The notes beneath the pieces are model-generated. The model saw nothing but the letters and a program-made list of their open reading frames with translations. It ran no database searches and was not told where the DNA came from. A stretch of DNA of 64,000 nt, from positions 4,096,001-4,160,000 of the forward strand of contig OZ250150.1 in NCBI GenBank assembly GCA_965237675.1, written 5' to 3'. Each line of letters starts with the position of its first letter. Positions within the stretch are counted from its first letter, which is position 1. This document shows, in pieces, positions 1 to 64,000 of this stretch. The DNA is from Candidatus Latescibacterota bacterium. GTDB lineage: Bacteria; Latescibacterota; UBA2968; GCA-2709665. The translations under genes and the position numbers were made by a program.

Positions 1-1245
1 AAAGGACTGGCCGGAAAGACCGCACTTTGTCAAGAGCCTGTCCATCAACAGGGCCGCCCGGGCCATATAACCACAATCTTCCAGGATGGCGATAAAGAAA
101 AAGAGGACCGCGATCTGGGGTAGGAAAATAACGACACCGCCCACACCCGCGATCACGCCGTCTTGAACCAGACTTTTCAGCGCCCCGTCTGGAAACCAGG
201 CCCCCACCCATCCGGACAGCGCGGAGAAGCCTCCGTCAACCCAGTCCATAAGCGGGCCGGCCCACGCATAGATGGCCTGAAATACGACGCTCATTATCCC
301 GACGAACAGGAGCGTGCCCCATATCCTGTGGGTCAGCACCCGGTCGATGCGGTCCGAAGGCGTCTTCTGAAGGTGCTCGGGTTTCGATACGTTTTCCGCA
401 AGCACCTGCTTGATCCAATTGTAGCGAACCTCCGATTCCAGAGCGGATAGTCCTGAACCCGCCGAAAACCGGCCACGGGCCTCCGCGAGTTTCTCGCGGA
501 AATTTTCCCCGTGTGTCTCAATCAACCGGCGCTCCGCGTAACCGCCTTCGTCGACAATCGCCCGGAAAGCCTCTGCACGACACGCGGTGGAATTTCTTCC
601 ATTGTGCGACCCCAACACCACGGCAATGGCATCGACGGCCGCGGGAAATCCGACGGGAAATCCAGGCAGAAGCGACGATGCCGTACTCCGCTCGCGACAC
701 AGCATGAGCCCCAATTCACGCCTCAGGTCTGCCAGCCCTCGTTTTCGATTCGCGCAGACCCTGACCACCGGTACGCCAAGGCACCTGGACAGCCCCTCAA
801 CGTCTATGTGTATGCTCCGGGCATCCGCCACATCCGTCATATTCAGCGCGATCACTGCCGGCAGGCCGAGTTCGAGCACCTGTGAGACAAGGTACAGATT
901 CCGGTAGAGATTGGAGGCGTCCACAATTGCCAGAAAAGCGTCTACGTTGCGTTCGTCCGGCAGCCGTCCGAGCAGTACATCGGCAACGATCATCTCGTCC
1001 GGGGAATGAGCGGCGAGGCTGTAAGTCCCCGGCAGATCGATGAGATCTGCCGATCTGCCGTCGGACAACCTCAGCCGCCCCACTTTTCGCTCGACCGTCA
1101 CACCGGGATAATTTCCGACATGTTGAAAAAGACCGGTAAGACCGTTAAAAAGCGTGGTCTTACCGGTATTGGGATTGCCTACAAGAGCGATGGTATTCCG
1201 TTGATCTACTCCGGTGTGCGGATCATGGGACAACTCCGTGGCCAT
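1..1245 (-). CDS. feoB: Ferrous iron transporter FeoB (5' part; runs off the window edge)
   Basis: Manual translation from ATG at 1245 gives MATELSHDPHTGVDQRNTIALVGNPNTGKTTLFNGLTG..VGNYPGVTVE, the G1/G2 motifs of the FeoB GTPase. Lies directly downstream of feoA. Confidence 0.95.
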   Translation of the reverse strand, partial: MATELSHDPHTGVDQRNTIALVGNPNTGKTTLFNGLTGLFQHVGNYPGVTVERKVGRLRLSDGRSADLIDLPGTYSLAAHSPDEMIVADVLLGRLPDERNVDAFLAIVDASNLYRNLYLVSQVLELGLPAVIALNMTDVADARSIHIDVEGLSRCLGVPVVRVCANRKRGLADLRRELGLMLCRERSTASSLLPGFPVGFPAAVDAIAVVLGSHNGRNSTACRAEAFRAIVDEGGYAERRLIETHGENFREKLAEARGRFSAGSGLSALESEVRYNWIKQVLAENVSKPEHLQKTPSDRIDRVLTHRIWGTLLFVGIMSVVFQAIYAWAGPLMDWVDGGFSALSGWVGAWFPDGALKSLVQDGVIAGVGGVVIFLPQIAVLFFFIAILEDCGYMARAALLMDRLLTKCGLSGQSF

Positions 1246-1256
1246 TGCCTCAAACC

Positions 1257-1559
1257 TCAGGATATGGGACTCAGCCTCACGGCAACCGCATCGCGCATAC
1301 GCAAACAGAACCGGGCGTCTTCTATCTGAACGACCAGCCGGCCGCCTCCACGGAGCATTCGAACCCGTACTCCCGGACAAACACCCAGTTCCCGCAACCG
1401 GGAGGCCAGAGGCGAATTCCCCTCAACCGATTCGACCATGCCTTCGTCGCCCTCATTCAGTCCGGCAAGTGAGCCCCGGAACAAGCTCTGTGACGGAATT
1501 CTCCGACCGGGCCAGAGCCAAATCCGGCGAGCGGCCAGTTGCATCAGACGCGCCACCAT
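1257..1559 (-). CDS. feoA: FeoA family protein
   Basis: LAGLNEGDEG..RLRELGVCPGVRVRML..VVQIEDARFCLR matches the FeoA SH3-like pattern; located between the regulator and feoB. Start uncertain. Confidence 0.88.
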   Translation of the reverse strand: MVARLMQLAARRIWLWPGRRIPSQSLFRGSLAGLNEGDEGMVESVEGNSPLASRLRELGVCPGVRVRMLRGGGRLVVQIEDARFCLRMRDAVAVRLSPIS

Positions 1560-1589
1560 TGCATCATTCCTTATTCTTGGTTTGTTAGA

Positions 1590-2120
1590 TCAACTCTCCG
1601 TTCCGACTCTGAGGAGACATTCGTCTTCGCAGATCGGACAATCGGCCAGGTCGTAACAGAAATCGCTGGTCTGCCAGAACGCACTCAGAAACTCGCGTGC
1701 CTCCGGCGTATCCGCGAGCAGAAATCTCACGAAATTCAGCAATTTCTCGCCGGTTTCCTGGCTCAACAGGTGTTCCACCTTGCACGCGTCCACTTCCGCC
1801 TGATGGCCTTCCACGTGCAGCACGTCCTTCAGAAACTTAAGTACAATGGCCCGTTTGGCGAGCACCAGATCGACCAGTCGCTCCCCTCGGTCGGAAAGCC
1901 GCAGGAATTTGTTCCGATCTTCCAGAACGAACTGTTTCTGTCGGAGCGCCTTCAACGTTAGCGACGCGCTGCCTCGCGTAATGTCCAGATATCTTGCAAC
2001 ATCCGACACCCGTGCGTACCCGTGCTGGTCTTTCAGCTCTCTGATTGCGGCAAGGTGATGAGCCACGCTATGCGTGATTTCATTCTCTTCGAATGCTTTC
2101 CAAACGTCGGATGATGCCAC
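1590..2120 (-). CDS. DtxR/MntR family metal-dependent repressor with Cys-rich C-terminal tail
   Basis: ARVSDVARYLDITRGSASLTLKAL HTH, DACKVEH metal-binding motif, tail CYDLADCPICEDEC. Confidence 0.9.
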   Translation of the reverse strand: MASSDVWKAFEENEITHSVAHHLAAIRELKDQHGYARVSDVARYLDITRGSASLTLKALRQKQFVLEDRNKFLRLSDRGERLVDLVLAKRAIVLKFLKDVLHVEGHQAEVDACKVEHLLSQETGEKLLNFVRFLLADTPEAREFLSAFWQTSDFCYDLADCPICEDECLLRVGTES

Positions 2121-2161
2121 GTGGCCCTCCTTTCCGCTGACAAGGCGCCTGACCCCGTCAA

Positions 2162-2181
2162 ATGTTTTACTAATAAAACAT
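2162..2181. promoter_or_regulatory. Candidate DtxR-family operator (ATGTTTTA-ctaa-TAAAACAT)
   Basis: Perfect 8-bp inverted repeat with 4-bp spacer, AT-rich, between the predicted promoter and the dtxR-like start. Confidence 0.7.
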
Positions 2182-2189
2182 ACGTTATG

Positions 2190-2219
2190 AATCTAAACGA
2201 TATATGCCGGCCCTGTCAA
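2190..2219 (-). promoter_or_regulatory. sigma70-type promoter for the dtxR-feoA-feoB operon
   Basis: Minus strand TTGACA-N18-TAGATT. Confidence 0.55.
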
Positions 2220-2258
2220 GGGAAAATTGTCACGTACGCCGGTTTATTGGCGACGGGC

Positions 2259-2287
2259 TTGACTTTTCCTCACTAATTTTGTATACC
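2259..2287 (+). promoter_or_regulatory. sigma70-type promoter for the dehydratase gene
   Basis: TTGACT-N17-TATACC about 60 nt upstream of ATG 2346. Confidence 0.5.
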
Positions 2288-2345
2288 TCACGGACGCGCC
2301 ACCGTACCTCGCGATTCACCGAGGAACTTCCCATGGAGACCGTCA

Positions 2346-5048
2346 ATGTCGGAAATACTTGCATTCAAGGAAGTTGCGAGGCTCCCCCGACCGGGAGACA
2401 ACGTGGCCATCGCTTCCCGTAGACTGGATGCCGGCACCAGTATCCGATGGCGTGGTGCGGTTCTTCGGCTGGATACATCCATTCTGGAAGGCCATCGTTT
2501 TGCCGTGGACCCCATCCCCGCTGGCGAGGCCCTTCTGTCCTGGAATCTTCCCTTCGGCATTGCACTGGAGGACATTTCGGCCGGGAACTATGTCTGTAAC
2601 GCGGGCATGCTCGAAGCCCTGCGCATCCGCTCCCTTGATTTTCAACTTCCCACCGAACCCAATTTCGAAGACCGCATCGAATCCTACCGGCTGGATGAGA
2701 GCACATTCAAACCGGGCGAGCAGGTTCCCGCCGCCGGGGAGATGCGCACCTTTGAAGGATACGTCCGCGGCCCCGGGCGTGGGGTGGGAACGCGCAATTA
2801 CGTCGTTATCCTAGGGACAACCTCCCGGACGGGCAGCTTTGCAAAGCGGTTGGAGAAACGGTTGGGGGGCGTTGCCGATGCCTATCCGAATATCGACGGC
2901 ATTGTGGCCGTTACACACACCGAAGGCGGCGGGCGAACAACACCAAACAACCTGGACCTCCTGCTGAGAACCCTTGCCGGCTTTATGGTACATCCAAATG
3001 TCGGTGCAGCCCTTGCCGTCGACTACGGCACGGAACCGCTCACCAATGCCATGCTCAGCACCTACATGGCAGAGAACAACGCCGCTCTATCGGACCTCCC
3101 CCACCGCTTCTTTACCATGGGGGGCAGTTTTGACGAGAATCTCGATCGAGCCGAGACCATCGTGAAGGGCTGGATGGAGGGGGTGAATCGCCCGCGCCGA
3201 AAAACGACCCCGGCCGCATCCCTGAAAATTGCGCTGCAATGCGGCGGTTCTGACGCTTTCTCGGGCGTATCGGGAAACCCGCTCGCATCCTGGGTCGCCT
3301 GCGAAGTCATCCGGCACGGCGGGGCCGCAAACCTCGCGGAAACGGACGAACTGATCGGCGCGGAATCCTACGTGTTACAGAATGTCAGGGATCTGGACAC
3401 GGCCCGCCGTTTTCTGGAACGCGTGGAAGCCTACAAGAACCTTGCGGCGTGTCACGGTTCGAGCGCCGAAGGAAACCCCTCAGGGGGCAATAAACTCCGT
3501 GGGATCTACAACATCGTACTCAAGTCCATCGGCGCTGCCATGAAACGGCACCCTGAAGTCCGCCTTGACGGGGTTCTGGACTACGGCCAACCGATGCACG
3601 AGCCCGGATATTATTTCATGGACAGTCCTGGTAACGACCTTGAAAGCATTGCGGGACAGGTCGCGTCGGGATGCAATATGATCTTGTTTGTGACTGGCAA
3701 TGGTTCGATCACCAATTTCCCATTTGTACCCACGATCAAAATCATCACCACCACCAGCCGGTACGAACTCCTCTCCAATGAAATGGACGTAAACGCCGGC
3801 GCCTATCTGGACGGGACTCCACTGGACGCGCTGGGGATGCGGATGACGGACCTCACGCTGGGTGTGGCTTCCGGCATACGGAGCAAAGGTGAACGTGCCG
3901 GCCACGCCCAGGTCTCCATCTGGCGCAACTGGCAGCAGACGGATACCGCAAACCTGGCGCATCTGCGGTCGCTGCCCCAACCCGAGGGCAGGCCCATCAC
4001 CATCGAGCTCGAAGAAGCACGTCCCTCGGCCACATTCAGGGCGGTCGTCACGGAGAGAGGTATCGCCACGGATCAGGTGGGCCTGATTCTACCCACCAGC
4101 CTGTGTGCCGGCCAAATCGCAAAGATGGCTGCAAACCGACTGGAGCAAAAGCAGATCGGAAAGACGCAGGGCATCTCCCGCTACGTCGCGCTCGTACATA
4201 CGGAAGGCTGCGGCGTCGCGGGCGACGCGACGGAACGGATGTATTCCAGGACGATGCTGGGCTATCTCACCCATCCCGTGGTGAAATATGCCCTGTTGCT
4301 TGAGCACGGATGCGAGAAAACCCACAACGACTATCTTCGCCACGAACTCGAGAGCGCGGGCATCGACCCCGCACGCTTTGGCTGGTCAAGTATCCAACTC
4401 GACGGCGGACTTGAATGTGCGCTCGGGAACGTGGAAGCGTGGTTCACGGCTCAACTGGAACACGATCGCCGGCCTTCTTACGAGCAATCCGATCTGGCAG
4501 CGCTTTCCGTTGGACTGCTGACGGCCGGCCCGGTGAGCAACAACGCCTCGGAAACGCTGGCAAACCTATTGCGCCGGCTGGTACGTATGGGCGCAACGGT
4601 TGTGACACCGGACAACTCGACGCTACTCTCCTCGGCCCCCTTTGCGAATACCGTTCTGACGAACTCGTCCGCGGATCCGTCGCTGGCCTATGGCCAGGCC
4701 GCCTCGATACCCGGGTTCTACATCATGGAAACGCAGACGGACCACTGGGTTGAAACCCTTACCGGCCTGGGCGGAACGGGCGTTGAGATCCTGATCGCTC
4801 ACGTTGCCGAACACCCCATGCAGGGGCACCCGATGTTGCCTATGCTTCAGACCAGCGTGGATCCATCCATGTGCGCGCTTTACACAAGCGACCTGGACCT
4901 TCCGCTAACCGATGCAGCGGACGCCAATGCCGGGCGGATTATCGGCCTGCTGACGGAAACCGCCTCCCGAAACTATCGTCCGGCGGCGATGCGGCAGGAA
5001 AATACGGATTTTCAGTTTACCCGGGGGCTGCTCGGCGTATCAATGTGA
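2346..5048 (+). CDS. UxaA/GarD family (altronate/galactarate) dehydratase, extended and internally duplicated, 900 aa
   Basis: N-terminal SAF domain (DNVAIA..GHRFA..I.AGE), GTRNY, HPNVG, CGGSD, ETDELIGAE, GNPSGGN. A second HTEGCG..HP..GCE module occurs after about aa 575. Confidence 0.9.
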   Translation: MSEILAFKEVARLPRPGDNVAIASRRLDAGTSIRWRGAVLRLDTSILEGHRFAVDPIPAGEALLSWNLPFGIALEDISAGNYVCNAGMLEALRIRSLDFQLPTEPNFEDRIESYRLDESTFKPGEQVPAAGEMRTFEGYVRGPGRGVGTRNYVVILGTTSRTGSFAKRLEKRLGGVADAYPNIDGIVAVTHTEGGGRTTPNNLDLLLRTLAGFMVHPNVGAALAVDYGTEPLTNAMLSTYMAENNAALSDLPHRFFTMGGSFDENLDRAETIVKGWMEGVNRPRRKTTPAASLKIALQCGGSDAFSGVSGNPLASWVACEVIRHGGAANLAETDELIGAESYVLQNVRDLDTARRFLERVEAYKNLAACHGSSAEGNPSGGNKLRGIYNIVLKSIGAAMKRHPEVRLDGVLDYGQPMHEPGYYFMDSPGNDLESIAGQVASGCNMILFVTGNGSITNFPFVPTIKIITTTSRYELLSNEMDVNAGAYLDGTPLDALGMRMTDLTLGVASGIRSKGERAGHAQVSIWRNWQQTDTANLAHLRSLPQPEGRPITIELEEARPSATFRAVVTERGIATDQVGLILPTSLCAGQIAKMAANRLEQKQIGKTQGISRYVALVHTEGCGVAGDATERMYSRTMLGYLTHPVVKYALLLEHGCEKTHNDYLRHELESAGIDPARFGWSSIQLDGGLECALGNVEAWFTAQLEHDRRPSYEQSDLAALSVGLLTAGPVSNNASETLANLLRRLVRMGATVVTPDNSTLLSSAPFANTVLTNSSADPSLAYGQAASIPGFYIMETQTDHWVETLTGLGGTGVEILIAHVAEHPMQGHPMLPMLQTSVDPSMCALYTSDLDLPLTDAADANAGRIIGLLTETASRNYRPAAMRQENTDFQFTRGLLGVSM

Positions 5049-5052
5049 CACG

Positions 5053-5100
5053 AAAAAAGAAGCGGGTAGCGTGTTCCGCAACATTCGCCCGCTTCTCTTG
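5053..5100. terminator. Bidirectional intrinsic terminator
   Basis: AGAAGCGGG..CCCGCTTCT stem with A-run before and T-rich run after, between convergent genes. Confidence 0.6.
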
Positions 5101-5123
5101 TCTTTATCTTTTTTTGCGCCGGT

Positions 5124-5414
5124 CTATTCTTTTTTGTCAATCCAGGCCTGCAGCGCCAACGCGACTTTTCTTCCCTGATCCAGACTCGAAATATTGAATT
5201 TACTGCGAGGTATATACGTACCGTCTCGTTTCTGATATCGGCGAATCGTCACTTTCGCCGGTCCATATTCCCCGGATTGCCGATTCAGGTCCTGGTACAA
5301 GAACATAACCGTTGCCCACGCGCCTCGCGAAAGCACGTGTTTATCCAGTTCTTTGCAGAACAGAACGCCGTCTTCTTCGTAGTTCACGCTCAATTCGTCC
5401 ACGGATTCCGCCAT
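5124..5414 (-). CDS. Hypothetical protein, 96 aa (possible PC4-like fold)
   Basis: RBS AAGGAGG upstream, protein-like composition, motif KVTIRRYQK..G.Y.P.SKFNIS. Confidence 0.75.
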   Translation of the reverse strand: MAESVDELSVNYEEDGVLFCKELDKHVLSRGAWATVMFLYQDLNRQSGEYGPAKVTIRRYQKRDGTYIPRSKFNISSLDQGRKVALALQAWIDKKE

Positions 5415-5712
5415 CGACTCGCCTCCTTACCGTTCTACTGATCGTGATTTCGCCCACGTCGGCGAAACTGAAACGTTGACCGAAATTCACTGCACCGCAG
5501 CTTTTCTCAAGCCCGGTGAACGGCCTGCCGCAGCCAGCCCCTCCAGATCCGCCACCTGGACCCTGAGACGTGCTCAGACCTGTCGAAGGGTGTCGAAGAG
5601 TTGCGGAAGCACGGCCTGAACCGGATGGCTATTCGGCGCCGGTTTGTCACAGTCCACGCGCCGACATAAACCCTACAGGTGGTTCGCCCATACGAATCAG
5701 AGGGCAAATCTC

Positions 5713-6576
5713 ATGAGACTCGGCATCATCGGTATGTTGCCCGGCGACCTTCGAACTTTCTCGGACAGACACTTCGAGGCCATTCTGGAACAGGGATTTA
5801 CGGGCGTCGGCTTTCACCTGCCCGGCGACATCGTTAACGCCATAACCGCGGAAGACACGGTAACGTGCAAACAGCTGTTTACAAGCCACCAAATCGATCT
5901 CGCACAATTTGCCATCACGTACGGCGACTGCCTCTTCGACCCGGATCCGGACAACCGTTCTGAAGCCGTCTCAAAGGTGGTCGGGGGCGCAAACCTTGCC
6001 GCGCGCCTCGGGGCCCTAACCTACCTGATAAGGCCGGGCAGCCGCAACCCCGCCGGTCCCTGGACACCGCATCGTGACAACCATACGCCGGAAGCGCTTG
6101 CGCTGCTTGTCCGTACCCTGAAGGAAATCGCCTGCCGCACCGCGACGCTGGACGTGGCTACGATCGTGGAAACCCACGTCATTTCAATACTCAACACTCC
6201 GGCAGTCTGTCGCCGGCTCGTGGAATCGGTACGCAGCGCGAACGTGAGGCTGGTGATGGACTATGTCAACCACTTCGAATCCATCGACCAAGTCTACTCG
6301 GACACCGAGCGCCTGAAGCACATCTACGGAACCATCGGCCCGCTTGCACCCGTCTGTCACGTTAAAGACATCGCCGTAGGCAACCGTCTGGTGGTTCATC
6401 TCGACGAAGCCGTTCCCGGCCAGGGCGAACTGAACCTGGCACTCGCCCTGGGGCTATTTCATGCTCATCATCCGGACGGTTATGCGCTTATCGAACACCT
6501 TGGCCCGGATCAGATTCCACTCGCCGCCGCAAACGTCCGGAATATCTCGAAGCGTGCAGGCATTCCCATTTACTGA
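5713..6576 (+). CDS. Sugar phosphate isomerase/epimerase (xylose isomerase-like TIM barrel)
   Basis: VETH, MDYVNH, CHVKD, PGQGEL, LIEH motifs; start taken at MRLGIIG. Confidence 0.85.
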   Translation: MRLGIIGMLPGDLRTFSDRHFEAILEQGFTGVGFHLPGDIVNAITAEDTVTCKQLFTSHQIDLAQFAITYGDCLFDPDPDNRSEAVSKVVGGANLAARLGALTYLIRPGSRNPAGPWTPHRDNHTPEALALLVRTLKEIACRTATLDVATIVETHVISILNTPAVCRRLVESVRSANVRLVMDYVNHFESIDQVYSDTERLKHIYGTIGPLAPVCHVKDIAVGNRLVVHLDEAVPGQGELNLALALGLFHAHHPDGYALIEHLGPDQIPLAAANVRNISKRAGIPIY

Positions 6577-6661
6577 GCCCAGGCGCGATTGGAAGCGGAC
6601 AGCGTTTGCATGGGTGCCACCCATCGGCATCCGGATCACCCGCGCCGGAAAAACGCCGGCT

Positions 6662-6874
6662 TCAACCCTTCTGTCTGGACTTCGCCCTTCGGATGCAGGC
6701 GCCCACGGCAAGCCCGAGACTGGCGCCGATCGATACGCCGGCACTCAACCACAGGCCGAAGTCACCGCTACCTGCGCCCATCGCTGAGCCCACACCGGCG
6801 CCGACGCCCGACCCGATGGCCATCCATTTTCCAACCTGTCGTTGTCCGTTCCCGTCATCCGGTACGTCGGGCAT
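6662..6874 (-). CDS. Small glycine-zipper membrane protein
   Basis: MAIGSGVGAGVGSAMG..LSAGVSIGASLGLAVG, two GxxxG-rich hydrophobic helices and a basic tail; AGG RBS upstream. Confidence 0.6.
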   Translation of the reverse strand: MPDVPDDGNGQRQVGKWMAIGSGVGAGVGSAMGAGSGDFGLWLSAGVSIGASLGLAVGACIRRAKSRQKG

Positions 6875-7008
6875 GGCATACCTTTCGCGAATCAGCACCT
6901 GCTGTTTCCGACGCTCGAAATATACCGGCCCGAGTCGAACCGGACAAGCTTAAAGCACCTCCGAAGCCGAAATTACTGTTCCATCCCGGAAATATGTTAC
7001 CATTCATC

Positions 7009-7340
7009 CCTGTCTGCGTGCGTGAGGCTGCACGCACAGGCAGGCGCCGATTCATCCCGCCTCGCTGCGTTGTTTACACTGAGCCTGTCGAAGTGGCTTG
7101 TTGAATCAACAGCGTCTCGACACCCGTGATTTAGAATCTTCGCCACCCCCAAACGCCCCCTATTCCCTTGCCCTTTTTCTTGCATCGCCCAAGAAAAAGG
7201 GCGAAAAAGAAGGGCGCCGCTCGGCGCGGGGCCGGTTTTTCCGCGAATGACTCCAGTGGCGGTTACGTACACGTCTGCCCTGCGTACGTGAAAGCACGCT
7301 TCTTGCAGCGGCGCTGAACGGAATAGCGCGGAAAAACCCC
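7009..7340. repeat. Cluster of REP-like palindromes
   Basis: CCTGTCTGCGTGCG..CACGCACAGGCAGG (7009-7044); CACTGAGCCTGTCGAAGTG (7077-7095); CCCTTTTTCTTG..CAAGAAAAAGGG (~7171-7201); GGTTTTTCCGCG..CGCGGAAAAACC (~7234-7338). Confidence 0.6.
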
Positions 7341-7914
7341 CCACACCACCGGTCGCAAGATGGGAGAATTGCAATATGATGATGATGTTTGACGTCAATG
7401 CGCCGAGAACCCACCTTCACCAGCGTAGCGGGTGACCTGTTGCGGGGGTTATGCGGAACAACACGGGACGCATGGTTTTGGCATTCGACGTTGATAGTAA
7501 GCGGCACGTCTCACGCTGCGAACAACGCCTCCTCCACCCGGCCCGGACGGGAGTGAGGGCATCTTGCCCTCGCTGCGCCCGTTCTGGTCCCGCCTCTTCA
7601 CGGCGATGACGTCAACTGATTGGGTTTTTGATTCAAGCTGCCGGCTGAGAGCTGATAGCTGTTTTTGCTGCTTCTGGTCGGCCGAATTTTGGCGATCTAT
7701 TTCTGGAACAGAACTCTACAAGTTGCTTGACATCTTCCTTGCGCCGGTTTTAGATATGGTGTGAAGACACCCAGGTTAACAAACGCGCGATGTTGCCACG
7801 CGGGCCCCGCCGCGGCCCTGACACGTCCGTTGTCGATCCGACGCTCTGTCAACACGCGTCAACGGACAGTAGCGGATTGAATTGCATCCTGCTTTTCGCG
7901 GAAGGGAGTATCCA

Positions 7915-8772
7915 ATGCAGCCTGAGATGATTGCGGACTACCACTGTGAGACCGGCGAAGGACCACTCTGGCATCCCACGGAAAAAAGGGTCTACTGGAC
8001 CGATATTCCCGCGGGTCGCGTGTTTCGCTATGACCCGGCCACGGGAATGCACGAAATCTGTTACACCGGGGATGTCGTGGGGGGCTTTACGGTCCAGGAG
8101 GATGGGTCCTTGCTTCTCTTCATGGAGAAGGGCGCGGTCAAAACCTGGCGCGACGGCGAACTCGCCACGGTGATCGACGAAATCCCCGATGAGCGTGAGA
8201 CCCGATTCAACGACGTGATTGCGGATCCCGATGGCAGGGTTTTTTGCGGAACCATGCCCACACCGGAGCGGCCGGGCAGGCTTTACCGGCTGGACACGGA
8301 CGGGAGCCTCCACCTTGTCCTCGATGAGGTCGGGATTTCCAACGGTATGGGTTTCACGGCGGACCAGAGGACCATGTATTTCACGGACACCCCCACGCTG
8401 AATATCTACCGGTTCGACTACGATCGACTAACCGGGGATATCACGAATAGGAAGGTTTTCGCACAGGCGGCGGAAGGCCAAGGCATGCCCGACGGCATGA
8501 CCGTTGACGCCGTCGGTTACGTCTGGTCCGCCAGATGGGACGGCAACTGCCTTGTACGATACAGGCCGGACGGCGTGGAGGACCTGCGCATCGCGTTCCC
8601 GGTAAGAAAGGTGTCCAGTCTCACATTCGGAGGCGGTGATTACACCGATATCTACGTCACCACCGCGGGCGGTCATATCAAACACGAAGACGGCGAACAC
8701 GCCGGCGCCCTCTTCCGGCTGAACCTGGGCATCCGGGGCGTTGAAGAGTTCTATTCGCGTATCGGACTTTAA
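7915..8772 (+). CDS. SMP-30/gluconolactonase family protein
   Basis: GEGPLW, WTDI, RFND..DPDGR, ISNGMGF, PDGMTVD motifs; GGGAG RBS. Confidence 0.93.
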   Translation: MQPEMIADYHCETGEGPLWHPTEKRVYWTDIPAGRVFRYDPATGMHEICYTGDVVGGFTVQEDGSLLLFMEKGAVKTWRDGELATVIDEIPDERETRFNDVIADPDGRVFCGTMPTPERPGRLYRLDTDGSLHLVLDEVGISNGMGFTADQRTMYFTDTPTLNIYRFDYDRLTGDITNRKVFAQAAEGQGMPDGMTVDAVGYVWSARWDGNCLVRYRPDGVEDLRIAFPVRKVSSLTFGGGDYTDIYVTTAGGHIKHEDGEHAGALFRLNLGIRGVEEFYSRIGL

Positions 8773-8796
8773 GGGTCGTCAGATCCGCAACCAAAG

Positions 8797-8824
8797 GTAG
8801 AGGCGACGCATGCGTCGCCCCTAC
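8797..8824. repeat. GTAG-family REP palindrome
   Basis: GTAGAGGCGACGCATGCGTCGCCCCTAC between convergent genes. Confidence 0.7.
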
Positions 8825-8946
8825 ACATTTGAGAGCCGGTTATATCATCTTTCGGTGAGGACAGATATTCCGATGGCGGTGGATCCGCGCGCCGAGGCCA
8901 TCTCACCGACCTGCGGGGCGCAATTCGAGGCGTCCGGCTGCCTGCC

Positions 8947-9732
8947 TCAGCCCCGCGCCAGGTCCCGGTAAGCCCTGAAGAGATCCGAGTAATACGCCAC
9001 GAACATCCACAGATCCCCCACCCCCCGATCGGGGCTTCGCTCCGCTTCGGCTGACATATACCCGCCGTATTCTTTCTCGTGAAGCAACCGGAACAATTCC
9101 CGATACGGATATCCCTGGCCGGCCAGATCGTGCATATGAACGTGGTCCAGCCAGGGCCAGACGGTATCCAGGGCCAGTTTCACGGAACCCTCCACAACAT
9201 CCTCCGGCACCGAGTTCCAGATCAGACCCAGATTCTCATGATCCACCTGCTCGGCCACCGACCGGCACGATTGCCAGTCGAACTCGCCGTGCAGTTCCAG
9301 ACAGGGCTTGACACCCTTCCCGGAACCGTACGCACAGAGTTCGTTCAGCGCCTCCGCCACCTGAGCGATCGTTTTCTCTCTCGGTACGTCTTTGGGAAAG
9401 TTGTTTCCGAATACACGAACCCTGGGCGCCCCCAGATCGGCCGCCAGATCCATCCGTACTTTGGTCTGTTCGATATGATCTCGAAGGTCTGACGCATCCG
9501 TATCGTGATACCGGTTTCCCGTGGCGATGCTGATGATTTCAATGCCGGCGTCCTGGCAGTCGGCCGCCACCTGCTGGCGTTCAGCGCCATCTATTGACGC
9601 CTCCACGCCGTGCCCGTGACCCAGGTCCGTCCGAAACTCGACGCCCTCGAACCCGTGGTCTCGTAGCGTCTGCAGCAAGTCCTGGCGTGAAAGGTCCTTC
9701 AGGACCCCATAGGTCATCCAGGATGGCTTCAT
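8947..9732 (-). CDS. Sugar phosphate isomerase/epimerase (TIM barrel)
   Basis: GFEGVEFR, RVRVFG, LELHG, HVHMHD, SAE motifs. Confidence 0.85.
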   Translation of the reverse strand: MKPSWMTYGVLKDLSRQDLLQTLRDHGFEGVEFRTDLGHGHGVEASIDGAERQQVAADCQDAGIEIISIATGNRYHDTDASDLRDHIEQTKVRMDLAADLGAPRVRVFGNNFPKDVPREKTIAQVAEALNELCAYGSGKGVKPCLELHGEFDWQSCRSVAEQVDHENLGLIWNSVPEDVVEGSVKLALDTVWPWLDHVHMHDLAGQGYPYRELFRLLHEKEYGGYMSAEAERSPDRGVGDLWMFVAYYSDLFRAYRDLARG

Positions 9733-9753
9733 TATGGTTCTCCTCTCGGGTTT

Positions 9754-10479
9754 TTAGTCCACCGGCTCCTTGCCGATCCTCGCAAAACCCTCCGCATACC
9801 GGCAGTCGCTCATCCCTGCCATATGTTGCGCCTCGATGGCGCGGTATCGGTTCAAGACCGTATAAACTTCCGGCAGCGGCGGCTGCGCCGCCAGCTTCTT
9901 CAGAGCCTGGATCTTCTGTTCGAACACCGATGAAATATCCACGTACAAATCGGGAACGAAACCCGAAACCGGCGACGTCCCCATCGTGGTTTCATAGCAG
10001 GCGATGAGCGGTCGCCGACACGGGGCATCGGCGGTCTTGATTCCCCCTGAATTGCAATAAGAACATGCCCACAGTGCGGCCTGCGTGGTCTCCACGTGAT
10101 CCGGATGCATCACGTCGTTAATCCAGTGACTCAGCACCAGATCCGGTCGGAACCGCCGAACCGCCGCCAGCAGTTGCAGCCGCCGGTCGGGTCCGACCAC
10201 CAGCGGACTGTCTCCAAAATCGAAACAATCGATGCTCGCACCCAGGATTTCTGCGGCCGCCTCGAATTCCTCCTTGCGCCTCGCCTTGACATCCTCCAGG
10301 GTGCGTTCGGGATTCTCCGCCCACAGTGCCGGCGATTCGCAGCGTTCTCCATACGTCAGGTTATGGACGTGCACCGTGCCGCCCGCCTTTACGAAACGAA
10401 TGATCGCCCCCCCTGCTCGCGAACAGAAATCCGCGGCATGGGCGCTGAACACCAGCACTCGCATTCTGTCCCGGATCAT
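9754..10479 (-). CDS. PIG-L family Zn enzyme, GalB (4-oxalomesaconate hydratase)-like
   Basis: SAHAADF.SRAGGAI, YGERCES..LW, AAAEILGAS, HPDH, YAEGF; the N-terminus follows the GalB pattern SAHxADFVWRAGGAI. Confidence 0.8.
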   Translation of the reverse strand: MIRDRMRVLVFSAHAADFCSRAGGAIIRFVKAGGTVHVHNLTYGERCESPALWAENPERTLEDVKARRKEEFEAAAEILGASIDCFDFGDSPLVVGPDRRLQLLAAVRRFRPDLVLSHWINDVMHPDHVETTQAALWACSYCNSGGIKTADAPCRRPLIACYETTMGTSPVSGFVPDLYVDISSVFEQKIQALKKLAAQPPLPEVYTVLNRYRAIEAQHMAGMSDCRYAEGFARIGKEPVD

Positions 10480-10490
10480 TCCATCCTCCC

Positions 10491-10531
10491 TTGGAAGCTG
10501 TTTTAAAACCCCCAGCGGTCTTCGCGCCTCT
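10491..10531. repeat. Truncated copy of the left end of the 14078-14278 element
   Basis: TTGGAAGCTGTTTTAAAACCCCCAGCGGTCTTCGCGCCT versus TTGGAAGCTGTCTTAAAACCCCCATCGGACTTTGCGCCT at 14073. Confidence 0.75.
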
Positions 10532-10532
10532 G

Positions 10533-11285
10533 CTACGCGTTACGACCATATTCAGGCAGCGATCCGTCGTCTTCCGGGATGTACCCCAGCATCTCCCGTG
10601 CGTTGGACAGATCCCATTTCTTCTCGCTGCCACCCGACACACCGTAAAAAATCCCGAACTTCACATGTTCCGCTTCGATGGACCTCCAGACCAGTTGCGC
10701 CAGATCCCTCGGGCTCAGCCAGCGGGAATACCCGGGCTCATACCGCTGTTCCGGCGTGTCTTTGTCGTTGTAATTCGCCACCCGCAAGCAGATCACACGG
10801 ATTCCGTGCCGTTCCGAATAAAATCTGCCGAGGGCTTCGCCGAAGGCCTTTCCCGCGCCGTAAACGCCATCCGGCCGCACAGGGCTCTCCGGGGTTGAAA
10901 CAAGCCCTTCCTTCTCATATAAACCCGTGACATGATTGGTACTTGCGAAAACAACCGTGGGCACGTTATTTATTCGAGCAGCCTCGAGAATATTATACAC
11001 GCCCGGATTATCGACTTCCAGGGTTGCCCTGGCCACATCGTCGGCCGTCATCCCGCTCCAGCGTCGGATCGCCAGGTGTACGATAGCGTCCACGCCGGAC
11101 GCGGCTTCGACCATTGCCGCACCATCCGCAACACTGGCGACGACGACCTGGTCGTCCGGACGCACATCATCCGGCACCCTCGAGTGCAGAAGGAGCCGGA
11201 AATCGTATCGTGCCCTCAGCCGGGACCGAATACACGTACCGATCGACCCGGCCGCACCGGTCAGGAATATCTGTTTCTTCAGCAT
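10533..11285 (-). CDS. NAD-dependent epimerase/dehydrogenase, uronate dehydrogenase-like
   Basis: TGAAGSIG, IVHLA, FASTNHVTG, RPDGVYGAGKAFGE (YxxxK), WLSPRDL, YGVS, WDLS. Confidence 0.85.
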   Translation of the reverse strand: MLKKQIFLTGAAGSIGTCIRSRLRARYDFRLLLHSRVPDDVRPDDQVVVASVADGAAMVEAASGVDAIVHLAIRRWSGMTADDVARATLEVDNPGVYNILEAARINNVPTVVFASTNHVTGLYEKEGLVSTPESPVRPDGVYGAGKAFGEALGRFYSERHGIRVICLRVANYNDKDTPEQRYEPGYSRWLSPRDLAQLVWRSIEAEHVKFGIFYGVSGGSEKKWDLSNAREMLGYIPEDDGSLPEYGRNA

Positions 11286-11570
11286 GGAGCGGGCGAATCC
11301 TCCGGCTCTGATTGAACGTGAAAAACAAGACCGAACTTTCGTGCGCCCCGGATGGAGGGAAGATGTCTGCCCGGATCGGACTCAGACGTTCGAGAGGGTC
11401 CGGAAGCGCCATCGGATTGGACAGTCAAAACACGAATTCCTGAAGATAGCACCTCCCTCCCGCAAATGCAATTTCCATTGACCCGGCCCTTAGCAGCCCG
11501 TTGAATACCGTTTCGTTTTTGTATATCTTCAATCCGTCCGGCAAACCCCGTCTATCGTTGTGGAGGCACC

Positions 11571-12335
11571 GTGACGCCAATCGACATCCGATGGATTCTC
11601 AGCATAACCCGGAAAGCCGGAGAAATCGCCCTTTCTCATTTCGGCAAGACAAAAGGCACGCTCAAGCCCGACAATTCCTGGGTGACCCAGGCAGACCTGG
11701 ATGTGGAAGCCTATCTGAGGGAAGAGCTGGCATCCGCGCGTCCGGATGACGCCGTACTCGGTGAAGAGGGCGATGATCCGCCACCGACGGCGTCAATCGT
11801 ATGGGCGATCGATCCGATCGACGGCACGCGGGCATTCAACCACGGCCTGCCCGTCTGGGGCGTCTCCATCGGTGCGTTTGAACACGGTAAACCATCCGTG
11901 GGCGCCTTCATTCTTCCGGTCCTGGGAGACACTTATTACACCGACGGTGTCATGGCCTTCTACAACGGCCGGCCGCTCGCGCCGCCGGCACCGTCGCTCG
12001 ATTCCAACGCCCTCTTGCTGGTCAGCGAAGGCGCATTCAAACATCTCAGGATCGACTATCCTGGGAAAACCCTCAGCCTCGGATCTGCCGCCGCACATCT
12101 CTGCTACGTTGCCAGGGGATCCGCGGTGGGCGCATTCGACCACGCGTCGATATGGGACTATGCCGCGGGCGCAGCCATCTTGAAGGTGCTGGGTGTTCGA
12201 CTGCGGTACCTTTCCGGAAAGACGGTGGACTTTGAGGAATTATTCAGAGTAAAGGAGGCGCCGGAACCCACCCTCGCGGCCCCGGACATCCACTTCAGCG
12301 CCCTGCAATATGCTTTTCTGTCCGCGGAGAAATAG
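11571..12335 (+). CDS. Inositol monophosphatase family protein
   Basis: VTQAD, LGEE, WAIDPIDGT, WDYAAG. Confidence 0.92.
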   Translation: MTPIDIRWILSITRKAGEIALSHFGKTKGTLKPDNSWVTQADLDVEAYLREELASARPDDAVLGEEGDDPPPTASIVWAIDPIDGTRAFNHGLPVWGVSIGAFEHGKPSVGAFILPVLGDTYYTDGVMAFYNGRPLAPPAPSLDSNALLLVSEGAFKHLRIDYPGKTLSLGSAAAHLCYVARGSAVGAFDHASIWDYAAGAAILKVLGVRLRYLSGKTVDFEELFRVKEAPEPTLAAPDIHFSALQYAFLSAEK

Positions 12336-12446
12336 CTGCCTCTTCCCGGTGCATATTGCGTAACATCCGGTCAACAGGTTGACGGGAGCGGGCGCTGCAG
12401 CGCATCGAATTCCGGCGCCGGAATTCATCCCCCGCCGCATGGTAAC

Positions 12447-13205
12447 CTAATCCGACATCCCGTAGATTCTCGCCAGGTTCTCTCCAAAAATCAGCCGCTC
12501 GGCGTCGCTCCCCAACTCCAGCCGCCGGATGGCCCGCTTCACCTGGATGGGCCGGTATTCCGGCAGGTTGGAACCGAAGACCACCCGCTCCGGTCCCAGT
12601 TTCTCCACCGCCGTCCTGACTTCCACCGGTACGGCCTGCTCCGGGTTATCCGCCCACCGCTTGTGAAAACGCAAGATGGTCGTGCCCATGTATACGTTCT
12701 TGTGACGCAGGCACACCGCCATTGCCTCGTCGAAATGGTCCGGAAAACCCATATGGTCCAGGATAACCGCCGCGTCGGGAATGCGCCCCGCGACTACGGC
12801 GGCGCGATCCGCGCTGCAATTCTCCACGCCAGTATGAATCGAAACGACGATGCCCAACTCCTGTGCAGCGTCGACAAACGGAAAAACCATCGGATCGTCC
12901 ACCTCGAACTTGTGGATCGCGCCCATCAGCTTCATACCCCTCGCCCCCCGGGCCACGTACTCCTTCAACCGGGCAACGCCCAACTCCCCCATATGCGGAT
13001 CCATCATCACGCACGGCAACAGGTTCGGATGCCCGGCGGTCCGTTCCAGCAACCCGTCGTTATCCGGATCCACCTTTGCGTCCGGCATGACCACCGCCAT
13101 GCCGATCCCCGCTTCAGCTTCGCACTCGAGCAACGCCGCTACCGTCATCGGATGTCCGTACCAATCTTCCGCCAGGTAGGCCTCGAAATCAGCCGTTATT
13201 GCCAT
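12447..13205 (-). CDS. Amidohydrolase_2 family protein with atypical metal site
   Basis: GMKL, SIHTG, ILDHMG, GPERVVFGSNLP, IFGENLARI; the N-terminal HxH is replaced by EAY. Confidence 0.8.
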   Translation of the reverse strand: MAITADFEAYLAEDWYGHPMTVAALLECEAEAGIGMAVVMPDAKVDPDNDGLLERTAGHPNLLPCVMMDPHMGELGVARLKEYVARGARGMKLMGAIHKFEVDDPMVFPFVDAAQELGIVVSIHTGVENCSADRAAVVAGRIPDAAVILDHMGFPDHFDEAMAVCLRHKNVYMGTTILRFHKRWADNPEQAVPVEVRTAVEKLGPERVVFGSNLPEYRPIQVKRAIRRLELGSDAERLIFGENLARIYGMSD

Positions 13206-13256
13206 GTGATAACCTCCTTATTCAGTTTCGGAACCCTCTACGCACGATGCCGGTGC

Positions 13257-14054
13257 TCAGCCCAACTGCAGCGCCCGCCACCTATCGTATGCCCTGTGCA
13301 TCCCCGCCGGCAGGAATTCACGTACATTGTCCGCAAGCATCCATTTCACTCGTTCGTCTGTCGCCTGCGCCTCTTCACTTTCCACATGTTTGTGCCAACT
13401 CCCCGCAAGTGTCAACCTCTCGGGCTCGGTATTATATATACCGCGATGAACCGCATTGCCGGTCCAGAAGATCGTCTGTCCTGCCTTCAGGTTGATCACC
13501 TTCTGTGTCGATATGTCCGCGTGCCGATTTTTCAACAGGCACTCCCGTTCCTCATCCGTACGGTACCGCCTGTGGCTGCCCGGCACAAGCTGCAGGCAGC
13601 CGTCGTCAACCAGCGCCAGGTGCCACTTTAATGACACCATCGGCCGGTTGAGGATTTCCATTTCTACGTCATAGGACCCGTCCCGCTCATTGGTGCCGAA
13701 ATCCCGGTGCCACCCTCCGCTCCAATCTACCTCGTCGGGCGTTGTGAAAATGACGACGCCGCCCAAACACAGGTCGCTTCCCAGCAGCGGTTCGACGTAT
13801 CGCATCACCGGTTGGGACATCAGGTATTCCGCAAATACAGGTTCGTTGAATTCCGGTGCAAACAACCCCCTGATCGCCCACGGCTCCCCACCGGGTGTCC
13901 GGTGTGTGTACACGTCCACCTCTCGGGAACGCGTTTTGGCCTTCACGCGCCGCGTGGCGTCGAGAAGCGGCTCCAGCATGCCCTGATCAACGGCATCATC
14001 CACGACAAAATAGCCCTGTGTCTCGTACTGTTCCGTGACGTCTTCCAAAACCAT
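13257..14054 (-). CDS. PhyH family Fe(II)/2-oxoglutarate dioxygenase
   Basis: YETQGYFVV, WHRD (HxD), GCLQLVPGSH, KAGQTIFW..VHRG. Confidence 0.88.
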   Translation of the reverse strand: MVLEDVTEQYETQGYFVVDDAVDQGMLEPLLDATRRVKAKTRSREVDVYTHRTPGGEPWAIRGLFAPEFNEPVFAEYLMSQPVMRYVEPLLGSDLCLGGVVIFTTPDEVDWSGGWHRDFGTNERDGSYDVEMEILNRPMVSLKWHLALVDDGCLQLVPGSHRRYRTDEERECLLKNRHADISTQKVINLKAGQTIFWTGNAVHRGIYNTEPERLTLAGSWHKHVESEEAQATDERVKWMLADNVREFLPAGMHRAYDRWRALQLG

Positions 14055-14077
14055 GAGCCAAATCCTCCATTTTTGGA

Positions 14078-14278
14078 AGCTGTCTTAAAACCCCCATCGG
14101 ACTTTGCGCCTGCCTGCACGGCGCACTGCGCTGCAGGCAGGTCGGTCTGCGTTGGTCCAATCCACCCGTATCTTTAGGTACGGGCGCCTTCGCCAGTCGG
14201 CGCTGCGCGCCCCTCGCGCCTCAGGACCGACACCTTTTCGCGCGCGCTGGGGAACGCACCAGGAATTTTAAAACAGCT
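14078..14278. mobile_element. MITE-like element (~200 bp) with 13-bp terminal inverted repeats
   Basis: AGCTGTCTTAAAA (14078-14090) and TTTTAAAACAGCT (14266-14278); internal hairpin CCTGCCTGCA..TGCAGGCAGG; no transposase; partial second copy at 10491. Confidence 0.55.
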
Positions 14279-14287
14279 ACTTAATGT

Positions 14288-17200
14288 TCACCACTCCTTC
14301 TTCCAGAAAAGCCCCAGTGACTTCCGATCGCGTTCCCGTTCGTTGCCCTCCCTCTGCTGCGCCTCCAGTGTAACCTGCGGCAACAGTTCGTATTCCACGA
14401 CGACCTCCCTCCCCGTTGCCTTGGAGACATCCTGCGCGTAGCTGACGAAGAACCGGGAGCCGAAATACTTTCCCGCCCGCACCCGGGTTGCAGAGTTTCC
14501 CATTCCAAGGTCTATCTCCACGACGTCCAGATTCAACCGCTGTCCGATCGTACGCTTCAACTGGTTTGCCGCCACACCCAGTACAAGGATCGCAGCCTGC
14601 CCTTCCAGCCGGCCCCCGGCGCCGCCTTCCCCACGCATCAACCCGGACACGTCGTCGGCCGGCCTTCCGATCAACAGGTAAGAAAGGATGTCCGCTTCGG
14701 CCAAGGGTGGCGTCGTATCACTTTCCAGGGAAATATTGGGTTCCAGAAGCGTTCCCCCCACAACGACGCTGATCACCGCGTTTTCGTTGGAAACCAGCCT
14801 GACCCTGCGGGTTGCTATGATGTAGAGATCGGGATTGATATCCGAACTACCACGGAAATTGATTTCTCCTCGGTCGATCGCAAAACTGGAATTCTGAAAC
14901 TCGTACCGACCCTGCCTGCTATCGAGAGATCCGTAAACCCTGAGTCCCTCCTGGTCCTTCACCAGATCCACGTCACCTGAAATCTCGACATTCAAATTCC
15001 TGTCCCGGATCCAGACATTCCGAGAGGCCGATACCCGGATGTCGCAGTTCAGATTCCGAAAGAATGGAGACGTCGTCCAGGAAACGTCGGTCGGATATTC
15101 GATGAAATCGGACAGCCGTAGCACCGCTCGGGTCAACCCCGCCTTACCTTCTATTCGCCCCCCCTCCGCATTCCCATGCAGCTTCAATTCCGCATTTAGT
15201 GTCGCTTTGAGTTCCGGCAGGTCGATCACCTTAAATTCCTTGGCCTGGAACGCGATATCGTAATCCTCCATCGCGTTTTCGCCCAGTTTTGCTCTTCCGC
15301 TGAGCGCGAGCCTTCCCTTTCCATCTACGGCCTCGAGCCGTCCCAGGACGTTTCCATTGTCTTCAAAGCTGAGTTCCGCTTCTACATTCTTGAAGGTCTT
15401 GTTCAGGGGCGCAATCCGGGCGGTTCCGTCACGAAGACGAACCCATCCGTTCTGCCGAAGCGCTCGGGGAGTGCCCCTGACGTTCAGGTTCATCGCCAGA
15501 TGACCTCCTGCGTTCCGCACCTCCGGGATCACGTGCGGCAGAAAGTCCAGGTCTACGCCGTCCGATTCCAGTGACACCTGAACTGGCCCGTCGGGAAACA
15601 GGTCTTCCCGCCGCCCGGCGAATATATCCAGCGGGAATTTCCCCCGCACGACAGCCTCCCTTCCGGACGACTGCACCACCTTCAAGTCAAACGTCGTGCG
15701 GTCATTCCCATAACTCGCCGTCCCGGAAAGATTCGCGATGCTGACGCCGCGGACGGTGCCATCCTTAAGATCGAAGCCGGTCTCCAACCGGGGGTCTTGC
15801 AGCGTCCCGGAAAAGGTGGCCTCCCCTTTCATCGTGCCGCTCACCTCGCCTTCCAACCCGGCAAGAAACGCCCATGTACCCAGATCCACGTCCTCCAGTT
15901 GCAACGTCACGCCGGCAGGTTCTCCGGAGTGCCCACTCGCTCGAATCCTGCCACCGGTTCCAACCATCCTGAACCGCTCCACCGAGACACCTGCGTCGGG
16001 GAGATACCGCAGCCGGCAGGGGCCGTCGTTCAGCAGGGTCGCATCGCCCACGTGAACCGCAAGTGAATCCAGATCGATCCAATATTCCGCGTTGGACGTT
16101 CCGGCGCGGCCCCGGAGATGGAGATAATCGATGTCGTCCGCACGACTGCCCATTACAAAAGATACCCCGGCTTCATCGAGGCCCAGATCCAGAGATACGT
16201 CCCGGATCACCCGGTCACCCCACACTACGGATTCCCCCCGGAAAAACAAACCGGGTTGCGCCGGGGACTGCCATCTCATTCCAGCCTTGACTCCCTTTAT
16301 CTTTACATCCCGGTAGTTGAGGCTGTCGGCCTCCAGATCCACACGGACAACCGGCTTCGACCAGGTTCCACCAAGCCGGGCGATCACCGACGCGGGCGTA
16401 CCTGAGAGTCCCGGCCCTACCATACCGCTCAAGGCTTCGAAATCGTAAACCTGGCCGTTCGCACGGATGTCCAGACTGTCACCCGGGATGATCCAACCCC
16501 GGCCTTCGACGCTCGCTCGCTTACCGGCCAGGATCATTCGATTCACGATTGTCCGGCGACCATGCTGAACCAGGCTCGCTCTCGCGCTATCCAGTTTTCC
16601 GCCGAGAAAACGGGACGCATCCACGATCACGTCCGCGCTGACTTGCACCGAATCCGGGTGAAACCCCTCGCCAGAGAGTCCGATCTGCAGCGACACGTCT
16701 TCCAGGAGGTCGGCGCGGCCCAGGAGCCGATCCACCGCCAGGCCGTCCACCCGCACCCCCGCCCGGTAAGTGGGTTGTTTCCCATCCGGTTTCCAGAATT
16801 GGCCCAGATCGATCCGGCCGTGTCCCCTGACCACGCCGTATCCGTCCGACAGTCTCACCCCCATGCTATCGAAGCTGACAATACCTCGCCGAAACGACCC
16901 GCGGAGCACGAATCCTTTTGCCGGAGGCAGCCCCTCGATATTCAGGTTGTCGAACCTGGCTTCGCCTCGCCAGATCCCATCACCCGACCGCCGCAGCCAG
17001 ATATTCCCCGTGAGGCCGACAACCGGTGGTAAATTCCGTGACACCCGGGTCAGGTCCAGATGTACCAGGCGCGTTCTCAATTCGTAGAACGGCTCCCCTC
17101 CCCTCCTGTCAACTTCCAACCTGGCGGTCAGCCTTCCAGCATGTCCCTCGGCCGCAACGTCAATCGCGAGTTTTCCATTTCGCAGCGAGGCTGACAGGGT

Positions 17201-18334
17201 CGCCGTATCGACGACAGTACCCGAGAATAGCGCACGGGCGATCCCGGCGCTGACGGACACGTCGGCCGTCTGGGGATCCAGGCCCCGTCCTTTCAGCTGA
17301 ACGGCCGCGTCGAACCGGGCCTCCAGCCCCCACTGCGGGCCGATTCTCGCCAGGTCAACCCCGGTCCCGATCGCCTGGATGTCGTAAGCGACGCCCTCAC
17401 GAGAGAATTCAACAAGCCCGGAAAGGTCGCAGGCGGCTGACCCGTAGTTGAATCTCAGATCCATGTTCACGCCGGAGGGATCGCCCCACACCCTGCCGCC
17501 TGCCGCCAGACTTCCCTGTGGATAGGTTCCGGGCAGAATTCGACCTATTTCGCCAAACGCAAGAGAATCCGCACGTAGCACGAAATCGTACTCGGGTCGT
17601 GACAGCCCGGTCATCGTTCCGTCGAACCGGACGTGGGAACCCGGCGTCTGCAGCCGAAGCCCCTCAAACGTCAGCCGTCCATCGGCAAGCAGGGTCAGCC
17701 CCGTCAGATCCCTGATTACCAGAGGAGGATCGAATAGAAGGGACCGGAAACGGCAGAGCGACAATTCGTATCCCGTCGGACCGGCCTGAAACCGCAGGAC
17801 CGCATCCAGGCTGTCGATCCTGCCGGCAGCGCCAAAGCGGCACCGGCCATCCACGACCTCCGCGTGGCGGATGCGAATATCCCATTTCGGACCCTCTGTC
17901 CACCACGCAGGGTCCGAGGCGGGCAACAGGCGAACGGCGGAATCCGCGACGGCCGCACCTACCGGGAGTCGGATCCTCGGGGCGACCAGGACGAGTTTAT
18001 CCACAATCACGGCGCCCCTGAGCAACGCCGTCAACTGATAACGGGCTTCCACTGCGTCCACAATCAGCAGCGGTTGGGATTCAGCGCCGAGGCGCACGCG
18101 TTCCATCCGGAACCCTGTTAAGGGGTTGCCACGAAGGGCGCCGATGCCCACGGCCAGTCCCAGATCCCGGGAGAGCCGCTGCTGCAGATAATCGCGCAGA
18201 TATGGGTTCATCCGTCCCGATCCCAACGCCAGCAGACCGATCCCCGCAGCCACGATCACCGCGGCCGCAAACAGAGTAGCTATTTTAACGATCCGTCTCA
18301 TGAGATTTCGATATGGCACGGTGAACCAACGCAT
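14288..18334 (-). CDS. tamB: Translocation and assembly module TamB (DUF490)
   Basis: N-terminal TM anchor, long beta-rich body, C-terminal NPDL.I.A..GTLLEP.I.L.S..DILSYLL.G..GKY..VEYEL; downstream of an Omp85 gene. Confidence 0.85.
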   Translation of the reverse strand: MRWFTVPYRNLMRRIVKIATLFAAAVIVAAGIGLLALGSGRMNPYLRDYLQQRLSRDLGLAVGIGALRGNPLTGFRMERVRLGAESQPLLIVDAVEARYQLTALLRGAVIVDKLVLVAPRIRLPVGAAVADSAVRLLPASDPAWWTEGPKWDIRIRHAEVVDGRCRFGAAGRIDSLDAVLRFQAGPTGYELSLCRFRSLLFDPPLVIRDLTGLTLLADGRLTFEGLRLQTPGSHVRFDGTMTGLSRPEYDFVLRADSLAFGEIGRILPGTYPQGSLAAGGRVWGDPSGVNMDLRFNYGSAACDLSGLVEFSREGVAYDIQAIGTGVDLARIGPQWGLEARFDAAVQLKGRGLDPQTADVSVSAGIARALFSGTVVDTATLSASLRNGKLAIDVAAEGHAGRLTARLEVDRRGGEPFYELRTRLVHLDLTRVSRNLPPVVGLTGNIWLRRSGDGIWRGEARFDNLNIEGLPPAKGFVLRGSFRRGIVSFDSMGVRLSDGYGVVRGHGRIDLGQFWKPDGKQPTYRAGVRVDGLAVDRLLGRADLLEDVSLQIGLSGEGFHPDSVQVSADVIVDASRFLGGKLDSARASLVQHGRRTIVNRMILAGKRASVEGRGWIIPGDSLDIRANGQVYDFEALSGMVGPGLSGTPASVIARLGGTWSKPVVRVDLEADSLNYRDVKIKGVKAGMRWQSPAQPGLFFRGESVVWGDRVIRDVSLDLGLDEAGVSFVMGSRADDIDYLHLRGRAGTSNAEYWIDLDSLAVHVGDATLLNDGPCRLRYLPDAGVSVERFRMVGTGGRIRASGHSGEPAGVTLQLEDVDLGTWAFLAGLEGEVSGTMKGEATFSGTLQDPRLETGFDLKDGTVRGVSIANLSGTASYGNDRTTFDLKVVQSSGREAVVRGKFPLDIFAGRREDLFPDGPVQVSLESDGVDLDFLPHVIPEVRNAGGHLAMNLNVRGTPRALRQNGWVRLRDGTARIAPLNKTFKNVEAELSFEDNGNVLGRLEAVDGKGRLALSGRAKLGENAMEDYDIAFQAKEFKVIDLPELKATLNAELKLHGNAEGGRIEGKAGLTRAVLRLSDFIEYPTDVSWTTSPFFRNLNCDIRVSASRNVWIRDRNLNVEISGDVDLVKDQEGLRVYGSLDSRQGRYEFQNSSFAIDRGEINFRGSSDINPDLYIIATRRVRLVSNENAVISVVVGGTLLEPNISLESDTTPPLAEADILSYLLIGRPADDVSGLMRGEGGAGGRLEGQAAILVLGVAANQLKRTIGQRLNLDVVEIDLGMGNSATRVRAGKYFGSRFFVSYAQDVSKATGREVVVEYELLPQVTLEAQQREGNERERDRKSLGLFWKKEW

Positions 18335-18388
18335 GCTTCAGATAGGGTCAATGTACGGGTCGTTTCCGTCCGGCCCTCACATGACACT

Positions 18389-20143
18389 TCAGAACGCCTG
18401 TCCCAGGCTGAAATAAATCTGTCGCCGGGGCTCGCACCGATCGTCCGATAGCCGGTACGCGACGTCGATCCTCACGGGGCTGATGGGATTCAGATAGCGC
18501 ACGCCCATGCCTGCCGCCAGCCGCAGACGGCCTGGATCGAAGGCCCCGATCCGATCCGATCCCACGTTGCCCGCGTCCATGAAAACGGCTATACCCAGCC
18601 CGGGCATTAACCGGGTACGCACTTCGAAGCTTCCTTCCAGCAGGCTCCTGCCGCCCACCGGATCGCTGTTTGCATCCCGGGGGCCGAGCCGGTTCAAGCT
18701 CCATCCCCGCACGCTGTTCGCCCCACCCGCGAAAAACCGCTCGAAATTGGGGATCGACTCGACCGTTCCGAGGTTCAGGATCATTCCACCGGATACCCTA
18801 AGTGCAAGTACGCTCTTCCAGAATACCTTCCGGTACCAGCGACCCTCCCCCGACACTTTGAGGAATTCTCTGTCAGCCGACGCTTTGACCGCGAGTTCGG
18901 CCAACAAGCCCCGCTGCGGGTCGAAAAAATCGTCTCGTCTATCTTCCAGGTATTCTGCCGAAAGCGTCGTGCGGGTGCTGTCCAACTCGAACTCGACGAC
19001 TTCAGTCCTCACCTGAAAGACGACTCGCCCGGTGGCCCGGAAGGTCCGTTCCAATGCCGCGCTGGCCCCTCCACGCTTCACCCGGACCTCCTTCGGTCGT
19101 TCCTGCTCCACAAACCCCGTCATCTCCAGCCATGTCCTGCTCCCGAGGATGTACGGCTGGCGAATTCCAACCGTCGCTTGAGCTTCCAGCGCCGAAGCGG
19201 AGGACTCGATGGTCAACTGGCGTGCGCCTCCTCCCAGAAAACTCCGGTGCCGCCACGCCAGCAAACCCCTAAGCTGTTCCTCGGTATCGTAACCCGCCCC
19301 CAATTTCAGGCTGCGGGCCGGGCGCTCCCGAACGACAACGGATACACCCACAGGGCTTGCCACGGCAACCGTATCGGGCAGTCCAAGTGAAACCGACCGA
19401 AATGCCTCCGACCGATAGAGTTGGAGTCGGCTGTTCAAGAGGTCCTTCTGCCTGTATGCGTCGCCTTCCCGAAAAGTCAGGCCCCGCAGGATCAGACCTT
19501 CCGAAACACTTCGATTACCCTGGATTCTCACCTGTCCGAACCGGCACCTGGGTCCCGGCGTCGCCCGGAACGTCACGATCGCCCGGTCGCCCCGCCGCGC
19601 CACTTCCGCCGCGACCTCCGCGAAAGCGTGGCCGTTGTCCTGAAGCCTGTCGGAAATCAGTTTAAGATCCGCCTCGCGGCCCATCCGGGTCAGCGGACGA
19701 TCCGGCCTGGTAATCAATGCATCCATCAGGCGCAGGCTGTCCTGCCCGGCGTCTGCCGGCACGACCTCCAGCCGGACGTCAGATACGACAACAGGCGCTC
19801 CTTCTTCGATCCGGATCCGAATGCGTACGAATCCTGGGCGGTACCGTTCGACGACCGTGTCCAGAACAGCTTCAAAATAGCCGCGGTCCGCGTAATGTGC
19901 CGCGATCCGGTCGACATCGGATCGAAAAACGAGCGCATCGTACCGCCGCTCCTCTGCACCAGGGAATATCCCGTACCACGGGTTCGCACGGGTATGCATC
20001 AGCCGCTTAAGTTCGCCAGTGGAGAGCACCCGATTTCCCTCGATCGCAATCGCTTCGACGATGGCAGACTTCGTTTCCTGTCCGGAAAGGGCAAGGGGGA
20101 TACAGGAAAAGACCATGGCGACGACGGCTCTGACATAAATCAA
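18389..20143 (-). CDS. tamA: Omp85 family outer-membrane protein TamA
   Basis: Signal peptide, three POTRA-like repeats (IEGNR, IEEG, IQGNR), FFAGGANSVRGW, RIDVA, C-terminal LGQAF. Confidence 0.88.
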   Translation of the reverse strand: MIYVRAVVAMVFSCIPLALSGQETKSAIVEAIAIEGNRVLSTGELKRLMHTRANPWYGIFPGAEERRYDALVFRSDVDRIAAHYADRGYFEAVLDTVVERYRPGFVRIRIRIEEGAPVVVSDVRLEVVPADAGQDSLRLMDALITRPDRPLTRMGREADLKLISDRLQDNGHAFAEVAAEVARRGDRAIVTFRATPGPRCRFGQVRIQGNRSVSEGLILRGLTFREGDAYRQKDLLNSRLQLYRSEAFRSVSLGLPDTVAVASPVGVSVVVRERPARSLKLGAGYDTEEQLRGLLAWRHRSFLGGGARQLTIESSASALEAQATVGIRQPYILGSRTWLEMTGFVEQERPKEVRVKRGGASAALERTFRATGRVVFQVRTEVVEFELDSTRTTLSAEYLEDRRDDFFDPQRGLLAELAVKASADREFLKVSGEGRWYRKVFWKSVLALRVSGGMILNLGTVESIPNFERFFAGGANSVRGWSLNRLGPRDANSDPVGGRSLLEGSFEVRTRLMPGLGIAVFMDAGNVGSDRIGAFDPGRLRLAAGMGVRYLNPISPVRIDVAYRLSDDRCEPRRQIYFSLGQAF

Positions 20144-20497
20144 ATCTTTACATCCTGTTCAGTCACTCAACGGGAATGGACGATGGTTCAACAGATGACC
20201 AATCATGTTTCGGCGACGTCCGCGGGCAGGCTGGTCCGCCGGCGTGCGACGTCACGTCTGCAGTTGGTAGCTCGCCCGTCGCCGGCACTTCCTATGACGC
20301 CCGCCAATCCTGTCGGTTTCAGATCTCGGTCCCGAAGCGGAAGATATGTATCCGGTCTCCGGGCACAAGGGATTTCTGTCACGCCAACAGTCCAGACCGA
20401 CCCCGTGGAGCGCTTTTCACGGCCCGATGGGCGAAAAATGGTACGGCCCCTTTAACCGGCGTGGAAAAAGGGGCCTGAAACAGCGACATTAAGGTGC

Positions 20498-23128
20498 TCA
20501 CACACTCGCGACTGCCGCCTCGGGCGGGGGATTCTCGTGGTGGACGTCAAGCACGCCGTTCTTCAGATCGACGGTAATCCGGGCCCCGTCCATGATGTCC
20601 CCGCTAATGAGCGCACGTCCGATTCGAGTCTCCAATTCCCGTTGCAAGAAACGCTTGAGCGGGCGCGCGCCATAAACCGGATCGAAACCCTCTCGCGCGG
20701 CGAATTCCCTGGCGGGACCGGCGATCTCAAGGTCGATCCCCCGGTCTCCGAGGCGCTTTCGGAGATCCGCGGTCAATAGGTCCACGATCTTCGCGATTTC
20801 AGCCTGCGTCAAGGATTTGAATAGAACAATATCGTCAACGCGGTTGAGAAATTCCGGCCGGAAATGGCGTCGCATCTCGTCCAACACCGTCAGGCGGGCT
20901 TTTTCGCTGATCTCTCCGGTCCCCCCCACACCCTCCAGCAGGTGGGACGACCCGATGTTGGAGGTCATGATGATTACCGAGTTCTTGAAGTCAACCGTCC
21001 GGCCCTGTGCGTCCGTCAACCGCCCGTCCTCCAGGATTTGAAGCAACACGTTGAACACGTCGTGGTGGCCCTTCTCGATTTCGTCGAACAGGATCACCGA
21101 GTAGGGCTTTCGGCGGACCGCCTCGGTCAACTGGCCGCCTTCGTCGTAGCCCACATATCCCGGTGGCGCGCCAACCAGTCGCGAGACGGTGTGCCGTTCC
21201 ATGTATTCACTCATGTCGATGCGTACCATGTTCTCCTCGGAATCGAAAAGCGCTTCCGTGAGCGTCTTGGCCAGTTCGGTCTTGCCGACTCCGGTGGGCC
21301 CCAGGAAGATGAACGAGCCGATCGGCCGGCGCGGATCCTTAACCCCGGCCCGGGCCCGGATCACGGCGTCGGCCACCAGCGAAACGGCCTCCTCCTGCCC
21401 CACGACGCGCCGGTGTAGAATCTCGTCCAGGCGGAGGAGCTTCTCGCGTTCGCCTTCCACCAACCGCTTCACGGGAATCCCGGTCCAGCACGAGACGATC
21501 TCCGCGATCTCCTCCCCGGTCACCTCTTCGCGCAGCAGCCGGCCATTCCCCTGCGACCTCGCCTCCTGGGCAGACAGCGTTTGTTCCAGCTCCGGCAGCC
21601 GCCCGTGACTCAACTCCGCCAGCCGGTTCAGATCGTACTTCCGTTCAGCGTCTTCGATCTCGCGCCGCACGGCTTCAATCTGCTCACGAAGCGTCCGAAC
21701 CGTGTCGATCACGTCCTTCTCGGATTCCCACTGAGCCCGCATCGCGGCGGCCTGCGCCTTCAGATCGGCCAACTCCTTCCGAAGGTCTTCAAGTCTCTGT
21801 GCGCTCGCCAGATCCGTCTCTTTCTTCAATGCCGCCTCTTCGATTTCGAGTTGCATCACCCTGCGGGTTGCCTCGTCCAGCCCCGCCGGCATGGAATCGA
21901 TCTCGGTCCGGATCATCGCGCAGGCCTCGTCCACCAGGTCGATCGCCTTATCGGGCAGAAACCGATCCGATACGTACCGGTTGGAGAGCACAGCCGCGCT
22001 CACAAGGGCGTTGTCCTGAATACGTACCCCGTGGTGTACCTCGTATCTTTCACGAAGTCCCCTCAGGATCGAAATCGTGTCCTCCACAGAGGGCGCATCC
22101 ACCGTAACGGGCTGAAACCGTCGCTCCAGGGCGGTGTCCTTCTCGATATATTTTCGGTATTCGTCAAGCGTTGTCGCCCCGATACAGTGCAGTTCCCCAC
22201 GCGCCAGCATCGGCTTCAACATATTTCCCGCGTCCGCTGACCCTTCGGTACGTCCGGCCCCGACAATATTGTGCACTTCGTCGATAAACAACAGAATGCG
22301 GCCCTCGCTCCGGACAATCTCATTCAACACCGCCTTGAGTCGCTCCTCGAACTCTCCGCGGAACTTCGCGCCTGCCATCAACGCACCCAGATCCAGGGAA
22401 AACACGGATCGCTCCTTCATCCGATCCGGCACATCCCCGCTCACAATGCGCTGCGCCAGTCCTTCGACAACGGCCGTCTTCCCGACCCCAGGCTCCCCGA
22501 TCAGGACGGGGTTGTTCTTCGTCTTTCGTGACAGGATACGCACAGTCCTTCTTATTTCCGCATCCCGCCCGATCACCGGATCCAGCTTGCCCTTGCGCGC
22601 CTGCGCGACCAGATCCACACCGTACTTCTCAAGCGCTTCGTAGGTGCCTTCGGGTTCGGGGTTGGTCACCCTCTGATTGCCTCGTACACGGGTCAACGCA
22701 TCGAGAAACGCCTCTTTTTTGGCCTTGAACTCCTGCAGGATCCGCCCAGCCTGGGTATCCGGTCCCTCGCCCAGCAGCGCCAGCGCCAGGTGTTCCACGG
22801 AAACATATTCGTCCTTCAGCCGCCTTGCTTCTTCCTCTGCCTGCTGAAACAACTGCTGGAAACGCTGTGTCACGTACACCTGTCCGGGCTCCGCACCCCC
22901 TCCGGTTTGACGGGGCCTCCGACCGAGTTCCCGATCCAACTGCGTTTTCAGGGCTGCCACGTCGATCTGCATCCGCGCCAGAATTCGCGGGATCAGCCCA
23001 TCCTGCAGCTCCAGCAGCGCCAGAAGCAGGTGTTCGCCGTCTACCTCCACGTGCCCGTACCCGGATGCGCTCGTCTGCGCGTCCCTAAGCGCCTCCTGCG
23101 ATTTTTGCGTCAGTCGATTCAGGTCCAT
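20498..23128 (-). CDS. clpB: Chaperone ClpB
   Basis: [16 protein letters not shown], coiled-coil M domain, [27 protein letters not shown]; 876 aa. Confidence 0.98.
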
Positions 23129-23212
23129 TTGGGGCCTCCTTATCTTATTCAGAGAGGATATCCGCCATCGCGTGTGGCCGGTAACCTTGGCAATTCAACC
23201 CTTCCTTTCAAC

Positions 23213-23228
23213 TGCAATGACCGTGCCA
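23213..23228 (-). promoter_or_regulatory. sigma54 (RpoN) -24/-12 promoter for clpB
   Basis: Minus strand TGGCACGGTCATTGCA matches consensus TGGCACG-N4-TTGCW, about 85 nt upstream of the ATG. Confidence 0.75.
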
Positions 23229-23481
23229 GCATACCGATCGGACAAAAGTTCCGATTAAAAACGATAAAGCAGCAAGAAATGGGTGTTTCATGCATCTACC
23301 CGCGGACGCTTCCACCCGCCGAGGATCGTGTGATTGGGCAGTACGCCGTGGTGGGAATTTCTGCACGCCTGCATATATGGCAGATCCGACGGTCGTCATT
23401 AGCAGTTGAATTCAGCCCATTCATCGGGTATCTTTGCAATTCACCCATCGCCCGCCACCACTCCGTTTTAAGGACCGCCGG

Positions 23482-24315
23482 ATGAAATCCGACTCCGAGG
23501 CCCTGGCCGTATTCGCCCCCGATCTCTTCGCCGGGAAGACCGCGCTCGTAACCGGCGGCGGACGGGGAATCGGCAGACGAACCGCCCTCGCGTTCGCGCG
23601 GCTGGGGGCGCAGACTGTAATCGCCGGACGAAATCTCGAACCTCTCGCGTCCGCCGCCGAGGAAATTACCAGCATTGGCGCCCGATGCCTGGCCCTGCCC
23701 ACCAACATCAGGGAAATCGAACAGGTTGAAGACCTCGTCTCCCGGGCGCTGGAACGGTTCGGCGCCATCGACTTTCTGGTCAACAACGCAGGAGGCCAAT
23801 TCCCCGCGCGTCCGTCGGAGATCACCGATCGCGGCTGGCGGGCCGTTGTCGATCTCAACCTGAACGGTACCTGGAACATGTGCAGCCGTATCGGCCCCCA
23901 CATGGCCGACAGTGGTTCGGGATCAATTGTGAACATCGTTCATATATACGCGCTTGGGCGGGGCGCTCCGCCTTTTGCCCATTCCGGCGCCGCGCGGGCG
24001 GGAGTGGTCAATCTGACCAAGACATTGGGCTACCACTATGCCGGTCGCAAAGTGAGGGTCAACGCAGTCGCTCCGGGCTTTGTGGACACCTCCGGCCTTC
24101 GGGAGCATGAGTTCAAGCCCCTCCAACGCGAAGATTTCGAATCAATGGCCCTCCGGGATGTCCCTGCCGGCCGGTTCGCGGACCCGGACGAGGTCGCGGC
24201 CATTACGCTCTTCCTGTGTTCTCCGGCCGCGGCATACATCACGGGTACGACGATTGTCGCCGACGGCGCGCTGTCTTTGAGCAATTGGACACCCTGGATG
24301 GAGCCGGGGGCATAG
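23482..24315 (+). CDS. SDR oxidoreductase, trans-2-enoyl-CoA reductase (PECR)/AtuB-like
   Basis: TGGGRGIG, NNAGGQF, HSGAARAGV (PECR-type signature), VNAVAPG, YITG..ADG. Confidence 0.85.
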   Translation: MKSDSEALAVFAPDLFAGKTALVTGGGRGIGRRTALAFARLGAQTVIAGRNLEPLASAAEEITSIGARCLALPTNIREIEQVEDLVSRALERFGAIDFLVNNAGGQFPARPSEITDRGWRAVVDLNLNGTWNMCSRIGPHMADSGSGSIVNIVHIYALGRGAPPFAHSGAARAGVVNLTKTLGYHYAGRKVRVNAVAPGFVDTSGLREHEFKPLQREDFESMALRDVPAGRFADPDEVAAITLFLCSPAAAYITGTTIVADGALSLSNWTPWMEPGA

Positions 24316-24329
24316 GGAGGCCCACCGAA

Positions 24330-24374
24330 AACGACAAAGAGGCCGGGGATTTTATCCCCGGCCTCTTTGTCGTT
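24330..24374. terminator. Perfect 21-bp hairpin, likely terminator
   Basis: AACGACAAAGAGGCCGGGGAT-TTT-ATCCCCGGCCTCTTTGTCGTT just after the SDR stop. Confidence 0.7.
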
Positions 24375-24563
24375 CGACCCCGGTTCAACGGGTGCCCAAT
24401 AAGCAAAAATCATGTTCTTTGATTGATTTCAGAAAATGAAATCGACGAAAACGGAATATGCCATTTCGTCATATTGTTCGACAATTTTCCTGACAATTTA
24501 TGCCAAAATAGCATAAATAAAGGGCTGCGGGGCCGTCGTCGGTTCCTGGCCTTCACACCCGGT

Positions 24564-25370
24564 TCAATATCCGATCCGTCGTAAAAACGCATACGTCTTT
24601 CGGCTTCGCCTGGCCTCACTGATCGGATCCTCGGCGCCGGGTATCGGGTTTCCTGGACAACTCGTTACCCATCGGGAGAAACCGATCTCCTCCAGAACCT
24701 TTCGAACCGCCACGAAATCCACATCCGCGCCCTCCCCCACGTCGCACCAGATCGGATCGTACCGCCCGCTTTCATCCCGCGACGTGGTGGTATAGTCCTG
24801 GAGGTGCATATAATTCAACTGGCACCGGAAGTCTCGTATCGAATCGGCGGGATCGTATCCCCACAGCCTGGCATGGGACACGTCGATGCACAGCTTCGCT
24901 TTCCGAAGCTGCTCCGAGTAGAATTTCCATTCCGACACGGAATCCACCAGCGTATTGGTGTGGATGTGGTAGCTGATTTCCAGACCCAGCGGCGCCGCAT
25001 ACTCGGCCCACGCTTCCGCGCCCTCAGCCGCGGCCGTGAGGTCGCCTTCGTTCACCGACCGGTCTGCCGGTTTGCCGCCGCTCATGAACATAAAGCAGTC
25101 GGCCCCGATTTCCGCCGCATATTCCATCCGGCGGCGGTTTCGCTCCACGTGCGCCCAATCCCGCACGTCCGGTGATCCACTGGCAGTATACACCGCCATC
25201 GGCAAACCAGCGTTTTCGCATACCCGCCGCAACCGCGACGGCGGTCCCAGCCAGTCCGTAGACATCCGTCCCTCCCAGCCGTCCCATCCGGCCTTTTTCA
25301 ATTCTTCGAGCGCCGGTTCCAGGTCCGGTTCCTGCCATCTCAGCGTACTGTATCCCAGCTTGAATTCCAT
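24564..25370 (-). CDS. Sugar phosphate isomerase/epimerase (IolE-like TIM barrel)
   Basis: GWDGWE, SYHIH, CIDVSH, MHLQD, VGEG..VDF. Confidence 0.8.
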   Translation of the reverse strand: MEFKLGYSTLRWQEPDLEPALEELKKAGWDGWEGRMSTDWLGPPSRLRRVCENAGLPMAVYTASGSPDVRDWAHVERNRRRMEYAAEIGADCFMFMSGGKPADRSVNEGDLTAAAEGAEAWAEYAAPLGLEISYHIHTNTLVDSVSEWKFYSEQLRKAKLCIDVSHARLWGYDPADSIRDFRCQLNYMHLQDYTTTSRDESGRYDPIWCDVGEGADVDFVAVRKVLEEIGFSRWVTSCPGNPIPGAEDPISEARRSRKTYAFLRRIGY

Positions 25371-25410
25371 GGATCCCCCCGTCTGCTCTTAACAGGAAAG
25401 CGGCGCGAGC

Positions 25411-27903
25411 CTACCGCACCCTCCGCCTCAACTCCTCCTGAGCCTGGTGAAACAGCGCGATCAGCCGCGCGCGCGTTTTCTCGTCGCGGAATACGCCGAT
25501 TTTCTCCGCCCAGGCGATTCCGCCCTCCATATGGGTCAATAGATATTCGCCTTCCGTGGGTTCGAACGCGCATCGATTTCCCACATCGATGTAGACCGGC
25601 GATGAATGGGCCATTACCGGGCCGGCGTCCGTTGCGTACTCACCCCAGCACCGGGCCGCCACCCAGCATGATCTTTCGACCTTCAAGTCGTACTCTACAG
25701 TCACCGTCCGACGGTCGCCGTCCGCATCCTGCCTGGTGACGCGCTTCCCGTTTATGATCAGTTCCACCGCGGTCAGCGGCCACACGCTCTCCGCTTTGGC
25801 GACCACTTCCACGGTTCCCCCATTACCCGGCAAAGCGATCTCCCCGCCCATCGGCGTACCCTCGATCCTGAGATCGATCATCGCGCCGGTACTGGCGAAT
25901 GTCGTCCCGCGCTTGACCGCTTTACACCAGTTCTCGAAAGTAAACCCCTCGGCAGGGTCCAGCTTCGCGTACGTGCGGGAACCGCCCAGTATTCGACCGT
26001 TGGACATCTTATCCGTACCGCCCACGATCGGGAGCTTCTGACCCGTGTTCAGCCAGCGGTAATACCCGCGTTCTCCGGCGCCGATCCGTTCGCCCAGCCA
26101 TATCCAGCACATTTCCGCGGCATCGGCCTGGCCCAGCACAATATTGGCGGCATTCTCGAAATCGGGCGTGGGCATGTGGGGCATGATCACCAGTCCGCCT
26201 TGCGTCCGGCAGGCTTCCGCCCAATCTGCCATCAGGCTCTGAATCTCCCCACCGATCCAATCCTCCTGAGGGCCTCCGGTACACATCGGCGCCACCATTT
26301 CCTTCAGACCCAACAGGCTGATGTGCCCCAGCACATGCTGCCGGTTTTCCTGGCTCACCCAGATCTTGTGGTACTCGCTGCTCGTTGGCGCCAGACCTCC
26401 CGTAAACTCCTCCCAACTGGTAAACAGGCGGCCCCACTGGCTGGCGAGAAGGTTCACCACGTTCAGGTCTTCACCGGCCGCCTCGAGATGGGCGGATTGT
26501 GAGGACAGAAAATGCACGTGGGTGTCGCCGGAATAGAAACCCCGGTCTTTCATATCGAATGCCCGTTCAATTTCCAGTGAAAGATCCCGCTGACCCGGTT
26601 TGACCTCCACAAGCTTCCGCACAGGAACATACTCGAATCCACGCGCCACCTCCACGTAAACCGGTCCCACGGGAAGTTCGACCTGGCAGGTACCGTCGAT
26701 GTACGCGTACGGCGTGCCATGCACCTTGCAGTCGCCCCCCATATCCTCGAACCAGGCGGTATTCACGTCCGCCTGGTGGCCATGTGGCGCGAAATAAGCG
26801 CCGTGAGGAGATCGGAAATGTATCCGGCATCCCACCGGCCGGCCGGCCGTCACGTCGTTCACGCTTACATGCACCCACTGCTTGCCGGCGGGGGCCACCA
26901 GGGCGACGCGAGTGGCGCCGCGCTGCACGGATTTCTTCTCCAGGACCTCCCCCCACGTGAAAACCGCGTCAGATTCCCCGCTCCGGATGTTCAGCCGTCC
27001 TTCCCGCGACCCATGGATTTCCAGATAACGCCCCTCCCGAAACGCCTGTCCGCCGCTACCCCACCCCGCCTCATCCGTCTCCAGATAGTCTTTTTCGGGC
27101 GCATAAAGGCGGTCCTGTCGCGCGATCACCCCTCGATCCATGTTGACCGCGATCTCGTCCTCGCTTTCGGTCGAAACGGCGACCTCACTGCGCGGATGCC
27201 ACACGAACGGGTCGTTTCCCTCATGGCAGAGTGTGATTCCGCCCAGAGCCATCGCGGCTTCACCGGACGCCACCACCTCGATCGTCCGAATGGTCTTCTC
27301 CGGATGCGGATTGACCCAGTCGTACAGCCACCAACCCGCCAGATCGCTGCTTTCAGACCTGACGCCCACTTGCGCCGGGCCGTAAGGCAATGACCGGTCC
27401 TCCAGGGTCACGGGGAGAAACTCGCGGCAATTCCGGCAGAGAAAGGGATGGTGGCCCCACGGCACGAAAAGGTCGTGAATCTCGAACCGCCGCCTCAGTT
27501 CCTGCTCGACACCATGCCCCGAGTCGTAGCCGATCCGGTATCTGCCGACGGCCTCGCCGGTCCCTTCAAGACTCGGACCAACGCCGTTCACAGGCGTACA
27601 GACGTGAGCGAACAACACCCGGCGCGCCTTCCGGCCAACGGCAATGGAAACGGACCCTGCAATCCGCTCATCCGGCCGCCCTGAAACCACGATAAACGCC
27701 GGTCCGCCGAGACTTTTCTCGCGGTCCGCAAGCGCGAACGGAACGCCCCAGAATCGGCAGTCTCCGCCCGGAAGGCGGTGTAAGCCATTGAAACCTGGCC
27801 TCTCCGTCGACGCGGGCCAGAGGTAACCATCCGCGGTCTCTATATTCTCCGTTCCGGAATTCAAACAGGCTTTCAAATCCAGTGGTTGAAACACGTCCGT
27901 CAT
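25411..27903 (-). CDS. CehA/McbA-like metallohydrolase (PHP-like catalytic domain), paralog A
   Basis: RGFEY, SGDTHVHFLS, QENRQHVLGH, IMPH, GGTDKMS, WVAAR, AHSSPVY. Confidence 0.8.
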   Translation of the reverse strand: MTDVFQPLDLKACLNSGTENIETADGYLWPASTERPGFNGLHRLPGGDCRFWGVPFALADREKSLGGPAFIVVSGRPDERIAGSVSIAVGRKARRVLFAHVCTPVNGVGPSLEGTGEAVGRYRIGYDSGHGVEQELRRRFEIHDLFVPWGHHPFLCRNCREFLPVTLEDRSLPYGPAQVGVRSESSDLAGWWLYDWVNPHPEKTIRTIEVVASGEAAMALGGITLCHEGNDPFVWHPRSEVAVSTESEDEIAVNMDRGVIARQDRLYAPEKDYLETDEAGWGSGGQAFREGRYLEIHGSREGRLNIRSGESDAVFTWGEVLEKKSVQRGATRVALVAPAGKQWVHVSVNDVTAGRPVGCRIHFRSPHGAYFAPHGHQADVNTAWFEDMGGDCKVHGTPYAYIDGTCQVELPVGPVYVEVARGFEYVPVRKLVEVKPGQRDLSLEIERAFDMKDRGFYSGDTHVHFLSSQSAHLEAAGEDLNVVNLLASQWGRLFTSWEEFTGGLAPTSSEYHKIWVSQENRQHVLGHISLLGLKEMVAPMCTGGPQEDWIGGEIQSLMADWAEACRTQGGLVIMPHMPTPDFENAANIVLGQADAAEMCWIWLGERIGAGERGYYRWLNTGQKLPIVGGTDKMSNGRILGGSRTYAKLDPAEGFTFENWCKAVKRGTTFASTGAMIDLRIEGTPMGGEIALPGNGGTVEVVAKAESVWPLTAVELIINGKRVTRQDADGDRRTVTVEYDLKVERSCWVAARCWGEYATDAGPVMAHSSPVYIDVGNRCAFEPTEGEYLLTHMEGGIAWAEKIGVFRDEKTRARLIALFHQAQEELRRRVR

Positions 27904-28308
27904 AAGCTACCCGCTCCAATCTTGTGACATCTGTTTGAAATGGTCGGTGACCGCCCTGAAAGCCCCGATTCGGAAAGAAACGCGGGATCCGGACGGCCTG
28001 CGCCGACCCTCGTCAACTCCCAGAGAACCACGTCCGGCGAATCCTGAAATGGGTTTTTCCACATTCGAAGGTGGTGTAAAGCGCGCGTCTCCAGGGAAAC
28101 ACGTCTGCAAGCATGGAAACCGATTGACGGCCAGGCGCTTTCTCCTTACTCTCAGACAACAGTTGAATCGCGTCCTGGCGTAAACCGGCATCCTCTGGAC
28201 TGCCGCACGGAGCCGATGCGCCGGGGGTCATACTTCTATCCCGAATCGACGGGTCGAGTCGGTCGGCAAAGAAGCCGCCGACGCCCCGTTTTTTGAGGAG
28301 CGACGCCA

Positions 28309-29049
28309 ATGATAATCGACAGCCACGTTCACCTCAGACACGGCAACGCCGCACGTACCGAATACACCGCCCAGCAGATCGTTGAATCCATGGATGGCGC
28401 GGGCGTGGACAAATCGGTCGTCTTCGCCATCTGCACCACCACGTTTGACGCCGTTTTACGGGCTCGAACCGCTCACGAACTGTATCCCGACCGCCTTATT
28501 CCTTACGCATACGCGCTGCCCAACACCGAACGGTCCATAGTCGGATGCATCGAAGAAGCCGTAACCGGCCTGGCCTTCAAGGGTATCAAGATTCACGCCG
28601 GCGAATGCACCCTCGCGGAATACGTGTCCGACCCCATCCTCGCACTGGCCGGCAAACTCGGCGTACCCTGCCTCATCGATTTCATCGGCCGCGGCGACGA
28701 CCTCGAACGCATGGCGCGCACCTTCCCCGAGACCTCGATCATTGTCGCGCACATGGGCCGTTACCTGTGCACCGACCAGCCGCTCATCGATCGGTTTGTC
28801 CGCATCGCGGAAGAGTACAAGAACGTCTATATGGACATCAGCGGCGTCATTCTTATCTGGAAAATCCGCGAAGCCGTGGAACGCCTGGGGCCGGAACGTA
28901 TCATCTGGGGCACCGACGGTCCCTACCCTACACCCGACCTGGCATCCTATATCCGCACCGATCTCGACAAGATCAAGGCCTCCGGCATCGCCGAGGCTGA
29001 TCAGTCAGCCATCTTCGCCGGAAACATCGTCCGGCTGTTAAACCTCTGA
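28309..29049 (+). CDS. Amidohydrolase_2 family protein
   Basis: IDSHVH, GIKIH, AHMG, YMDIS, WGTDGP, GNIVRLL; GAGGAG RBS. Confidence 0.88.
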   Translation: MIIDSHVHLRHGNAARTEYTAQQIVESMDGAGVDKSVVFAICTTTFDAVLRARTAHELYPDRLIPYAYALPNTERSIVGCIEEAVTGLAFKGIKIHAGECTLAEYVSDPILALAGKLGVPCLIDFIGRGDDLERMARTFPETSIIVAHMGRYLCTDQPLIDRFVRIAEEYKNVYMDISGVILIWKIREAVERLGPERIIWGTDGPYPTPDLASYIRTDLDKIKASGIAEADQSAIFAGNIVRLLNL

Positions 29050-29237
29050 CGCTGTATTTTCCCATGATTCAAAGTCCAACTTATTCGGATACAAAGGGTT
29101 ATATGCGAAATATAAAGTGGCGTCCGGCTGACGAGTCAGCAATCAATACGAGGGTCCGCATAGCCTGAGTCAACTGGCATCGGCCGCAGCGTCTAGCGAC
29201 CCGTACCCGGGTTTCTGAGACGTTTCGACGCTTTTTC

Positions 29238-29265
29238 TTGACAAAAAACCGCGTTTGGATATCTT
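29238..29265 (+). promoter_or_regulatory. sigma70-type promoter of the riboswitch-asd unit
   Basis: TTGACA-N16-TATCTT about 10 nt before the riboswitch. Confidence 0.6.
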
Positions 29266-29275
29266 TCTTCCGCTG

Positions 29276-29457
29276 CAAGGGTAGAGGCGCGGGTTTGCAT
29301 CAGTAACCGGCAGTGGACGGCGGACCCACAGCTGCCGGACGAAAGGGTAAACCTGCCGAAGCCCGAAACTCCCGCCGCCGGGATCGACGGGCTGGGCCGC
29401 CGGATAAGATCCAGCGGACTGTCATGGGAATCGGTTGTCCCGTGGAGCGCTCTCTTG
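29276..29457 (+). ncRNA. Lysine riboswitch
   Basis: Conserved blocks in order: AGAGGCGC, AGTA, GAAAGG, GCCGAA, CTGGG, ACTGTC, GGAGCGCT. P1 pairs CAAGGG with CTCTTG. Upstream of asd. Confidence 0.9.
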
Positions 29458-29487
29458 TGATGTGGCCATGCTGCGTTTCGGTTGTAG

Positions 29488-29526
29488 CCGGCGATGTCTC
29501 TACCCCTGGACATGCCGGTTTTTTTT
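29488..29526 (+). terminator. Expression-platform terminator of the lysine riboswitch
   Basis: CCGGC(G)ATGTC..GACATGCCGG followed by T8. Confidence 0.8.
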
Positions 29527-29626
29527 GCGCCGGTTCACGTAGGGCAGTTAGCCGCGGATCTCCGTTCGACGGCGATCGTCGAAACTGCGGCGGGCTGATG
29601 CCACTCTCTCTCAGAAGGTACGGCAT

Positions 29627-30709
29627 ATGAAGAGACTCAAAGCAGGTGTTCTGGGTGCAACCGGCATGGTCGGTCAGCGTTTCGTTTCACTGCTGGAAGA
29701 CCACCCGTGGTTCGAGGTCGTCGCCGTGGCGGCCAGCCCGCGGTCCGCGGGCAAGACGTATCGTGAAGCGGTCGCAGACCGCTGGACTCTGACCTCGGAT
29801 ATTCCTCCGGCCATCGCGGATCTGTTCGTCAGAAACGTCAACGAGGTCGAAGGCATTGCCGATGAAGTCGATTTTGTCTGTGCGGCGCTCGATATGGAAA
29901 AAGAGGACATCCGCAACCTCGAGAATGCCTATGCCCAACGGGAAACGCCCGTGGCCTCCAACAACTCCGCCCATCGGTGGACACCGGACGTACCCATGCT
30001 CATGCCCGAGATCAACGCGGGGCACGTGGACATCATCGAGGCGCAGCGCAGACGTCTGGGCACGCGATCCGGTTTTGTCGCCGTAAAGCCGAACTGCTCG
30101 ATACAGCCCTATGTCCCCGCCTTTGAGGCATTGGCTGAATTCGGCCCGAGGAGAGCATCCGTATGCACCTACCAGGCCATTTCCGGCGCGGGAAAGACCT
30201 TTAAGTCATGGCCTGAAATGGAGGATAATATCATCCCGTTCATAGGAGGGGAAGAAGAAAAAAGCGCCATGGAACCCCTGAAAATCTGGGGCGAAATTCA
30301 CAACGGCGAAATCCGTAACGCCAGCGGGCCGATCATCTCCGCGCAGTGCGTTCGCGTGCCCGTCAGCGACGGACATATGGCCGCCACGTCGGTCTCGTTT
30401 GACAGGAAACCTTCCCGGGAGCAGGTAATCGAATCCTGGCGGAATTTTCAGGGGAACCCGAAAGCGGCCAACCTGCCGTCTTCACCCAGACCGCTTTTGA
30501 CGTATTTCGACGAAGAAGACCGTCCGCAGACACGGCTGGACCGGGACGCGGGGAATGGCATGGGAGTGACGCTGGGGCGGTTGCGAGATGACAACCTGTT
30601 CGACTACAGATTCATCGCCCTGAGCCACAACACCGTTCGAGGAGCCGCGGGCGGCGCCATTCTGATGGCCGAATTGCTTGCAGCGGAAGGATATCTGCAG
30701 GCAAAATAG
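29627..30709 (+). CDS. asd: Aspartate-semialdehyde dehydrogenase
   Basis: GATGMVGQ, KPNCS (catalytic Cys), YQAISGAG, CVRVPVSDGH, HNTVRGAAGG. Confidence 0.97.
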   Translation: MKRLKAGVLGATGMVGQRFVSLLEDHPWFEVVAVAASPRSAGKTYREAVADRWTLTSDIPPAIADLFVRNVNEVEGIADEVDFVCAALDMEKEDIRNLENAYAQRETPVASNNSAHRWTPDVPMLMPEINAGHVDIIEAQRRRLGTRSGFVAVKPNCSIQPYVPAFEALAEFGPRRASVCTYQAISGAGKTFKSWPEMEDNIIPFIGGEEEKSAMEPLKIWGEIHNGEIRNASGPIISAQCVRVPVSDGHMAATSVSFDRKPSREQVIESWRNFQGNPKAANLPSSPRPLLTYFDEEDRPQTRLDRDAGNGMGVTLGRLRDDNLFDYRFIALSHNTVRGAAGGAILMAELLAAEGYLQAK

Positions 30710-30728
30710 CAGGACAATCCGGCGGCTC

Positions 30729-33230
30729 CTAGTGCGGAACCCCGCGTCGGTGCAGCCGACGGTGGATCGCCTCCCTCGCCTCCACAAAGGGTCGTTCCAG
30801 ATACGCCATATGATCCTCCTCCCCGTGGTGATGGGTGACCTCTCCCGGCCGGTGCTGGCGGCTGTTCTGTTTCATGTACGTCAGGCAGCCGTCCACCAGC
30901 GTCAACATATACCGTGCCGTTTCAGAATTGAACATCCACCACTCTCCCCCACAGGCGATATAGACCGGCGACGTATGTGCCATCACCCCGCGCCCCCAAC
31001 CGTCGAGGTGGGGCACCGACCGGGAATAACCCGGGCCTCCGCATCGGGCGGCCAGCCATGAGTGAGACCGCACGTCGAGTGTCGCCTTCAGACTCAGCTT
31101 TCGCGCACCCCCCGACTCTTCCGTAGAAGCAACCACACGTCCGTCCTGCACCACCTGAAGCGTATGGATCGGAAGCACGCATTCCGCCTCCGCGACCACG
31201 TCGACGGCACCCCCGTTACCCGGAAGACTGACCGTGTCACCGATATCGTGGCCCTCCACGGTGAACCGAATGATCGGCCCCCCGCTGTGAAAGGTTCGCC
31301 CGGCGGCCATGTTTCTGCACCAGGTTTCGTAGTTGAACGGCTCATCCTCGGGAATCCTCACGTACGTCCTGTAAATGCCCACAGGCACATCGCTGCTCAT
31401 CTTGTCGGTGCCGCCGACAAGCGGCAGCCTGTACCCGCAGTTGAGATACCGATAATATTCGTTGTGATTGTACGTCGCATGCCTGAGCATCTCCACGGCA
31501 TCCGCCCGTCCGGTGGCAATCAACGTGGCCGGCTCGCCGTTGGGATTGGGAAGATGGGGAATAATCACGCTCCCGCCCTGCGCATGACACCGGTCCGCCC
31601 AATCCGACATCGTGACCTCCAGCGTGCCGCCCATCTCTGCTTCCCCGGGGCCGTCGGAACACCAGGGCATCACGGTTTCTTTCAGACCGAGCAGAATGAG
31701 ATGCCCGAGGAAGTGCTGCCGGTTTTCCGATCCGACATAGACAATGCTGCTCCCGTCCGGAGACACACTCGCTCTGCCTGTAAACTCCTCGGTGCTGGTA
31801 AAGAGGTTGCCCCACTGCGACGGCAATAGATTGACAACATTGAGATCCTCTCCCTGCGCCTCGGTGTGGCTTCCCTGTGTGGAGAGAAAATGAACATGCG
31901 AATCCCCACTGAACCATCGATCTTCATTCATGCTGCACCATCGTTTCAGCCTCAGTTCCAGTTCCCGCTGCCCGGGTCTGATCTCCACCGCGGTGCGGAG
32001 CGGTTCATATTCGAACCCCCGGGCCACGTCGGCGATCATCTTGCCTCTGGGCAGCCATCCCTGACAGGTGCCATCCGTATACGCATACGTAATCTGGCCC
32101 AGCCTCACGTCGCCGCCCACGTCGATATGCCATGTATCCAAGTTGGAATTGACGTGTGGGTGGTGCCCGTGCGGCGCGTACGGAATGCCCTCAGGCGAAC
32201 GGAAATGCACGCGGCACGGCACCGGTCTGCCCGTCTCGTCGTCCACCACCCGCGTATGTACCCAGTTTCGGCCGCGGTTCACGACCTCGACCTTCAATGC
32301 CGGTGTGTCGACGCTGCCCTTTTCCACCAGTTCCCCCCAGTTTACGTCCCCGAGTTTCTCGCTCCCCTGCATCACGGTTACGGTTGCCGAAGGCACGGCT
32401 GCCACCTCTACATAGGCCGGACTGCTTGCCGGGTTCTGTGGCTCTCCCCAACCCTTCCGCGCATCCTTCAGGAATTCATCCGAAGCCTGTGCGGGCAACG
32501 GATAGGGGTACGTGGCGATGCCCCGATCCACATTCACATCAAGGTCGAAGGGCTTTTCAGCATCCTCCCCCCGCGGCAGCGTAATCAACACCTCGCGCGG
32601 CGCCTCTCGAGAAAACGGATGCTCGTCCGCGTGCCCGAGGGTAATCCCACCGATTACGAACCGGAAACCCGCCGGAATGACCTCCAGGGATTCAATTGCC
32701 CGGTTCGGGTGCGGATTCTTCCAGACCCAGAGCGTAAAGCTCCGGGAGCGACCCTGCACCGCCTCGGTCTGCCGTCGTCCGGCGTCGCCCCAGCGTCCTT
32801 CATGGCGCGCGAGCATTCCGTCGGTCCGATCCTGAACCGCTACGAACGGGAGCCCGCCAGGCGCCGGAACCGTGGCAATCTCGAACCGATCCCGGATCGG
32901 CGCCGAAACAACGGTGCCGCCAGCGAGACGGAAGCGATATTCCGCGACGTGCTCACCGACCGGTCCGTTCTCTGCAATCCGGGAATCGAGCAACCGGTGC
33001 GCCACGATCACCCGCTGCGCCGTCTTTCCCACAGGAATGGACACAGTTCCGGGCGACTTCCCCGCGCTGAAGGCCACAAGGCAAGGTTCCGCCGGTGCGT
33101 CCGGGCGCCCGATCAGAAACGGCAGTCCCTGGTAGGTTTGAACGCCTGCCGACACACCGGGCGCTTCGCCAAGCATCTCCGGCCCCGCGTTGCATATCGG
33201 TGACAGATCCAGCGGCTCGTATGCATCCAT
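30729..33230 (-). CDS. CehA/McbA-like metallohydrolase, paralog B
   Basis: RGFEY, SGDSHVHFLS, ENRQHFLGH, GGTDKMS, AHTSPVY; His-rich C-terminus HHHGEEDH; start at MDAYEPLDL after GGAGG. Confidence 0.8.
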   Translation of the reverse strand: MDAYEPLDLSPICNAGPEMLGEAPGVSAGVQTYQGLPFLIGRPDAPAEPCLVAFSAGKSPGTVSIPVGKTAQRVIVAHRLLDSRIAENGPVGEHVAEYRFRLAGGTVVSAPIRDRFEIATVPAPGGLPFVAVQDRTDGMLARHEGRWGDAGRRQTEAVQGRSRSFTLWVWKNPHPNRAIESLEVIPAGFRFVIGGITLGHADEHPFSREAPREVLITLPRGEDAEKPFDLDVNVDRGIATYPYPLPAQASDEFLKDARKGWGEPQNPASSPAYVEVAAVPSATVTVMQGSEKLGDVNWGELVEKGSVDTPALKVEVVNRGRNWVHTRVVDDETGRPVPCRVHFRSPEGIPYAPHGHHPHVNSNLDTWHIDVGGDVRLGQITYAYTDGTCQGWLPRGKMIADVARGFEYEPLRTAVEIRPGQRELELRLKRWCSMNEDRWFSGDSHVHFLSTQGSHTEAQGEDLNVVNLLPSQWGNLFTSTEEFTGRASVSPDGSSIVYVGSENRQHFLGHLILLGLKETVMPWCSDGPGEAEMGGTLEVTMSDWADRCHAQGGSVIIPHLPNPNGEPATLIATGRADAVEMLRHATYNHNEYYRYLNCGYRLPLVGGTDKMSSDVPVGIYRTYVRIPEDEPFNYETWCRNMAAGRTFHSGGPIIRFTVEGHDIGDTVSLPGNGGAVDVVAEAECVLPIHTLQVVQDGRVVASTEESGGARKLSLKATLDVRSHSWLAARCGGPGYSRSVPHLDGWGRGVMAHTSPVYIACGGEWWMFNSETARYMLTLVDGCLTYMKQNSRQHRPGEVTHHHGEEDHMAYLERPFVEAREAIHRRLHRRGVPH

Positions 33231-33265
33231 ACCAGACCTCCCTGCCAAAAGATGATCGGTCCATC

Positions 33266-34231
33266 CTATGCCACCCGGTTCCGCGGGCGACCCTCCATAA
33301 ACGCAATGACATTATCCACCGCGCCGCCATTCAGAAGATCGACCCCCTCCGGGGTCATGTCGGCGCAATGAGGCGTCAACACGACCTGTTCGCAAGACAA
33401 CAGCGGATGCGACGGAGGCACGGGTTCTTCGTCATACACGTCAATCGCCGCGCCACCCAGACGCCCGGACCGGAGCGCGTCCACCAGCGCGTCCGTGTCC
33501 ACCACCGGGCCACGCGCTCCGTTCACAAGAATCGCGCCCGCTTTCATCAGTCCGAATTCCCGCCGTCCGATCATTCCGCGGCTATCGTCGGTAAGCGCCA
33601 CGTGCATGCTGACGACATCCGCCTCGTTCAGCAAATCGTCCAATGTCACAAAGCGTACCCCAAGTTTGCCGGCCCGTTCCGGCGATGGATGGTAGGTCCA
33701 CGCAATCACCTCCATCCCGATTGCCCGTCCCAGTCTGGCCATTTCCGCCCCGATATTCCCTACGCCCACAATGCCCAACACTTTACCCTGCAGGAACAAT
33801 CCATCCATCCTGGGCCACAGGCCCGCTTTCATCCGCGCCGTGAAGAATGCCGCCCGTTTCGATGCGGCAAACATCAGTCCGAACATATGTTCGGCCACCA
33901 CGGGCGCCGTTCGTCCCGGCTGATTGCAAATGACAATCCCGTGCTCTCTGGCGGCTTCCAGGTCGAACATATCGGTACCTATCGAACAACTCGTAATCAT
34001 CTGCAAATCGGGCAACTGTTCGAATTCCCTGCGACCCCACGTCACCACACCTCGCGTGTTGATGATCACCCCGGCACCCTTCGCCCGCTCAACCTTCTCC
34101 TCCGTCGATTCCGGCCTTGAATCGCACAAAACCACCGGTCCGTACGGCGCCAGACGATCCAGATGCGGAGATCCGGCAATCATCAGCGGATCATCTCCGG
34201 GGACCAGCATCCTGACAGTACCCTCCACCAT
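33266..34231 (-). CDS. D-isomer-specific 2-hydroxyacid dehydrogenase
   Basis: VAEH, GVGNIG, VNGARG, IDVYDEEP, LTPH. Confidence 0.92.
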   Translation of the reverse strand: MVEGTVRMLVPGDDPLMIAGSPHLDRLAPYGPVVLCDSRPESTEEKVERAKGAGVIINTRGVVTWGRREFEQLPDLQMITSCSIGTDMFDLEAAREHGIVICNQPGRTAPVVAEHMFGLMFAASKRAAFFTARMKAGLWPRMDGLFLQGKVLGIVGVGNIGAEMARLGRAIGMEVIAWTYHPSPERAGKLGVRFVTLDDLLNEADVVSMHVALTDDSRGMIGRREFGLMKAGAILVNGARGPVVDTDALVDALRSGRLGGAAIDVYDEEPVPPSHPLLSCEQVVLTPHCADMTPEGVDLLNGGAVDNVIAFMEGRPRNRVA

Positions 34232-34428
34232 TTCCAAACCTCCAATCAGGCAATACACACGACACGGGCGCTCCCTGACCGCACACCGTGAAATCGCCCC
34301 GCTTCCGGGACCCGAAAAGGAGTTGACCGCATTACGTTAAAAGATGAATCCCCGTGGAACTGCACCGATCCGTCGGGGGATTGAACGGCACGTATGCCTA
34401 CGTCCACACGGAAACCGTCTGAACATCC

Positions 34429-35619
34429 TCACCCGCCTTCCGGCAAACGCGCCGGGCTCTCAGAAGCCAATGTGGCCAATGCATCGAGCAGCAGGTCGAT
34501 CTCATCCTCAAGGAGGAAAAAGGGCACGCTCGCACGCAGACCATGTCGCGTCGTATTGAACGCCTTGACGACAATGCGCCAGCGCCCCCTGAGCGCATCC
34601 CTCACGTCAGTTGGTTGCCAACCCCGCAGGTCGAAGCCGACCACGGCGCCGGACCGTTCCGGGGACATGGGTGTGAACAACGTCACGCCCGGAATCTCGT
34701 TCAACCCCTGCTTCAACCGGGTCGTCAGCGCCGCCGTGCGCGCCCAGATCGCCTCCAGTCCGATATTCGCCAGGTATTTCACCGCCGTCGCCCAGGCGTG
34801 AACCAACGGCCAGGACCAGGGTCCGAATTCAAACCTCTCTGTATTTTCCTTGAGCTCGAAACGATCTTCCCTGAAGTCCACCCACGCCTGCGCCCGCCCG
34901 CCGGCGTAGGTAACGCGGATCTCGTCCCGGCGGTCCTTTCGGGCGAACAATGCACCGGCGGCATAGGGTGAATACATCCACTTGTAGGAGAGAATTCCCG
35001 CAAAATCGCATCCCACTTCGTTCAGATTTATCGGGTACAATCCGGCGGAATGCGCCATATCCAGAAATGTGATAACCCCACGCTCCCTTGCAGCCGAACA
35101 GATCCTTTCGGCGGGCAGACGATACCCCGAGTCCGAAATCACGTGGCTCAGCGCGATAAGCCGGGTGCGCTCGGTGACGCGGCCGGTGACCGCCTCTACC
35201 TGTCCATCCACGTCGTCGACCAGCGGTACCTTGTCCACGACAACGCCGAACAGATCACGCAAATGGAGACAGGGCACCAGCAGCGCCACTTCCTCCTCAT
35301 CCGAAATCAAAATGCGGTCTCCGGCTTTCCAATCGAGGCCGCGAATGACGGTCTGGAACGCTTCGCTCACCCCGCGCATCAACGCCAGATCGCCGGCCGC
35401 CACGCCGAAAAATTCCCCCAGGCGTTGCTTGGTCCGTTCTCGACGGGGATATTCGACATCCGGATACGCAATGTGCATCGGTCCGCGTTGGAGCAATTCC
35501 CGCATCAACCTGATATGTGTCTCGGCCACGGGCGTCGGTGTAATGCTCACGCCCCCGTTCTGGAACCACACGTAATTTCCCAGCGCCGGAAAATCCGCCC
35601 TGATCTTACCGATATCCAT
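34429..35619 (-). CDS. Class V PLP-dependent enzyme (CefD/EgtE-like)
   Basis: IRADFP, LSHV..SG, DMAHSAG, SYKWM.SP (PLP Lys), RFEFG, LRAS; no desulfurase Cys loop evident. Confidence 0.85.
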   Translation of the reverse strand: MDIGKIRADFPALGNYVWFQNGGVSITPTPVAETHIRLMRELLQRGPMHIAYPDVEYPRRERTKQRLGEFFGVAAGDLALMRGVSEAFQTVIRGLDWKAGDRILISDEEEVALLVPCLHLRDLFGVVVDKVPLVDDVDGQVEAVTGRVTERTRLIALSHVISDSGYRLPAERICSAARERGVITFLDMAHSAGLYPINLNEVGCDFAGILSYKWMYSPYAAGALFARKDRRDEIRVTYAGGRAQAWVDFREDRFELKENTERFEFGPWSWPLVHAWATAVKYLANIGLEAIWARTAALTTRLKQGLNEIPGVTLFTPMSPERSGAVVGFDLRGWQPTDVRDALRGRWRIVVKAFNTTRHGLRASVPFFLLEDEIDLLLDALATLASESPARLPEGG

Positions 35620-35721
35620 TTTAAAACGCCTCAAATCTGAACAGTTGTTCCGACGACCACGACCGATACCGATCACTTCCGCCTCAGTACAGTTCTTTCT
35701 TCTCCGTTGCGACTCACCGCA

Positions 35722-36627
35722 CTAACGCCAGTGCACGGGCAGAATAACATCCTTCAGTCCGAACTGCCGCGCAATCCATTCCTCCTGGTAGACGCCATCC
35801 TTGTAACGGGAATGTTCCGAGGCGCGAACCTCCACCTGACCGGGTACAGCATCGGCCACCGCCCCAAGCATTTGTTCGCTTCCCCACAGGAGAGTCGGCA
35901 CCGTAATCCGGGGCGCAAAAAACCAGGGGTCGAAATAGGACACCGTACGGGCTACTGCATCGTGGCGATCCGGATTTTGCCTCAAATACTCGTTTACTTC
36001 CTCCAGCGGATACCCTTCGGTGCCCGGTGCCCGATCCATCGTCCCATAAAAGAAAGACGGCGACGCAACAAGATGTGTCATTCCCCCGCGAAGCGCCGCC
36101 GCCAGCAACGGCATCTCGTTCTGGCCGATCCCCGCGATTCGGCCGCGGTCCGCTTCCGGCCGGGTCAGCACATAGTCCACCGCCCGACAACAATCGGCCA
36201 CGATGCCGCGCATAACGTATGCCTCGGGGTCGTCGATAGTATCCACAAACAGACCTGGAAACGACGCCGCGTAGGGTTCGTCCGCGTTGCGTTGTCCTCT
36301 CGCGGCCATTGCGAACACCAGGAACCGTCGTCGCTTCTCACTTGCGTCACCCTGCGGAAGCGGTTCCACGACGCTCTGCAGACGCGTAAGATACACAAGC
36401 GTCGGAAACGGGCCCTCCCCATGGGGAATGCTCAGATAGCCGAACAACCGATACGGACCGATACTCGTGAAACGCACGCCGTAGGTCGTTGAAAACTCGG
36501 TAGATCGAATCGGCATCAATTCCTCTTCGGGCGCAATCGGCGTGGCGTCCAGAATTTCCATCGTGCGATTCCAGTACGCATCAAAATCATCGGGTTTGGC
36601 CGTTGTCGGCCGAAATTGATCCGGCAT
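35722..36627 (-). CDS. CE7/AXE1 family esterase homolog lacking the nucleophile serine
   Basis: KPDDFDAYW, ARGQ, D..RAVD, YPLEE, SYFD present; GxSQG is replaced by GIGQNE. Confidence 0.8.
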   Translation of the reverse strand: MPDQFRPTTAKPDDFDAYWNRTMEILDATPIAPEEELMPIRSTEFSTTYGVRFTSIGPYRLFGYLSIPHGEGPFPTLVYLTRLQSVVEPLPQGDASEKRRRFLVFAMAARGQRNADEPYAASFPGLFVDTIDDPEAYVMRGIVADCCRAVDYVLTRPEADRGRIAGIGQNEMPLLAAALRGGMTHLVASPSFFYGTMDRAPGTEGYPLEEVNEYLRQNPDRHDAVARTVSYFDPWFFAPRITVPTLLWGSEQMLGAVADAVPGQVEVRASEHSRYKDGVYQEEWIARQFGLKDVILPVHWR

Positions 36628-36684
36628 TTACGAATTCTCCTGGCGTCCGGAGGGCCGGTGCAGGCTGGCCTCCACGATTCGACC

Positions 36685-37614
36685 TCAAGGGTGATTCTTC
36701 AGATGTTTCTCGAAAAACAGTCCAATTACGTTGCTGTGCTCCACGCTGCCCGCATCGTGGGCGTGGCCGTCGTACGCATACATCCGCTTGTCATTAGACG
36801 CGATTGCTCGAAATGCCGCGTATCCGGTTTCGGGCGGGCAGATATTGTCCTGTAGTCCCACATTGACGATAATCGGACACGATATCCGCGGTCCGAAGTG
36901 AATCCCGTCGAAATAGGCCAACGTATCCCGCACCGAGGGCTCCCGTTCGGGGTAGAGCCTCAGATAGTCCCGTATCTCCTGGTAAGGGTAGCTGTGTGCC
37001 AGATGAATCGCGTCCATAAACCCGCACAGATAGGGAGCGCCAGCGGCCCCCGCCCTGGGATCTCTCAGCGCCGAAACCACAATCGTCAAGCCACCTCCCT
37101 GGCTGCTGCCGTTTACGCCAATCCGATCCGAATCCACTTCCTCACGGCTCGCTAAAAAATCGAAGGCGCGAACGGCATCGATATAAAACCCGCGATAGGA
37201 ATAGGTATTCCGATCCACGATATTGTGGGTCAACAGACCTGGATACCCCGGGTTGAACTGCCCGTTGCTTCTGAGTTTTCCCCGTGGAGCGACACTGAAG
37301 ACAGCATAACCCGTTCTGGCCGTCTGTTTTGGCAATTGAGGCTCCCCGATATATCCCGGCACCTGCAAAATCGCTGGCAGCCTCCCCGTGGGCGTCGCAG
37401 GGAGGCAGTACCATCCCGAAATTCTGACGCCGTCGATACTGTCAAAGAGAACCTCAAAAACATCCACCTCGGGCGTCGACCTGAGCCGGCTGCGCACCAC
37501 GGACGCGTTCAGTGGAATCCGATCCGCCGTGGCAAGCACGTCGTCCCAGAACGCGTCAAAATCGGCCGGGCGCACCATCGTTGTACCGTAATTCTCTATT
37601 GCGTTCCAGTCCAT
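36685..37614 (-). CDS. CE7 acetylxylan esterase / cephalosporin-C deacetylase family
   Basis: RPADFDAFW, GSSQGGG (Ser), GLQDNICPP (Asp), GHAH (His), YPYQEI, AYFDG. Confidence 0.9.
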   Translation of the reverse strand: MDWNAIENYGTTMVRPADFDAFWDDVLATADRIPLNASVVRSRLRSTPEVDVFEVLFDSIDGVRISGWYCLPATPTGRLPAILQVPGYIGEPQLPKQTARTGYAVFSVAPRGKLRSNGQFNPGYPGLLTHNIVDRNTYSYRGFYIDAVRAFDFLASREEVDSDRIGVNGSSQGGGLTIVVSALRDPRAGAAGAPYLCGFMDAIHLAHSYPYQEIRDYLRLYPEREPSVRDTLAYFDGIHFGPRISCPIIVNVGLQDNICPPETGYAAFRAIASNDKRMYAYDGHAHDAGSVEHSNVIGLFFEKHLKNHP

Positions 37615-37639
37615 ACACCCTCCGTCCATCTGCGGGCGG

Positions 37640-39610
37640 TCAACCCCTAGCGTCGCCGCCGCTGACGACCACCGAACTCTCCGCCCCCTGTCGTCCAAAT
37701 GCGTTCACCGGCCGGACAGACAGCCGGCTCCCCGCCGGATTGAACCGCCAGGTGAAGGCCGACGAACTCTCCTGCCACTCGCCGTCGTCGATCCTTGTTT
37801 CAAACCCCTTTAGATTCGCGGTTTCCGTATCCAGCAGGACGTGAAGCTCGTTCGGATCAACGCCCTGCTGCAGATGAATCGCCGCCCGGTTCGGTGTCCA
37901 GTACAGGTCTCCCGGGCGCTCCGTATGCTCGGAGAACCACGGCAACCCGGGCGTGTCTGCGTCCTGCCAGAATAGGTACCGGTTGAAATGATAGGAAATC
38001 TTGCCGTGCTCCGGCTCTCCCGGGCCCATGGTCTCCAATTCGTCGTTCCGAAGGGAAATCATAAAGCGTTCGAACAGTTTCAAGCGTCGGGCTACCTGGA
38101 ATTGCTCAGAAACCGCCGCGGGCGGCTCGGGCACGATCCTAACGTCCTCGTAATCCTGTTCCATCCACGCCCGGTGAGCCTCCAGTGCATTCAGCGGCAC
38201 TCCATTGCGCTCAAAATGGTACGTAAATTTGGACTCGTCGTTGGGATCTCCGCCGACATCCATTGCCACCCATTTGCCGTGCTGGCTCGACCAGACTTCG
38301 TTGATGCAATGTGAACGCATAATTTGAGTACGCGCTGTAAATCCCAGTGCGGCGCTGCAATGCGACATCACGGTGGCGTAGTGCGTACACATTCCGAGGC
38401 TCAGCTTGCGGCTCGCGAGACTGAGAATCATCATGGCGTCCCAGGGAGGGCAGAAATCAATCTCACCCATATTCCAGCCGTTTTCCCATTGCTCCCGCAC
38501 CCACTGCCGCAAATGCAGGAACGCCTCGAACTCAGACCTGGCCGGGCGGATCACATCGTCCAGTTTCCAGCGCTCCCGCAAAATCCGCCCACGTTCCGAA
38601 TCTGCGGGCAGATGGGAAAACCGGTAGGAACTCCGAACCAGCGCCGGGTTGTCGGAATCCACAATCCTCGCCACCGGCGATGTTGCCCGGGCCGTTGCAG
38701 AAAGCGATACCCGTTCCAGCACCGGCGTCGCCGATGGCTTCCTCGTCTGCATGACGATGCGCCATTGGAGAAATCGGACGGGCCCGGCCGGCTCTATCGA
38801 ATCGGATACCGGCGCCCACGCCGTCCAGGTTTTCGGATTGTACGCCGGACACGGCCCGCCCCGCCACTCGAGGGCCGAGGTGCAGCCCGCCGGCATCCGC
38901 GCGTCGGCCGATAGCTGGATATGGGCCACGCTGCCCGTGGCGGCAATCCCACCTTCCGTCACAAGTCCAAGCAAATCCACGGGATCGGAACAGACCTCGC
39001 CGGCATCCGCATATTGATCCAGCCATAGCCGCACCATATATTCCCCGCTGGCACGGTCGTTTGCGCCCATATCTTCCGAACGCCAGGTCTGCCCGCCGTC
39101 TTCGCTGACAGCGCTTCGGCCCGGCTGCACACTCTCTTCAATCAACAACGTCCACGCCGCAGCGTCTACGGCTCTGAAAATCACCTCGTTCTCACCGGGT
39201 CTTAGCCAATCAACGGGTATCTCCAGCGGCCGCCATCGGTCCTCCCAATAGGTCCGCTCCCCGGGCCAGCCGACCCTGAACGAACGACTGTTCACCTCGA
39301 TCTCCAACTCGCCGTCCGTTCTGTCACACAGGAGATATGGGCACAGCAACGCCCGAGATGCACCCAATGCCGGGATTGAGAATATCTTCCTGGCTTGCCG
39401 CAACCCGAGCACGGGCTCCCGATCGTTCAGATTGCAATTGCCCATTTCATCCGCGACCGTAACCCCGCGCCGGAGGCACACGGTGTTCTCCCGAACAGAA
39501 ACACCCCTGCCCGTACATTCCTCGAAATCACCGCCGGAACACCAGACTCTGGTGCCGTGCGCCAATGTCATATCCGTTTCCAGGTCGGAATGGAGAATTG
39601 CGTCGCTCAC
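37640..39610 (-). CDS. Transglutaminase-like domain protein
   Basis: Cys-His-Asp triad pattern GMCTHYA / HCINEVW / WVAMD, with N- and C-terminal beta-rich domains. Confidence 0.7.
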   Translation of the reverse strand: MSDAILHSDLETDMTLAHGTRVWCSGGDFEECTGRGVSVRENTVCLRRGVTVADEMGNCNLNDREPVLGLRQARKIFSIPALGASRALLCPYLLCDRTDGELEIEVNSRSFRVGWPGERTYWEDRWRPLEIPVDWLRPGENEVIFRAVDAAAWTLLIEESVQPGRSAVSEDGGQTWRSEDMGANDRASGEYMVRLWLDQYADAGEVCSDPVDLLGLVTEGGIAATGSVAHIQLSADARMPAGCTSALEWRGGPCPAYNPKTWTAWAPVSDSIEPAGPVRFLQWRIVMQTRKPSATPVLERVSLSATARATSPVARIVDSDNPALVRSSYRFSHLPADSERGRILRERWKLDDVIRPARSEFEAFLHLRQWVREQWENGWNMGEIDFCPPWDAMMILSLASRKLSLGMCTHYATVMSHCSAALGFTARTQIMRSHCINEVWSSQHGKWVAMDVGGDPNDESKFTYHFERNGVPLNALEAHRAWMEQDYEDVRIVPEPPAAVSEQFQVARRLKLFERFMISLRNDELETMGPGEPEHGKISYHFNRYLFWQDADTPGLPWFSEHTERPGDLYWTPNRAAIHLQQGVDPNELHVLLDTETANLKGFETRIDDGEWQESSSAFTWRFNPAGSRLSVRPVNAFGRQGAESSVVVSGGDARG

Positions 39611-39846
39611 GTCGATTCCCTATATTTGGGGACGTCGTTGCGCGTGGGAAATGAAACCGGTCATTCCGGCCACGACGATGTTCGGATACCGTGGCTGACC
39701 GTTTCCTTGAGCACCTTGTATCATCGCCCGAACCGCAATTGACGAATTTCTTATCGGTCTTCAAGCGGAAAGACACTGGAGCGTGGACGGATGAGATCTC
39801 TTTCGATAGAACGACGCCCTCGTTCGACCGAATCGGGGATGAATTG

Positions 39847-41319
39847 ATGCCAATGGGAGACATCGTCCGTATCGGGCACCTCAAGACCGTCGACGCGTTT
39901 CAGAAACGCCTCCAGGCCCTCGGTCTGGAGTTGCCCTGCGACCAGGACATCCTCACCGCGTCCGAATCTCCACTCGCTCAGCCATTTCCGTTCACCCCGG
40001 CTCCCATCGGCAACCGTTTTGCGATCCATCCAATGGAAGGTTGGGACGGCCTTTCCGACGGCAGACCATCGGAAAACACCTTCCGCCGCTGGCGTCGTTT
40101 CGGTCTCAGCGGCGCAAAACTCATCTGGGGAGGCGAAGCGATCGCCGTTCGGCCCGAAGGACGTGCAAACCCCAATCAGTTATATGCCGCGGACCATACC
40201 CGAAGCGGCATCAGCGAGCTGCTGGACACGCTTCGGACATCCCACCAGCGGCACGTTGGCGACACGGACGACCTTTTGGTTGGGCTGCAACTGACCCACT
40301 CAGGGCGGTTCTGCCGGCCCAACCACAAGCGCAAGATGGAACCGCGGATTCTCTATCATCATCCCATCCTCGACCGGAAATTCGGCGTGGACCCGAATCA
40401 CCCCGTGATGTCAGATGGCGAGATACGTTCCATTATCGACGACTACGTGAGGGCAGCCCGAATCGCTTCCGATTCGGGTTACCATTTTGTTGACATCAAA
40501 CATTGCCACGGGTATCTGGGCCACGAATTCCTGAGCGCCGTCAACCGCAACGGTCCTTTTGGCGGTACGTTTGAGAACCGGACGCGCTTCCTTCGCGAAA
40601 TTGTGCAGGGCATCCGATCCGTTGCTCCGCGTCTCCATATCGGCGTACGGCTGAGCGCCTTCGACTTTGTTCCGTTCCGGCCGGATCCGGAACGGTCTGA
40701 GGGTCGCAAACAGGGCCCGGGCATTCCGGAAGATTTCCGCCACTGTCTGCCATATACATTCGGCTTTGGCGCCAACCCGTCCAACCCCGTCGTTCCGGAC
40801 CTCACCGAACCCCATCAGTTTCTCGATTTACTCGAAAGCCTGGATATCCGGCTTGTCAATTTATCAGCCGGCAGCCCGTATTACACCCCCCACATTCAAC
40901 GCCCCGCGTATTATCCCCCTTCAGATGGGTACCAACCGCCTGAAGACCCTCTGGTGGACGTCGCGCGCCAGATCGAGGTCGTCCGGCGGATCAAAAAGCG
41001 GCATCCCAACCTGATTGTCGTGGGTACGGCATATTCTTACCTTCAGGAGTTCCTGCCGCACGTCGCACAAGCACTCGTACGTGCGAGGCAGGTCGACTTC
41101 ATCGGTCTGGGCAGGATGGTCCTTTCGTACCCGCAACTTCCTCTGGACGTGCTCAAAAACGGAAAATTAAACACCCGGGTCATCTGCCGAACGTTCAGCG
41201 ATTGCACCACCGCACCGAGGAACGGTCTGATATCGGGTTGTTTCCCGCTGGATACACATTACAAAAAAACACCTGAAGCAAATCGCCTCAGGGAAATTAA
41301 GAAAGCCGTCCGTACCTAG
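39847..41319 (+). CDS. NADH:flavin oxidoreductase (old yellow enzyme family)
   Basis: [52 protein letters not shown]. Start uncertain; the ORF is open from 39691. Confidence 0.88.
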
Positions 41320-41363
41320 CAAGGAGAAAGCGGCGTGCCGTGTTCGAGCCGCGCCGGATGCGA

Positions 41364-42173
41364 TCAACCCGCTTCCAGATCCTTGACTGGCGCGAGTTTG
41401 AGTACGAAGACCTCCTCCAGATTGAAAAAATCGACGCTGGGCATCAACCGGACGTCCCTGAAAAGCGCCTGATCTTCTTCGCCCACCTGGGTTACAGCGC
41501 CTATTAAGAGGCCCTTGGGAAACATACCGCCCAAGCCCGACGAAACAATTCGATCGCCCACCGCCACTTCGCTGCGTACCGACACGTGCCTCAGAAAAAA
41601 GCTGCCGTTTTCGCACGTCACAATTCCGGACGTCCGTTCATTACGCTGCACGATCGCACTTACCCTGCAATTGCGGTCCAGCAACAACTGAACCACGGCA
41701 GTACGCGGGTGGACTTCCAGGACACGTCCAACGAGCCCGTCCGCGGTTACCACCGGCATGCGTTTCGCCACTCCGTCCGCCGCACCCAAATCCAGGAGCA
41801 CGGTATTCAGCACGCGGTTGGGATCTCTGGCGACTACCTTAGCCACCAGATAGGTGCCTTCGGCATGCGATCGAAAATCGAGTAACTCGCGAAGTCGAAG
41901 ATTCTCCATCCGCGCTTCCCGGAGTTCCAGCAACTCGAGTGAGATGCGCAGATTCTGTTCCCGCAAGATTTGATTTTCGTGGCGCAGCCCGGATAGTTCC
42001 ATCGGCCACGTGAACAATCCGTGTCCGGCTTTCAGCAGGCCGGTGGCAATACCGCTTGCCAATGCGACCGCATCGGATTTACCGAGCGCCATTAGACTCA
42101 GCGATCCGAGGACGGCAACGCTCAGCACAACATAAGCGCGGTGACCACGTATAAAACCATACAGCCACTGCAT
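41364..42173 (-). CDS. mreC: Rod shape-determining protein MreC
   Basis: TM segment plus coiled coil (ENLRLRELL), GLVGRV, SSGLGGMFPKG; follows mreB. Confidence 0.93.
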   Translation of the reverse strand: MQWLYGFIRGHRAYVVLSVAVLGSLSLMALGKSDAVALASGIATGLLKAGHGLFTWPMELSGLRHENQILREQNLRISLELLELREARMENLRLRELLDFRSHAEGTYLVAKVVARDPNRVLNTVLLDLGAADGVAKRMPVVTADGLVGRVLEVHPRTAVVQLLLDRNCRVSAIVQRNERTSGIVTCENGSFFLRHVSVRSEVAVGDRIVSSGLGGMFPKGLLIGAVTQVGEEDQALFRDVRLMPSVDFFNLEEVFVLKLAPVKDLEAG

Positions 42174-42195
42174 CGGTTGTCCAAACCCCTATCTG

Positions 42196-43215
42196 TTACA
42201 ATAGCAACTTCTGGTATTGGTCGATATTCTCGAGAACGCGCCCGGTGCCGCGTACAACACAGGTGAGCGGGTCATCTGCCACAATCACCGGCAAGCCTGT
42301 TTCCTCCATCAGCCTGTGGTCCAATCCGCGCAGCAATGCCCCTCCACCGGTCATAATGATGCCACGGTCGAGAATATCGGCAGCGAGTTCAGGCGGTGTA
42401 TGCTCCAGGGTCTGCCGCACCGCCTCCAGAATGGAATTCACCGTCGCGTTGAGCGCCTCCCGAATTTCCACCGAATCGACGATAATGGTTTTAGGGATGA
42501 AGTTGATCGTATCCAAACCCCGGCAAGGATGCTGGAATTCGCTATCCAGTTTCCCGGCAGAACCGATTTCACATTTGATCTGCTCCGCGCTCCGTTCTCC
42601 TACAAGAAGGTTGTGTTTGCGTCTAAGCATCGTGACAATGGCCTGGTTCATCCCGTCGCCCGCAATTTTGATTGACCTCGAGGTTACGATGCCCGACAGG
42701 GCAATTACTGCAATCTCGGTGGTACCGCCACCGATGTCAATCACCATGGACCCCACTGCCTCTTCCACGGGCAGGCCGATCCCGATGGCGGCGGCCATGG
42801 GTTCCTTGATGATATACACCTCACGAGCGCCCGCCCGCTCCGCGGATTCTCTGACGGCCCGCATTTCGACGGCGGTCACCCCCGAAGGCACGCATATCAC
42901 AATTCGCGGACGTACGAGCAGCTTGTTCTTTTGAACCTTCCGAATGAAGTGTCGAAGCATCTCTTCGGTCACATCGAAATCGGCAATGACTCCGTTCCGG
43001 AGTGGACGTATGACTTCGATATCCGGGTTCTGGCGCCCCATCATCTGCTTCGCACGGGAACCGATGGCCAGCGGTATGTGTGAATTGCGATCCAGTGCCA
43101 CCACCGATGGCTCATCAACGACGATATTCTCTCCTTTGACATAAACCAGGGTATTGGCCGTACCCAGATCGATACCAATGTCATTGGAAAGCAGTCTGGA
43201 AAGAAAAAATGCCAT
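42196..43215 (-). CDS. mreB: Rod shape-determining protein MreB
   Basis: IGIDLGTANT, EPMAAAIG, DIGGGTTE, TPPEL, GGGALL. Confidence 0.98.
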   Translation of the reverse strand: MAFFLSRLLSNDIGIDLGTANTLVYVKGENIVVDEPSVVALDRNSHIPLAIGSRAKQMMGRQNPDIEVIRPLRNGVIADFDVTEEMLRHFIRKVQKNKLLVRPRIVICVPSGVTAVEMRAVRESAERAGAREVYIIKEPMAAAIGIGLPVEEAVGSMVIDIGGGTTEIAVIALSGIVTSRSIKIAGDGMNQAIVTMLRRKHNLLVGERSAEQIKCEIGSAGKLDSEFQHPCRGLDTINFIPKTIIVDSVEIREALNATVNSILEAVRQTLEHTPPELAADILDRGIIMTGGGALLRGLDHRLMEETGLPVIVADDPLTCVVRGTGRVLENIDQYQKLLL

Positions 43216-43236
43216 AATTAACCAGTTCCTAACGGG

Positions 43237-44115
43237 TTAGACAAGTAATCGATCTCGAACGTCGCAATACTTGTCCAGGGTCCTCTCCACAATCTCGTCC
43301 GGCAACTCCGGCGAGGGGGGCGTTTTGTCCCAATCCAGGGTCTCCAGATAGTCGCGGACAAACTGCTTGTCGAAACTGTCCTGCGAGCGGCCCGCTGCAT
43401 AGCGCTCCTGGTCCCAGAAACGCGAGGAATCCGGCGAAAGGATCTCGTCGATCAGAATCACCTCACCGTCCCGAAGGCCGAATTCAAACTTGGTATCGGC
43501 AATTACAATACCCTTGCCCTCCGCAAAAGCACGGGCGGCGTCGTAGATCTCCAGCGTTAAATCCCGCAACCGGGACGCCAGGCCCGGCTCCACCACCTCG
43601 CACATCTGTTCGAATGAGATGTTTTCGTCGTGACCGGTGGTGGCTTTCGTGGCAGGGGTAAAGATCGGCCGATCCAGTCGGCTGGACTCCTCGAGCCCGT
43701 CGGGCAACTGTACCCCGCATACGGCGCCGGTCTCTTTGTAATCCTTCCATCCGGACCCGGCCAGGTACCCCCGGGCCACACATTCGATATCCACCCGGTC
43801 GGCCTTCACCACCAGCATCGACCGCGATTCAAGCTGGTCTCGAAAAGCATGCAACTCGGAAGGATACTCGTCTACGTTCGCTGTAATCAAATGATGGTTG
43901 ACCAGGTGAGCGAGTTTCTCGAACCAAAAGAGAGACATCTGTGTCAGGATGGCGCCCTTACCGGGAATACCGTTGGGCATGACACAATCAAACGCCGAAA
44001 TTCGATCCGTCGCCACAATTAAAAGTCGATCTTCCAAATCGTAGACATCGCGGACCTTACCCCTGGCGAACAGGGGCACGCCATCCAGCCTGGTCTCCGT
44101 CAACGCCGCCGCCAT
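43237..44115 (-). CDS. purC: SAICAR synthase
   Basis: GKVRDVY, TDRISAFD, RGYLAGSG, DTKFEFG, PDSSRFW, DKQFVR. Confidence 0.97.
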   Translation of the reverse strand: MAAALTETRLDGVPLFARGKVRDVYDLEDRLLIVATDRISAFDCVMPNGIPGKGAILTQMSLFWFEKLAHLVNHHLITANVDEYPSELHAFRDQLESRSMLVVKADRVDIECVARGYLAGSGWKDYKETGAVCGVQLPDGLEESSRLDRPIFTPATKATTGHDENISFEQMCEVVEPGLASRLRDLTLEIYDAARAFAEGKGIVIADTKFEFGLRDGEVILIDEILSPDSSRFWDQERYAAGRSQDSFDKQFVRDYLETLDWDKTPPSPELPDEIVERTLDKYCDVRDRLLV

Positions 44116-44189
44116 GGACGCATGACCTCCTCAAGTGTCGTGTCCCGGAAATGTGTCACCATTCGGCAATCTGTTTTCGGGACAGAACA

Positions 44190-44834
44190 CTAGTTTAGAA
44201 TTCGAACCTCCCGGCCATCGACGCGAATTTTTCCTTCCGCGAACAAGCCAATCGCTTCGGCATACAACTCGTGCTCCACGGCCAGTACCTTTCTTGCGAG
44301 GGAATCGGGTGTATCTTCGGGTGCAACGCGGACCCTTCGCTGCAGAATGATTGGACCGGTGTCGTATTCCTCATCCACGAGATGAACGGTCGCACCGGAA
44401 ATCGCCGCGCCACTCCGGACGACGGCTTCGTGGATACGGCGCCCGTACATACCCTTGCCGCCGAATGCGGGCAGGAGTGCGGGATGAATATTGAGGATAC
44501 GGTCTCTATAGACCTTGAGCGTCACGGGGCCAAGTTTCTTCATATATCCGGCCAGAACCACGAGGTCGACGCCGTGGGACCTGAGCGTTTCCGCGATAGA
44601 CCGGTCGAGTACGCCGGGTTTCGGGTGCGTCCAGCCGCTCAGATGAAAAACGGGCACCCCCGCGCGTCGGGCGTGCGCCAGCGCGCCCGACTGGCTGTTG
44701 TTGCCGATTACGACGCCCACACGCGCCCGAAGCCGGCCCGAATCGCTTCGGTCGAGTATCGCCTGTAGATTGGTTCCCCCTCCCGAGGCCAGCACACCCA
44801 GGCAATAAACATCATTCCGTCCAGACAGGTTCAT
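44190..44834 (-). CDS. purN: Phosphoribosylglycinamide formyltransferase
   Basis: ASGGGTNLQA, LAGYMK, NIHPALLP, GATVH.VDEEYDTGPI, EH. Confidence 0.96.
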   Translation of the reverse strand: MNLSGRNDVYCLGVLASGGGTNLQAILDRSDSGRLRARVGVVIGNNSQSGALAHARRAGVPVFHLSGWTHPKPGVLDRSIAETLRSHGVDLVVLAGYMKKLGPVTLKVYRDRILNIHPALLPAFGGKGMYGRRIHEAVVRSGAAISGATVHLVDEEYDTGPIILQRRVRVAPEDTPDSLARKVLAVEHELYAEAIGLFAEGKIRVDGREVRILN

Positions 44835-45134
44835 TATTCCACGATTCAACCCGGGGATTCGTTCCGATGATTGACGCTGCAACAGCTAATTCGGCGGGGA
44901 ATATGTAGAAACGGGGGAAAACACCCGTCGAGAAGAATGGCGGCGGGACTGAGAGGCAAACGACTCGGCCAACTCAAAATAACCCATTGCAAACCCAATG
45001 TCAAGCGCTTTGCAAACCACGTCCAGGCGACGCGACAGACAAAATCCACTTGACAAAAATGCAACATCGTTCCTTATTTAAACCGATATATGATAAGTAC
45101 TTACTCATTTGGAGTACCGCAACGGAGGTTGTCT

Positions 45135-46031
45135 TTGAAGATTCGCAAGGCGGTGATCGCGGCGGCCGGGCACGGCAGCCGGATGTTGCCGGCCACAAAA
45201 GCCATGCCCAAAGAGATGCTCCCTGTCGTAGACAAACCGGCCATACAGTACATCATCGAAGAACTCGTAGAAGCCGGCATCGAAGACATTCTGATCATCA
45301 CGGGAAGAGGCAAACAAGCCATAGAAGACCACTTTGACCGCAATGTCGAAATCCACAACGCCCTGGAAAATCGGGAAGACCGCGCGATGCTACAAACCCT
45401 CGAACGCATCGAGCAGCTTGCCGACATCCACTATCTCCGACAGAAAGAACTCCTCGGAACCGGCCACGCCATTCTTAAGGCGCGAAAACATGTCGGCGAC
45501 GAGCCGTTTGCGGTCCTGTTCGGAGACGACCTGGTGGTGTCGGAACACCCGTGCATCGGACAACTGGTGGACATGTACGACAAATTCGGCGCGTCGATTC
45601 TGGCGGTTAAAGAGGTGGCCCCTGAGCGTGTCGGCAGCTACGGCGTGATCCGGGTTGAATCCGTCAACGGGGTCAATCTCGTGAAGGGCCTTGTGGAAAA
45701 GCCCGAGCCGGCACTGGCACCCTCAAATCTGGCTAGCCTGGGCCGGTATATCTTCGAACCCCAGATCTTCGATTTTCTGGATCGCATCACCCCGGCGGAA
45801 AACGGTGAGTACCAGCTCACCGACGCCATTCAGTTGATGATTCAATCCCGTCCCGTGTACGCGTGCGCAATTGAAGGCGATTGGTACACCGTTGGCGACC
45901 TGCTCTCGTACCTGAGAACAACGGTTGCATTTGCCCTCGAGCACACCACTATCGGCGATTCTTTCCGGGAATATCTGAAAACAACCTGTCAATCCCTTTT
46001 TGCGGATACTGAGAATTCGCGCCGCGGCTGA
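45135..46031 (+). CDS. galU: UTP--glucose-1-phosphate uridylyltransferase
   Basis: AAG.GSRMLPATK.MPKEMLPVVDKP, LGTGHA, VEKP, GEYQLTDA; TTG start after GGAGG. Confidence 0.95.
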   Translation: MKIRKAVIAAAGHGSRMLPATKAMPKEMLPVVDKPAIQYIIEELVEAGIEDILIITGRGKQAIEDHFDRNVEIHNALENREDRAMLQTLERIEQLADIHYLRQKELLGTGHAILKARKHVGDEPFAVLFGDDLVVSEHPCIGQLVDMYDKFGASILAVKEVAPERVGSYGVIRVESVNGVNLVKGLVEKPEPALAPSNLASLGRYIFEPQIFDFLDRITPAENGEYQLTDAIQLMIQSRPVYACAIEGDWYTVGDLLSYLRTTVAFALEHTTIGDSFREYLKTTCQSLFADTENSRRG

Positions 46032-46037
46032 TCGGGC

Positions 46038-46706
46038 CTACACCCGAGCAAGAATGCCCTCGAAGTCCTCCAGAATCGTGTCCACGCGGTCGACAATTGC
46101 GCGCTCCTGCCTGGCGATCCATTCCTTATCGTTCCTGCTGAGCATCCCACGCTCTTCGAAAGCTTCAAGTTCATCCCGATCGAGAACCGTGAGCCGACCT
46201 TTCGAATCGAACCAGAGGTCCAGCATCAGGTCCTGGTAATCCACGTGCTGATCGCCCACCTCCAGATCCTTGCAGACGTGGAAGAGATGACCCCTCAGCC
46301 GGCCGTCCGGACCGTACATTCTCCATAGTACATAACCGGCCGCGTGCCGATAGTAGCCGTACGTAACGGACCCGCTTCCAAACACCATATTGCCCACCCT
46401 TCCGGGCCGTGGATTCACATATTTGAGCACCACGCAACCGGGCATCCGCACGACGGGTTCACATTCAAAAACGGCTTCCGGCTTGTCCAGATGGCGCTTC
46501 ACCTCCCGAAAGCTCATCAGGTAAACGATCGGGTTATCAGATAACAGAACAGCATCGTGGTACTTGCCACGAGCCAACATGCCCATTGAAGCAGTTTCGC
46601 GCGTCGTCCCGCCATACCCGAAGAAATGGACTGGCCAAGATAACAGAGCACGAACACCAGCGAAATTCCGATTCCCCAAATTGTAATCAAGATACGCCCT
46701 CCTCAT
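46038..46706 (-). CDS. DUF402 family protein (FomD-like nucleotide phosphatase fold)
   Basis: DYQDLMLDLW..VLDRDE motif; ATGA overlap with the pcm stop. Confidence 0.7.
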   Translation of the reverse strand: MRRAYLDYNLGNRNFAGVRALLSWPVHFFGYGGTTRETASMGMLARGKYHDAVLLSDNPIVYLMSFREVKRHLDKPEAVFECEPVVRMPGCVVLKYVNPRPGRVGNMVFGSGSVTYGYYRHAAGYVLWRMYGPDGRLRGHLFHVCKDLEVGDQHVDYQDLMLDLWFDSKGRLTVLDRDELEAFEERGMLSRNDKEWIARQERAIVDRVDTILEDFEGILARV

Positions 46707-47446
46707 TCCAGTTCCTGTGCCTCTCCCGTCATCGGTACAAACCGCACGGGAATAACCCGTTCTTCCTTTACGCCATCCCTATCTTTCACAAGTAGCGTCA
46801 GATGTTGATTGACAGTGCCGACCGGTATCACCATGCGCCCGCCTTCCCGAAGCTGTTCGACAAGCTTCGGTGGAACATGATCTGGCGCCGCGGTTACGAT
46901 GACGGCATCGAACGGCGCGTGTTCCTGCCAACCCCGGTATCCGTCTCCGAGTCGGACCCTGATGTTGTCGTATCCCAACCGTTCGAGTCGTTCCTCGGCC
47001 TGGCGAGCGAGCGACGGCACGATCTCAATGGTATACACCTCACGTACGAGCCTTCCCAGGACGGCCGCCTGATAACCCGAGCCGGTTCCCACCTCGAGCA
47101 CCTTTTCGTCGCCTTTCAGGTCCAGCAATTCGGTCATCTTCGCCACAATATACGGCTGGGATATTGTCTGGTCTTCGCCAATGGGCAACGCTCCGTCGTC
47201 GTATGCGCGCTCTTTGAGGTGCGCGGGGACAAACAGGTGTCGCGGCACAGCCAGCAGTGCGTTGAGCACGCTCCGCTCTTTGATTCCACGTCGTTCGATT
47301 TGTACTCTTATCATCTTTTTGCGCATTATGAAAAATCGCGCCTCCTCATCCACCGACATCCGTTGCCCGTCTGTCGAATCCGCGCTACACCCGGCGCAGA
47401 GCGCCAGCCATAGCACCGGAAACGTGGCGCCGCGTAAGCGATCCAT
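46703..47446 (-). CDS. pcm: Protein-L-isoaspartate O-methyltransferase with lipoprotein-like signal
   Basis: VPRHLFVP, QTISQPY, LEVGTGSGYQAA, GDGY.GW..APFD, VRFVPM; N-terminus VLWLALCAGC. Confidence 0.93.
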   Translation of the reverse strand: MDRLRGATFPVLWLALCAGCSADSTDGQRMSVDEEARFFIMRKKMIRVQIERRGIKERSVLNALLAVPRHLFVPAHLKERAYDDGALPIGEDQTISQPYIVAKMTELLDLKGDEKVLEVGTGSGYQAAVLGRLVREVYTIEIVPSLARQAEERLERLGYDNIRVRLGDGYRGWQEHAPFDAVIVTAAPDHVPPKLVEQLREGGRMVIPVGTVNQHLTLLVKDRDGVKEERVIPVRFVPMTGEAQELE

Positions 47447-47467
47447 GGTCCATGGCCTCCATGTGAA

Positions 47468-49090
47468 TCACTTTCTTTTACTCTCCAAATATGCCTTATC
47501 TCGTTCCAGAAGCTCCGGGTTTAGCCGGTAGAACAACTCCCGAGCCTTTGGCAGCATCCTGTGCGTGACGACGAATCGGCCGTCGAGCAACAACGATGGA
47601 TTCATTGACCGGTCGATGCCTGCTCTTTCCGCCACAACCCGCGACCGTGAAACCAGCGTCGCGCCCTCGTCAGCGGCGCAGCGCTCGATGCGCTCGTTGT
47701 CCATCCTCAGCGGCGTCAGACAGGCGGCGTTCGATCCCCTGGCCCGGTTTTTGGAAGCACTCTGGAACAGGCACAGGATATAGTTTCTGTATCGATCAGG
47801 ATAGATCTTCCGAACACACAAGCTGGAACGAGCGCTTTGGTCGTGCCCCATTGGATGGAGGTGCAGACGCTCCGGGGTATCGACGGCATTCAACCAGGAA
47901 AACAAATCACCTGTAATTCGCGTTGTCAGTGGCGATTCTCCCGCGAAAAAGAAGTCCATCCGACCCGGGACGGCTTCCCGGCCCATCAGCCGCGTGACGG
48001 GCAGGAGAGCGGGCCGTGGCATGAAACTCCCACTCATCGGATAAACCGCCTTTGCAAATCGCTGAAATCGTGCGGTCTTGGCAAAATCGGAATCGAGGAC
48101 AAACGCCGGCAACCGGTCGACGCCAAACCGGTCCGCTAGGCTTCTTCCCTGCCGCGAATGGACGTTCAATGTTTGAACGTCCACGCCCGGGAACAACTCT
48201 CGAGTCGACCGGACGAACAACCCCGCGTCGCACAGGTCGCATCCGGCATCGTTCAGAACCGTCATCTTGAAGACAACCGGATCGCTGAACCTGCATACCG
48301 CCGAAGGTTTACCGGCGTCAATACAGACACCCACCCGGCCCGCCATCCGACAGTCCTGATCCGTTCCACACACCGGTACCGCCGTGCAGGGCCCGGCCAG
48401 ACTATCCAGACCGCAAATGCGGCGCGCCAGACCCTGTGTATCGACGCCCTCCTTCACTTCTACGCCGTTGACGAACAGGGTCGGCGATGCCTGGATTCCC
48501 AGGACATTCGCCCGAAGGATATTATCACGAAAAAGGGCCTCTCCATCGGCGCCGGACGCCATCTCCGCCACCCGTTCGGGTTCGATTCCCGCCCGCCTGG
48601 CCGAAGCCTGCCAATCCGGAGAGTCCACATCTTCATTTCTATAGAGAATATAGTCATAATAGCGGTCCGGATACAAATGCATCATGACGACCTGCCGGAT
48701 TCCCTCCTCCACTTCAGCGTCGCCGTGGAGACTCAAGAAACTGCCGGTACCGAACACCTGGCCGGAATCGCAGGATTCACGCTGGCTCTGGCGCGGGTGG
48801 ACCGGACCGGACGGCACGGGGCCCTTTCCTGCCTCCTGAGCTATGAAATGCAGTCGGAAATCAATTCCATCGCCAAATGCCTGGAGCGTGGGTGCGAGCG
48901 TGGCTTCCGCCCGCATCCCGTAAGGACAGTGCGCCATCACGAACAACTCAACCTTTACACGATTTTCGACATCGCCCGCACGAACCGGTCCGACCTCACT
49001 TCGTGAAACGTCGGAACCGTGAACCGGAAGCCATGGTAAGATGCCCACCAACACGGACCCGCAGATTCCCCGCACCTTTGTCCCGTTCAT
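47468..49090 (-). CDS. Exported multi-domain thioredoxin-fold (GILT/DsbA-like) protein
   Basis: Hydrophobic N-terminus, VELFVMAHCPYG..SLHG..E..SPT, Cys-rich linker, CDLC..LPAF domain, degenerate third domain. Confidence 0.65.
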   Translation of the reverse strand: MNGTKVRGICGSVLVGILPWLPVHGSDVSRSEVGPVRAGDVENRVKVELFVMAHCPYGMRAEATLAPTLQAFGDGIDFRLHFIAQEAGKGPVPSGPVHPRQSQRESCDSGQVFGTGSFLSLHGDAEVEEGIRQVVMMHLYPDRYYDYILYRNEDVDSPDWQASARRAGIEPERVAEMASGADGEALFRDNILRANVLGIQASPTLFVNGVEVKEGVDTQGLARRICGLDSLAGPCTAVPVCGTDQDCRMAGRVGVCIDAGKPSAVCRFSDPVVFKMTVLNDAGCDLCDAGLFVRSTRELFPGVDVQTLNVHSRQGRSLADRFGVDRLPAFVLDSDFAKTARFQRFAKAVYPMSGSFMPRPALLPVTRLMGREAVPGRMDFFFAGESPLTTRITGDLFSWLNAVDTPERLHLHPMGHDQSARSSLCVRKIYPDRYRNYILCLFQSASKNRARGSNAACLTPLRMDNERIERCAADEGATLVSRSRVVAERAGIDRSMNPSLLLDGRFVVTHRMLPKARELFYRLNPELLERDKAYLESKRK

Positions 49091-49319
49091 TCGGACCTCC
49101 GCTCATTGTTCAGGACGGCAGTCGCATTGAGGCTTCAAGCAGAGAAGGGGCCGACGTGGCTCGCAGGCACGACTCGGATCCGGCAAAACCAGGTTTACCG
49201 GCAGAATCATCCCGTCCGTGATCCTTTTCCGACCGGCGAATGTCACGACCGAGGCAGAACAAGAAAGGCCGCCTCCCGCTCAGAGACGACCTCAACATTG
49301 CGGCACCCAACCAATAATG

Positions 49320-50120
49320 CTATTTCAACAACATCATTCGCTTGGAAGCCGAGAAACTGGCGGCCTGCAGCCGATACAGATAGATCCCGCTGGCGACTTG
49401 CCTCCCCAGGTGGTCCTTGCCGTCCCAGGTGGCCGTAAAGTGGCCTGCTTCCGCGCGCGCGTCCGCGAGTACACGAACTTCCTGTCCAAGGAGATTATAG
49501 ATGGCCAGCCTGACCTGCCCGGCCTCCGAAATCTGGTATTCGATGGTTGTGGAGGGGTTAAAGGGATTCGGCATATTCTGGCTCAGGGCCGTTCGGTCGG
49601 GCAGCGGTTTTAAATTTCCGATTTCTATCTGAGTGAGCAGATCGATGTTTCCATCGAGGCCGACCAGTACGCCTTCCGCAATCTCAAAATCCGTTGCCAG
49701 CGGGGTATCGGTGGCCTTGAAGATCAGCTCGACGAGACCGCCGTCACCGCTGGCGCCCTGGCCATCGACTTTCATGGCGCCGATATCCAGTTTGCCGGGT
49801 GTTCGGCTGGACGAAAGGAAGAGTGTTTTCTGTTCAGACCGGCCGGCAAGCAGATTGACGTCGAGTTCCCTGGCTTCGATGAACTCGTACTTTGCGGAAT
49901 CGTAAAGAAGCGTGAAACCGTACCCCCTTAGATTCTTGGCTTGAGCCAGCGTGACCCGCAATTCCAAGACATTGTCGTCTGTATCTGAAGCGTTGGCCCG
50001 CTCCAACTTGAGCTGAGCAAAAGAATTCTGGCCACCGGTAATGGTCAATCCATTGGTCATTTCTCCGGCATGAGCCGCACCCGTTAGAACTACCGCTGCC
50101 AATACAAGAATCCTGCGCAT
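49320..50120 (-). CDS. Secreted cohesin-like protein with FlgD-Ig/T9SS-like C-terminal domain
   Basis: Signal peptide (AAHA), GYGFTLLYD..GDGGLVELIF, QNMPNPFNPSTTIEY..WDGKD..VASGIYLYRL. Confidence 0.8.
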   Translation of the reverse strand: MRRILVLAAVVLTGAAHAGEMTNGLTITGGQNSFAQLKLERANASDTDDNVLELRVTLAQAKNLRGYGFTLLYDSAKYEFIEARELDVNLLAGRSEQKTLFLSSSRTPGKLDIGAMKVDGQGASGDGGLVELIFKATDTPLATDFEIAEGVLVGLDGNIDLLTQIEIGNLKPLPDRTALSQNMPNPFNPSTTIEYQISEAGQVRLAIYNLLGQEVRVLADARAEAGHFTATWDGKDHLGRQVASGIYLYRLQAASFSASKRMMLLK

Positions 50121-50170
50121 AACCGCCTCCTTTCGGGGCCCAAGCGAGTTTAATCGACACTCTTATCTGA

Positions 50171-50199
50171 AATTTACGATTTACCACACCCGGTGTCAA
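50171..50199 (-). promoter_or_regulatory. sigma70-type promoter
   Basis: Minus strand TTGACA-N17-TAAATT upstream of the cohesin-like gene. Confidence 0.6.
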
Positions 50200-50412
50200 C
50201 AGCGATTTGCAATGGTCACGCTGTTTGCGATAATTCGTGCCGGCGGACAAGAACCTCACAGGGGCGGAAAAACGCTGGAAGTCGGCGATGCCGGGGCGGC
50301 CGCTGGCATACTTCATTTCGACAACCGGTACGGTTCGTCGGAGTTTCGGCGGGACGACGGTCGCGGCAGTTATTCCGACCAGTGTGAGACCACGCAGTTT
50401 CGGCACAAGCGA

Positions 50413-51936
50413 TCACGTGCCGGATGCGCCGACGCGGAAATGGTTCCGAATCGATTCGACGAGGCCGGCAATGCCGATTTCCCGTCCGGTGGCCTGCGCT
50501 ACAACGCAAAATCCCAGATTCCGAGCGGTCTGGGCCGTCGTGGGCCCTATACACGCGGCGGGAAGTGTCCGCGGCAGGTCCACCATGCCGAATTGCTTGA
50601 AAAAATCTCCACAGTTTTTTGCGGCAGAGGGACTTGAAAAAATAACAATGTCGACTTCTCTTCGCTCCAGACGCGCCAATGCCTCCTGCGAAAAACCCGA
50701 GGGTTTCACGGTTCGGTAAACGACAATCTCCCGCACCTCAGCCCCCATCGCCCGCAGCGCTTCGGGTATTGTTCGCCGCCCCTTCCGGGCCCTGGGAATC
50801 AGAACGCGCAGCCCGGACATGTGTATCCCTGCGAATTGCTCCGCGAGGCCGGCGGAGGTGTGCTGACCGGGGCACAGATCCACGACCAGATCATAGCGCC
50901 GCGCCCTCTCTGCGGTTGCCTGGCCTACCACGGCAATTCGAACATCCGACAGCCTGCGGAGGTCGCCGTGCAATGCGCGCACCCGCCCCAAAAATCGCTC
51001 TACCGCGTTGCCGCTGGCAAATACAACCCAGTCAAACCGCTCCATCTGCGCAATGGCGGCGTCCACCCGCTCCCAATCCGGCGGCTCCGCGAACTCGATG
51101 GTGGGCGCCACAAGAACCTCCGCGCCCAGGCCCATCAACATTCCCCGCAGTTCTCCGGCGTGCTCCCTGCTACGCGTAATCATGACACGTTTTCCAAAAA
51201 GTGGCAGCCCTTCAAACCAGGGAATGTCCGTTCTGGCCACTTCACCCACCACAATCGCGGCGGGGCTGACCGCCTCCACCTCCCCGAGCGTACCCAGCGT
51301 GCATCGGATGGTCTTCTGTTGTGGCAACGTACCGTCTTGCACCACCACCACTGGCGTATCGACCGGGCGGCCCGCCAGGATCAATCTCCGGGCGACCTCC
51401 CCCCGATTTCGCACGCCCATCAACACCACCAGTGTCCCGCCCAGCCGGCCCAGCGCATGCCAGTCTACCTCCGGCAGGGCATCCAGAGATTCTCGGTGAC
51501 CCGTCAGAAACGTCACGTGCGGAGCAATCGCCCGGTGGGTCACGGAGATACCCGCGTATGCCGGCGCCGCGATCGCGCTCGTAATTCCGGGAATCACTTC
51601 AAATGCGATGCCCGCCTGTTGCAGAGTCGCCATTTCCTCTCCACCGCGCCCGAAAACGAAAGGGTCCCCGCCCTTCAGACGCACCACCTTGAGCCCTTTC
51701 GACGCCCTGGCGACCATAAGACGGTTGATCCGCTCCTGCTGCCGCGCCTGCGCGCCCGGCTGTTTCCCCACGTCGATCCGTTCACAATGCGGCGGTGCTT
51801 CGTCCAGCAAGGTCCGGCTGGCCAGGCTATCGTAAAGAATCACATCTGCCTGCCGGATGCGCCGAAGTGCCTTTATTGTTATCAGTTCGGGATCTCCCGG
51901 CCCCGCGCCAACAAGAAAAACCGTGCCATCCGCCAT
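50413..51936 (-). CDS. cobA: Uroporphyrinogen-III C-methyltransferase / uroporphyrinogen-III synthase fusion (CobA-HemD)
   Basis: VGAGPGDPELIT, RLKGGDPFVFGRGGEE, then PLFGKRVMITR..FSSPS..CIGPTTA. Confidence 0.95.
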   Translation of the reverse strand: MADGTVFLVGAGPGDPELITIKALRRIRQADVILYDSLASRTLLDEAPPHCERIDVGKQPGAQARQQERINRLMVARASKGLKVVRLKGGDPFVFGRGGEEMATLQQAGIAFEVIPGITSAIAAPAYAGISVTHRAIAPHVTFLTGHRESLDALPEVDWHALGRLGGTLVVLMGVRNRGEVARRLILAGRPVDTPVVVVQDGTLPQQKTIRCTLGTLGEVEAVSPAAIVVGEVARTDIPWFEGLPLFGKRVMITRSREHAGELRGMLMGLGAEVLVAPTIEFAEPPDWERVDAAIAQMERFDWVVFASGNAVERFLGRVRALHGDLRRLSDVRIAVVGQATAERARRYDLVVDLCPGQHTSAGLAEQFAGIHMSGLRVLIPRARKGRRTIPEALRAMGAEVREIVVYRTVKPSGFSQEALARLERREVDIVIFSSPSAAKNCGDFFKQFGMVDLPRTLPAACIGPTTAQTARNLGFCVVAQATGREIGIAGLVESIRNHFRVGASGT

Positions 51937-52000
51937 GATTGCCCCAAATAGCCAGGGAACCGGCTGCCCTGCAGTTTCACATGTGCACCTTCTATGCGGC

Positions 52001-52921
52001 CTAAAAGAGTTCGCCCAGAATCTCCTTTGCCCCGCGAGCGATCAGCAACTCGGAAAGCCTGTTGCCGACTTCAATGGATCCGTCGGGATCTCCCGTCGTC
52101 ATGGCGCGGATGACCTTGCTGCCGTCGGGAACAGCCACCATCCCTTCCGCGACGAGATGCCCTTCGTGCAGCCGCGCCCACGCGCCGATGGGGACCTGGC
52201 ATCCTCCTTCGAGGCCATCCAGCATCGCGCGCTCGGCACTCACGGCCTGATACGTGGGACGATCGTGCAAACAACCCACGGCCTGCGCCACCCTGCCGTC
52301 GCCATGCCTGATCTCGATGCCCAGTGCGCCCTGCCCGGGAGCCGGCAAAATACGCTCTGCGGAAAAAATTTCGCTCACGTGATCTTCTAATCCCAGCCGG
52401 TTCAGACCCGCCACAGCCAACACCAGCGCGTCGATGTTCCCTGCCCCCAGTTTTCGCAGGCGGGTATCGACGTTTCCGCGAATCCCCACAATCTTCAGGT
52501 CGGATCTGATTTGGCGCAACTGCGCCTGACGCCTCAGACTGCCGGTTCCCACCACAGCACCCTCGGGCAGATCGTCCAGCTTGCAGCCGTTACGGCTTAT
52601 CAGCGCGTCTCTGACATCGTCGCGGCGGCTGACGGCCTCCAGACACAACCCGTCCGGCAGTCTGGTGGGCATGTCTTTCAGGGAGTGCACGGCAAGGTCG
52701 ACTCGGCAGTCGAGAAGCGCATTCTCAATTTCCTTCGTAAAGGCGCCCTTGCCGCCAATCCGGGCAACGGGCTCATTCAGTTCATGATCCCCCCGGGTTT
52801 TGATGACCTCAATACAAACGTTGAGACCGGAACACGCGCTCAACAGTGTATTTCTTGCCCACGCTGCCTGACGGAGGGCGAGGGGGCTCCCGCGGCTGCC
52901 GATCACAAGATGAGTCAGCAT
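52001..52921 (-). CDS. hemC: Hydroxymethylbilane synthase
   Basis: GSRGSPLALRQ, GGKGAFTKE, VHSLKD, RGNVDTRL, GGCQVP. Confidence 0.97.
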   Translation of the reverse strand: MLTHLVIGSRGSPLALRQAAWARNTLLSACSGLNVCIEVIKTRGDHELNEPVARIGGKGAFTKEIENALLDCRVDLAVHSLKDMPTRLPDGLCLEAVSRRDDVRDALISRNGCKLDDLPEGAVVGTGSLRRQAQLRQIRSDLKIVGIRGNVDTRLRKLGAGNIDALVLAVAGLNRLGLEDHVSEIFSAERILPAPGQGALGIEIRHGDGRVAQAVGCLHDRPTYQAVSAERAMLDGLEGGCQVPIGAWARLHEGHLVAEGMVAVPDGSKVIRAMTTGDPDGSIEVGNRLSELLIARGAKEILGELF

Positions 52922-54246
52922 TCGGCTTGCACCCTCTCCACGGGTGCTTCTTCCGGGGGCAATTGCACCACACCCGTTGGTGTCGGCGCCGGATCCAGGT
53001 CAAACAGGCGAATCAACGCGTCTACATAAGTCAGCGCCTCACCCGAATCGGCCGCTTCGCGCAACCGAACCTGCGGAGCATGCAGCAACTTGTTCATGTA
53101 GAGCCTTAAGAGTCGGGCTACCTTTTCCTGTTGTTCCTCCGAGAACTCTGACAACCTGGCACGTTCCAGCTCTTCGTCGAGGACCTCCTGAAATCGCTGA
53201 CGCATAGCCACAATGGCCGGCACGACATCCAGAGAATTCAACCACGAAGCAAATTCCCGCACGCCCTCGTCCACAATACGCCGGACCTTGTCCGCCTCAC
53301 GCCGTCTTTTCTTCATGTTGGCACCAACGACCGCCTGCAAATCATCGATATCGTATAAAAACACATTGTAAAGCGATCCCGCCTCCGGGTCGATGTCTCT
53401 CGGCACCGCAATATCGATGAGGAACATCGCGTTGTTCCGGCGTTGCTGCATCGCGTGGGCGACCTGGACCTTTTTCAGAACGGGGACCGTGGCACTGGTT
53501 GAACTGATCACGATATCCGCGCGGTGCAAGCCGTCTATCGCATCTGACCACGACAACGCGTTCCCGTTCACACGTTTCGCCAGGTCCCGCGCCCGGGTGA
53601 ACGTCCGGCTGGCCACCAAAAGTCGACCCACCCCGTTATCCACAAGATGCCTGGCTGTCAACTCGCTCATTTCTCCGGCGCCCATCACAAGGGCCGTCCG
53701 CCCTTGTAGATCGCCCAGGATCTTCTTCGCCAGCGCGACGGCCGCGAAACTCACCGACACGGCGCCATCGGCGATCTCTGTTTCAGTTCGCGCCCGCTTG
53801 GAAGCTTCAACGGCCGCCCGGAACAACCGGTTCAGAATCGCACCGCTCGTTCCCGCCTCCAGGGCCCGGGCCCCGGCATCCTTCACCTGTCCCGCGATCT
53901 GCGGCTCTCCCATGATCATCGAATCCAGCCCCGACGCGACACACAACAGATGTCGAGCCGCATCCATGTCGTTTCGTATGAATGTGTATTTGCGCAACTC
54001 CCCGGCGTCGATACCGCTGGTTTCGCCAAACACCTCGATCACCCCTGAGCGAGCGGCCTCGGGATCGTCCGTCACGAGGTAGGCCTCGGAACGGTTGCAC
54101 GTTGAAATGAGACTGCACTCGACAACGGGTTCAAGCCCGTGCAATCGCTCAAGGACGGATCCATGCTTCTGTTCGGAGACCGACACACTGTCCCGGACTT
54201 CCACCGAAGCCGTTCGGTGGCTCAACCCCACCACTACGATAGACAT
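52915..54246 (-). CDS. hemA: Glutamyl-tRNA reductase
   Basis: STCNRSE, GLDSMIMGEPQI.GQVK, GAGEM, DIAVPRDI. Confidence 0.97.
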   Translation of the reverse strand: MSIVVVGLSHRTASVEVRDSVSVSEQKHGSVLERLHGLEPVVECSLISTCNRSEAYLVTDDPEAARSGVIEVFGETSGIDAGELRKYTFIRNDMDAARHLLCVASGLDSMIMGEPQIAGQVKDAGARALEAGTSGAILNRLFRAAVEASKRARTETEIADGAVSVSFAAVALAKKILGDLQGRTALVMGAGEMSELTARHLVDNGVGRLLVASRTFTRARDLAKRVNGNALSWSDAIDGLHRADIVISSTSATVPVLKKVQVAHAMQQRRNNAMFLIDIAVPRDIDPEAGSLYNVFLYDIDDLQAVVGANMKKRRREADKVRRIVDEGVREFASWLNSLDVVPAIVAMRQRFQEVLDEELERARLSEFSEEQQEKVARLLRLYMNKLLHAPQVRLREAADSGEALTYVDALIRLFDLDPAPTPTGVVQLPPEEAPVERVQAEC

Positions 54247-54887
54247 GCCCGTACTTTCCTGTCGAGTTCATCCCAACATTGCCGTCGGACCAGGTCCACG
54301 GTTTCCCAGTCCACCAGCCGATCCCATGCGGCCTTCCGTCGCGCGGGGTTTTCCGGAAACCGCGCCATCACCCTTGGACGCAGCCGGGCGAAATAGTCCA
54401 CGACGCTTCCATGTTCGCACCCGAGGACACCCTCGAGATGCCGCCGGACCATCCGCGCATACGCCGGGCTGGCCCCGCCGGTCGAAACGGCCACCTGAAA
54501 CCCGCCGCGCCTCAGCGTTGAAGGCACGGTAAAATCCCCCGGGTTCGTCCCGTCGGAGCGATTGACCGGAACCCCTGTCTCCTCTGAGGCATGCGCGACC
54601 TCGTCGTTCACCGCCTCCCGATCCGTCGCGGCGAAAACCAGGGCCGCACCCTTGACGTCGCTCCCATGAAAACCGCGACGCTCCAGTCGGATGCGACCGG
54701 CAGCGGCCAGGCCATCCAGCGATTCCGATACCGCGGGCGCAATCACCCACACGCGCGCACCGGCGGCGATCAGGCCGCGCACTTTCCGCTCGGCAACGGA
54801 ACCGCCGCCCACGACGACGCACTTTTTATTCCGCAAATCCAGAAAGATCGGATACTCGACCGATTGGGCGGCCATATGATCTCGCAC
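54234..54887 (-). CDS. Precorrin-2 dehydrogenase / sirohydrochlorin ferrochelatase (SirC/CysG N-terminal type)
   Basis: YPIFLDL, VVGGGSVAERK, AATD..VN, STGGASP. Confidence 0.92.
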   Translation of the reverse strand: MRDHMAAQSVEYPIFLDLRNKKCVVVGGGSVAERKVRGLIAAGARVWVIAPAVSESLDGLAAAGRIRLERRGFHGSDVKGAALVFAATDREAVNDEVAHASEETGVPVNRSDGTNPGDFTVPSTLRRGGFQVAVSTGGASPAYARMVRRHLEGVLGCEHGSVVDYFARLRPRVMARFPENPARRKAAWDRLVDWETVDLVRRQCWDELDRKVRACLS

Positions 54888-54895
54888 ACATTAAC

Positions 54896-55723
54896 CTACG
54901 GTGCCAGTAAATGTTTCCCTGGAAATAGCAAACCCATGACCGGGAACGCGAATACCACCAGAACAAATCCCAGAATTGACATGAAGGCCGCCCGTTTACC
55001 CTGCCAACCCGCCAGCCATCGGGCAGCCAGATGCCCGGCATAGACGACCCACGTGACCAGCAGCACCCAGAATGCCGGTTCGCTCCAAATCCAAAACCGG
55101 TACATCTGCTGGTGTGCCCAAACGGAACTCGCAACGATCCCCGCCGTCAAGAAAACGAAACCGAACGATGCCGCGCGGTTGTTGGTCTGGTCGAGTGTAT
55201 CCAGCGGCGGCAGGCGATCGTAGAAAAAGCCCAGGTGTTTCTTCTGAATCTCTCCCAACAACATCACGTACATCGTTGCGCTGACACTGGATATGGCAAA
55301 CGCCGCATAGGCCAGAATGTAGGCGAACACGTGGAGTTTGAACCATCCCCCTGTGTGCGCCACTCTTGGCGCCGCTTCTACACCCATAAGGTTGGAGGCG
55401 GCCGCAAGGTGCAACACCGCCACAATGGGAACAACCAGCGCGCCCAGCGAACCACGACACGTGCCCAACTCCAGGTACAGAAAGACAATAACAACCAGCC
55501 AGGCGCATAACGACGGCAGCACCTGGCTGGTCAGAGGAACCTGTCCCGTGGCAAGGGCCATTCGGGTCAGCAACACACTATGCAGCACCCAGCCCACGAT
55601 GAGGCCCCAGAAACCAAGAGCGCCTCCGAGGGTCTGTTTCCGGATGAAGTGCGCGGCGTACGCACACGCGCTGATGACGTAGACCGCGCCAGTACCCATC
55701 ACCAGCAGATTCTGCATGCCCAT
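54896..55723 (-). CDS. CcsA/HemX-like cytochrome c assembly membrane protein
   Basis: About 8 TM helices, LHV, RLPPLDTLD, W-rich motif W.WSEP; precedes the hem genes. Confidence 0.85.
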   Translation of the reverse strand: MGMQNLLVMGTGAVYVISACAYAAHFIRKQTLGGALGFWGLIVGWVLHSVLLTRMALATGQVPLTSQVLPSLCAWLVVIVFLYLELGTCRGSLGALVVPIVAVLHLAAASNLMGVEAAPRVAHTGGWFKLHVFAYILAYAAFAISSVSATMYVMLLGEIQKKHLGFFYDRLPPLDTLDQTNNRAASFGFVFLTAGIVASSVWAHQQMYRFWIWSEPAFWVLLVTWVVYAGHLAARWLAGWQGKRAAFMSILGFVLVVFAFPVMGLLFPGKHLLAP

Positions 55724-55872
55724 ACGTTCGGACCCCGACCTGTTACGGCGTGTGTATCTGGTCTGTGACCCTCACGCATTCAGGGCATTTTATGGCGCTG
55801 TTCCACATCCGCCACCGGTAATCAAGTCGCATCTCCCTGAACCTCCGAGAAGGTCGATGCCGGACATCAAAC

Positions 55873-57072
55873 TTACACAATCCCATCCGCCGAATCAATC
55901 GAAATCCCACATCTTCTACCGGGCGCCACCACGCCAAGCACGACGGGTTTAGAGGCACCCGTCGCGGACGGCAGATTGCCGGGCCGACCCTCCACCGTCG
56001 CATTGGCCAGCACGGCAAACGCGATCGCCTCTTTTGCATCCGACGGTACGCCAAGCGCATCGGTCTGACAGATATCCATTTGCGGGAGGGCGGCTTGCAG
56101 CATTTTCATCAAGGTCGGATTTCGACCGCCACCACCACTTACCGCCATTTTCGCGATAGGGCTGACGGGCAGGACAAGACGTTTCATCGCATCGGCAATA
56201 CTTCGTGCCGTAAAGGCGGTCGCTGTGGCAATCAGGTCCGCATCAGTCAGCCGATCACGCCGGGCCACGACATCCTGAACGAGCGCAGAGCCGAACATTT
56301 CCCGTCCGGTCGACTTGGGCGGCAGCTTTTTCAGAAAGGGATGGCGCATCAAATGCGCAAGCAGCGAATCACACACGTCGCCCGAAGCGGCGAGCGCACC
56401 GCCCGCGTCGTACGACAGGCGCCCCCCGGTCAGAACCCCCGTAAGCGCGTCCAACAGCATGTTTCCCGGACCGGTGTCAAATGCCAGGACATCGTCGGGG
56501 CCACACCCGGCGGGTAACACGGTAACGTTGGAAATTCCGCCGATATTCAACAACACCCGCCCCTCCAGCGAGGACCGAAACAACAGATAATCCACGAGCG
56601 GGACCAGGGGCGCCCCCTGTCCACCGACCGCCAGGTCCCGCGCGCGGAAGTCCGCGACGGTGGTGACACCGGTCCGTTCGGCGATCACACAGGGGTCGGC
56701 AATCTGTAACGAGGATCGTACCATCACCCCCAACACGCCATTGGCCTCCGGCAAGTGGTGTACTGTCTGTCCGTGGGACCCGATGAGATCCACCTTGTTC
56801 ATCTCGACGCCGGCCTTGAGGCACACCTTGAAGGCTGCCCGGGCAAACCACTCCCCAAGAACAACATTCATTCTACAGACTTGCTCTACATTGCCGCGTT
56901 CGGCTTCTGATACCTCAAGGATCGCCTTCCGCAAATCTGGCGGGTACGGCAGACCGTCAAACGCGACCAGCCGAACATGGGTATCCGCGAGCGCAACTTC
57001 GACAAGAGCCGCGTCAACGCCATCCGCGGACGTACCGGACATCAGGCCGATCACGGTGCGGAACGCGCCCAC
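55873..57072 (-). CDS. anmK: Anhydro-N-acetylmuramic acid kinase
   Basis: GLMSGTSADGVD, GSHGQT, DFR..D.A.GGQGAPLVP, NIGGISN, DTGPGN, KSTGRE, KEA.AFA; GTG start after GGAGG. Confidence 0.96.
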   Translation of the reverse strand: MGAFRTVIGLMSGTSADGVDAALVEVALADTHVRLVAFDGLPYPPDLRKAILEVSEAERGNVEQVCRMNVVLGEWFARAAFKVCLKAGVEMNKVDLIGSHGQTVHHLPEANGVLGVMVRSSLQIADPCVIAERTGVTTVADFRARDLAVGGQGAPLVPLVDYLLFRSSLEGRVLLNIGGISNVTVLPAGCGPDDVLAFDTGPGNMLLDALTGVLTGGRLSYDAGGALAASGDVCDSLLAHLMRHPFLKKLPPKSTGREMFGSALVQDVVARRDRLTDADLIATATAFTARSIADAMKRLVLPVSPIAKMAVSGGGGRNPTLMKMLQAALPQMDICQTDALGVPSDAKEAIAFAVLANATVEGRPGNLPSATGASKPVVLGVVAPGRRCGISIDSADGIV

Positions 57073-57314
57073 CGAACACCCTCCGTTCTTGTTGGTATCG
57101 TCTAAATAATTCGGCAACAATCAGTTAGTGATGTTTCTGATAGCGATGCGATCCACGGCAGAACCCATCCCGGGCCGGCCTTACAGTTTTTCCAAAGACG
57201 GCACGGACGGGGGCCGCCCCATGTTCCTCAAAACCAAAATCCTGCCGGGAGACTGTTGCCGCATACCGGAAGCTGTCGGTTCCCGCAGGCGTTCCTCGGT
57301 CACGGCTGCGAAAG

Positions 57315-58370
57315 TCATATGCGTCGTCCACGCTTATGCAGGTCCGATGCCTTACGTACTCCCCTCAGGAAATATCGAATGCCGACCACACCGCGGTACA
57401 TTTTCCCGATGATCTCCGCGTCCTTGACCACGCGCACCCGTTGCGCGTTTCTTCGTCGACGCAGTATCGCCGTTGGATGAAACATCACCCAACATAGGCC
57501 ACATAGCGCCGCGGCGGGTCGTCTCCAGTCACGCTTCACAATCCCGAGCAGCAGGGTGCTCATCTCCATCAAGACCCTCGCCGGAAACACCCAGGCCAAC
57601 GTAAGCGCGGACAGATTCTTCAAGACCATAACCAGTTGATTCCTATGGTTCAGATACGCCTTTTGAAAACCCTTGGCATCCAGGGTCCAACCCCCATAGT
57701 GATAGACCATGGACTCTGGAACGGAAATCACCCGGTATCCAACCAGATGAAAGCGCCAGCATAGATCAATTTCCTCCATGTGCATATAAAACCCTTCGTC
57801 CATGCGTCCGGTTTCCCGGAGACACCGCATCCGCAGGAACATGGCGCCCCCTACCGCCCAGAAAATCTCCTGAGAACGATCGTACTGGCCTCGATCTTCC
57901 TCGACCGTTTCAAACAACCGGCCCAGACAGAACGTGTATCCAAGCATGTCCATCATCCCGCCCGCCGCGCCTCCGTAGTCGAATTTCTCACGTTGACGAA
58001 GCGACCTCACCTTGGGCTGGCAAACCCCTACCCGCGGGTCGGCTTCCATTGCAGCCACCAGCGGCGCCAACCAGTCTTCGGTGACTTCGACGTCGTTATT
58101 CAACAACATTGCATATTCTCCGCGAGCAGCCTCGAGCCCCCGGTTACACCCCGCCCCCATACCTTTCCCGCCACCCACGTTAACGACCCGAATTTCGGGA
58201 AACCGGGCCTGGGCGCGTTGCAAGCTTCCGTCGTCGTGCGGCCTGTCGTCGGCGACAATCACCTCAAACGGCACACCTGTTGTTCTCTCGTACAGGAATT
58301 CCAGACACGTAAGGAGAATATCTCCCAGGAAATGTGGCACAATCACAGACACCAGGGGCTCACGGACCAT
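57315..58370 (-). CDS. GT2 family glycosyltransferase
   Basis: VSVIVP, LLNNDVEV, DYGGAAGG, W..GA, EEIDLCWR. Confidence 0.92.
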   Translation of the reverse strand: MVREPLVSVIVPHFLGDILLTCLEFLYERTTGVPFEVIVADDRPHDDGSLQRAQARFPEIRVVNVGGGKGMGAGCNRGLEAARGEYAMLLNNDVEVTEDWLAPLVAAMEADPRVGVCQPKVRSLRQREKFDYGGAAGGMMDMLGYTFCLGRLFETVEEDRGQYDRSQEIFWAVGGAMFLRMRCLRETGRMDEGFYMHMEEIDLCWRFHLVGYRVISVPESMVYHYGGWTLDAKGFQKAYLNHRNQLVMVLKNLSALTLAWVFPARVLMEMSTLLLGIVKRDWRRPAAALCGLCWVMFHPTAILRRRRNAQRVRVVKDAEIIGKMYRGVVGIRYFLRGVRKASDLHKRGRRI

Positions 58371-60825
58371 CGATTGCCTCTTGATGTTTAACCCTCTGCC
58401 GCAGTGTTTCCAACGCCCGCGCGACCTCCCGATCGCCGGGGGTCATCCGTAAGAGCAACTCCAGGTCGGCGGCGGCTCCCGCAAGGTCTCCGATACGTTC
58501 CTTGCAAGCGGCCCGATTGAATAGCGCCCGCTCGACCTTTATTTTGCCGTCGATCATCCTGTTGTAAAGCCCTATTGCCGCATCGTAACGGCCAATCTGC
58601 ATCTGCAATTCCGCCACGGTGCCCAGACGCGTTTCTTCGTCGATCCGGTACGAATCCAGCACTTTATTCAGCAATCGCTGCGTCTCCTTCGGCCGATTCA
58701 ATCGATGCATAAACGACGCCATCAACACAAAGCCCTGCCAATGCTCCGGCGGCAGCGCGCGCCGCTCGCAGAACCGCAAGACCTCGTAGGCGCCATCCCG
58801 GTTACCCGCTTCGGACATCGCCTCCGCAAGGTACAGGAACACCGCCGGATAATTAACAAGCAGGTTCCGTGCGGTCCGGTTGCGATGCACGTCGGGGTCA
58901 GACACCCCCCGGTACTGATAGAGGTCCAGCAAGTGTCTGCTGGTTTGTTGAACGTGAATAGGTACGCCGTTCCGCCGCGTCAGACGAAACACCATACCCT
59001 CCATCTGCAGGTTATCTCTCAGTCCCATCCTGTTTTCATCCGGCACGGTCAGCGCGAAATAAACCGGTCTGGCCCAGTTGTTCCAATCTACTATCTTTAA
59101 TACCATAACGTCCTGGACGCGCAACAACCCGCCCGGCATTGCCCGTACCGTCCATTCCAGCCCGGCCGCCTTCACGTCACGGGCCTCAGGCCAGTATCGA
59201 CCGGACTGCATCACCGCAGTCCGCGAATGAACCGTCAATACGTGATCGATATACTCATCCGTATAGCGGATGGGCACCCTAGGCGCCAGATCCCTCAACT
59301 GCTTTATGTACCAGGGGGTATTGAGCAGGCTCAGGTTTACGACGCGCACATCCTTTCGGAGGCCCATCACTTCCTGTTGGAACCAGAGTGGAAAACTATC
59401 GTTGTCCGCATTCGTAAAAAGGATCGCGCCAGGGTCGCACGAATTCAGAATATTCGCGGCGTAGTCGTATGCAAACCAGTTGCCGGTCCGGTCGTGCGTG
59501 GGGTACAGGCTTGCAGCCAACCCGACCGGCATCGCAAACAGGAGGCAGGCAGCGACGACGGCCGGACTCCTGCCGCGAAGCCGTAACGCCCCTCGCATAA
59601 CCACCGCCGCCGCGATGCCCATCCAGACGGAGAACAACCCGAAGGAACCCACAAACACGTAGTCTCGTTCCCGCGGCTGCGGGTCATCCATGTTGAGATA
59701 TACGGAAAGTCCGATGCCCGAAAGCACAAAGAGTGCGGCCATCGCCCAGAAGCGCCTGCGGTCCCGTCGCCAGTGTTCCCACATGCCCCAGCACCCCAGG
59801 AGATACGGAATAATTGAAATACGCACGAAATGGACGTCGTAAGACGTCGCCTGTCGAAATGCGTCTGATACGTAACGCAGCCCCGGCGCCGGAAACTGCG
59901 CGAGGAAGTATTTGACGTACATCGTCCATATTTGAAAATCCCAGAATGCCGCCTTACGGTCGAATACACCCAGCAGCATACTTTCCGCCCCGTACTGTTC
60001 CCGGCCCAGAAACTTGATAAAATTAGCCCATGTCTCCGGATTATTCTCGTCGATCACAGGATTCAACCCGGACCGGATATAGAGAGACGCGTAGGTCGAA
60101 TACCCCGCCACAAACAAGAGCAACGCATATACCCAGATCCTCGGGTCTCGCAATATCTCCGGCTTCCGAAACCAGATCAACATCAACAACGTGGGAACCG
60201 TCAATAAACACAGCAGGTGGACGCCGCCAGCAAGCCCCATCAGATAGGCGACAAAATACAGAATTCGCAGGCTGTTCGCATCTCCGGCGCGTTCCATCCA
60301 CCTCAAGCCCAGCCACATGGCCAGCGTCATCAGCATCGTTGAGAACCCATACACCTCGGTCTCTACGGCGTTGTACCAAAAGGCATCCGAAAACGCCAGC
60401 ATCAGGGCAGCCACAACCCCCCCGACCATACCCGATACGCGGCGTATGTTCCCATCGCCGTCTCCCCAACCCAGCAGGATCAGCCGTACCGTTATCAGAT
60501 ATACGAACAGCACGGCGAGCGCGCTCGTGATTGCAGAAATGAGGTTCACCGGGAATGCGGGGTCCTCTCCGACCGGCAACATCGTAAACAGGCGTCCGAT
60601 CAGCAAATACAGCGGCGCGCCCGGCGGATGCGGAATGCCCAACGTAAACGCGCATGCGACAAACTCTCCGGAGTCCCAAAACGATACGGTCGGCGCCGCT
60701 GTCTTGATAAACACCCCCAACGAAATCAGAAACACCCCTGCGGCGCCAAAGCGAGTCAGGGCACACCCGGCCGCCGAATCCTTCTCCATACGTTCACCGA
60801 GTCGTAAGATGCCCGTTCGTTTCAT
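58360..60825 (-). CDS. DUF2723 (TMEM260-like GT-C) membrane protein with C-terminal TPRs
   Basis: PTVSFWDSGEF, GIPHPPGAP, AVETEVY, REQYG, RERDY, DNDSFPLW, NLSLLNTPWY, TPR tail. Confidence 0.88.
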   Translation of the reverse strand: MKRTGILRLGERMEKDSAAGCALTRFGAAGVFLISLGVFIKTAAPTVSFWDSGEFVACAFTLGIPHPPGAPLYLLIGRLFTMLPVGEDPAFPVNLISAITSALAVLFVYLITVRLILLGWGDGDGNIRRVSGMVGGVVAALMLAFSDAFWYNAVETEVYGFSTMLMTLAMWLGLRWMERAGDANSLRILYFVAYLMGLAGGVHLLCLLTVPTLLMLIWFRKPEILRDPRIWVYALLLFVAGYSTYASLYIRSGLNPVIDENNPETWANFIKFLGREQYGAESMLLGVFDRKAAFWDFQIWTMYVKYFLAQFPAPGLRYVSDAFRQATSYDVHFVRISIIPYLLGCWGMWEHWRRDRRRFWAMAALFVLSGIGLSVYLNMDDPQPRERDYVFVGSFGLFSVWMGIAAAVVMRGALRLRGRSPAVVAACLLFAMPVGLAASLYPTHDRTGNWFAYDYAANILNSCDPGAILFTNADNDSFPLWFQQEVMGLRKDVRVVNLSLLNTPWYIKQLRDLAPRVPIRYTDEYIDHVLTVHSRTAVMQSGRYWPEARDVKAAGLEWTVRAMPGGLLRVQDVMVLKIVDWNNWARPVYFALTVPDENRMGLRDNLQMEGMVFRLTRRNGVPIHVQQTSRHLLDLYQYRGVSDPDVHRNRTARNLLVNYPAVFLYLAEAMSEAGNRDGAYEVLRFCERRALPPEHWQGFVLMASFMHRLNRPKETQRLLNKVLDSYRIDEETRLGTVAELQMQIGRYDAAIGLYNRMIDGKIKVERALFNRAACKERIGDLAGAAADLELLLRMTPGDREVARALETLRQRVKHQEAIDGP

Positions 60826-61044
60826 GTCGATCGCTCAGATTTCGAATCCAATTGCATCGCGTGCTGTATCCATTTCTTCGAACACACACCAACACCCGTC
60901 CGTATAATCAGAGAACGCCGATCGAATGGCCGGAACGACCGGCCGACCTGGTGTTCGGACGTCGGCAACAACCTATCCACAGTCCTTCTTGCGGTTGCGT
61001 TCGAGAACGCTCCCGTTCTGTAGACGCCCCGAGACGGACCCGGT

Positions 61045-62535
61045 TCAATGGGCATCGAGGGAATCGACGTCGCCGGGTTCCATCGTGCGCGCGACAGATG
61101 CAACCTCGTTGACCGCGTTTTCGTACGTCGACAACTGCCTTCCACGTTGTCGGGTGTCTTCGGTCGCTTCAATGACCCTCATCGACTTCCACTTGCCGCC
61201 CCGGAAACGGAACATAAATATAAATCCACCAGCGACAATATAAAGGCAGATGAATATCCATGCCACGTAAAGGCCCCACTTGAAAGTCACTATCGAAAGG
61301 TAGGTGGGCAAAACCATCAGCAGCCAGCCCAGCGCGACGGATGTGAGCATGACAAACCGCGTATCTCCGGCACCCTTCACGCCGGCAGCGAAGACGATGT
61401 AGAGCGCATCGAACACACAATAAAACGCAACAAATCGTAACAGCACAACGGACATATCCCAGACCCGCTCGAACGCCTCCGGATCGGCACCGGAAATATA
61501 GGGTTTCAAAAATAGACCCGGCACAAAAACATATCCAGCCGCCATTGCCAGCATATACGCCAGGCTGAGATGTACCGCGGACCAGGTACTGCGCTCCGCC
61601 AGGTCCGCTCTGCCCTTGCCGAGGTGTTGTCCGACAAGCGTGGAGACCGCGATGCCCAGCCCCATCATTGGGAGGAAAGCGAGCGTATTGATATTAAACG
61701 TCACACTCGTGGCCGCCAATGCCGTGGTGCCCAGTTTCCCCACCAGGAGGATGAACATGGAAAAGCCCAGAATCTCGAGCATAAACTGTACACCGTTCGG
61801 TAACCCGAAACGCACAAGCCGGCTCAACAACTGCCCGTCCGGACGCCAACCACTCATGGTGTGAAGTGAGTCGCGGTATTTGGGACGCATCATCAGGATG
61901 AAGAACACGACCGGTATCAGGAGGTGCGATACCACCGTCGCCCATGCCGCGCCGCGAATCCCCCATTCCGGGAACCCGAAATGACCGAATATCCACGCAT
62001 AGTCCAGGATGATATTCAGCCCGTTCGCAAGAAAATTCACCCACATCACCGTCCGTGTATCCCCTCTTCCGCTGAAAAAGGATGACAGCGCGACCCCCGT
62101 GATGCCCGGCCCCATAAAACATAAAATCCTGAAATACTCGGCCTCCAGCGCGCGTACCTGCGGTTCGTGCCCGGCCCATTCAAAGAAGCGTTCGGAAAAC
62201 GGTATCAGACATAGGATGAACACTCCGGAGGCCAATCCAAGGTATATCCCCTGCCACACAGCCGGGCCTACCCGATCTGGCCGTTCCGCCCCCCAATACT
62301 GGGCGACGAACGTATTCACGTAGGCAACCGTTCCGATAAACAAGCTGGAGAACGTGAAGTGCAACATTCCTGCCGGCAGACACGCCGCGAGCACGTCCCG
62401 CCCGTACCAGCTCAAGAATACCCTGTCCACGAAAATCTGGAGGCTCCACGACCCCGTGCTCAGAATGAGAGGCGCCGCCATCCGCAACACGTCCTTATAG
62501 CCACCCTGTTCCTGCCAACGTGAGATCATGGACAC
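61045..62535 (-). CDS. MATE family efflux transporter
   Basis: 12 TM pattern, GDTRTVM..N..N..LDY..IFG..GFPE.GI.GAAWAT, GAGDT, RFRGGKWK. Confidence 0.93.
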   Translation of the reverse strand: MSMISRWQEQGGYKDVLRMAAPLILSTGSWSLQIFVDRVFLSWYGRDVLAACLPAGMLHFTFSSLFIGTVAYVNTFVAQYWGAERPDRVGPAVWQGIYLGLASGVFILCLIPFSERFFEWAGHEPQVRALEAEYFRILCFMGPGITGVALSSFFSGRGDTRTVMWVNFLANGLNIILDYAWIFGHFGFPEWGIRGAAWATVVSHLLIPVVFFILMMRPKYRDSLHTMSGWRPDGQLLSRLVRFGLPNGVQFMLEILGFSMFILLVGKLGTTALAATSVTFNINTLAFLPMMGLGIAVSTLVGQHLGKGRADLAERSTWSAVHLSLAYMLAMAAGYVFVPGLFLKPYISGADPEAFERVWDMSVVLLRFVAFYCVFDALYIVFAAGVKGAGDTRFVMLTSVALGWLLMVLPTYLSIVTFKWGLYVAWIFICLYIVAGGFIFMFRFRGGKWKSMRVIEATEDTRQRGRQLSTYENAVNEVASVARTMEPGDVDSLDAH

Positions 62536-62768
62536 CTCATCGGAACCGGACCTCGGCCCGTACGACGACCCACCCGGTACGCCGGACGGGTAGCCTGCAC
62601 GGCGTGGACGTCACGAGGACGCAATCTTACTCGGCATAATCGGCATGGTGCGCTTGCGGCGAATGTCCGCCTGAGCCATTTTTCTCTTGTCCGGTGATGG
62701 CGCCATTGGTAGATTCGCAGACCGGCCCGGGTCACCCAGCGTATTGTTTCACATCGAAGGTCAAACAC

Positions 62769-64000
62769 ATGACATACGACGTCGTCGTCATCGGAGGAGG
62801 CAGCGCGGGTTACGCCGCCGCACGTGTCGCCGCAGACAGAGGCGCAAACGTCGCCATTGTGGACAAAGGACCACTCGGCGGTCTGTGCATCCTGCGCGGC
62901 TGCATGCCCTCCAAGACACTACTGCGCAGTTCCGATCTTTTCTCGCTGATGCAACGGGCCGGAGAGTTCGGCCTGAATGCCCGGGACATATCGCCGGATC
63001 TGGCCGCCATCAACGACCGAAAACGTGCACTCGTCGACGAATTTGCGGAATACAGGGTCGATCAACTCAACAGTTCGAGATTCACACTGATAAGCGGCCG
63101 AGCCCGGTTCGAAACCCCGCACTCCGTACGCGTCGGCTCAAAAAGGATCTCCGGACGGAGTTTTGTTATCGCCGTGGGCTCCGTTGTCAATCGGATCCCC
63201 ATACCCGGGCTTGAAAATGCCGGCTACCTCACCAGCGACGACATCCTGGAACTCCGAGAACTTCCCGAATCCGTCATTGTGATGGGCGGAGGCGCCGTAG
63301 CGACCGAACTGGGCCAATTTCTGTGCCGGATGGGTGCCTGCACCACACTGATACAGAGGAATAGACAGCTCATCAGCGCCTGTGATCCGGACATGGTTCT
63401 GCCCGTGGAATCCCGATTCAGAGAAGAAGGAATGCGGGTCTATACCGATACACAACTCCAACGCTTCACCCGCAGGAACGGGCGTATCACTGCACAATTT
63501 CTGCATCACGGAAAAATGCGCACGGCCTCGGCCGAGGTCGTCTTCAACGCAATGGGCCGTATTCCGGACCTGGCCGACCTGGAACTGGAACGCGCAGGCG
63601 TCAACGTTGAAGACGGACGAATTGCCGCAAACGATCGGATGCAGACCAGCGCGGAACACATCTACGCCGCAGGAGACTGTGTGGGTCCGTACGAAATCGT
63701 ACATATTGCGGTGCTGCAGGGTGAAATCTCCGGTCATAATGCCGTAGCGGGAAAGCCGGTGAAAACGATCGACTATCGACTTCGAACGTCAGTCGTATTC
63801 ACCGACCCTCAGGTGGCCTCTGTCGGCCCGACCGAAAGAGAATGCCGGGCAGCCGGCGTTGCATACCTTTCGGGCAAATATCCGTTCAGCGATCACGGTA
63901 AGTCGATGGTGATGGGAGAAACGCATGGCGCTGTCAAGATCCTATGCGATCCCGGCAGCGGGGAGCTTATTGCCGGTCATATAACGGGCCCCGACGCTTC
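62769..64000 (+). CDS. Pyridine nucleotide-disulfide oxidoreductase (dihydrolipoamide dehydrogenase / mercuric reductase-like), 3' truncated
   Basis: Manual translation gives MTYDVVVIGGGSAG..GGLCILRGCMPSK..GGGAVATE..IYAAGD..FTDPQVA. Confidence 0.88.
   Translation, partial: MTYDVVVIGGGSAGYAAARVAADRGANVAIVDKGPLGGLCILRGCMPSKTLLRSSDLFSLMQRAGEFGLNARDISPDLAAINDRKRALVDEFAEYRVDQLNSSRFTLISGRARFETPHSVRVGSKRISGRSFVIAVGSVVNRIPIPGLENAGYLTSDDILELRELPESVIVMGGGAVATELGQFLCRMGACTTLIQRNRQLISACDPDMVLPVESRFREEGMRVYTDTQLQRFTRRNGRITAQFLHHGKMRTASAEVVFNAMGRIPDLADLELERAGVNVEDGRIAANDRMQTSAEHIYAAGDCVGPYEIVHIAVLQGEISGHNAVAGKPVKTIDYRLRTSVVFTDPQVASVGPTERECRAAGVAYLSGKYPFSDHGKSMVMGETHGAVKILCDPGSGELIAGHITGPDA

Follow-up and report, generated by a model that had tools for sequence, protein, structure and literature searches.

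The window, the whole 64,000-nucleotide stretch of DNA analysed here, carries on its forward strand an ORF whose product, judged by its domains and motifs, is a member of the UxaA/GarD-type (altronate/galactarate) sugar-acid dehydratase superfamily, COG2721. An N-terminal SAF domain is followed by two successive units, each made of a middle domain and a C domain (mid1 and C1, then mid2 and C2), and by a short C-terminal tail (Table 1). The SAF match lies below the Pfam cut-off (13.4 bits against 21, E 0.11). The same region resembles the UxaA N-terminal fragment 3k3s in sequence (E 6.6e-7), and its predicted fold matches 3k3s and 3laz with Foldseek TM values of 0.66-0.82 (0.80-0.82 for 3k3s). 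Pfam finds one SAF domain in the 900-aa protein, and no second SAF is present in the linker between the units (aa 531-562). Mean pairwise identity over this linker is 0.15-0.33, and none of the 27 positions from aa 536 to 562 is conserved. The corresponding identities for the tail are 0.84/0.48/0.72, with 5 of its 15 positions conserved.

Table 1. Domains and motifs of the protein encoded by the duplicated dehydratase gene. Positions are those of the window; a single nucleotide position is the start of the motif.
Feature	Residues (aa)	Position (nt)	Strand	Location or evidence
Whole ORF	900 plus stop	2346..5048	+	ATG start; SAF, mid1, C1, mid2, C2, tail
SAF / beta-clip domain, N-terminal	18-83	2397..2594	+	Pfam SAF, PDB 3k3s, Foldseek
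Middle domain 1 (mid1)	135-284	2748..3197	+	Pfam GD_AH_second, 95.3 bits
C domain 1 (C1), canonical	285-530	3198..3935	+	Pfam GD_AH_C, 256 bits
Inter-repeat linker	531-562	3936..4031	+	Poorly conserved
Middle domain 2 (mid2)	563-716	4032..4493	+	Pfam GD_AH_second, 55.6 bits
C domain 2 (C2), degenerate, shortened	717-885	4494..5000	+	Pfam 12.2 bits; hhalign to C1
C-terminal tail NTDFQFTRGLLGVSM, conserved	886-900	5001..5045	+	Pairwise identity, predicted-complex contacts
TTSR	158-161	2817	+	Middle domain 1
HTEGGG	191-196	2916	+	Middle domain 1
YGTE	227-230		+	Middle domain 1
CGGSD (within QCGGSD)	299-303	3240 (C299, 3240-3242)	+	C domain 1
ETDELIGAE	332-340		+	C domain 1
GNPSGGN	376-382		+	C domain 1
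DSPGND	426-431		+	C domain 1
TGNGS	450-454		+	C domain 1
TSLC (within PTSLC)	584-587	4095 (C587, 4104-4106)	+	Middle domain 2
HTEGCG	618-623	4197 (C622, 4209-4211)	+	Middle domain 2
HGCE (within EHGCEKTHND)	654-657	4305 (C656, 4311-4313)	+	Middle domain 2
LLTAGP, replacing CGGSD	724-729	4515	+	C domain 2

A sequence-only reading of this DNA had described the middle and C domains as occurring twice after the SAF domain, and Pfam, BLASTP of one half against the other and hhalign agree on this. Pfam places GD_AH_second at aa 138-280 and again at ~aa 580-686, both matches passing the cut-off of 27.3 bits, and gives GD_AH_C one strong match, at aa 291-529. The two middle domains expected from an HMM scan were therefore both recovered, but the second of the two expected C domains was not: its match (E 0.11) falls under the cut-off of 26.8 bits, and C2 is recognised as GD_AH_C-like solely through profile-profile comparison. 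BLASTP aligns the halves at 31% identity over 165 aa (E 2e-11) and at 22% over a further 76 aa (E 5e-6). When family sub-alignments were compared profile to profile with hhalign, mid1 matched mid2 over 142 columns (probability 98.4%, E 4e-15) and C1 matched C2 over 161 columns (probability 97.2%, E 3e-11), against cross-control probabilities of 0.2% for mid1 with C2 and 0.1% for mid2 with C1. The stretch of C1 at ~aa 341-403 has no counterpart in C2.

All the motif positions claimed from the letters were matched in the ORF translation, and the complementary losses attributed to the two copies hold residue by residue. In UxaA and GarD of E. coli each of the three middle-domain sites is a Cys, and CGGSD supplies a fourth. 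At these three middle-domain sites the first copy has R161, G195 and T229, and its C domain is canonical, with QCGGSD and all the other C motifs present. The second copy keeps C587, C622 and C656, has T726 at the fourth site, where LLTAGP stands for CGGSD, and has lost the ETDE, NPSGGN, SPGND and TGNGS motifs from its C domain. Thus, the family Cys are split 3 + 1, three in unit 2 and one (C299) in unit 1, and neither unit has four. Besides H191-T-E-G194, all four residues of which are invariant, mid1 retains G148, N151, D184 and N218, which are canonical residues found in mid1 alone and lost from mid2. Because these residues are kept, mid1 is more than a dead copy, and the active site may have three parts.

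The available text of a study of the D-arabinonate dehydratase C785_RS13685 of Herbaspirillum huttiense (PMC6336799) describes Cys134, Cys173, Cys208 and Cys276 of that enzyme as the sole Cys conserved across the superfamily, SuyAB excepted, reports Cys-to-Ser mutants, and proposes the four as a common iron site. The same text treats the EPR data on the superfamily iron centre as ambiguous and calls for more analysis (PMC6336799). The Cys spacing of that enzyme, 39/35/68, matches that of positions 587/622/656/(726) and 161/195/229/299 here.

The reciprocal loss recurs in every homolog of ~900 aa that was surveyed. The pattern was scored as no Cys at 161, 195 and 229, with QCGGSD and C587, C622 and C656 kept, and it was found in 114/114 close homologs of at least 880 aa, in 45/45 divergent representatives of at least 840 aa that are 29-40% identical to the second half of this protein, and in 74/74 full-length proteins encoded by species-representative genomes that span at least a dozen phyla. 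C299 is invariant in all 233 sequences. A Cys at position 726, the C2 counterpart of C299, appears in 3 of the 45 divergent representatives, without the following GGSD. Positions at least 85% conserved in all three alignments number 102 of 251 in C1, the most conserved domain, whose motifs are invariant throughout, 28 of 154 in mid2, 20 of 150 in mid1 and 7 of 169 in C2. In these alignments the density of conserved positions fits one apparently live and one apparently dead cleft, and since so few of its positions are strongly conserved, C2 resembles a scaffold more than a second active site. The idea that H800 and H823 of C2 hold another metal in the degenerate cleft was considered and rejected: the two residues are conserved in close relatives (0.96 and 0.89) but not in divergent ones (0.26 and 0.13).

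The AF2 model of the 900-aa protein has a mean pLDDT of 88.5 and a pTM of 0.91, with pLDDT below 50 for the end of the tail (aa 893-900). In Foldseek comparisons with this model, the first half superposes on the GarD chains of 6u7l with a target-normalised TM of 0.84-0.86. Matches to CO dehydrogenases and to malonyl-CoA reductase were discarded as non-informative (TM at most 0.17, rmsd ~20 A or more). The complex of aa 1-535 with aa 536-900 was then predicted with Fe(II) added, and scored 0.93, the best of 3 controls scoring 0.00. Of the solved complexes in the benchmark, 116 of 157 attained the mark that goes with this score, as did 2 of 215 mismatched pairs. These counts hold only roughly here because a custom alignment was used and a small molecule was included, and the pass itself may be memory of training because the GarD homodimer structure had already been solved. 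The runs agreed in at least 96% of contacts, with a partner pLDDT of at least 90.

In the predicted complex the contacts of half 2 include the Cys loops (586-587, 619, 622-626 and 654-658) and those of half 1 include the C1 motifs (300-301, 334, 376-382, 428-433 and 450-456). The interface residues listed include G300 and G301 and do not include C299; the mid1 residues G148, N151, D184 and N218 likewise lie outside it. Low-error pairs join residues 160/161/164 of mid1 to 802/826 of C2, and tail residues 893-899 to 370/428-433/526-530 of C1. The Cys loops of copy 2 and the motif loops of copy 1 are predicted to share a pseudo-twofold, head-to-tail interface, in which the degenerate loops of mid1 and C2 would make the symmetric opposite cleft. 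The pseudo-symmetry can be counted: when mid1 is mapped onto mid2, 18 of 19 interface residues coincide (6.1 ± 2.0 at random), and when C1 is mapped onto C2, 28 of 41 do so (9.6 ± 2.4 at random). Invariant residues are also concentrated at the interface. For half 2, 21 of 42 invariant residues fall among the 63 interface residues of 365 (odds ratio 6.7, p 1.5e-7), and for half 1, 27 of 118 fall among 69 of 535 (odds ratio 2.6, p 5e-4).

The protein is, in our judgement, probably a sugar-acid dehydratase in which a single chain forms a pseudo-heterodimer and the repeats together build one composite iron site. An ancestral middle-plus-C unit would have been duplicated in tandem behind a single SAF domain, and the two units would pack head to tail, so that the middle domain of either one lies opposite its partner's C domain. 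The intact cleft would then combine C1, which brings Cys299 in QCGGSD and all the substrate and catalytic loops, with mid2, which brings Cys587, Cys622 and Cys656. Unit 2 would probably also contribute its conserved C-terminal tail to complete the cleft, and mid1 may add to it in cis. The other cleft, between mid1 and C2, having lost its Cys and motifs, would serve as scaffold. We infer that the intact cleft, as the one site of each chain, binds one iron through the four Cys in trans and dehydrates a 2,3-dihydroxy sugar acid to a 2-keto-3-deoxy acid, like characterised members of the family. The sequence-only reading had likewise proposed a fused pseudo-dimer with one composite and one degenerate site, a proposal now strengthened on three sides, all of them computational: the reciprocal conservation, the iron site put forward in the available text of PMC6336799, and the predicted interface.

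The same residues could be divided differently, into two cis clefts with two jobs. Mid1 and C1 would then form a catalytic cleft using another metal, or none, in place of Cys-bound iron, and mid2 and C2 would hold a metal or Fe-S centre on three Cys that serves in sensing, redox control or stability. Two facing alpha/beta domains within one chain commonly make a cleft, and this arrangement would suit both the superposition of the first half on a GarD protomer (TM 0.84-0.86) and the canonical G148, N151, D184, N218 and HTE kept in mid1; three Cys are a typical ligand number for a cluster with one open iron. The cis division requires, however, two novel functions, where a single conserved one would do. 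The predicted complex is also trans, the mid2 Cys loops touching half 1 and their mid1 equivalents touching C2. On the cis division C299 would have stayed invariant in 233/233 sequences despite the loss of its three partner Cys, and the cleft partner of mid2 would be a domain with only 7/169 positions conserved, which hence supplies no conserved ligands. We consider this division unlikely.

The surroundings of the gene were examined for a possible substrate. An SMP-30 lactonase lies adjacent in the window, at 7882-8772, and TIM-barrel proteins are also encoded there. When 1,023 ORFs taken from the window and 80 loci were clustered, no cluster of neighbours was present in more than 10 loci. Among the 148 immediate neighbours the commonest Pfam families were PhyH (8), the shikimate/gluconate-kinase-like SKI (6) and MR_MLE (4), followed by AP_endonuc_2 TIM barrels, SDR, aldo-keto reductase, sulfatase and Fe_dep_repr with 3 each. 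The hexuronate genes uxaC, uxaB and exuT were absent from these 148 and from the 14 window neighbours that were scanned. Since no conserved gene partner was found in the 80 loci, gene context points to no particular substrate.

This lack of a conserved pathway neighbourhood, and the fact that neither repeat alone carries the four Cys and the motifs, would be expected if both clefts were incomplete and the protein were not an enzyme but bound sugar acids or acted in regulation. Against this, 102/251 positions of C1, every canonical motif included, are at least 85% conserved across relatives whose second halves are only 29-40% identical to the one here, and such conservation, which is typical of a working active site, weakens the non-enzymatic reading. 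The complementary Cys are invariant as well, and enzymes of sugar or sugar-acid metabolism (lactonase, GFO/IDH/MocA, SDR, aldehyde dehydrogenase and enolase-superfamily proteins) lie nearby in many genomes. A non-enzymatic role is therefore very improbable.

At 50% identity the ~900-aa family falls into 229 clusters with E values of at most 1e-30, and its members occur in genomes from at least a dozen phyla. A search with the second half limited to proteins of 200-639 aa returned 426 matches, of which the best 120 are 44-54% identical (one 93%); most of the short matches among those listed sit on short contigs. Among the short forms of 300-460 aa, 38 of 119 have a Met start, the Cys motif and the conserved tail and lack QCGGSD. 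Most of these 38 begin where the fused protein has an internal Met, for example at MDVNAGAYLDG or MPTSLC, and so give no evidence for a free-living half-2 family. A few entries (P0132, P0149, P0199, P0229, P0237, P0300 and P0351) have their first residue within the linker and may be truly split genes. That two adjacent UxaA-like genes were joined by an assembly or frameshift error, as shorter database proteins matching the second half only might suggest, is extremely improbable, given the uninterrupted ~900-aa ORF in 80/80 loci from species-representative genomes of many phyla, the ~900-aa architecture of 114 of the 120 homologs listed, and the fragment-like character of the short forms.

No account of a UxaA/GarD-type duplication was found in the literature searched, the ~900-aa form is not mentioned in the available text on the nine-subfamily tree of PMC6336799, and database labels for its relatives are merely 'UxaA family hydrolase' or 'altronate dehydratase'. 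The duplicated form thus appears to be an undescribed variant within a known superfamily. UxaA/GarD dehydratases are widespread in sugar-acid catabolism, and their metal centre and active-site geometry are poorly defined. A large and ancient ~900-aa family offers a genetic argument for which parts cooperate, three Cys of one repeat with the fourth Cys and the catalytic loops of the other, and an asymmetric scaffold with one site per chain for mutagenesis, spectroscopy and structure work. More tentatively, and as a possibility that we would not yet favour, the trans arrangement may extend to the whole superfamily. Three Cys from the middle domain of one protomer would then meet a fourth Cys and catalytic loops supplied by the C domain of the other, and the partner's C-terminal tail would cap the site. 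The ~900-aa family would be a half-of-sites, single-chain version of this design, its freed second cleft perhaps having been recruited to a new task, for example allosteric or effector binding, and the reciprocal degeneration would amount to a natural complementation experiment.

Among characterised relatives, the D-arabinonate dehydratase C785_RS13685 removes water from its substrate through an enol intermediate, giving a 2-keto-3-deoxy acid, and, unlike the 3 + 1 split described here, has all four Cys in one chain of ~500 aa, according to the available text of PMC6336799. The E. coli D-altronate dehydratase UxaA (495 aa) has the superfamily, the domains, the four Cys and the C-domain motifs in common with the present protein, whose first half is 29% and second half 23% identical to it. 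UxaA has one unit per chain, and the likeness implies no shared substrate: the close similarity and hexuronate context that would mark a UxaA ortholog were not found, and NCBIfam gave no UxaA-specific model at E values of at most 1. E. coli GarD (PDB 6U7L, 523 aa) aligns with the first 513 residues (E 8.9e-42) and shares the domain order SAF, GD_AH_second, GD_AH_C and the C-domain motifs. It has four Cys in each ~500-aa chain; here they are split 3 + 1, and a second, diverged middle-plus-C unit is fused on. The protein is not a GarD ortholog, since it scores 206.1 bits against the cut-off of 730.85 of the NCBIfam equivalog model TIGR03248. PDB searches for this superfamily returned one full-length crystal structure. 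GarD is reportedly a homodimer that dimerises through its second domain, and is said to have a Ca2+ site in its C-terminal domain and no iron. In the heteromeric members of the superfamily, sulfolactate sulfo-lyase SuyAB and a two-gene L-fuconate dehydratase, the SAF part is separated from the middle-plus-C part, which differs from a duplication with reciprocal loss. These two systems, SuyAB without the conserved Cys, are named in the available text of PMC6336799, and they indicate that the superfamily tolerates having its parts spread over polypeptides.

The dehydratase gene is a single ORF with an ATG start that encodes 900 aa, and Pfam finds two stretches each of the middle domain, GD_AH_second (mid1 and mid2), and of the C domain, GD_AH_C (C1 and C2), in its product (Table). 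The sequence-only reading had expected an HMM scan to return two of each; with the halves scanned separately, both middle domains score above the cut-off, but the second C domain falls below its own. BLASTP of half 1 (aa 1-535) against half 2 (aa 536-900) gave 31% identity over 165 aa (E = 2e-11) and 22% over 76 aa (E = 5e-6). Profile-profile comparison of family sub-alignments with hhalign paired mid1 with mid2 (probability 98.4%, E = 4e-15) and C1 with C2 (97.2%, E = 3e-11, 161 columns), and the cross controls mid1/C2 and mid2/C1 were negative. Judged by these alignments, the two halves are homologous beyond chance, and the proposed internal duplication of middle and C domains is borne out by Pfam, BLASTP and hhalign. 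C2 has no counterpart of about aa 341-403 of C1, and sequence matches to solved structures are confined to the first 513 residues (GarD 6u7l, E = 8.9e-42; UxaA N-terminal fragment 3k3s, E = 6.6e-7).

Features of the duplicated dehydratase and its surroundings (aa, residues of the 900-aa protein; other positions are nucleotides of the window)
Feature	Position	Strand or half	Remarks
FeoB ferrous-iron transporter	1-1380	-	divergent, upstream of dehydratase gene
DtxR-type iron-dependent repressor	1590-2120	-	divergent, upstream of dehydratase gene
Perfect inverted repeat ATGTTTTA-N4-TAAAACAT	2162-2181		intergenic, adjoins repressor start
Sigma-70-like promoter	2219-2190	-	
Dehydratase gene	2346-5048	+	900 aa
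SAF, weak match	aa 18-80	half 1	Pfam, E = 0.11
GD_AH_second, copy 1 (mid1)	aa 138-280	half 1	Pfam, 95.3 bits
GD_AH_C, copy 1 (C1)	aa 291-529	half 1	Pfam, 256 bits
GD_AH_second, copy 2 (mid2)	about aa 580-686	half 2	Pfam, 55.6 bits (cut-off 27.3)
GD_AH_C remnant, copy 2 (C2)	about aa 780-859	half 2	Pfam, 12.2 bits (cut-off 26.8)
C-terminal tail NTDFQFTRGLLGVSM	5001-5045 (aa 886-900)	half 2
Xylose-isomerase-like TIM-barrel protein			first downstream of dehydratase gene
171-aa ORF	6589-7104	+	directly 3' of TIM-barrel gene
SMP-30-type lactonase			third downstream
PhyH gene	13257-14054	-	about 8 kb downstream of dehydratase gene
TamB, Omp85/BamA, ClpB-type genes	14288-23128	-	downstream

Every motif named in the sequence-only reading was found where that reading had placed it. 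The two halves were aligned with E. coli UxaA (D-altronate dehydratase) and GarD (galactarate dehydratase), taken from NC_000913, in both of which Cys occupies three sites of the middle domain and a fourth in CGGSD. At the first three of these, copy 1 has R161, G195 and T229, and it retains C299 at the last, while copy 2 has C587, C622 and C656 at the first three but T726 at the last; the suggested complementary motif loss is thus real. H-T-E-G, R-T, P and G..E are common to both middle domains. Of the positions identical in UxaA and GarD, mid1 alone retains G148, N151, D184, G185, N218 and G220, where mid2 has variable residues, so mid1 is not simply a dead copy. Among 74 full-length proteins from species-representative genomes, G148, N151 and N218 are present in all and D184 in 71.

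The reciprocal pattern was expected to recur in homologs of about 900 aa, and it did so in three sets of full-length relatives (114, 45 and 74 proteins). A search seeded with aa 540-900 gave 2631 proteins at E <= 1e-3 among 8000 candidates scored, and among the matches listed 114 of 120 were at least 880 aa long. In these 114, Cys is not among the commonest residues at 161, 195 and 229, C587, C622 and C656 are present without exception, and little or no variation is seen in CGGSD or in the core residues of ETDELIGAE, NPSGGN, SPGND and TGNGS. With half 2 as the only query, HMMER was run exhaustively over 1.84 billion cluster representatives and gave 725 matches at E <= 1e-3, of which 487 reach E <= 1e-10 and 229 reach E <= 1e-30. 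Forty-five representatives of at least 840 aa among the matches listed, 29-40% identical to the query half, were aligned; all have QCGGSD and the three copy-2 Cys, and none has Cys at any of the three copy-1 sites. Three members (P0244, P0324, P0381) have Cys at 726, the C2 equivalent of C299, with the following GGSD absent. This counts against complete degeneracy of C2, and the Cys may be a relic of an ancestral second site.

A scan of species-representative genomes found 80 loci, in all of which the gene is one ORF. The closest is from Latescibacterota (76% identity), and the others come from Poribacteria, Gemmatimonadota, Trueperaceae, Rubrobacter, Kribbella, many Chloroflexota, Verrucomicrobiota, Bacteroidetes, Pseudomonadota, Acidobacteriota, Planctomycetota, SAR324, Paenibacillus, Alicyclobacillus and Aquibacillus. 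Six loci with proteins shorter than 850 aa, several of them cut by contig ends, were left out of the pattern count; the pattern is kept in 74/74 of the remainder, the window's own protein included. Positions at least 85% conserved in all three alignments number 102/251 in C1, 28/154 in mid2, 20/150 in mid1, 7/169 in C2 and 5/15 in the C-terminal tail, which is much better conserved than the remainder of C2. Seven short proteins (P0132, P0149, P0199, P0229, P0237, P0300, P0351) start inside the inter-repeat linker and end with the conserved tail; these may represent genes that are split in two in nature, or copies with a frameshift.

With an alignment of 74 sequences as input, AF2 gave a model with a mean pLDDT of 88.5 and a pTM of 0.91; confidence was low in loops 376-379 (NPSG) and 622-624 (a Cys loop) and in the last eight residues. 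Half 1 of the model matches the four GarD chains of 6u7l with target-normalised TM of 0.84-0.86 and rmsd of 3.4-4.8 Å. When aa 1-535 and aa 536-900 were predicted as a complex, with Fe(II) included, the score was 0.93, against 0.00 for the best of three controls; among solved complexes 116 of 157 reach that mark, and among mismatched pairs 2 of 215, counts that apply only approximately here because the alignment was our own and Fe(II) had been added. Contact agreement between runs was at least 96% and partner pLDDT at least 90. A structure of the GarD homodimer exists, so this result may stem from resemblance to it rather than be independent evidence.

In the predicted complex, the half 2 interface comprises the three Cys loops (586-587, 619, 622-626, 654-658) and residues 683-690, 728, 797-802, 822-826, 845-849, 880-890 and 893-900. 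That of half 1 comprises the Cys-less equivalents in mid1 (160-171, 192-198, 227-229, 258-263) and the motifs and C-terminus of C1 (300-301, 334, 366-382, 428-433, 450-456, 472-479, 518-531). The lowest-error pairs join 160, 161, 164 and 262 of mid1 with 802, 826, 849 and 884-888 of C2, and 893-899 of the tail with 370, 428-433 and 526-530 of C1. Mapped through the repeat alignment, 18 of 19 mid1 interface positions fall on the mid2 interface (random, 6.1 ± 2.0; maximum 12 in 2000 draws) and 28 of 41 C1 positions on that of C2 (random, 9.6 ± 2.4). The modelled interface is pseudo-twofold: pairs 160-802 and 161-826 have the equivalents 586-433 and C587-T456, so that the first Cys loop would face the C1 loops SPGNDLE and TGNGSIT. 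At the interface, family-invariant residues are over-represented (half 2, odds ratio 6.7, p = 1.5e-7; half 1, 2.6, p = 5e-4).

The two units would pack head to tail in one chain, with a live cleft formed by C1 and the Cys face of mid2 and reached by the conserved unit 2 tail. The composite site proposed across the repeats is supported, as the Cys loops of mid2 and the motif loops of C1 lie in the predicted inter-half interface, and the occurrence of only one SAF domain agrees with one site. The tail contacts the active-site loops of C1 in the predicted complex, has an AF2 pLDDT below 50 and may be a mobile lid. In the opposite cleft the Cys-less mid1 face would meet degenerate C2, with functional residues lost, and this cleft looks like a scaffold. 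The idea of a dead second site would fit this cleft. The canonical residues retained in mid1 alone lie outside the predicted interface and may serve C1 in cis. By analogy with characterised family members (PMC6336799), the enzyme would dehydrate a sugar acid to a 2-keto-3-deoxy acid in a reaction that depends on iron.

Neither the family models nor the gene neighbourhood singles out a substrate. The protein scores 206 bits against the 730.85 cut-off of the GarD equivalog model and is 29% identical to UxaA, and no neighbour gene is conserved across the 80 related loci and the window. The downstream genes (Table), among which the 171-aa ORF matches no Pfam family at E <= 1e-3, and more sugar-type enzymes farther downstream are broadly compatible with an oxidative route for sugar acids. 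PhyH-family dioxygenases, several fused to HEAT repeats, are the commonest immediate neighbour (8 of 148; L016, L017, L019, L020, L021, L024, L052, L053). In six Chloroflexota loci (L035, L043, L046, L048, L049, L058) a Pfam SKI (shikimate-kinase-family) gene lies directly downstream; this family also includes gluconate kinases, and the neighbour might point to a later step involving phosphorylation. The TamB, Omp85/BamA and ClpB-type genes, unrelated to the dehydratase, indicate a diderm host. Upstream, a DtxR-type repressor is the immediate neighbour in three related loci (L004, L005, L007), and the FeoB cluster occurs in seven loci, the window included; this proximity may be lineage synteny or a link of iron supply to an iron enzyme.

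We found no description of the duplicated ~900-aa form in the literature on UxaA, the GarD superfamily and altronate/galactarate dehydratase, a search whose coverage mostly excludes subscription journals. Because it shows a poorly defined metal site taken apart by nature, the protein is of moderate interest to enzymologists. In the study of the D-arabinonate dehydratase C785_RS13685 (PMC6336799), Cys134, 173, 208 and 276 are given as the sole Cys conserved throughout UxaA/GarD enzymes, SuyAB excepted, and it is proposed that they make up the iron-binding site, common to the family, of a rubredoxin-like centre; Cys-to-Ser mutants are reported (its Fig. 2h), and the authors call for further analysis. 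The spacing of these Cys, as given there, agrees with the corresponding positions in the 900-aa protein, in which the putative ligand set would thus be split, three in mid2 and one in C1.
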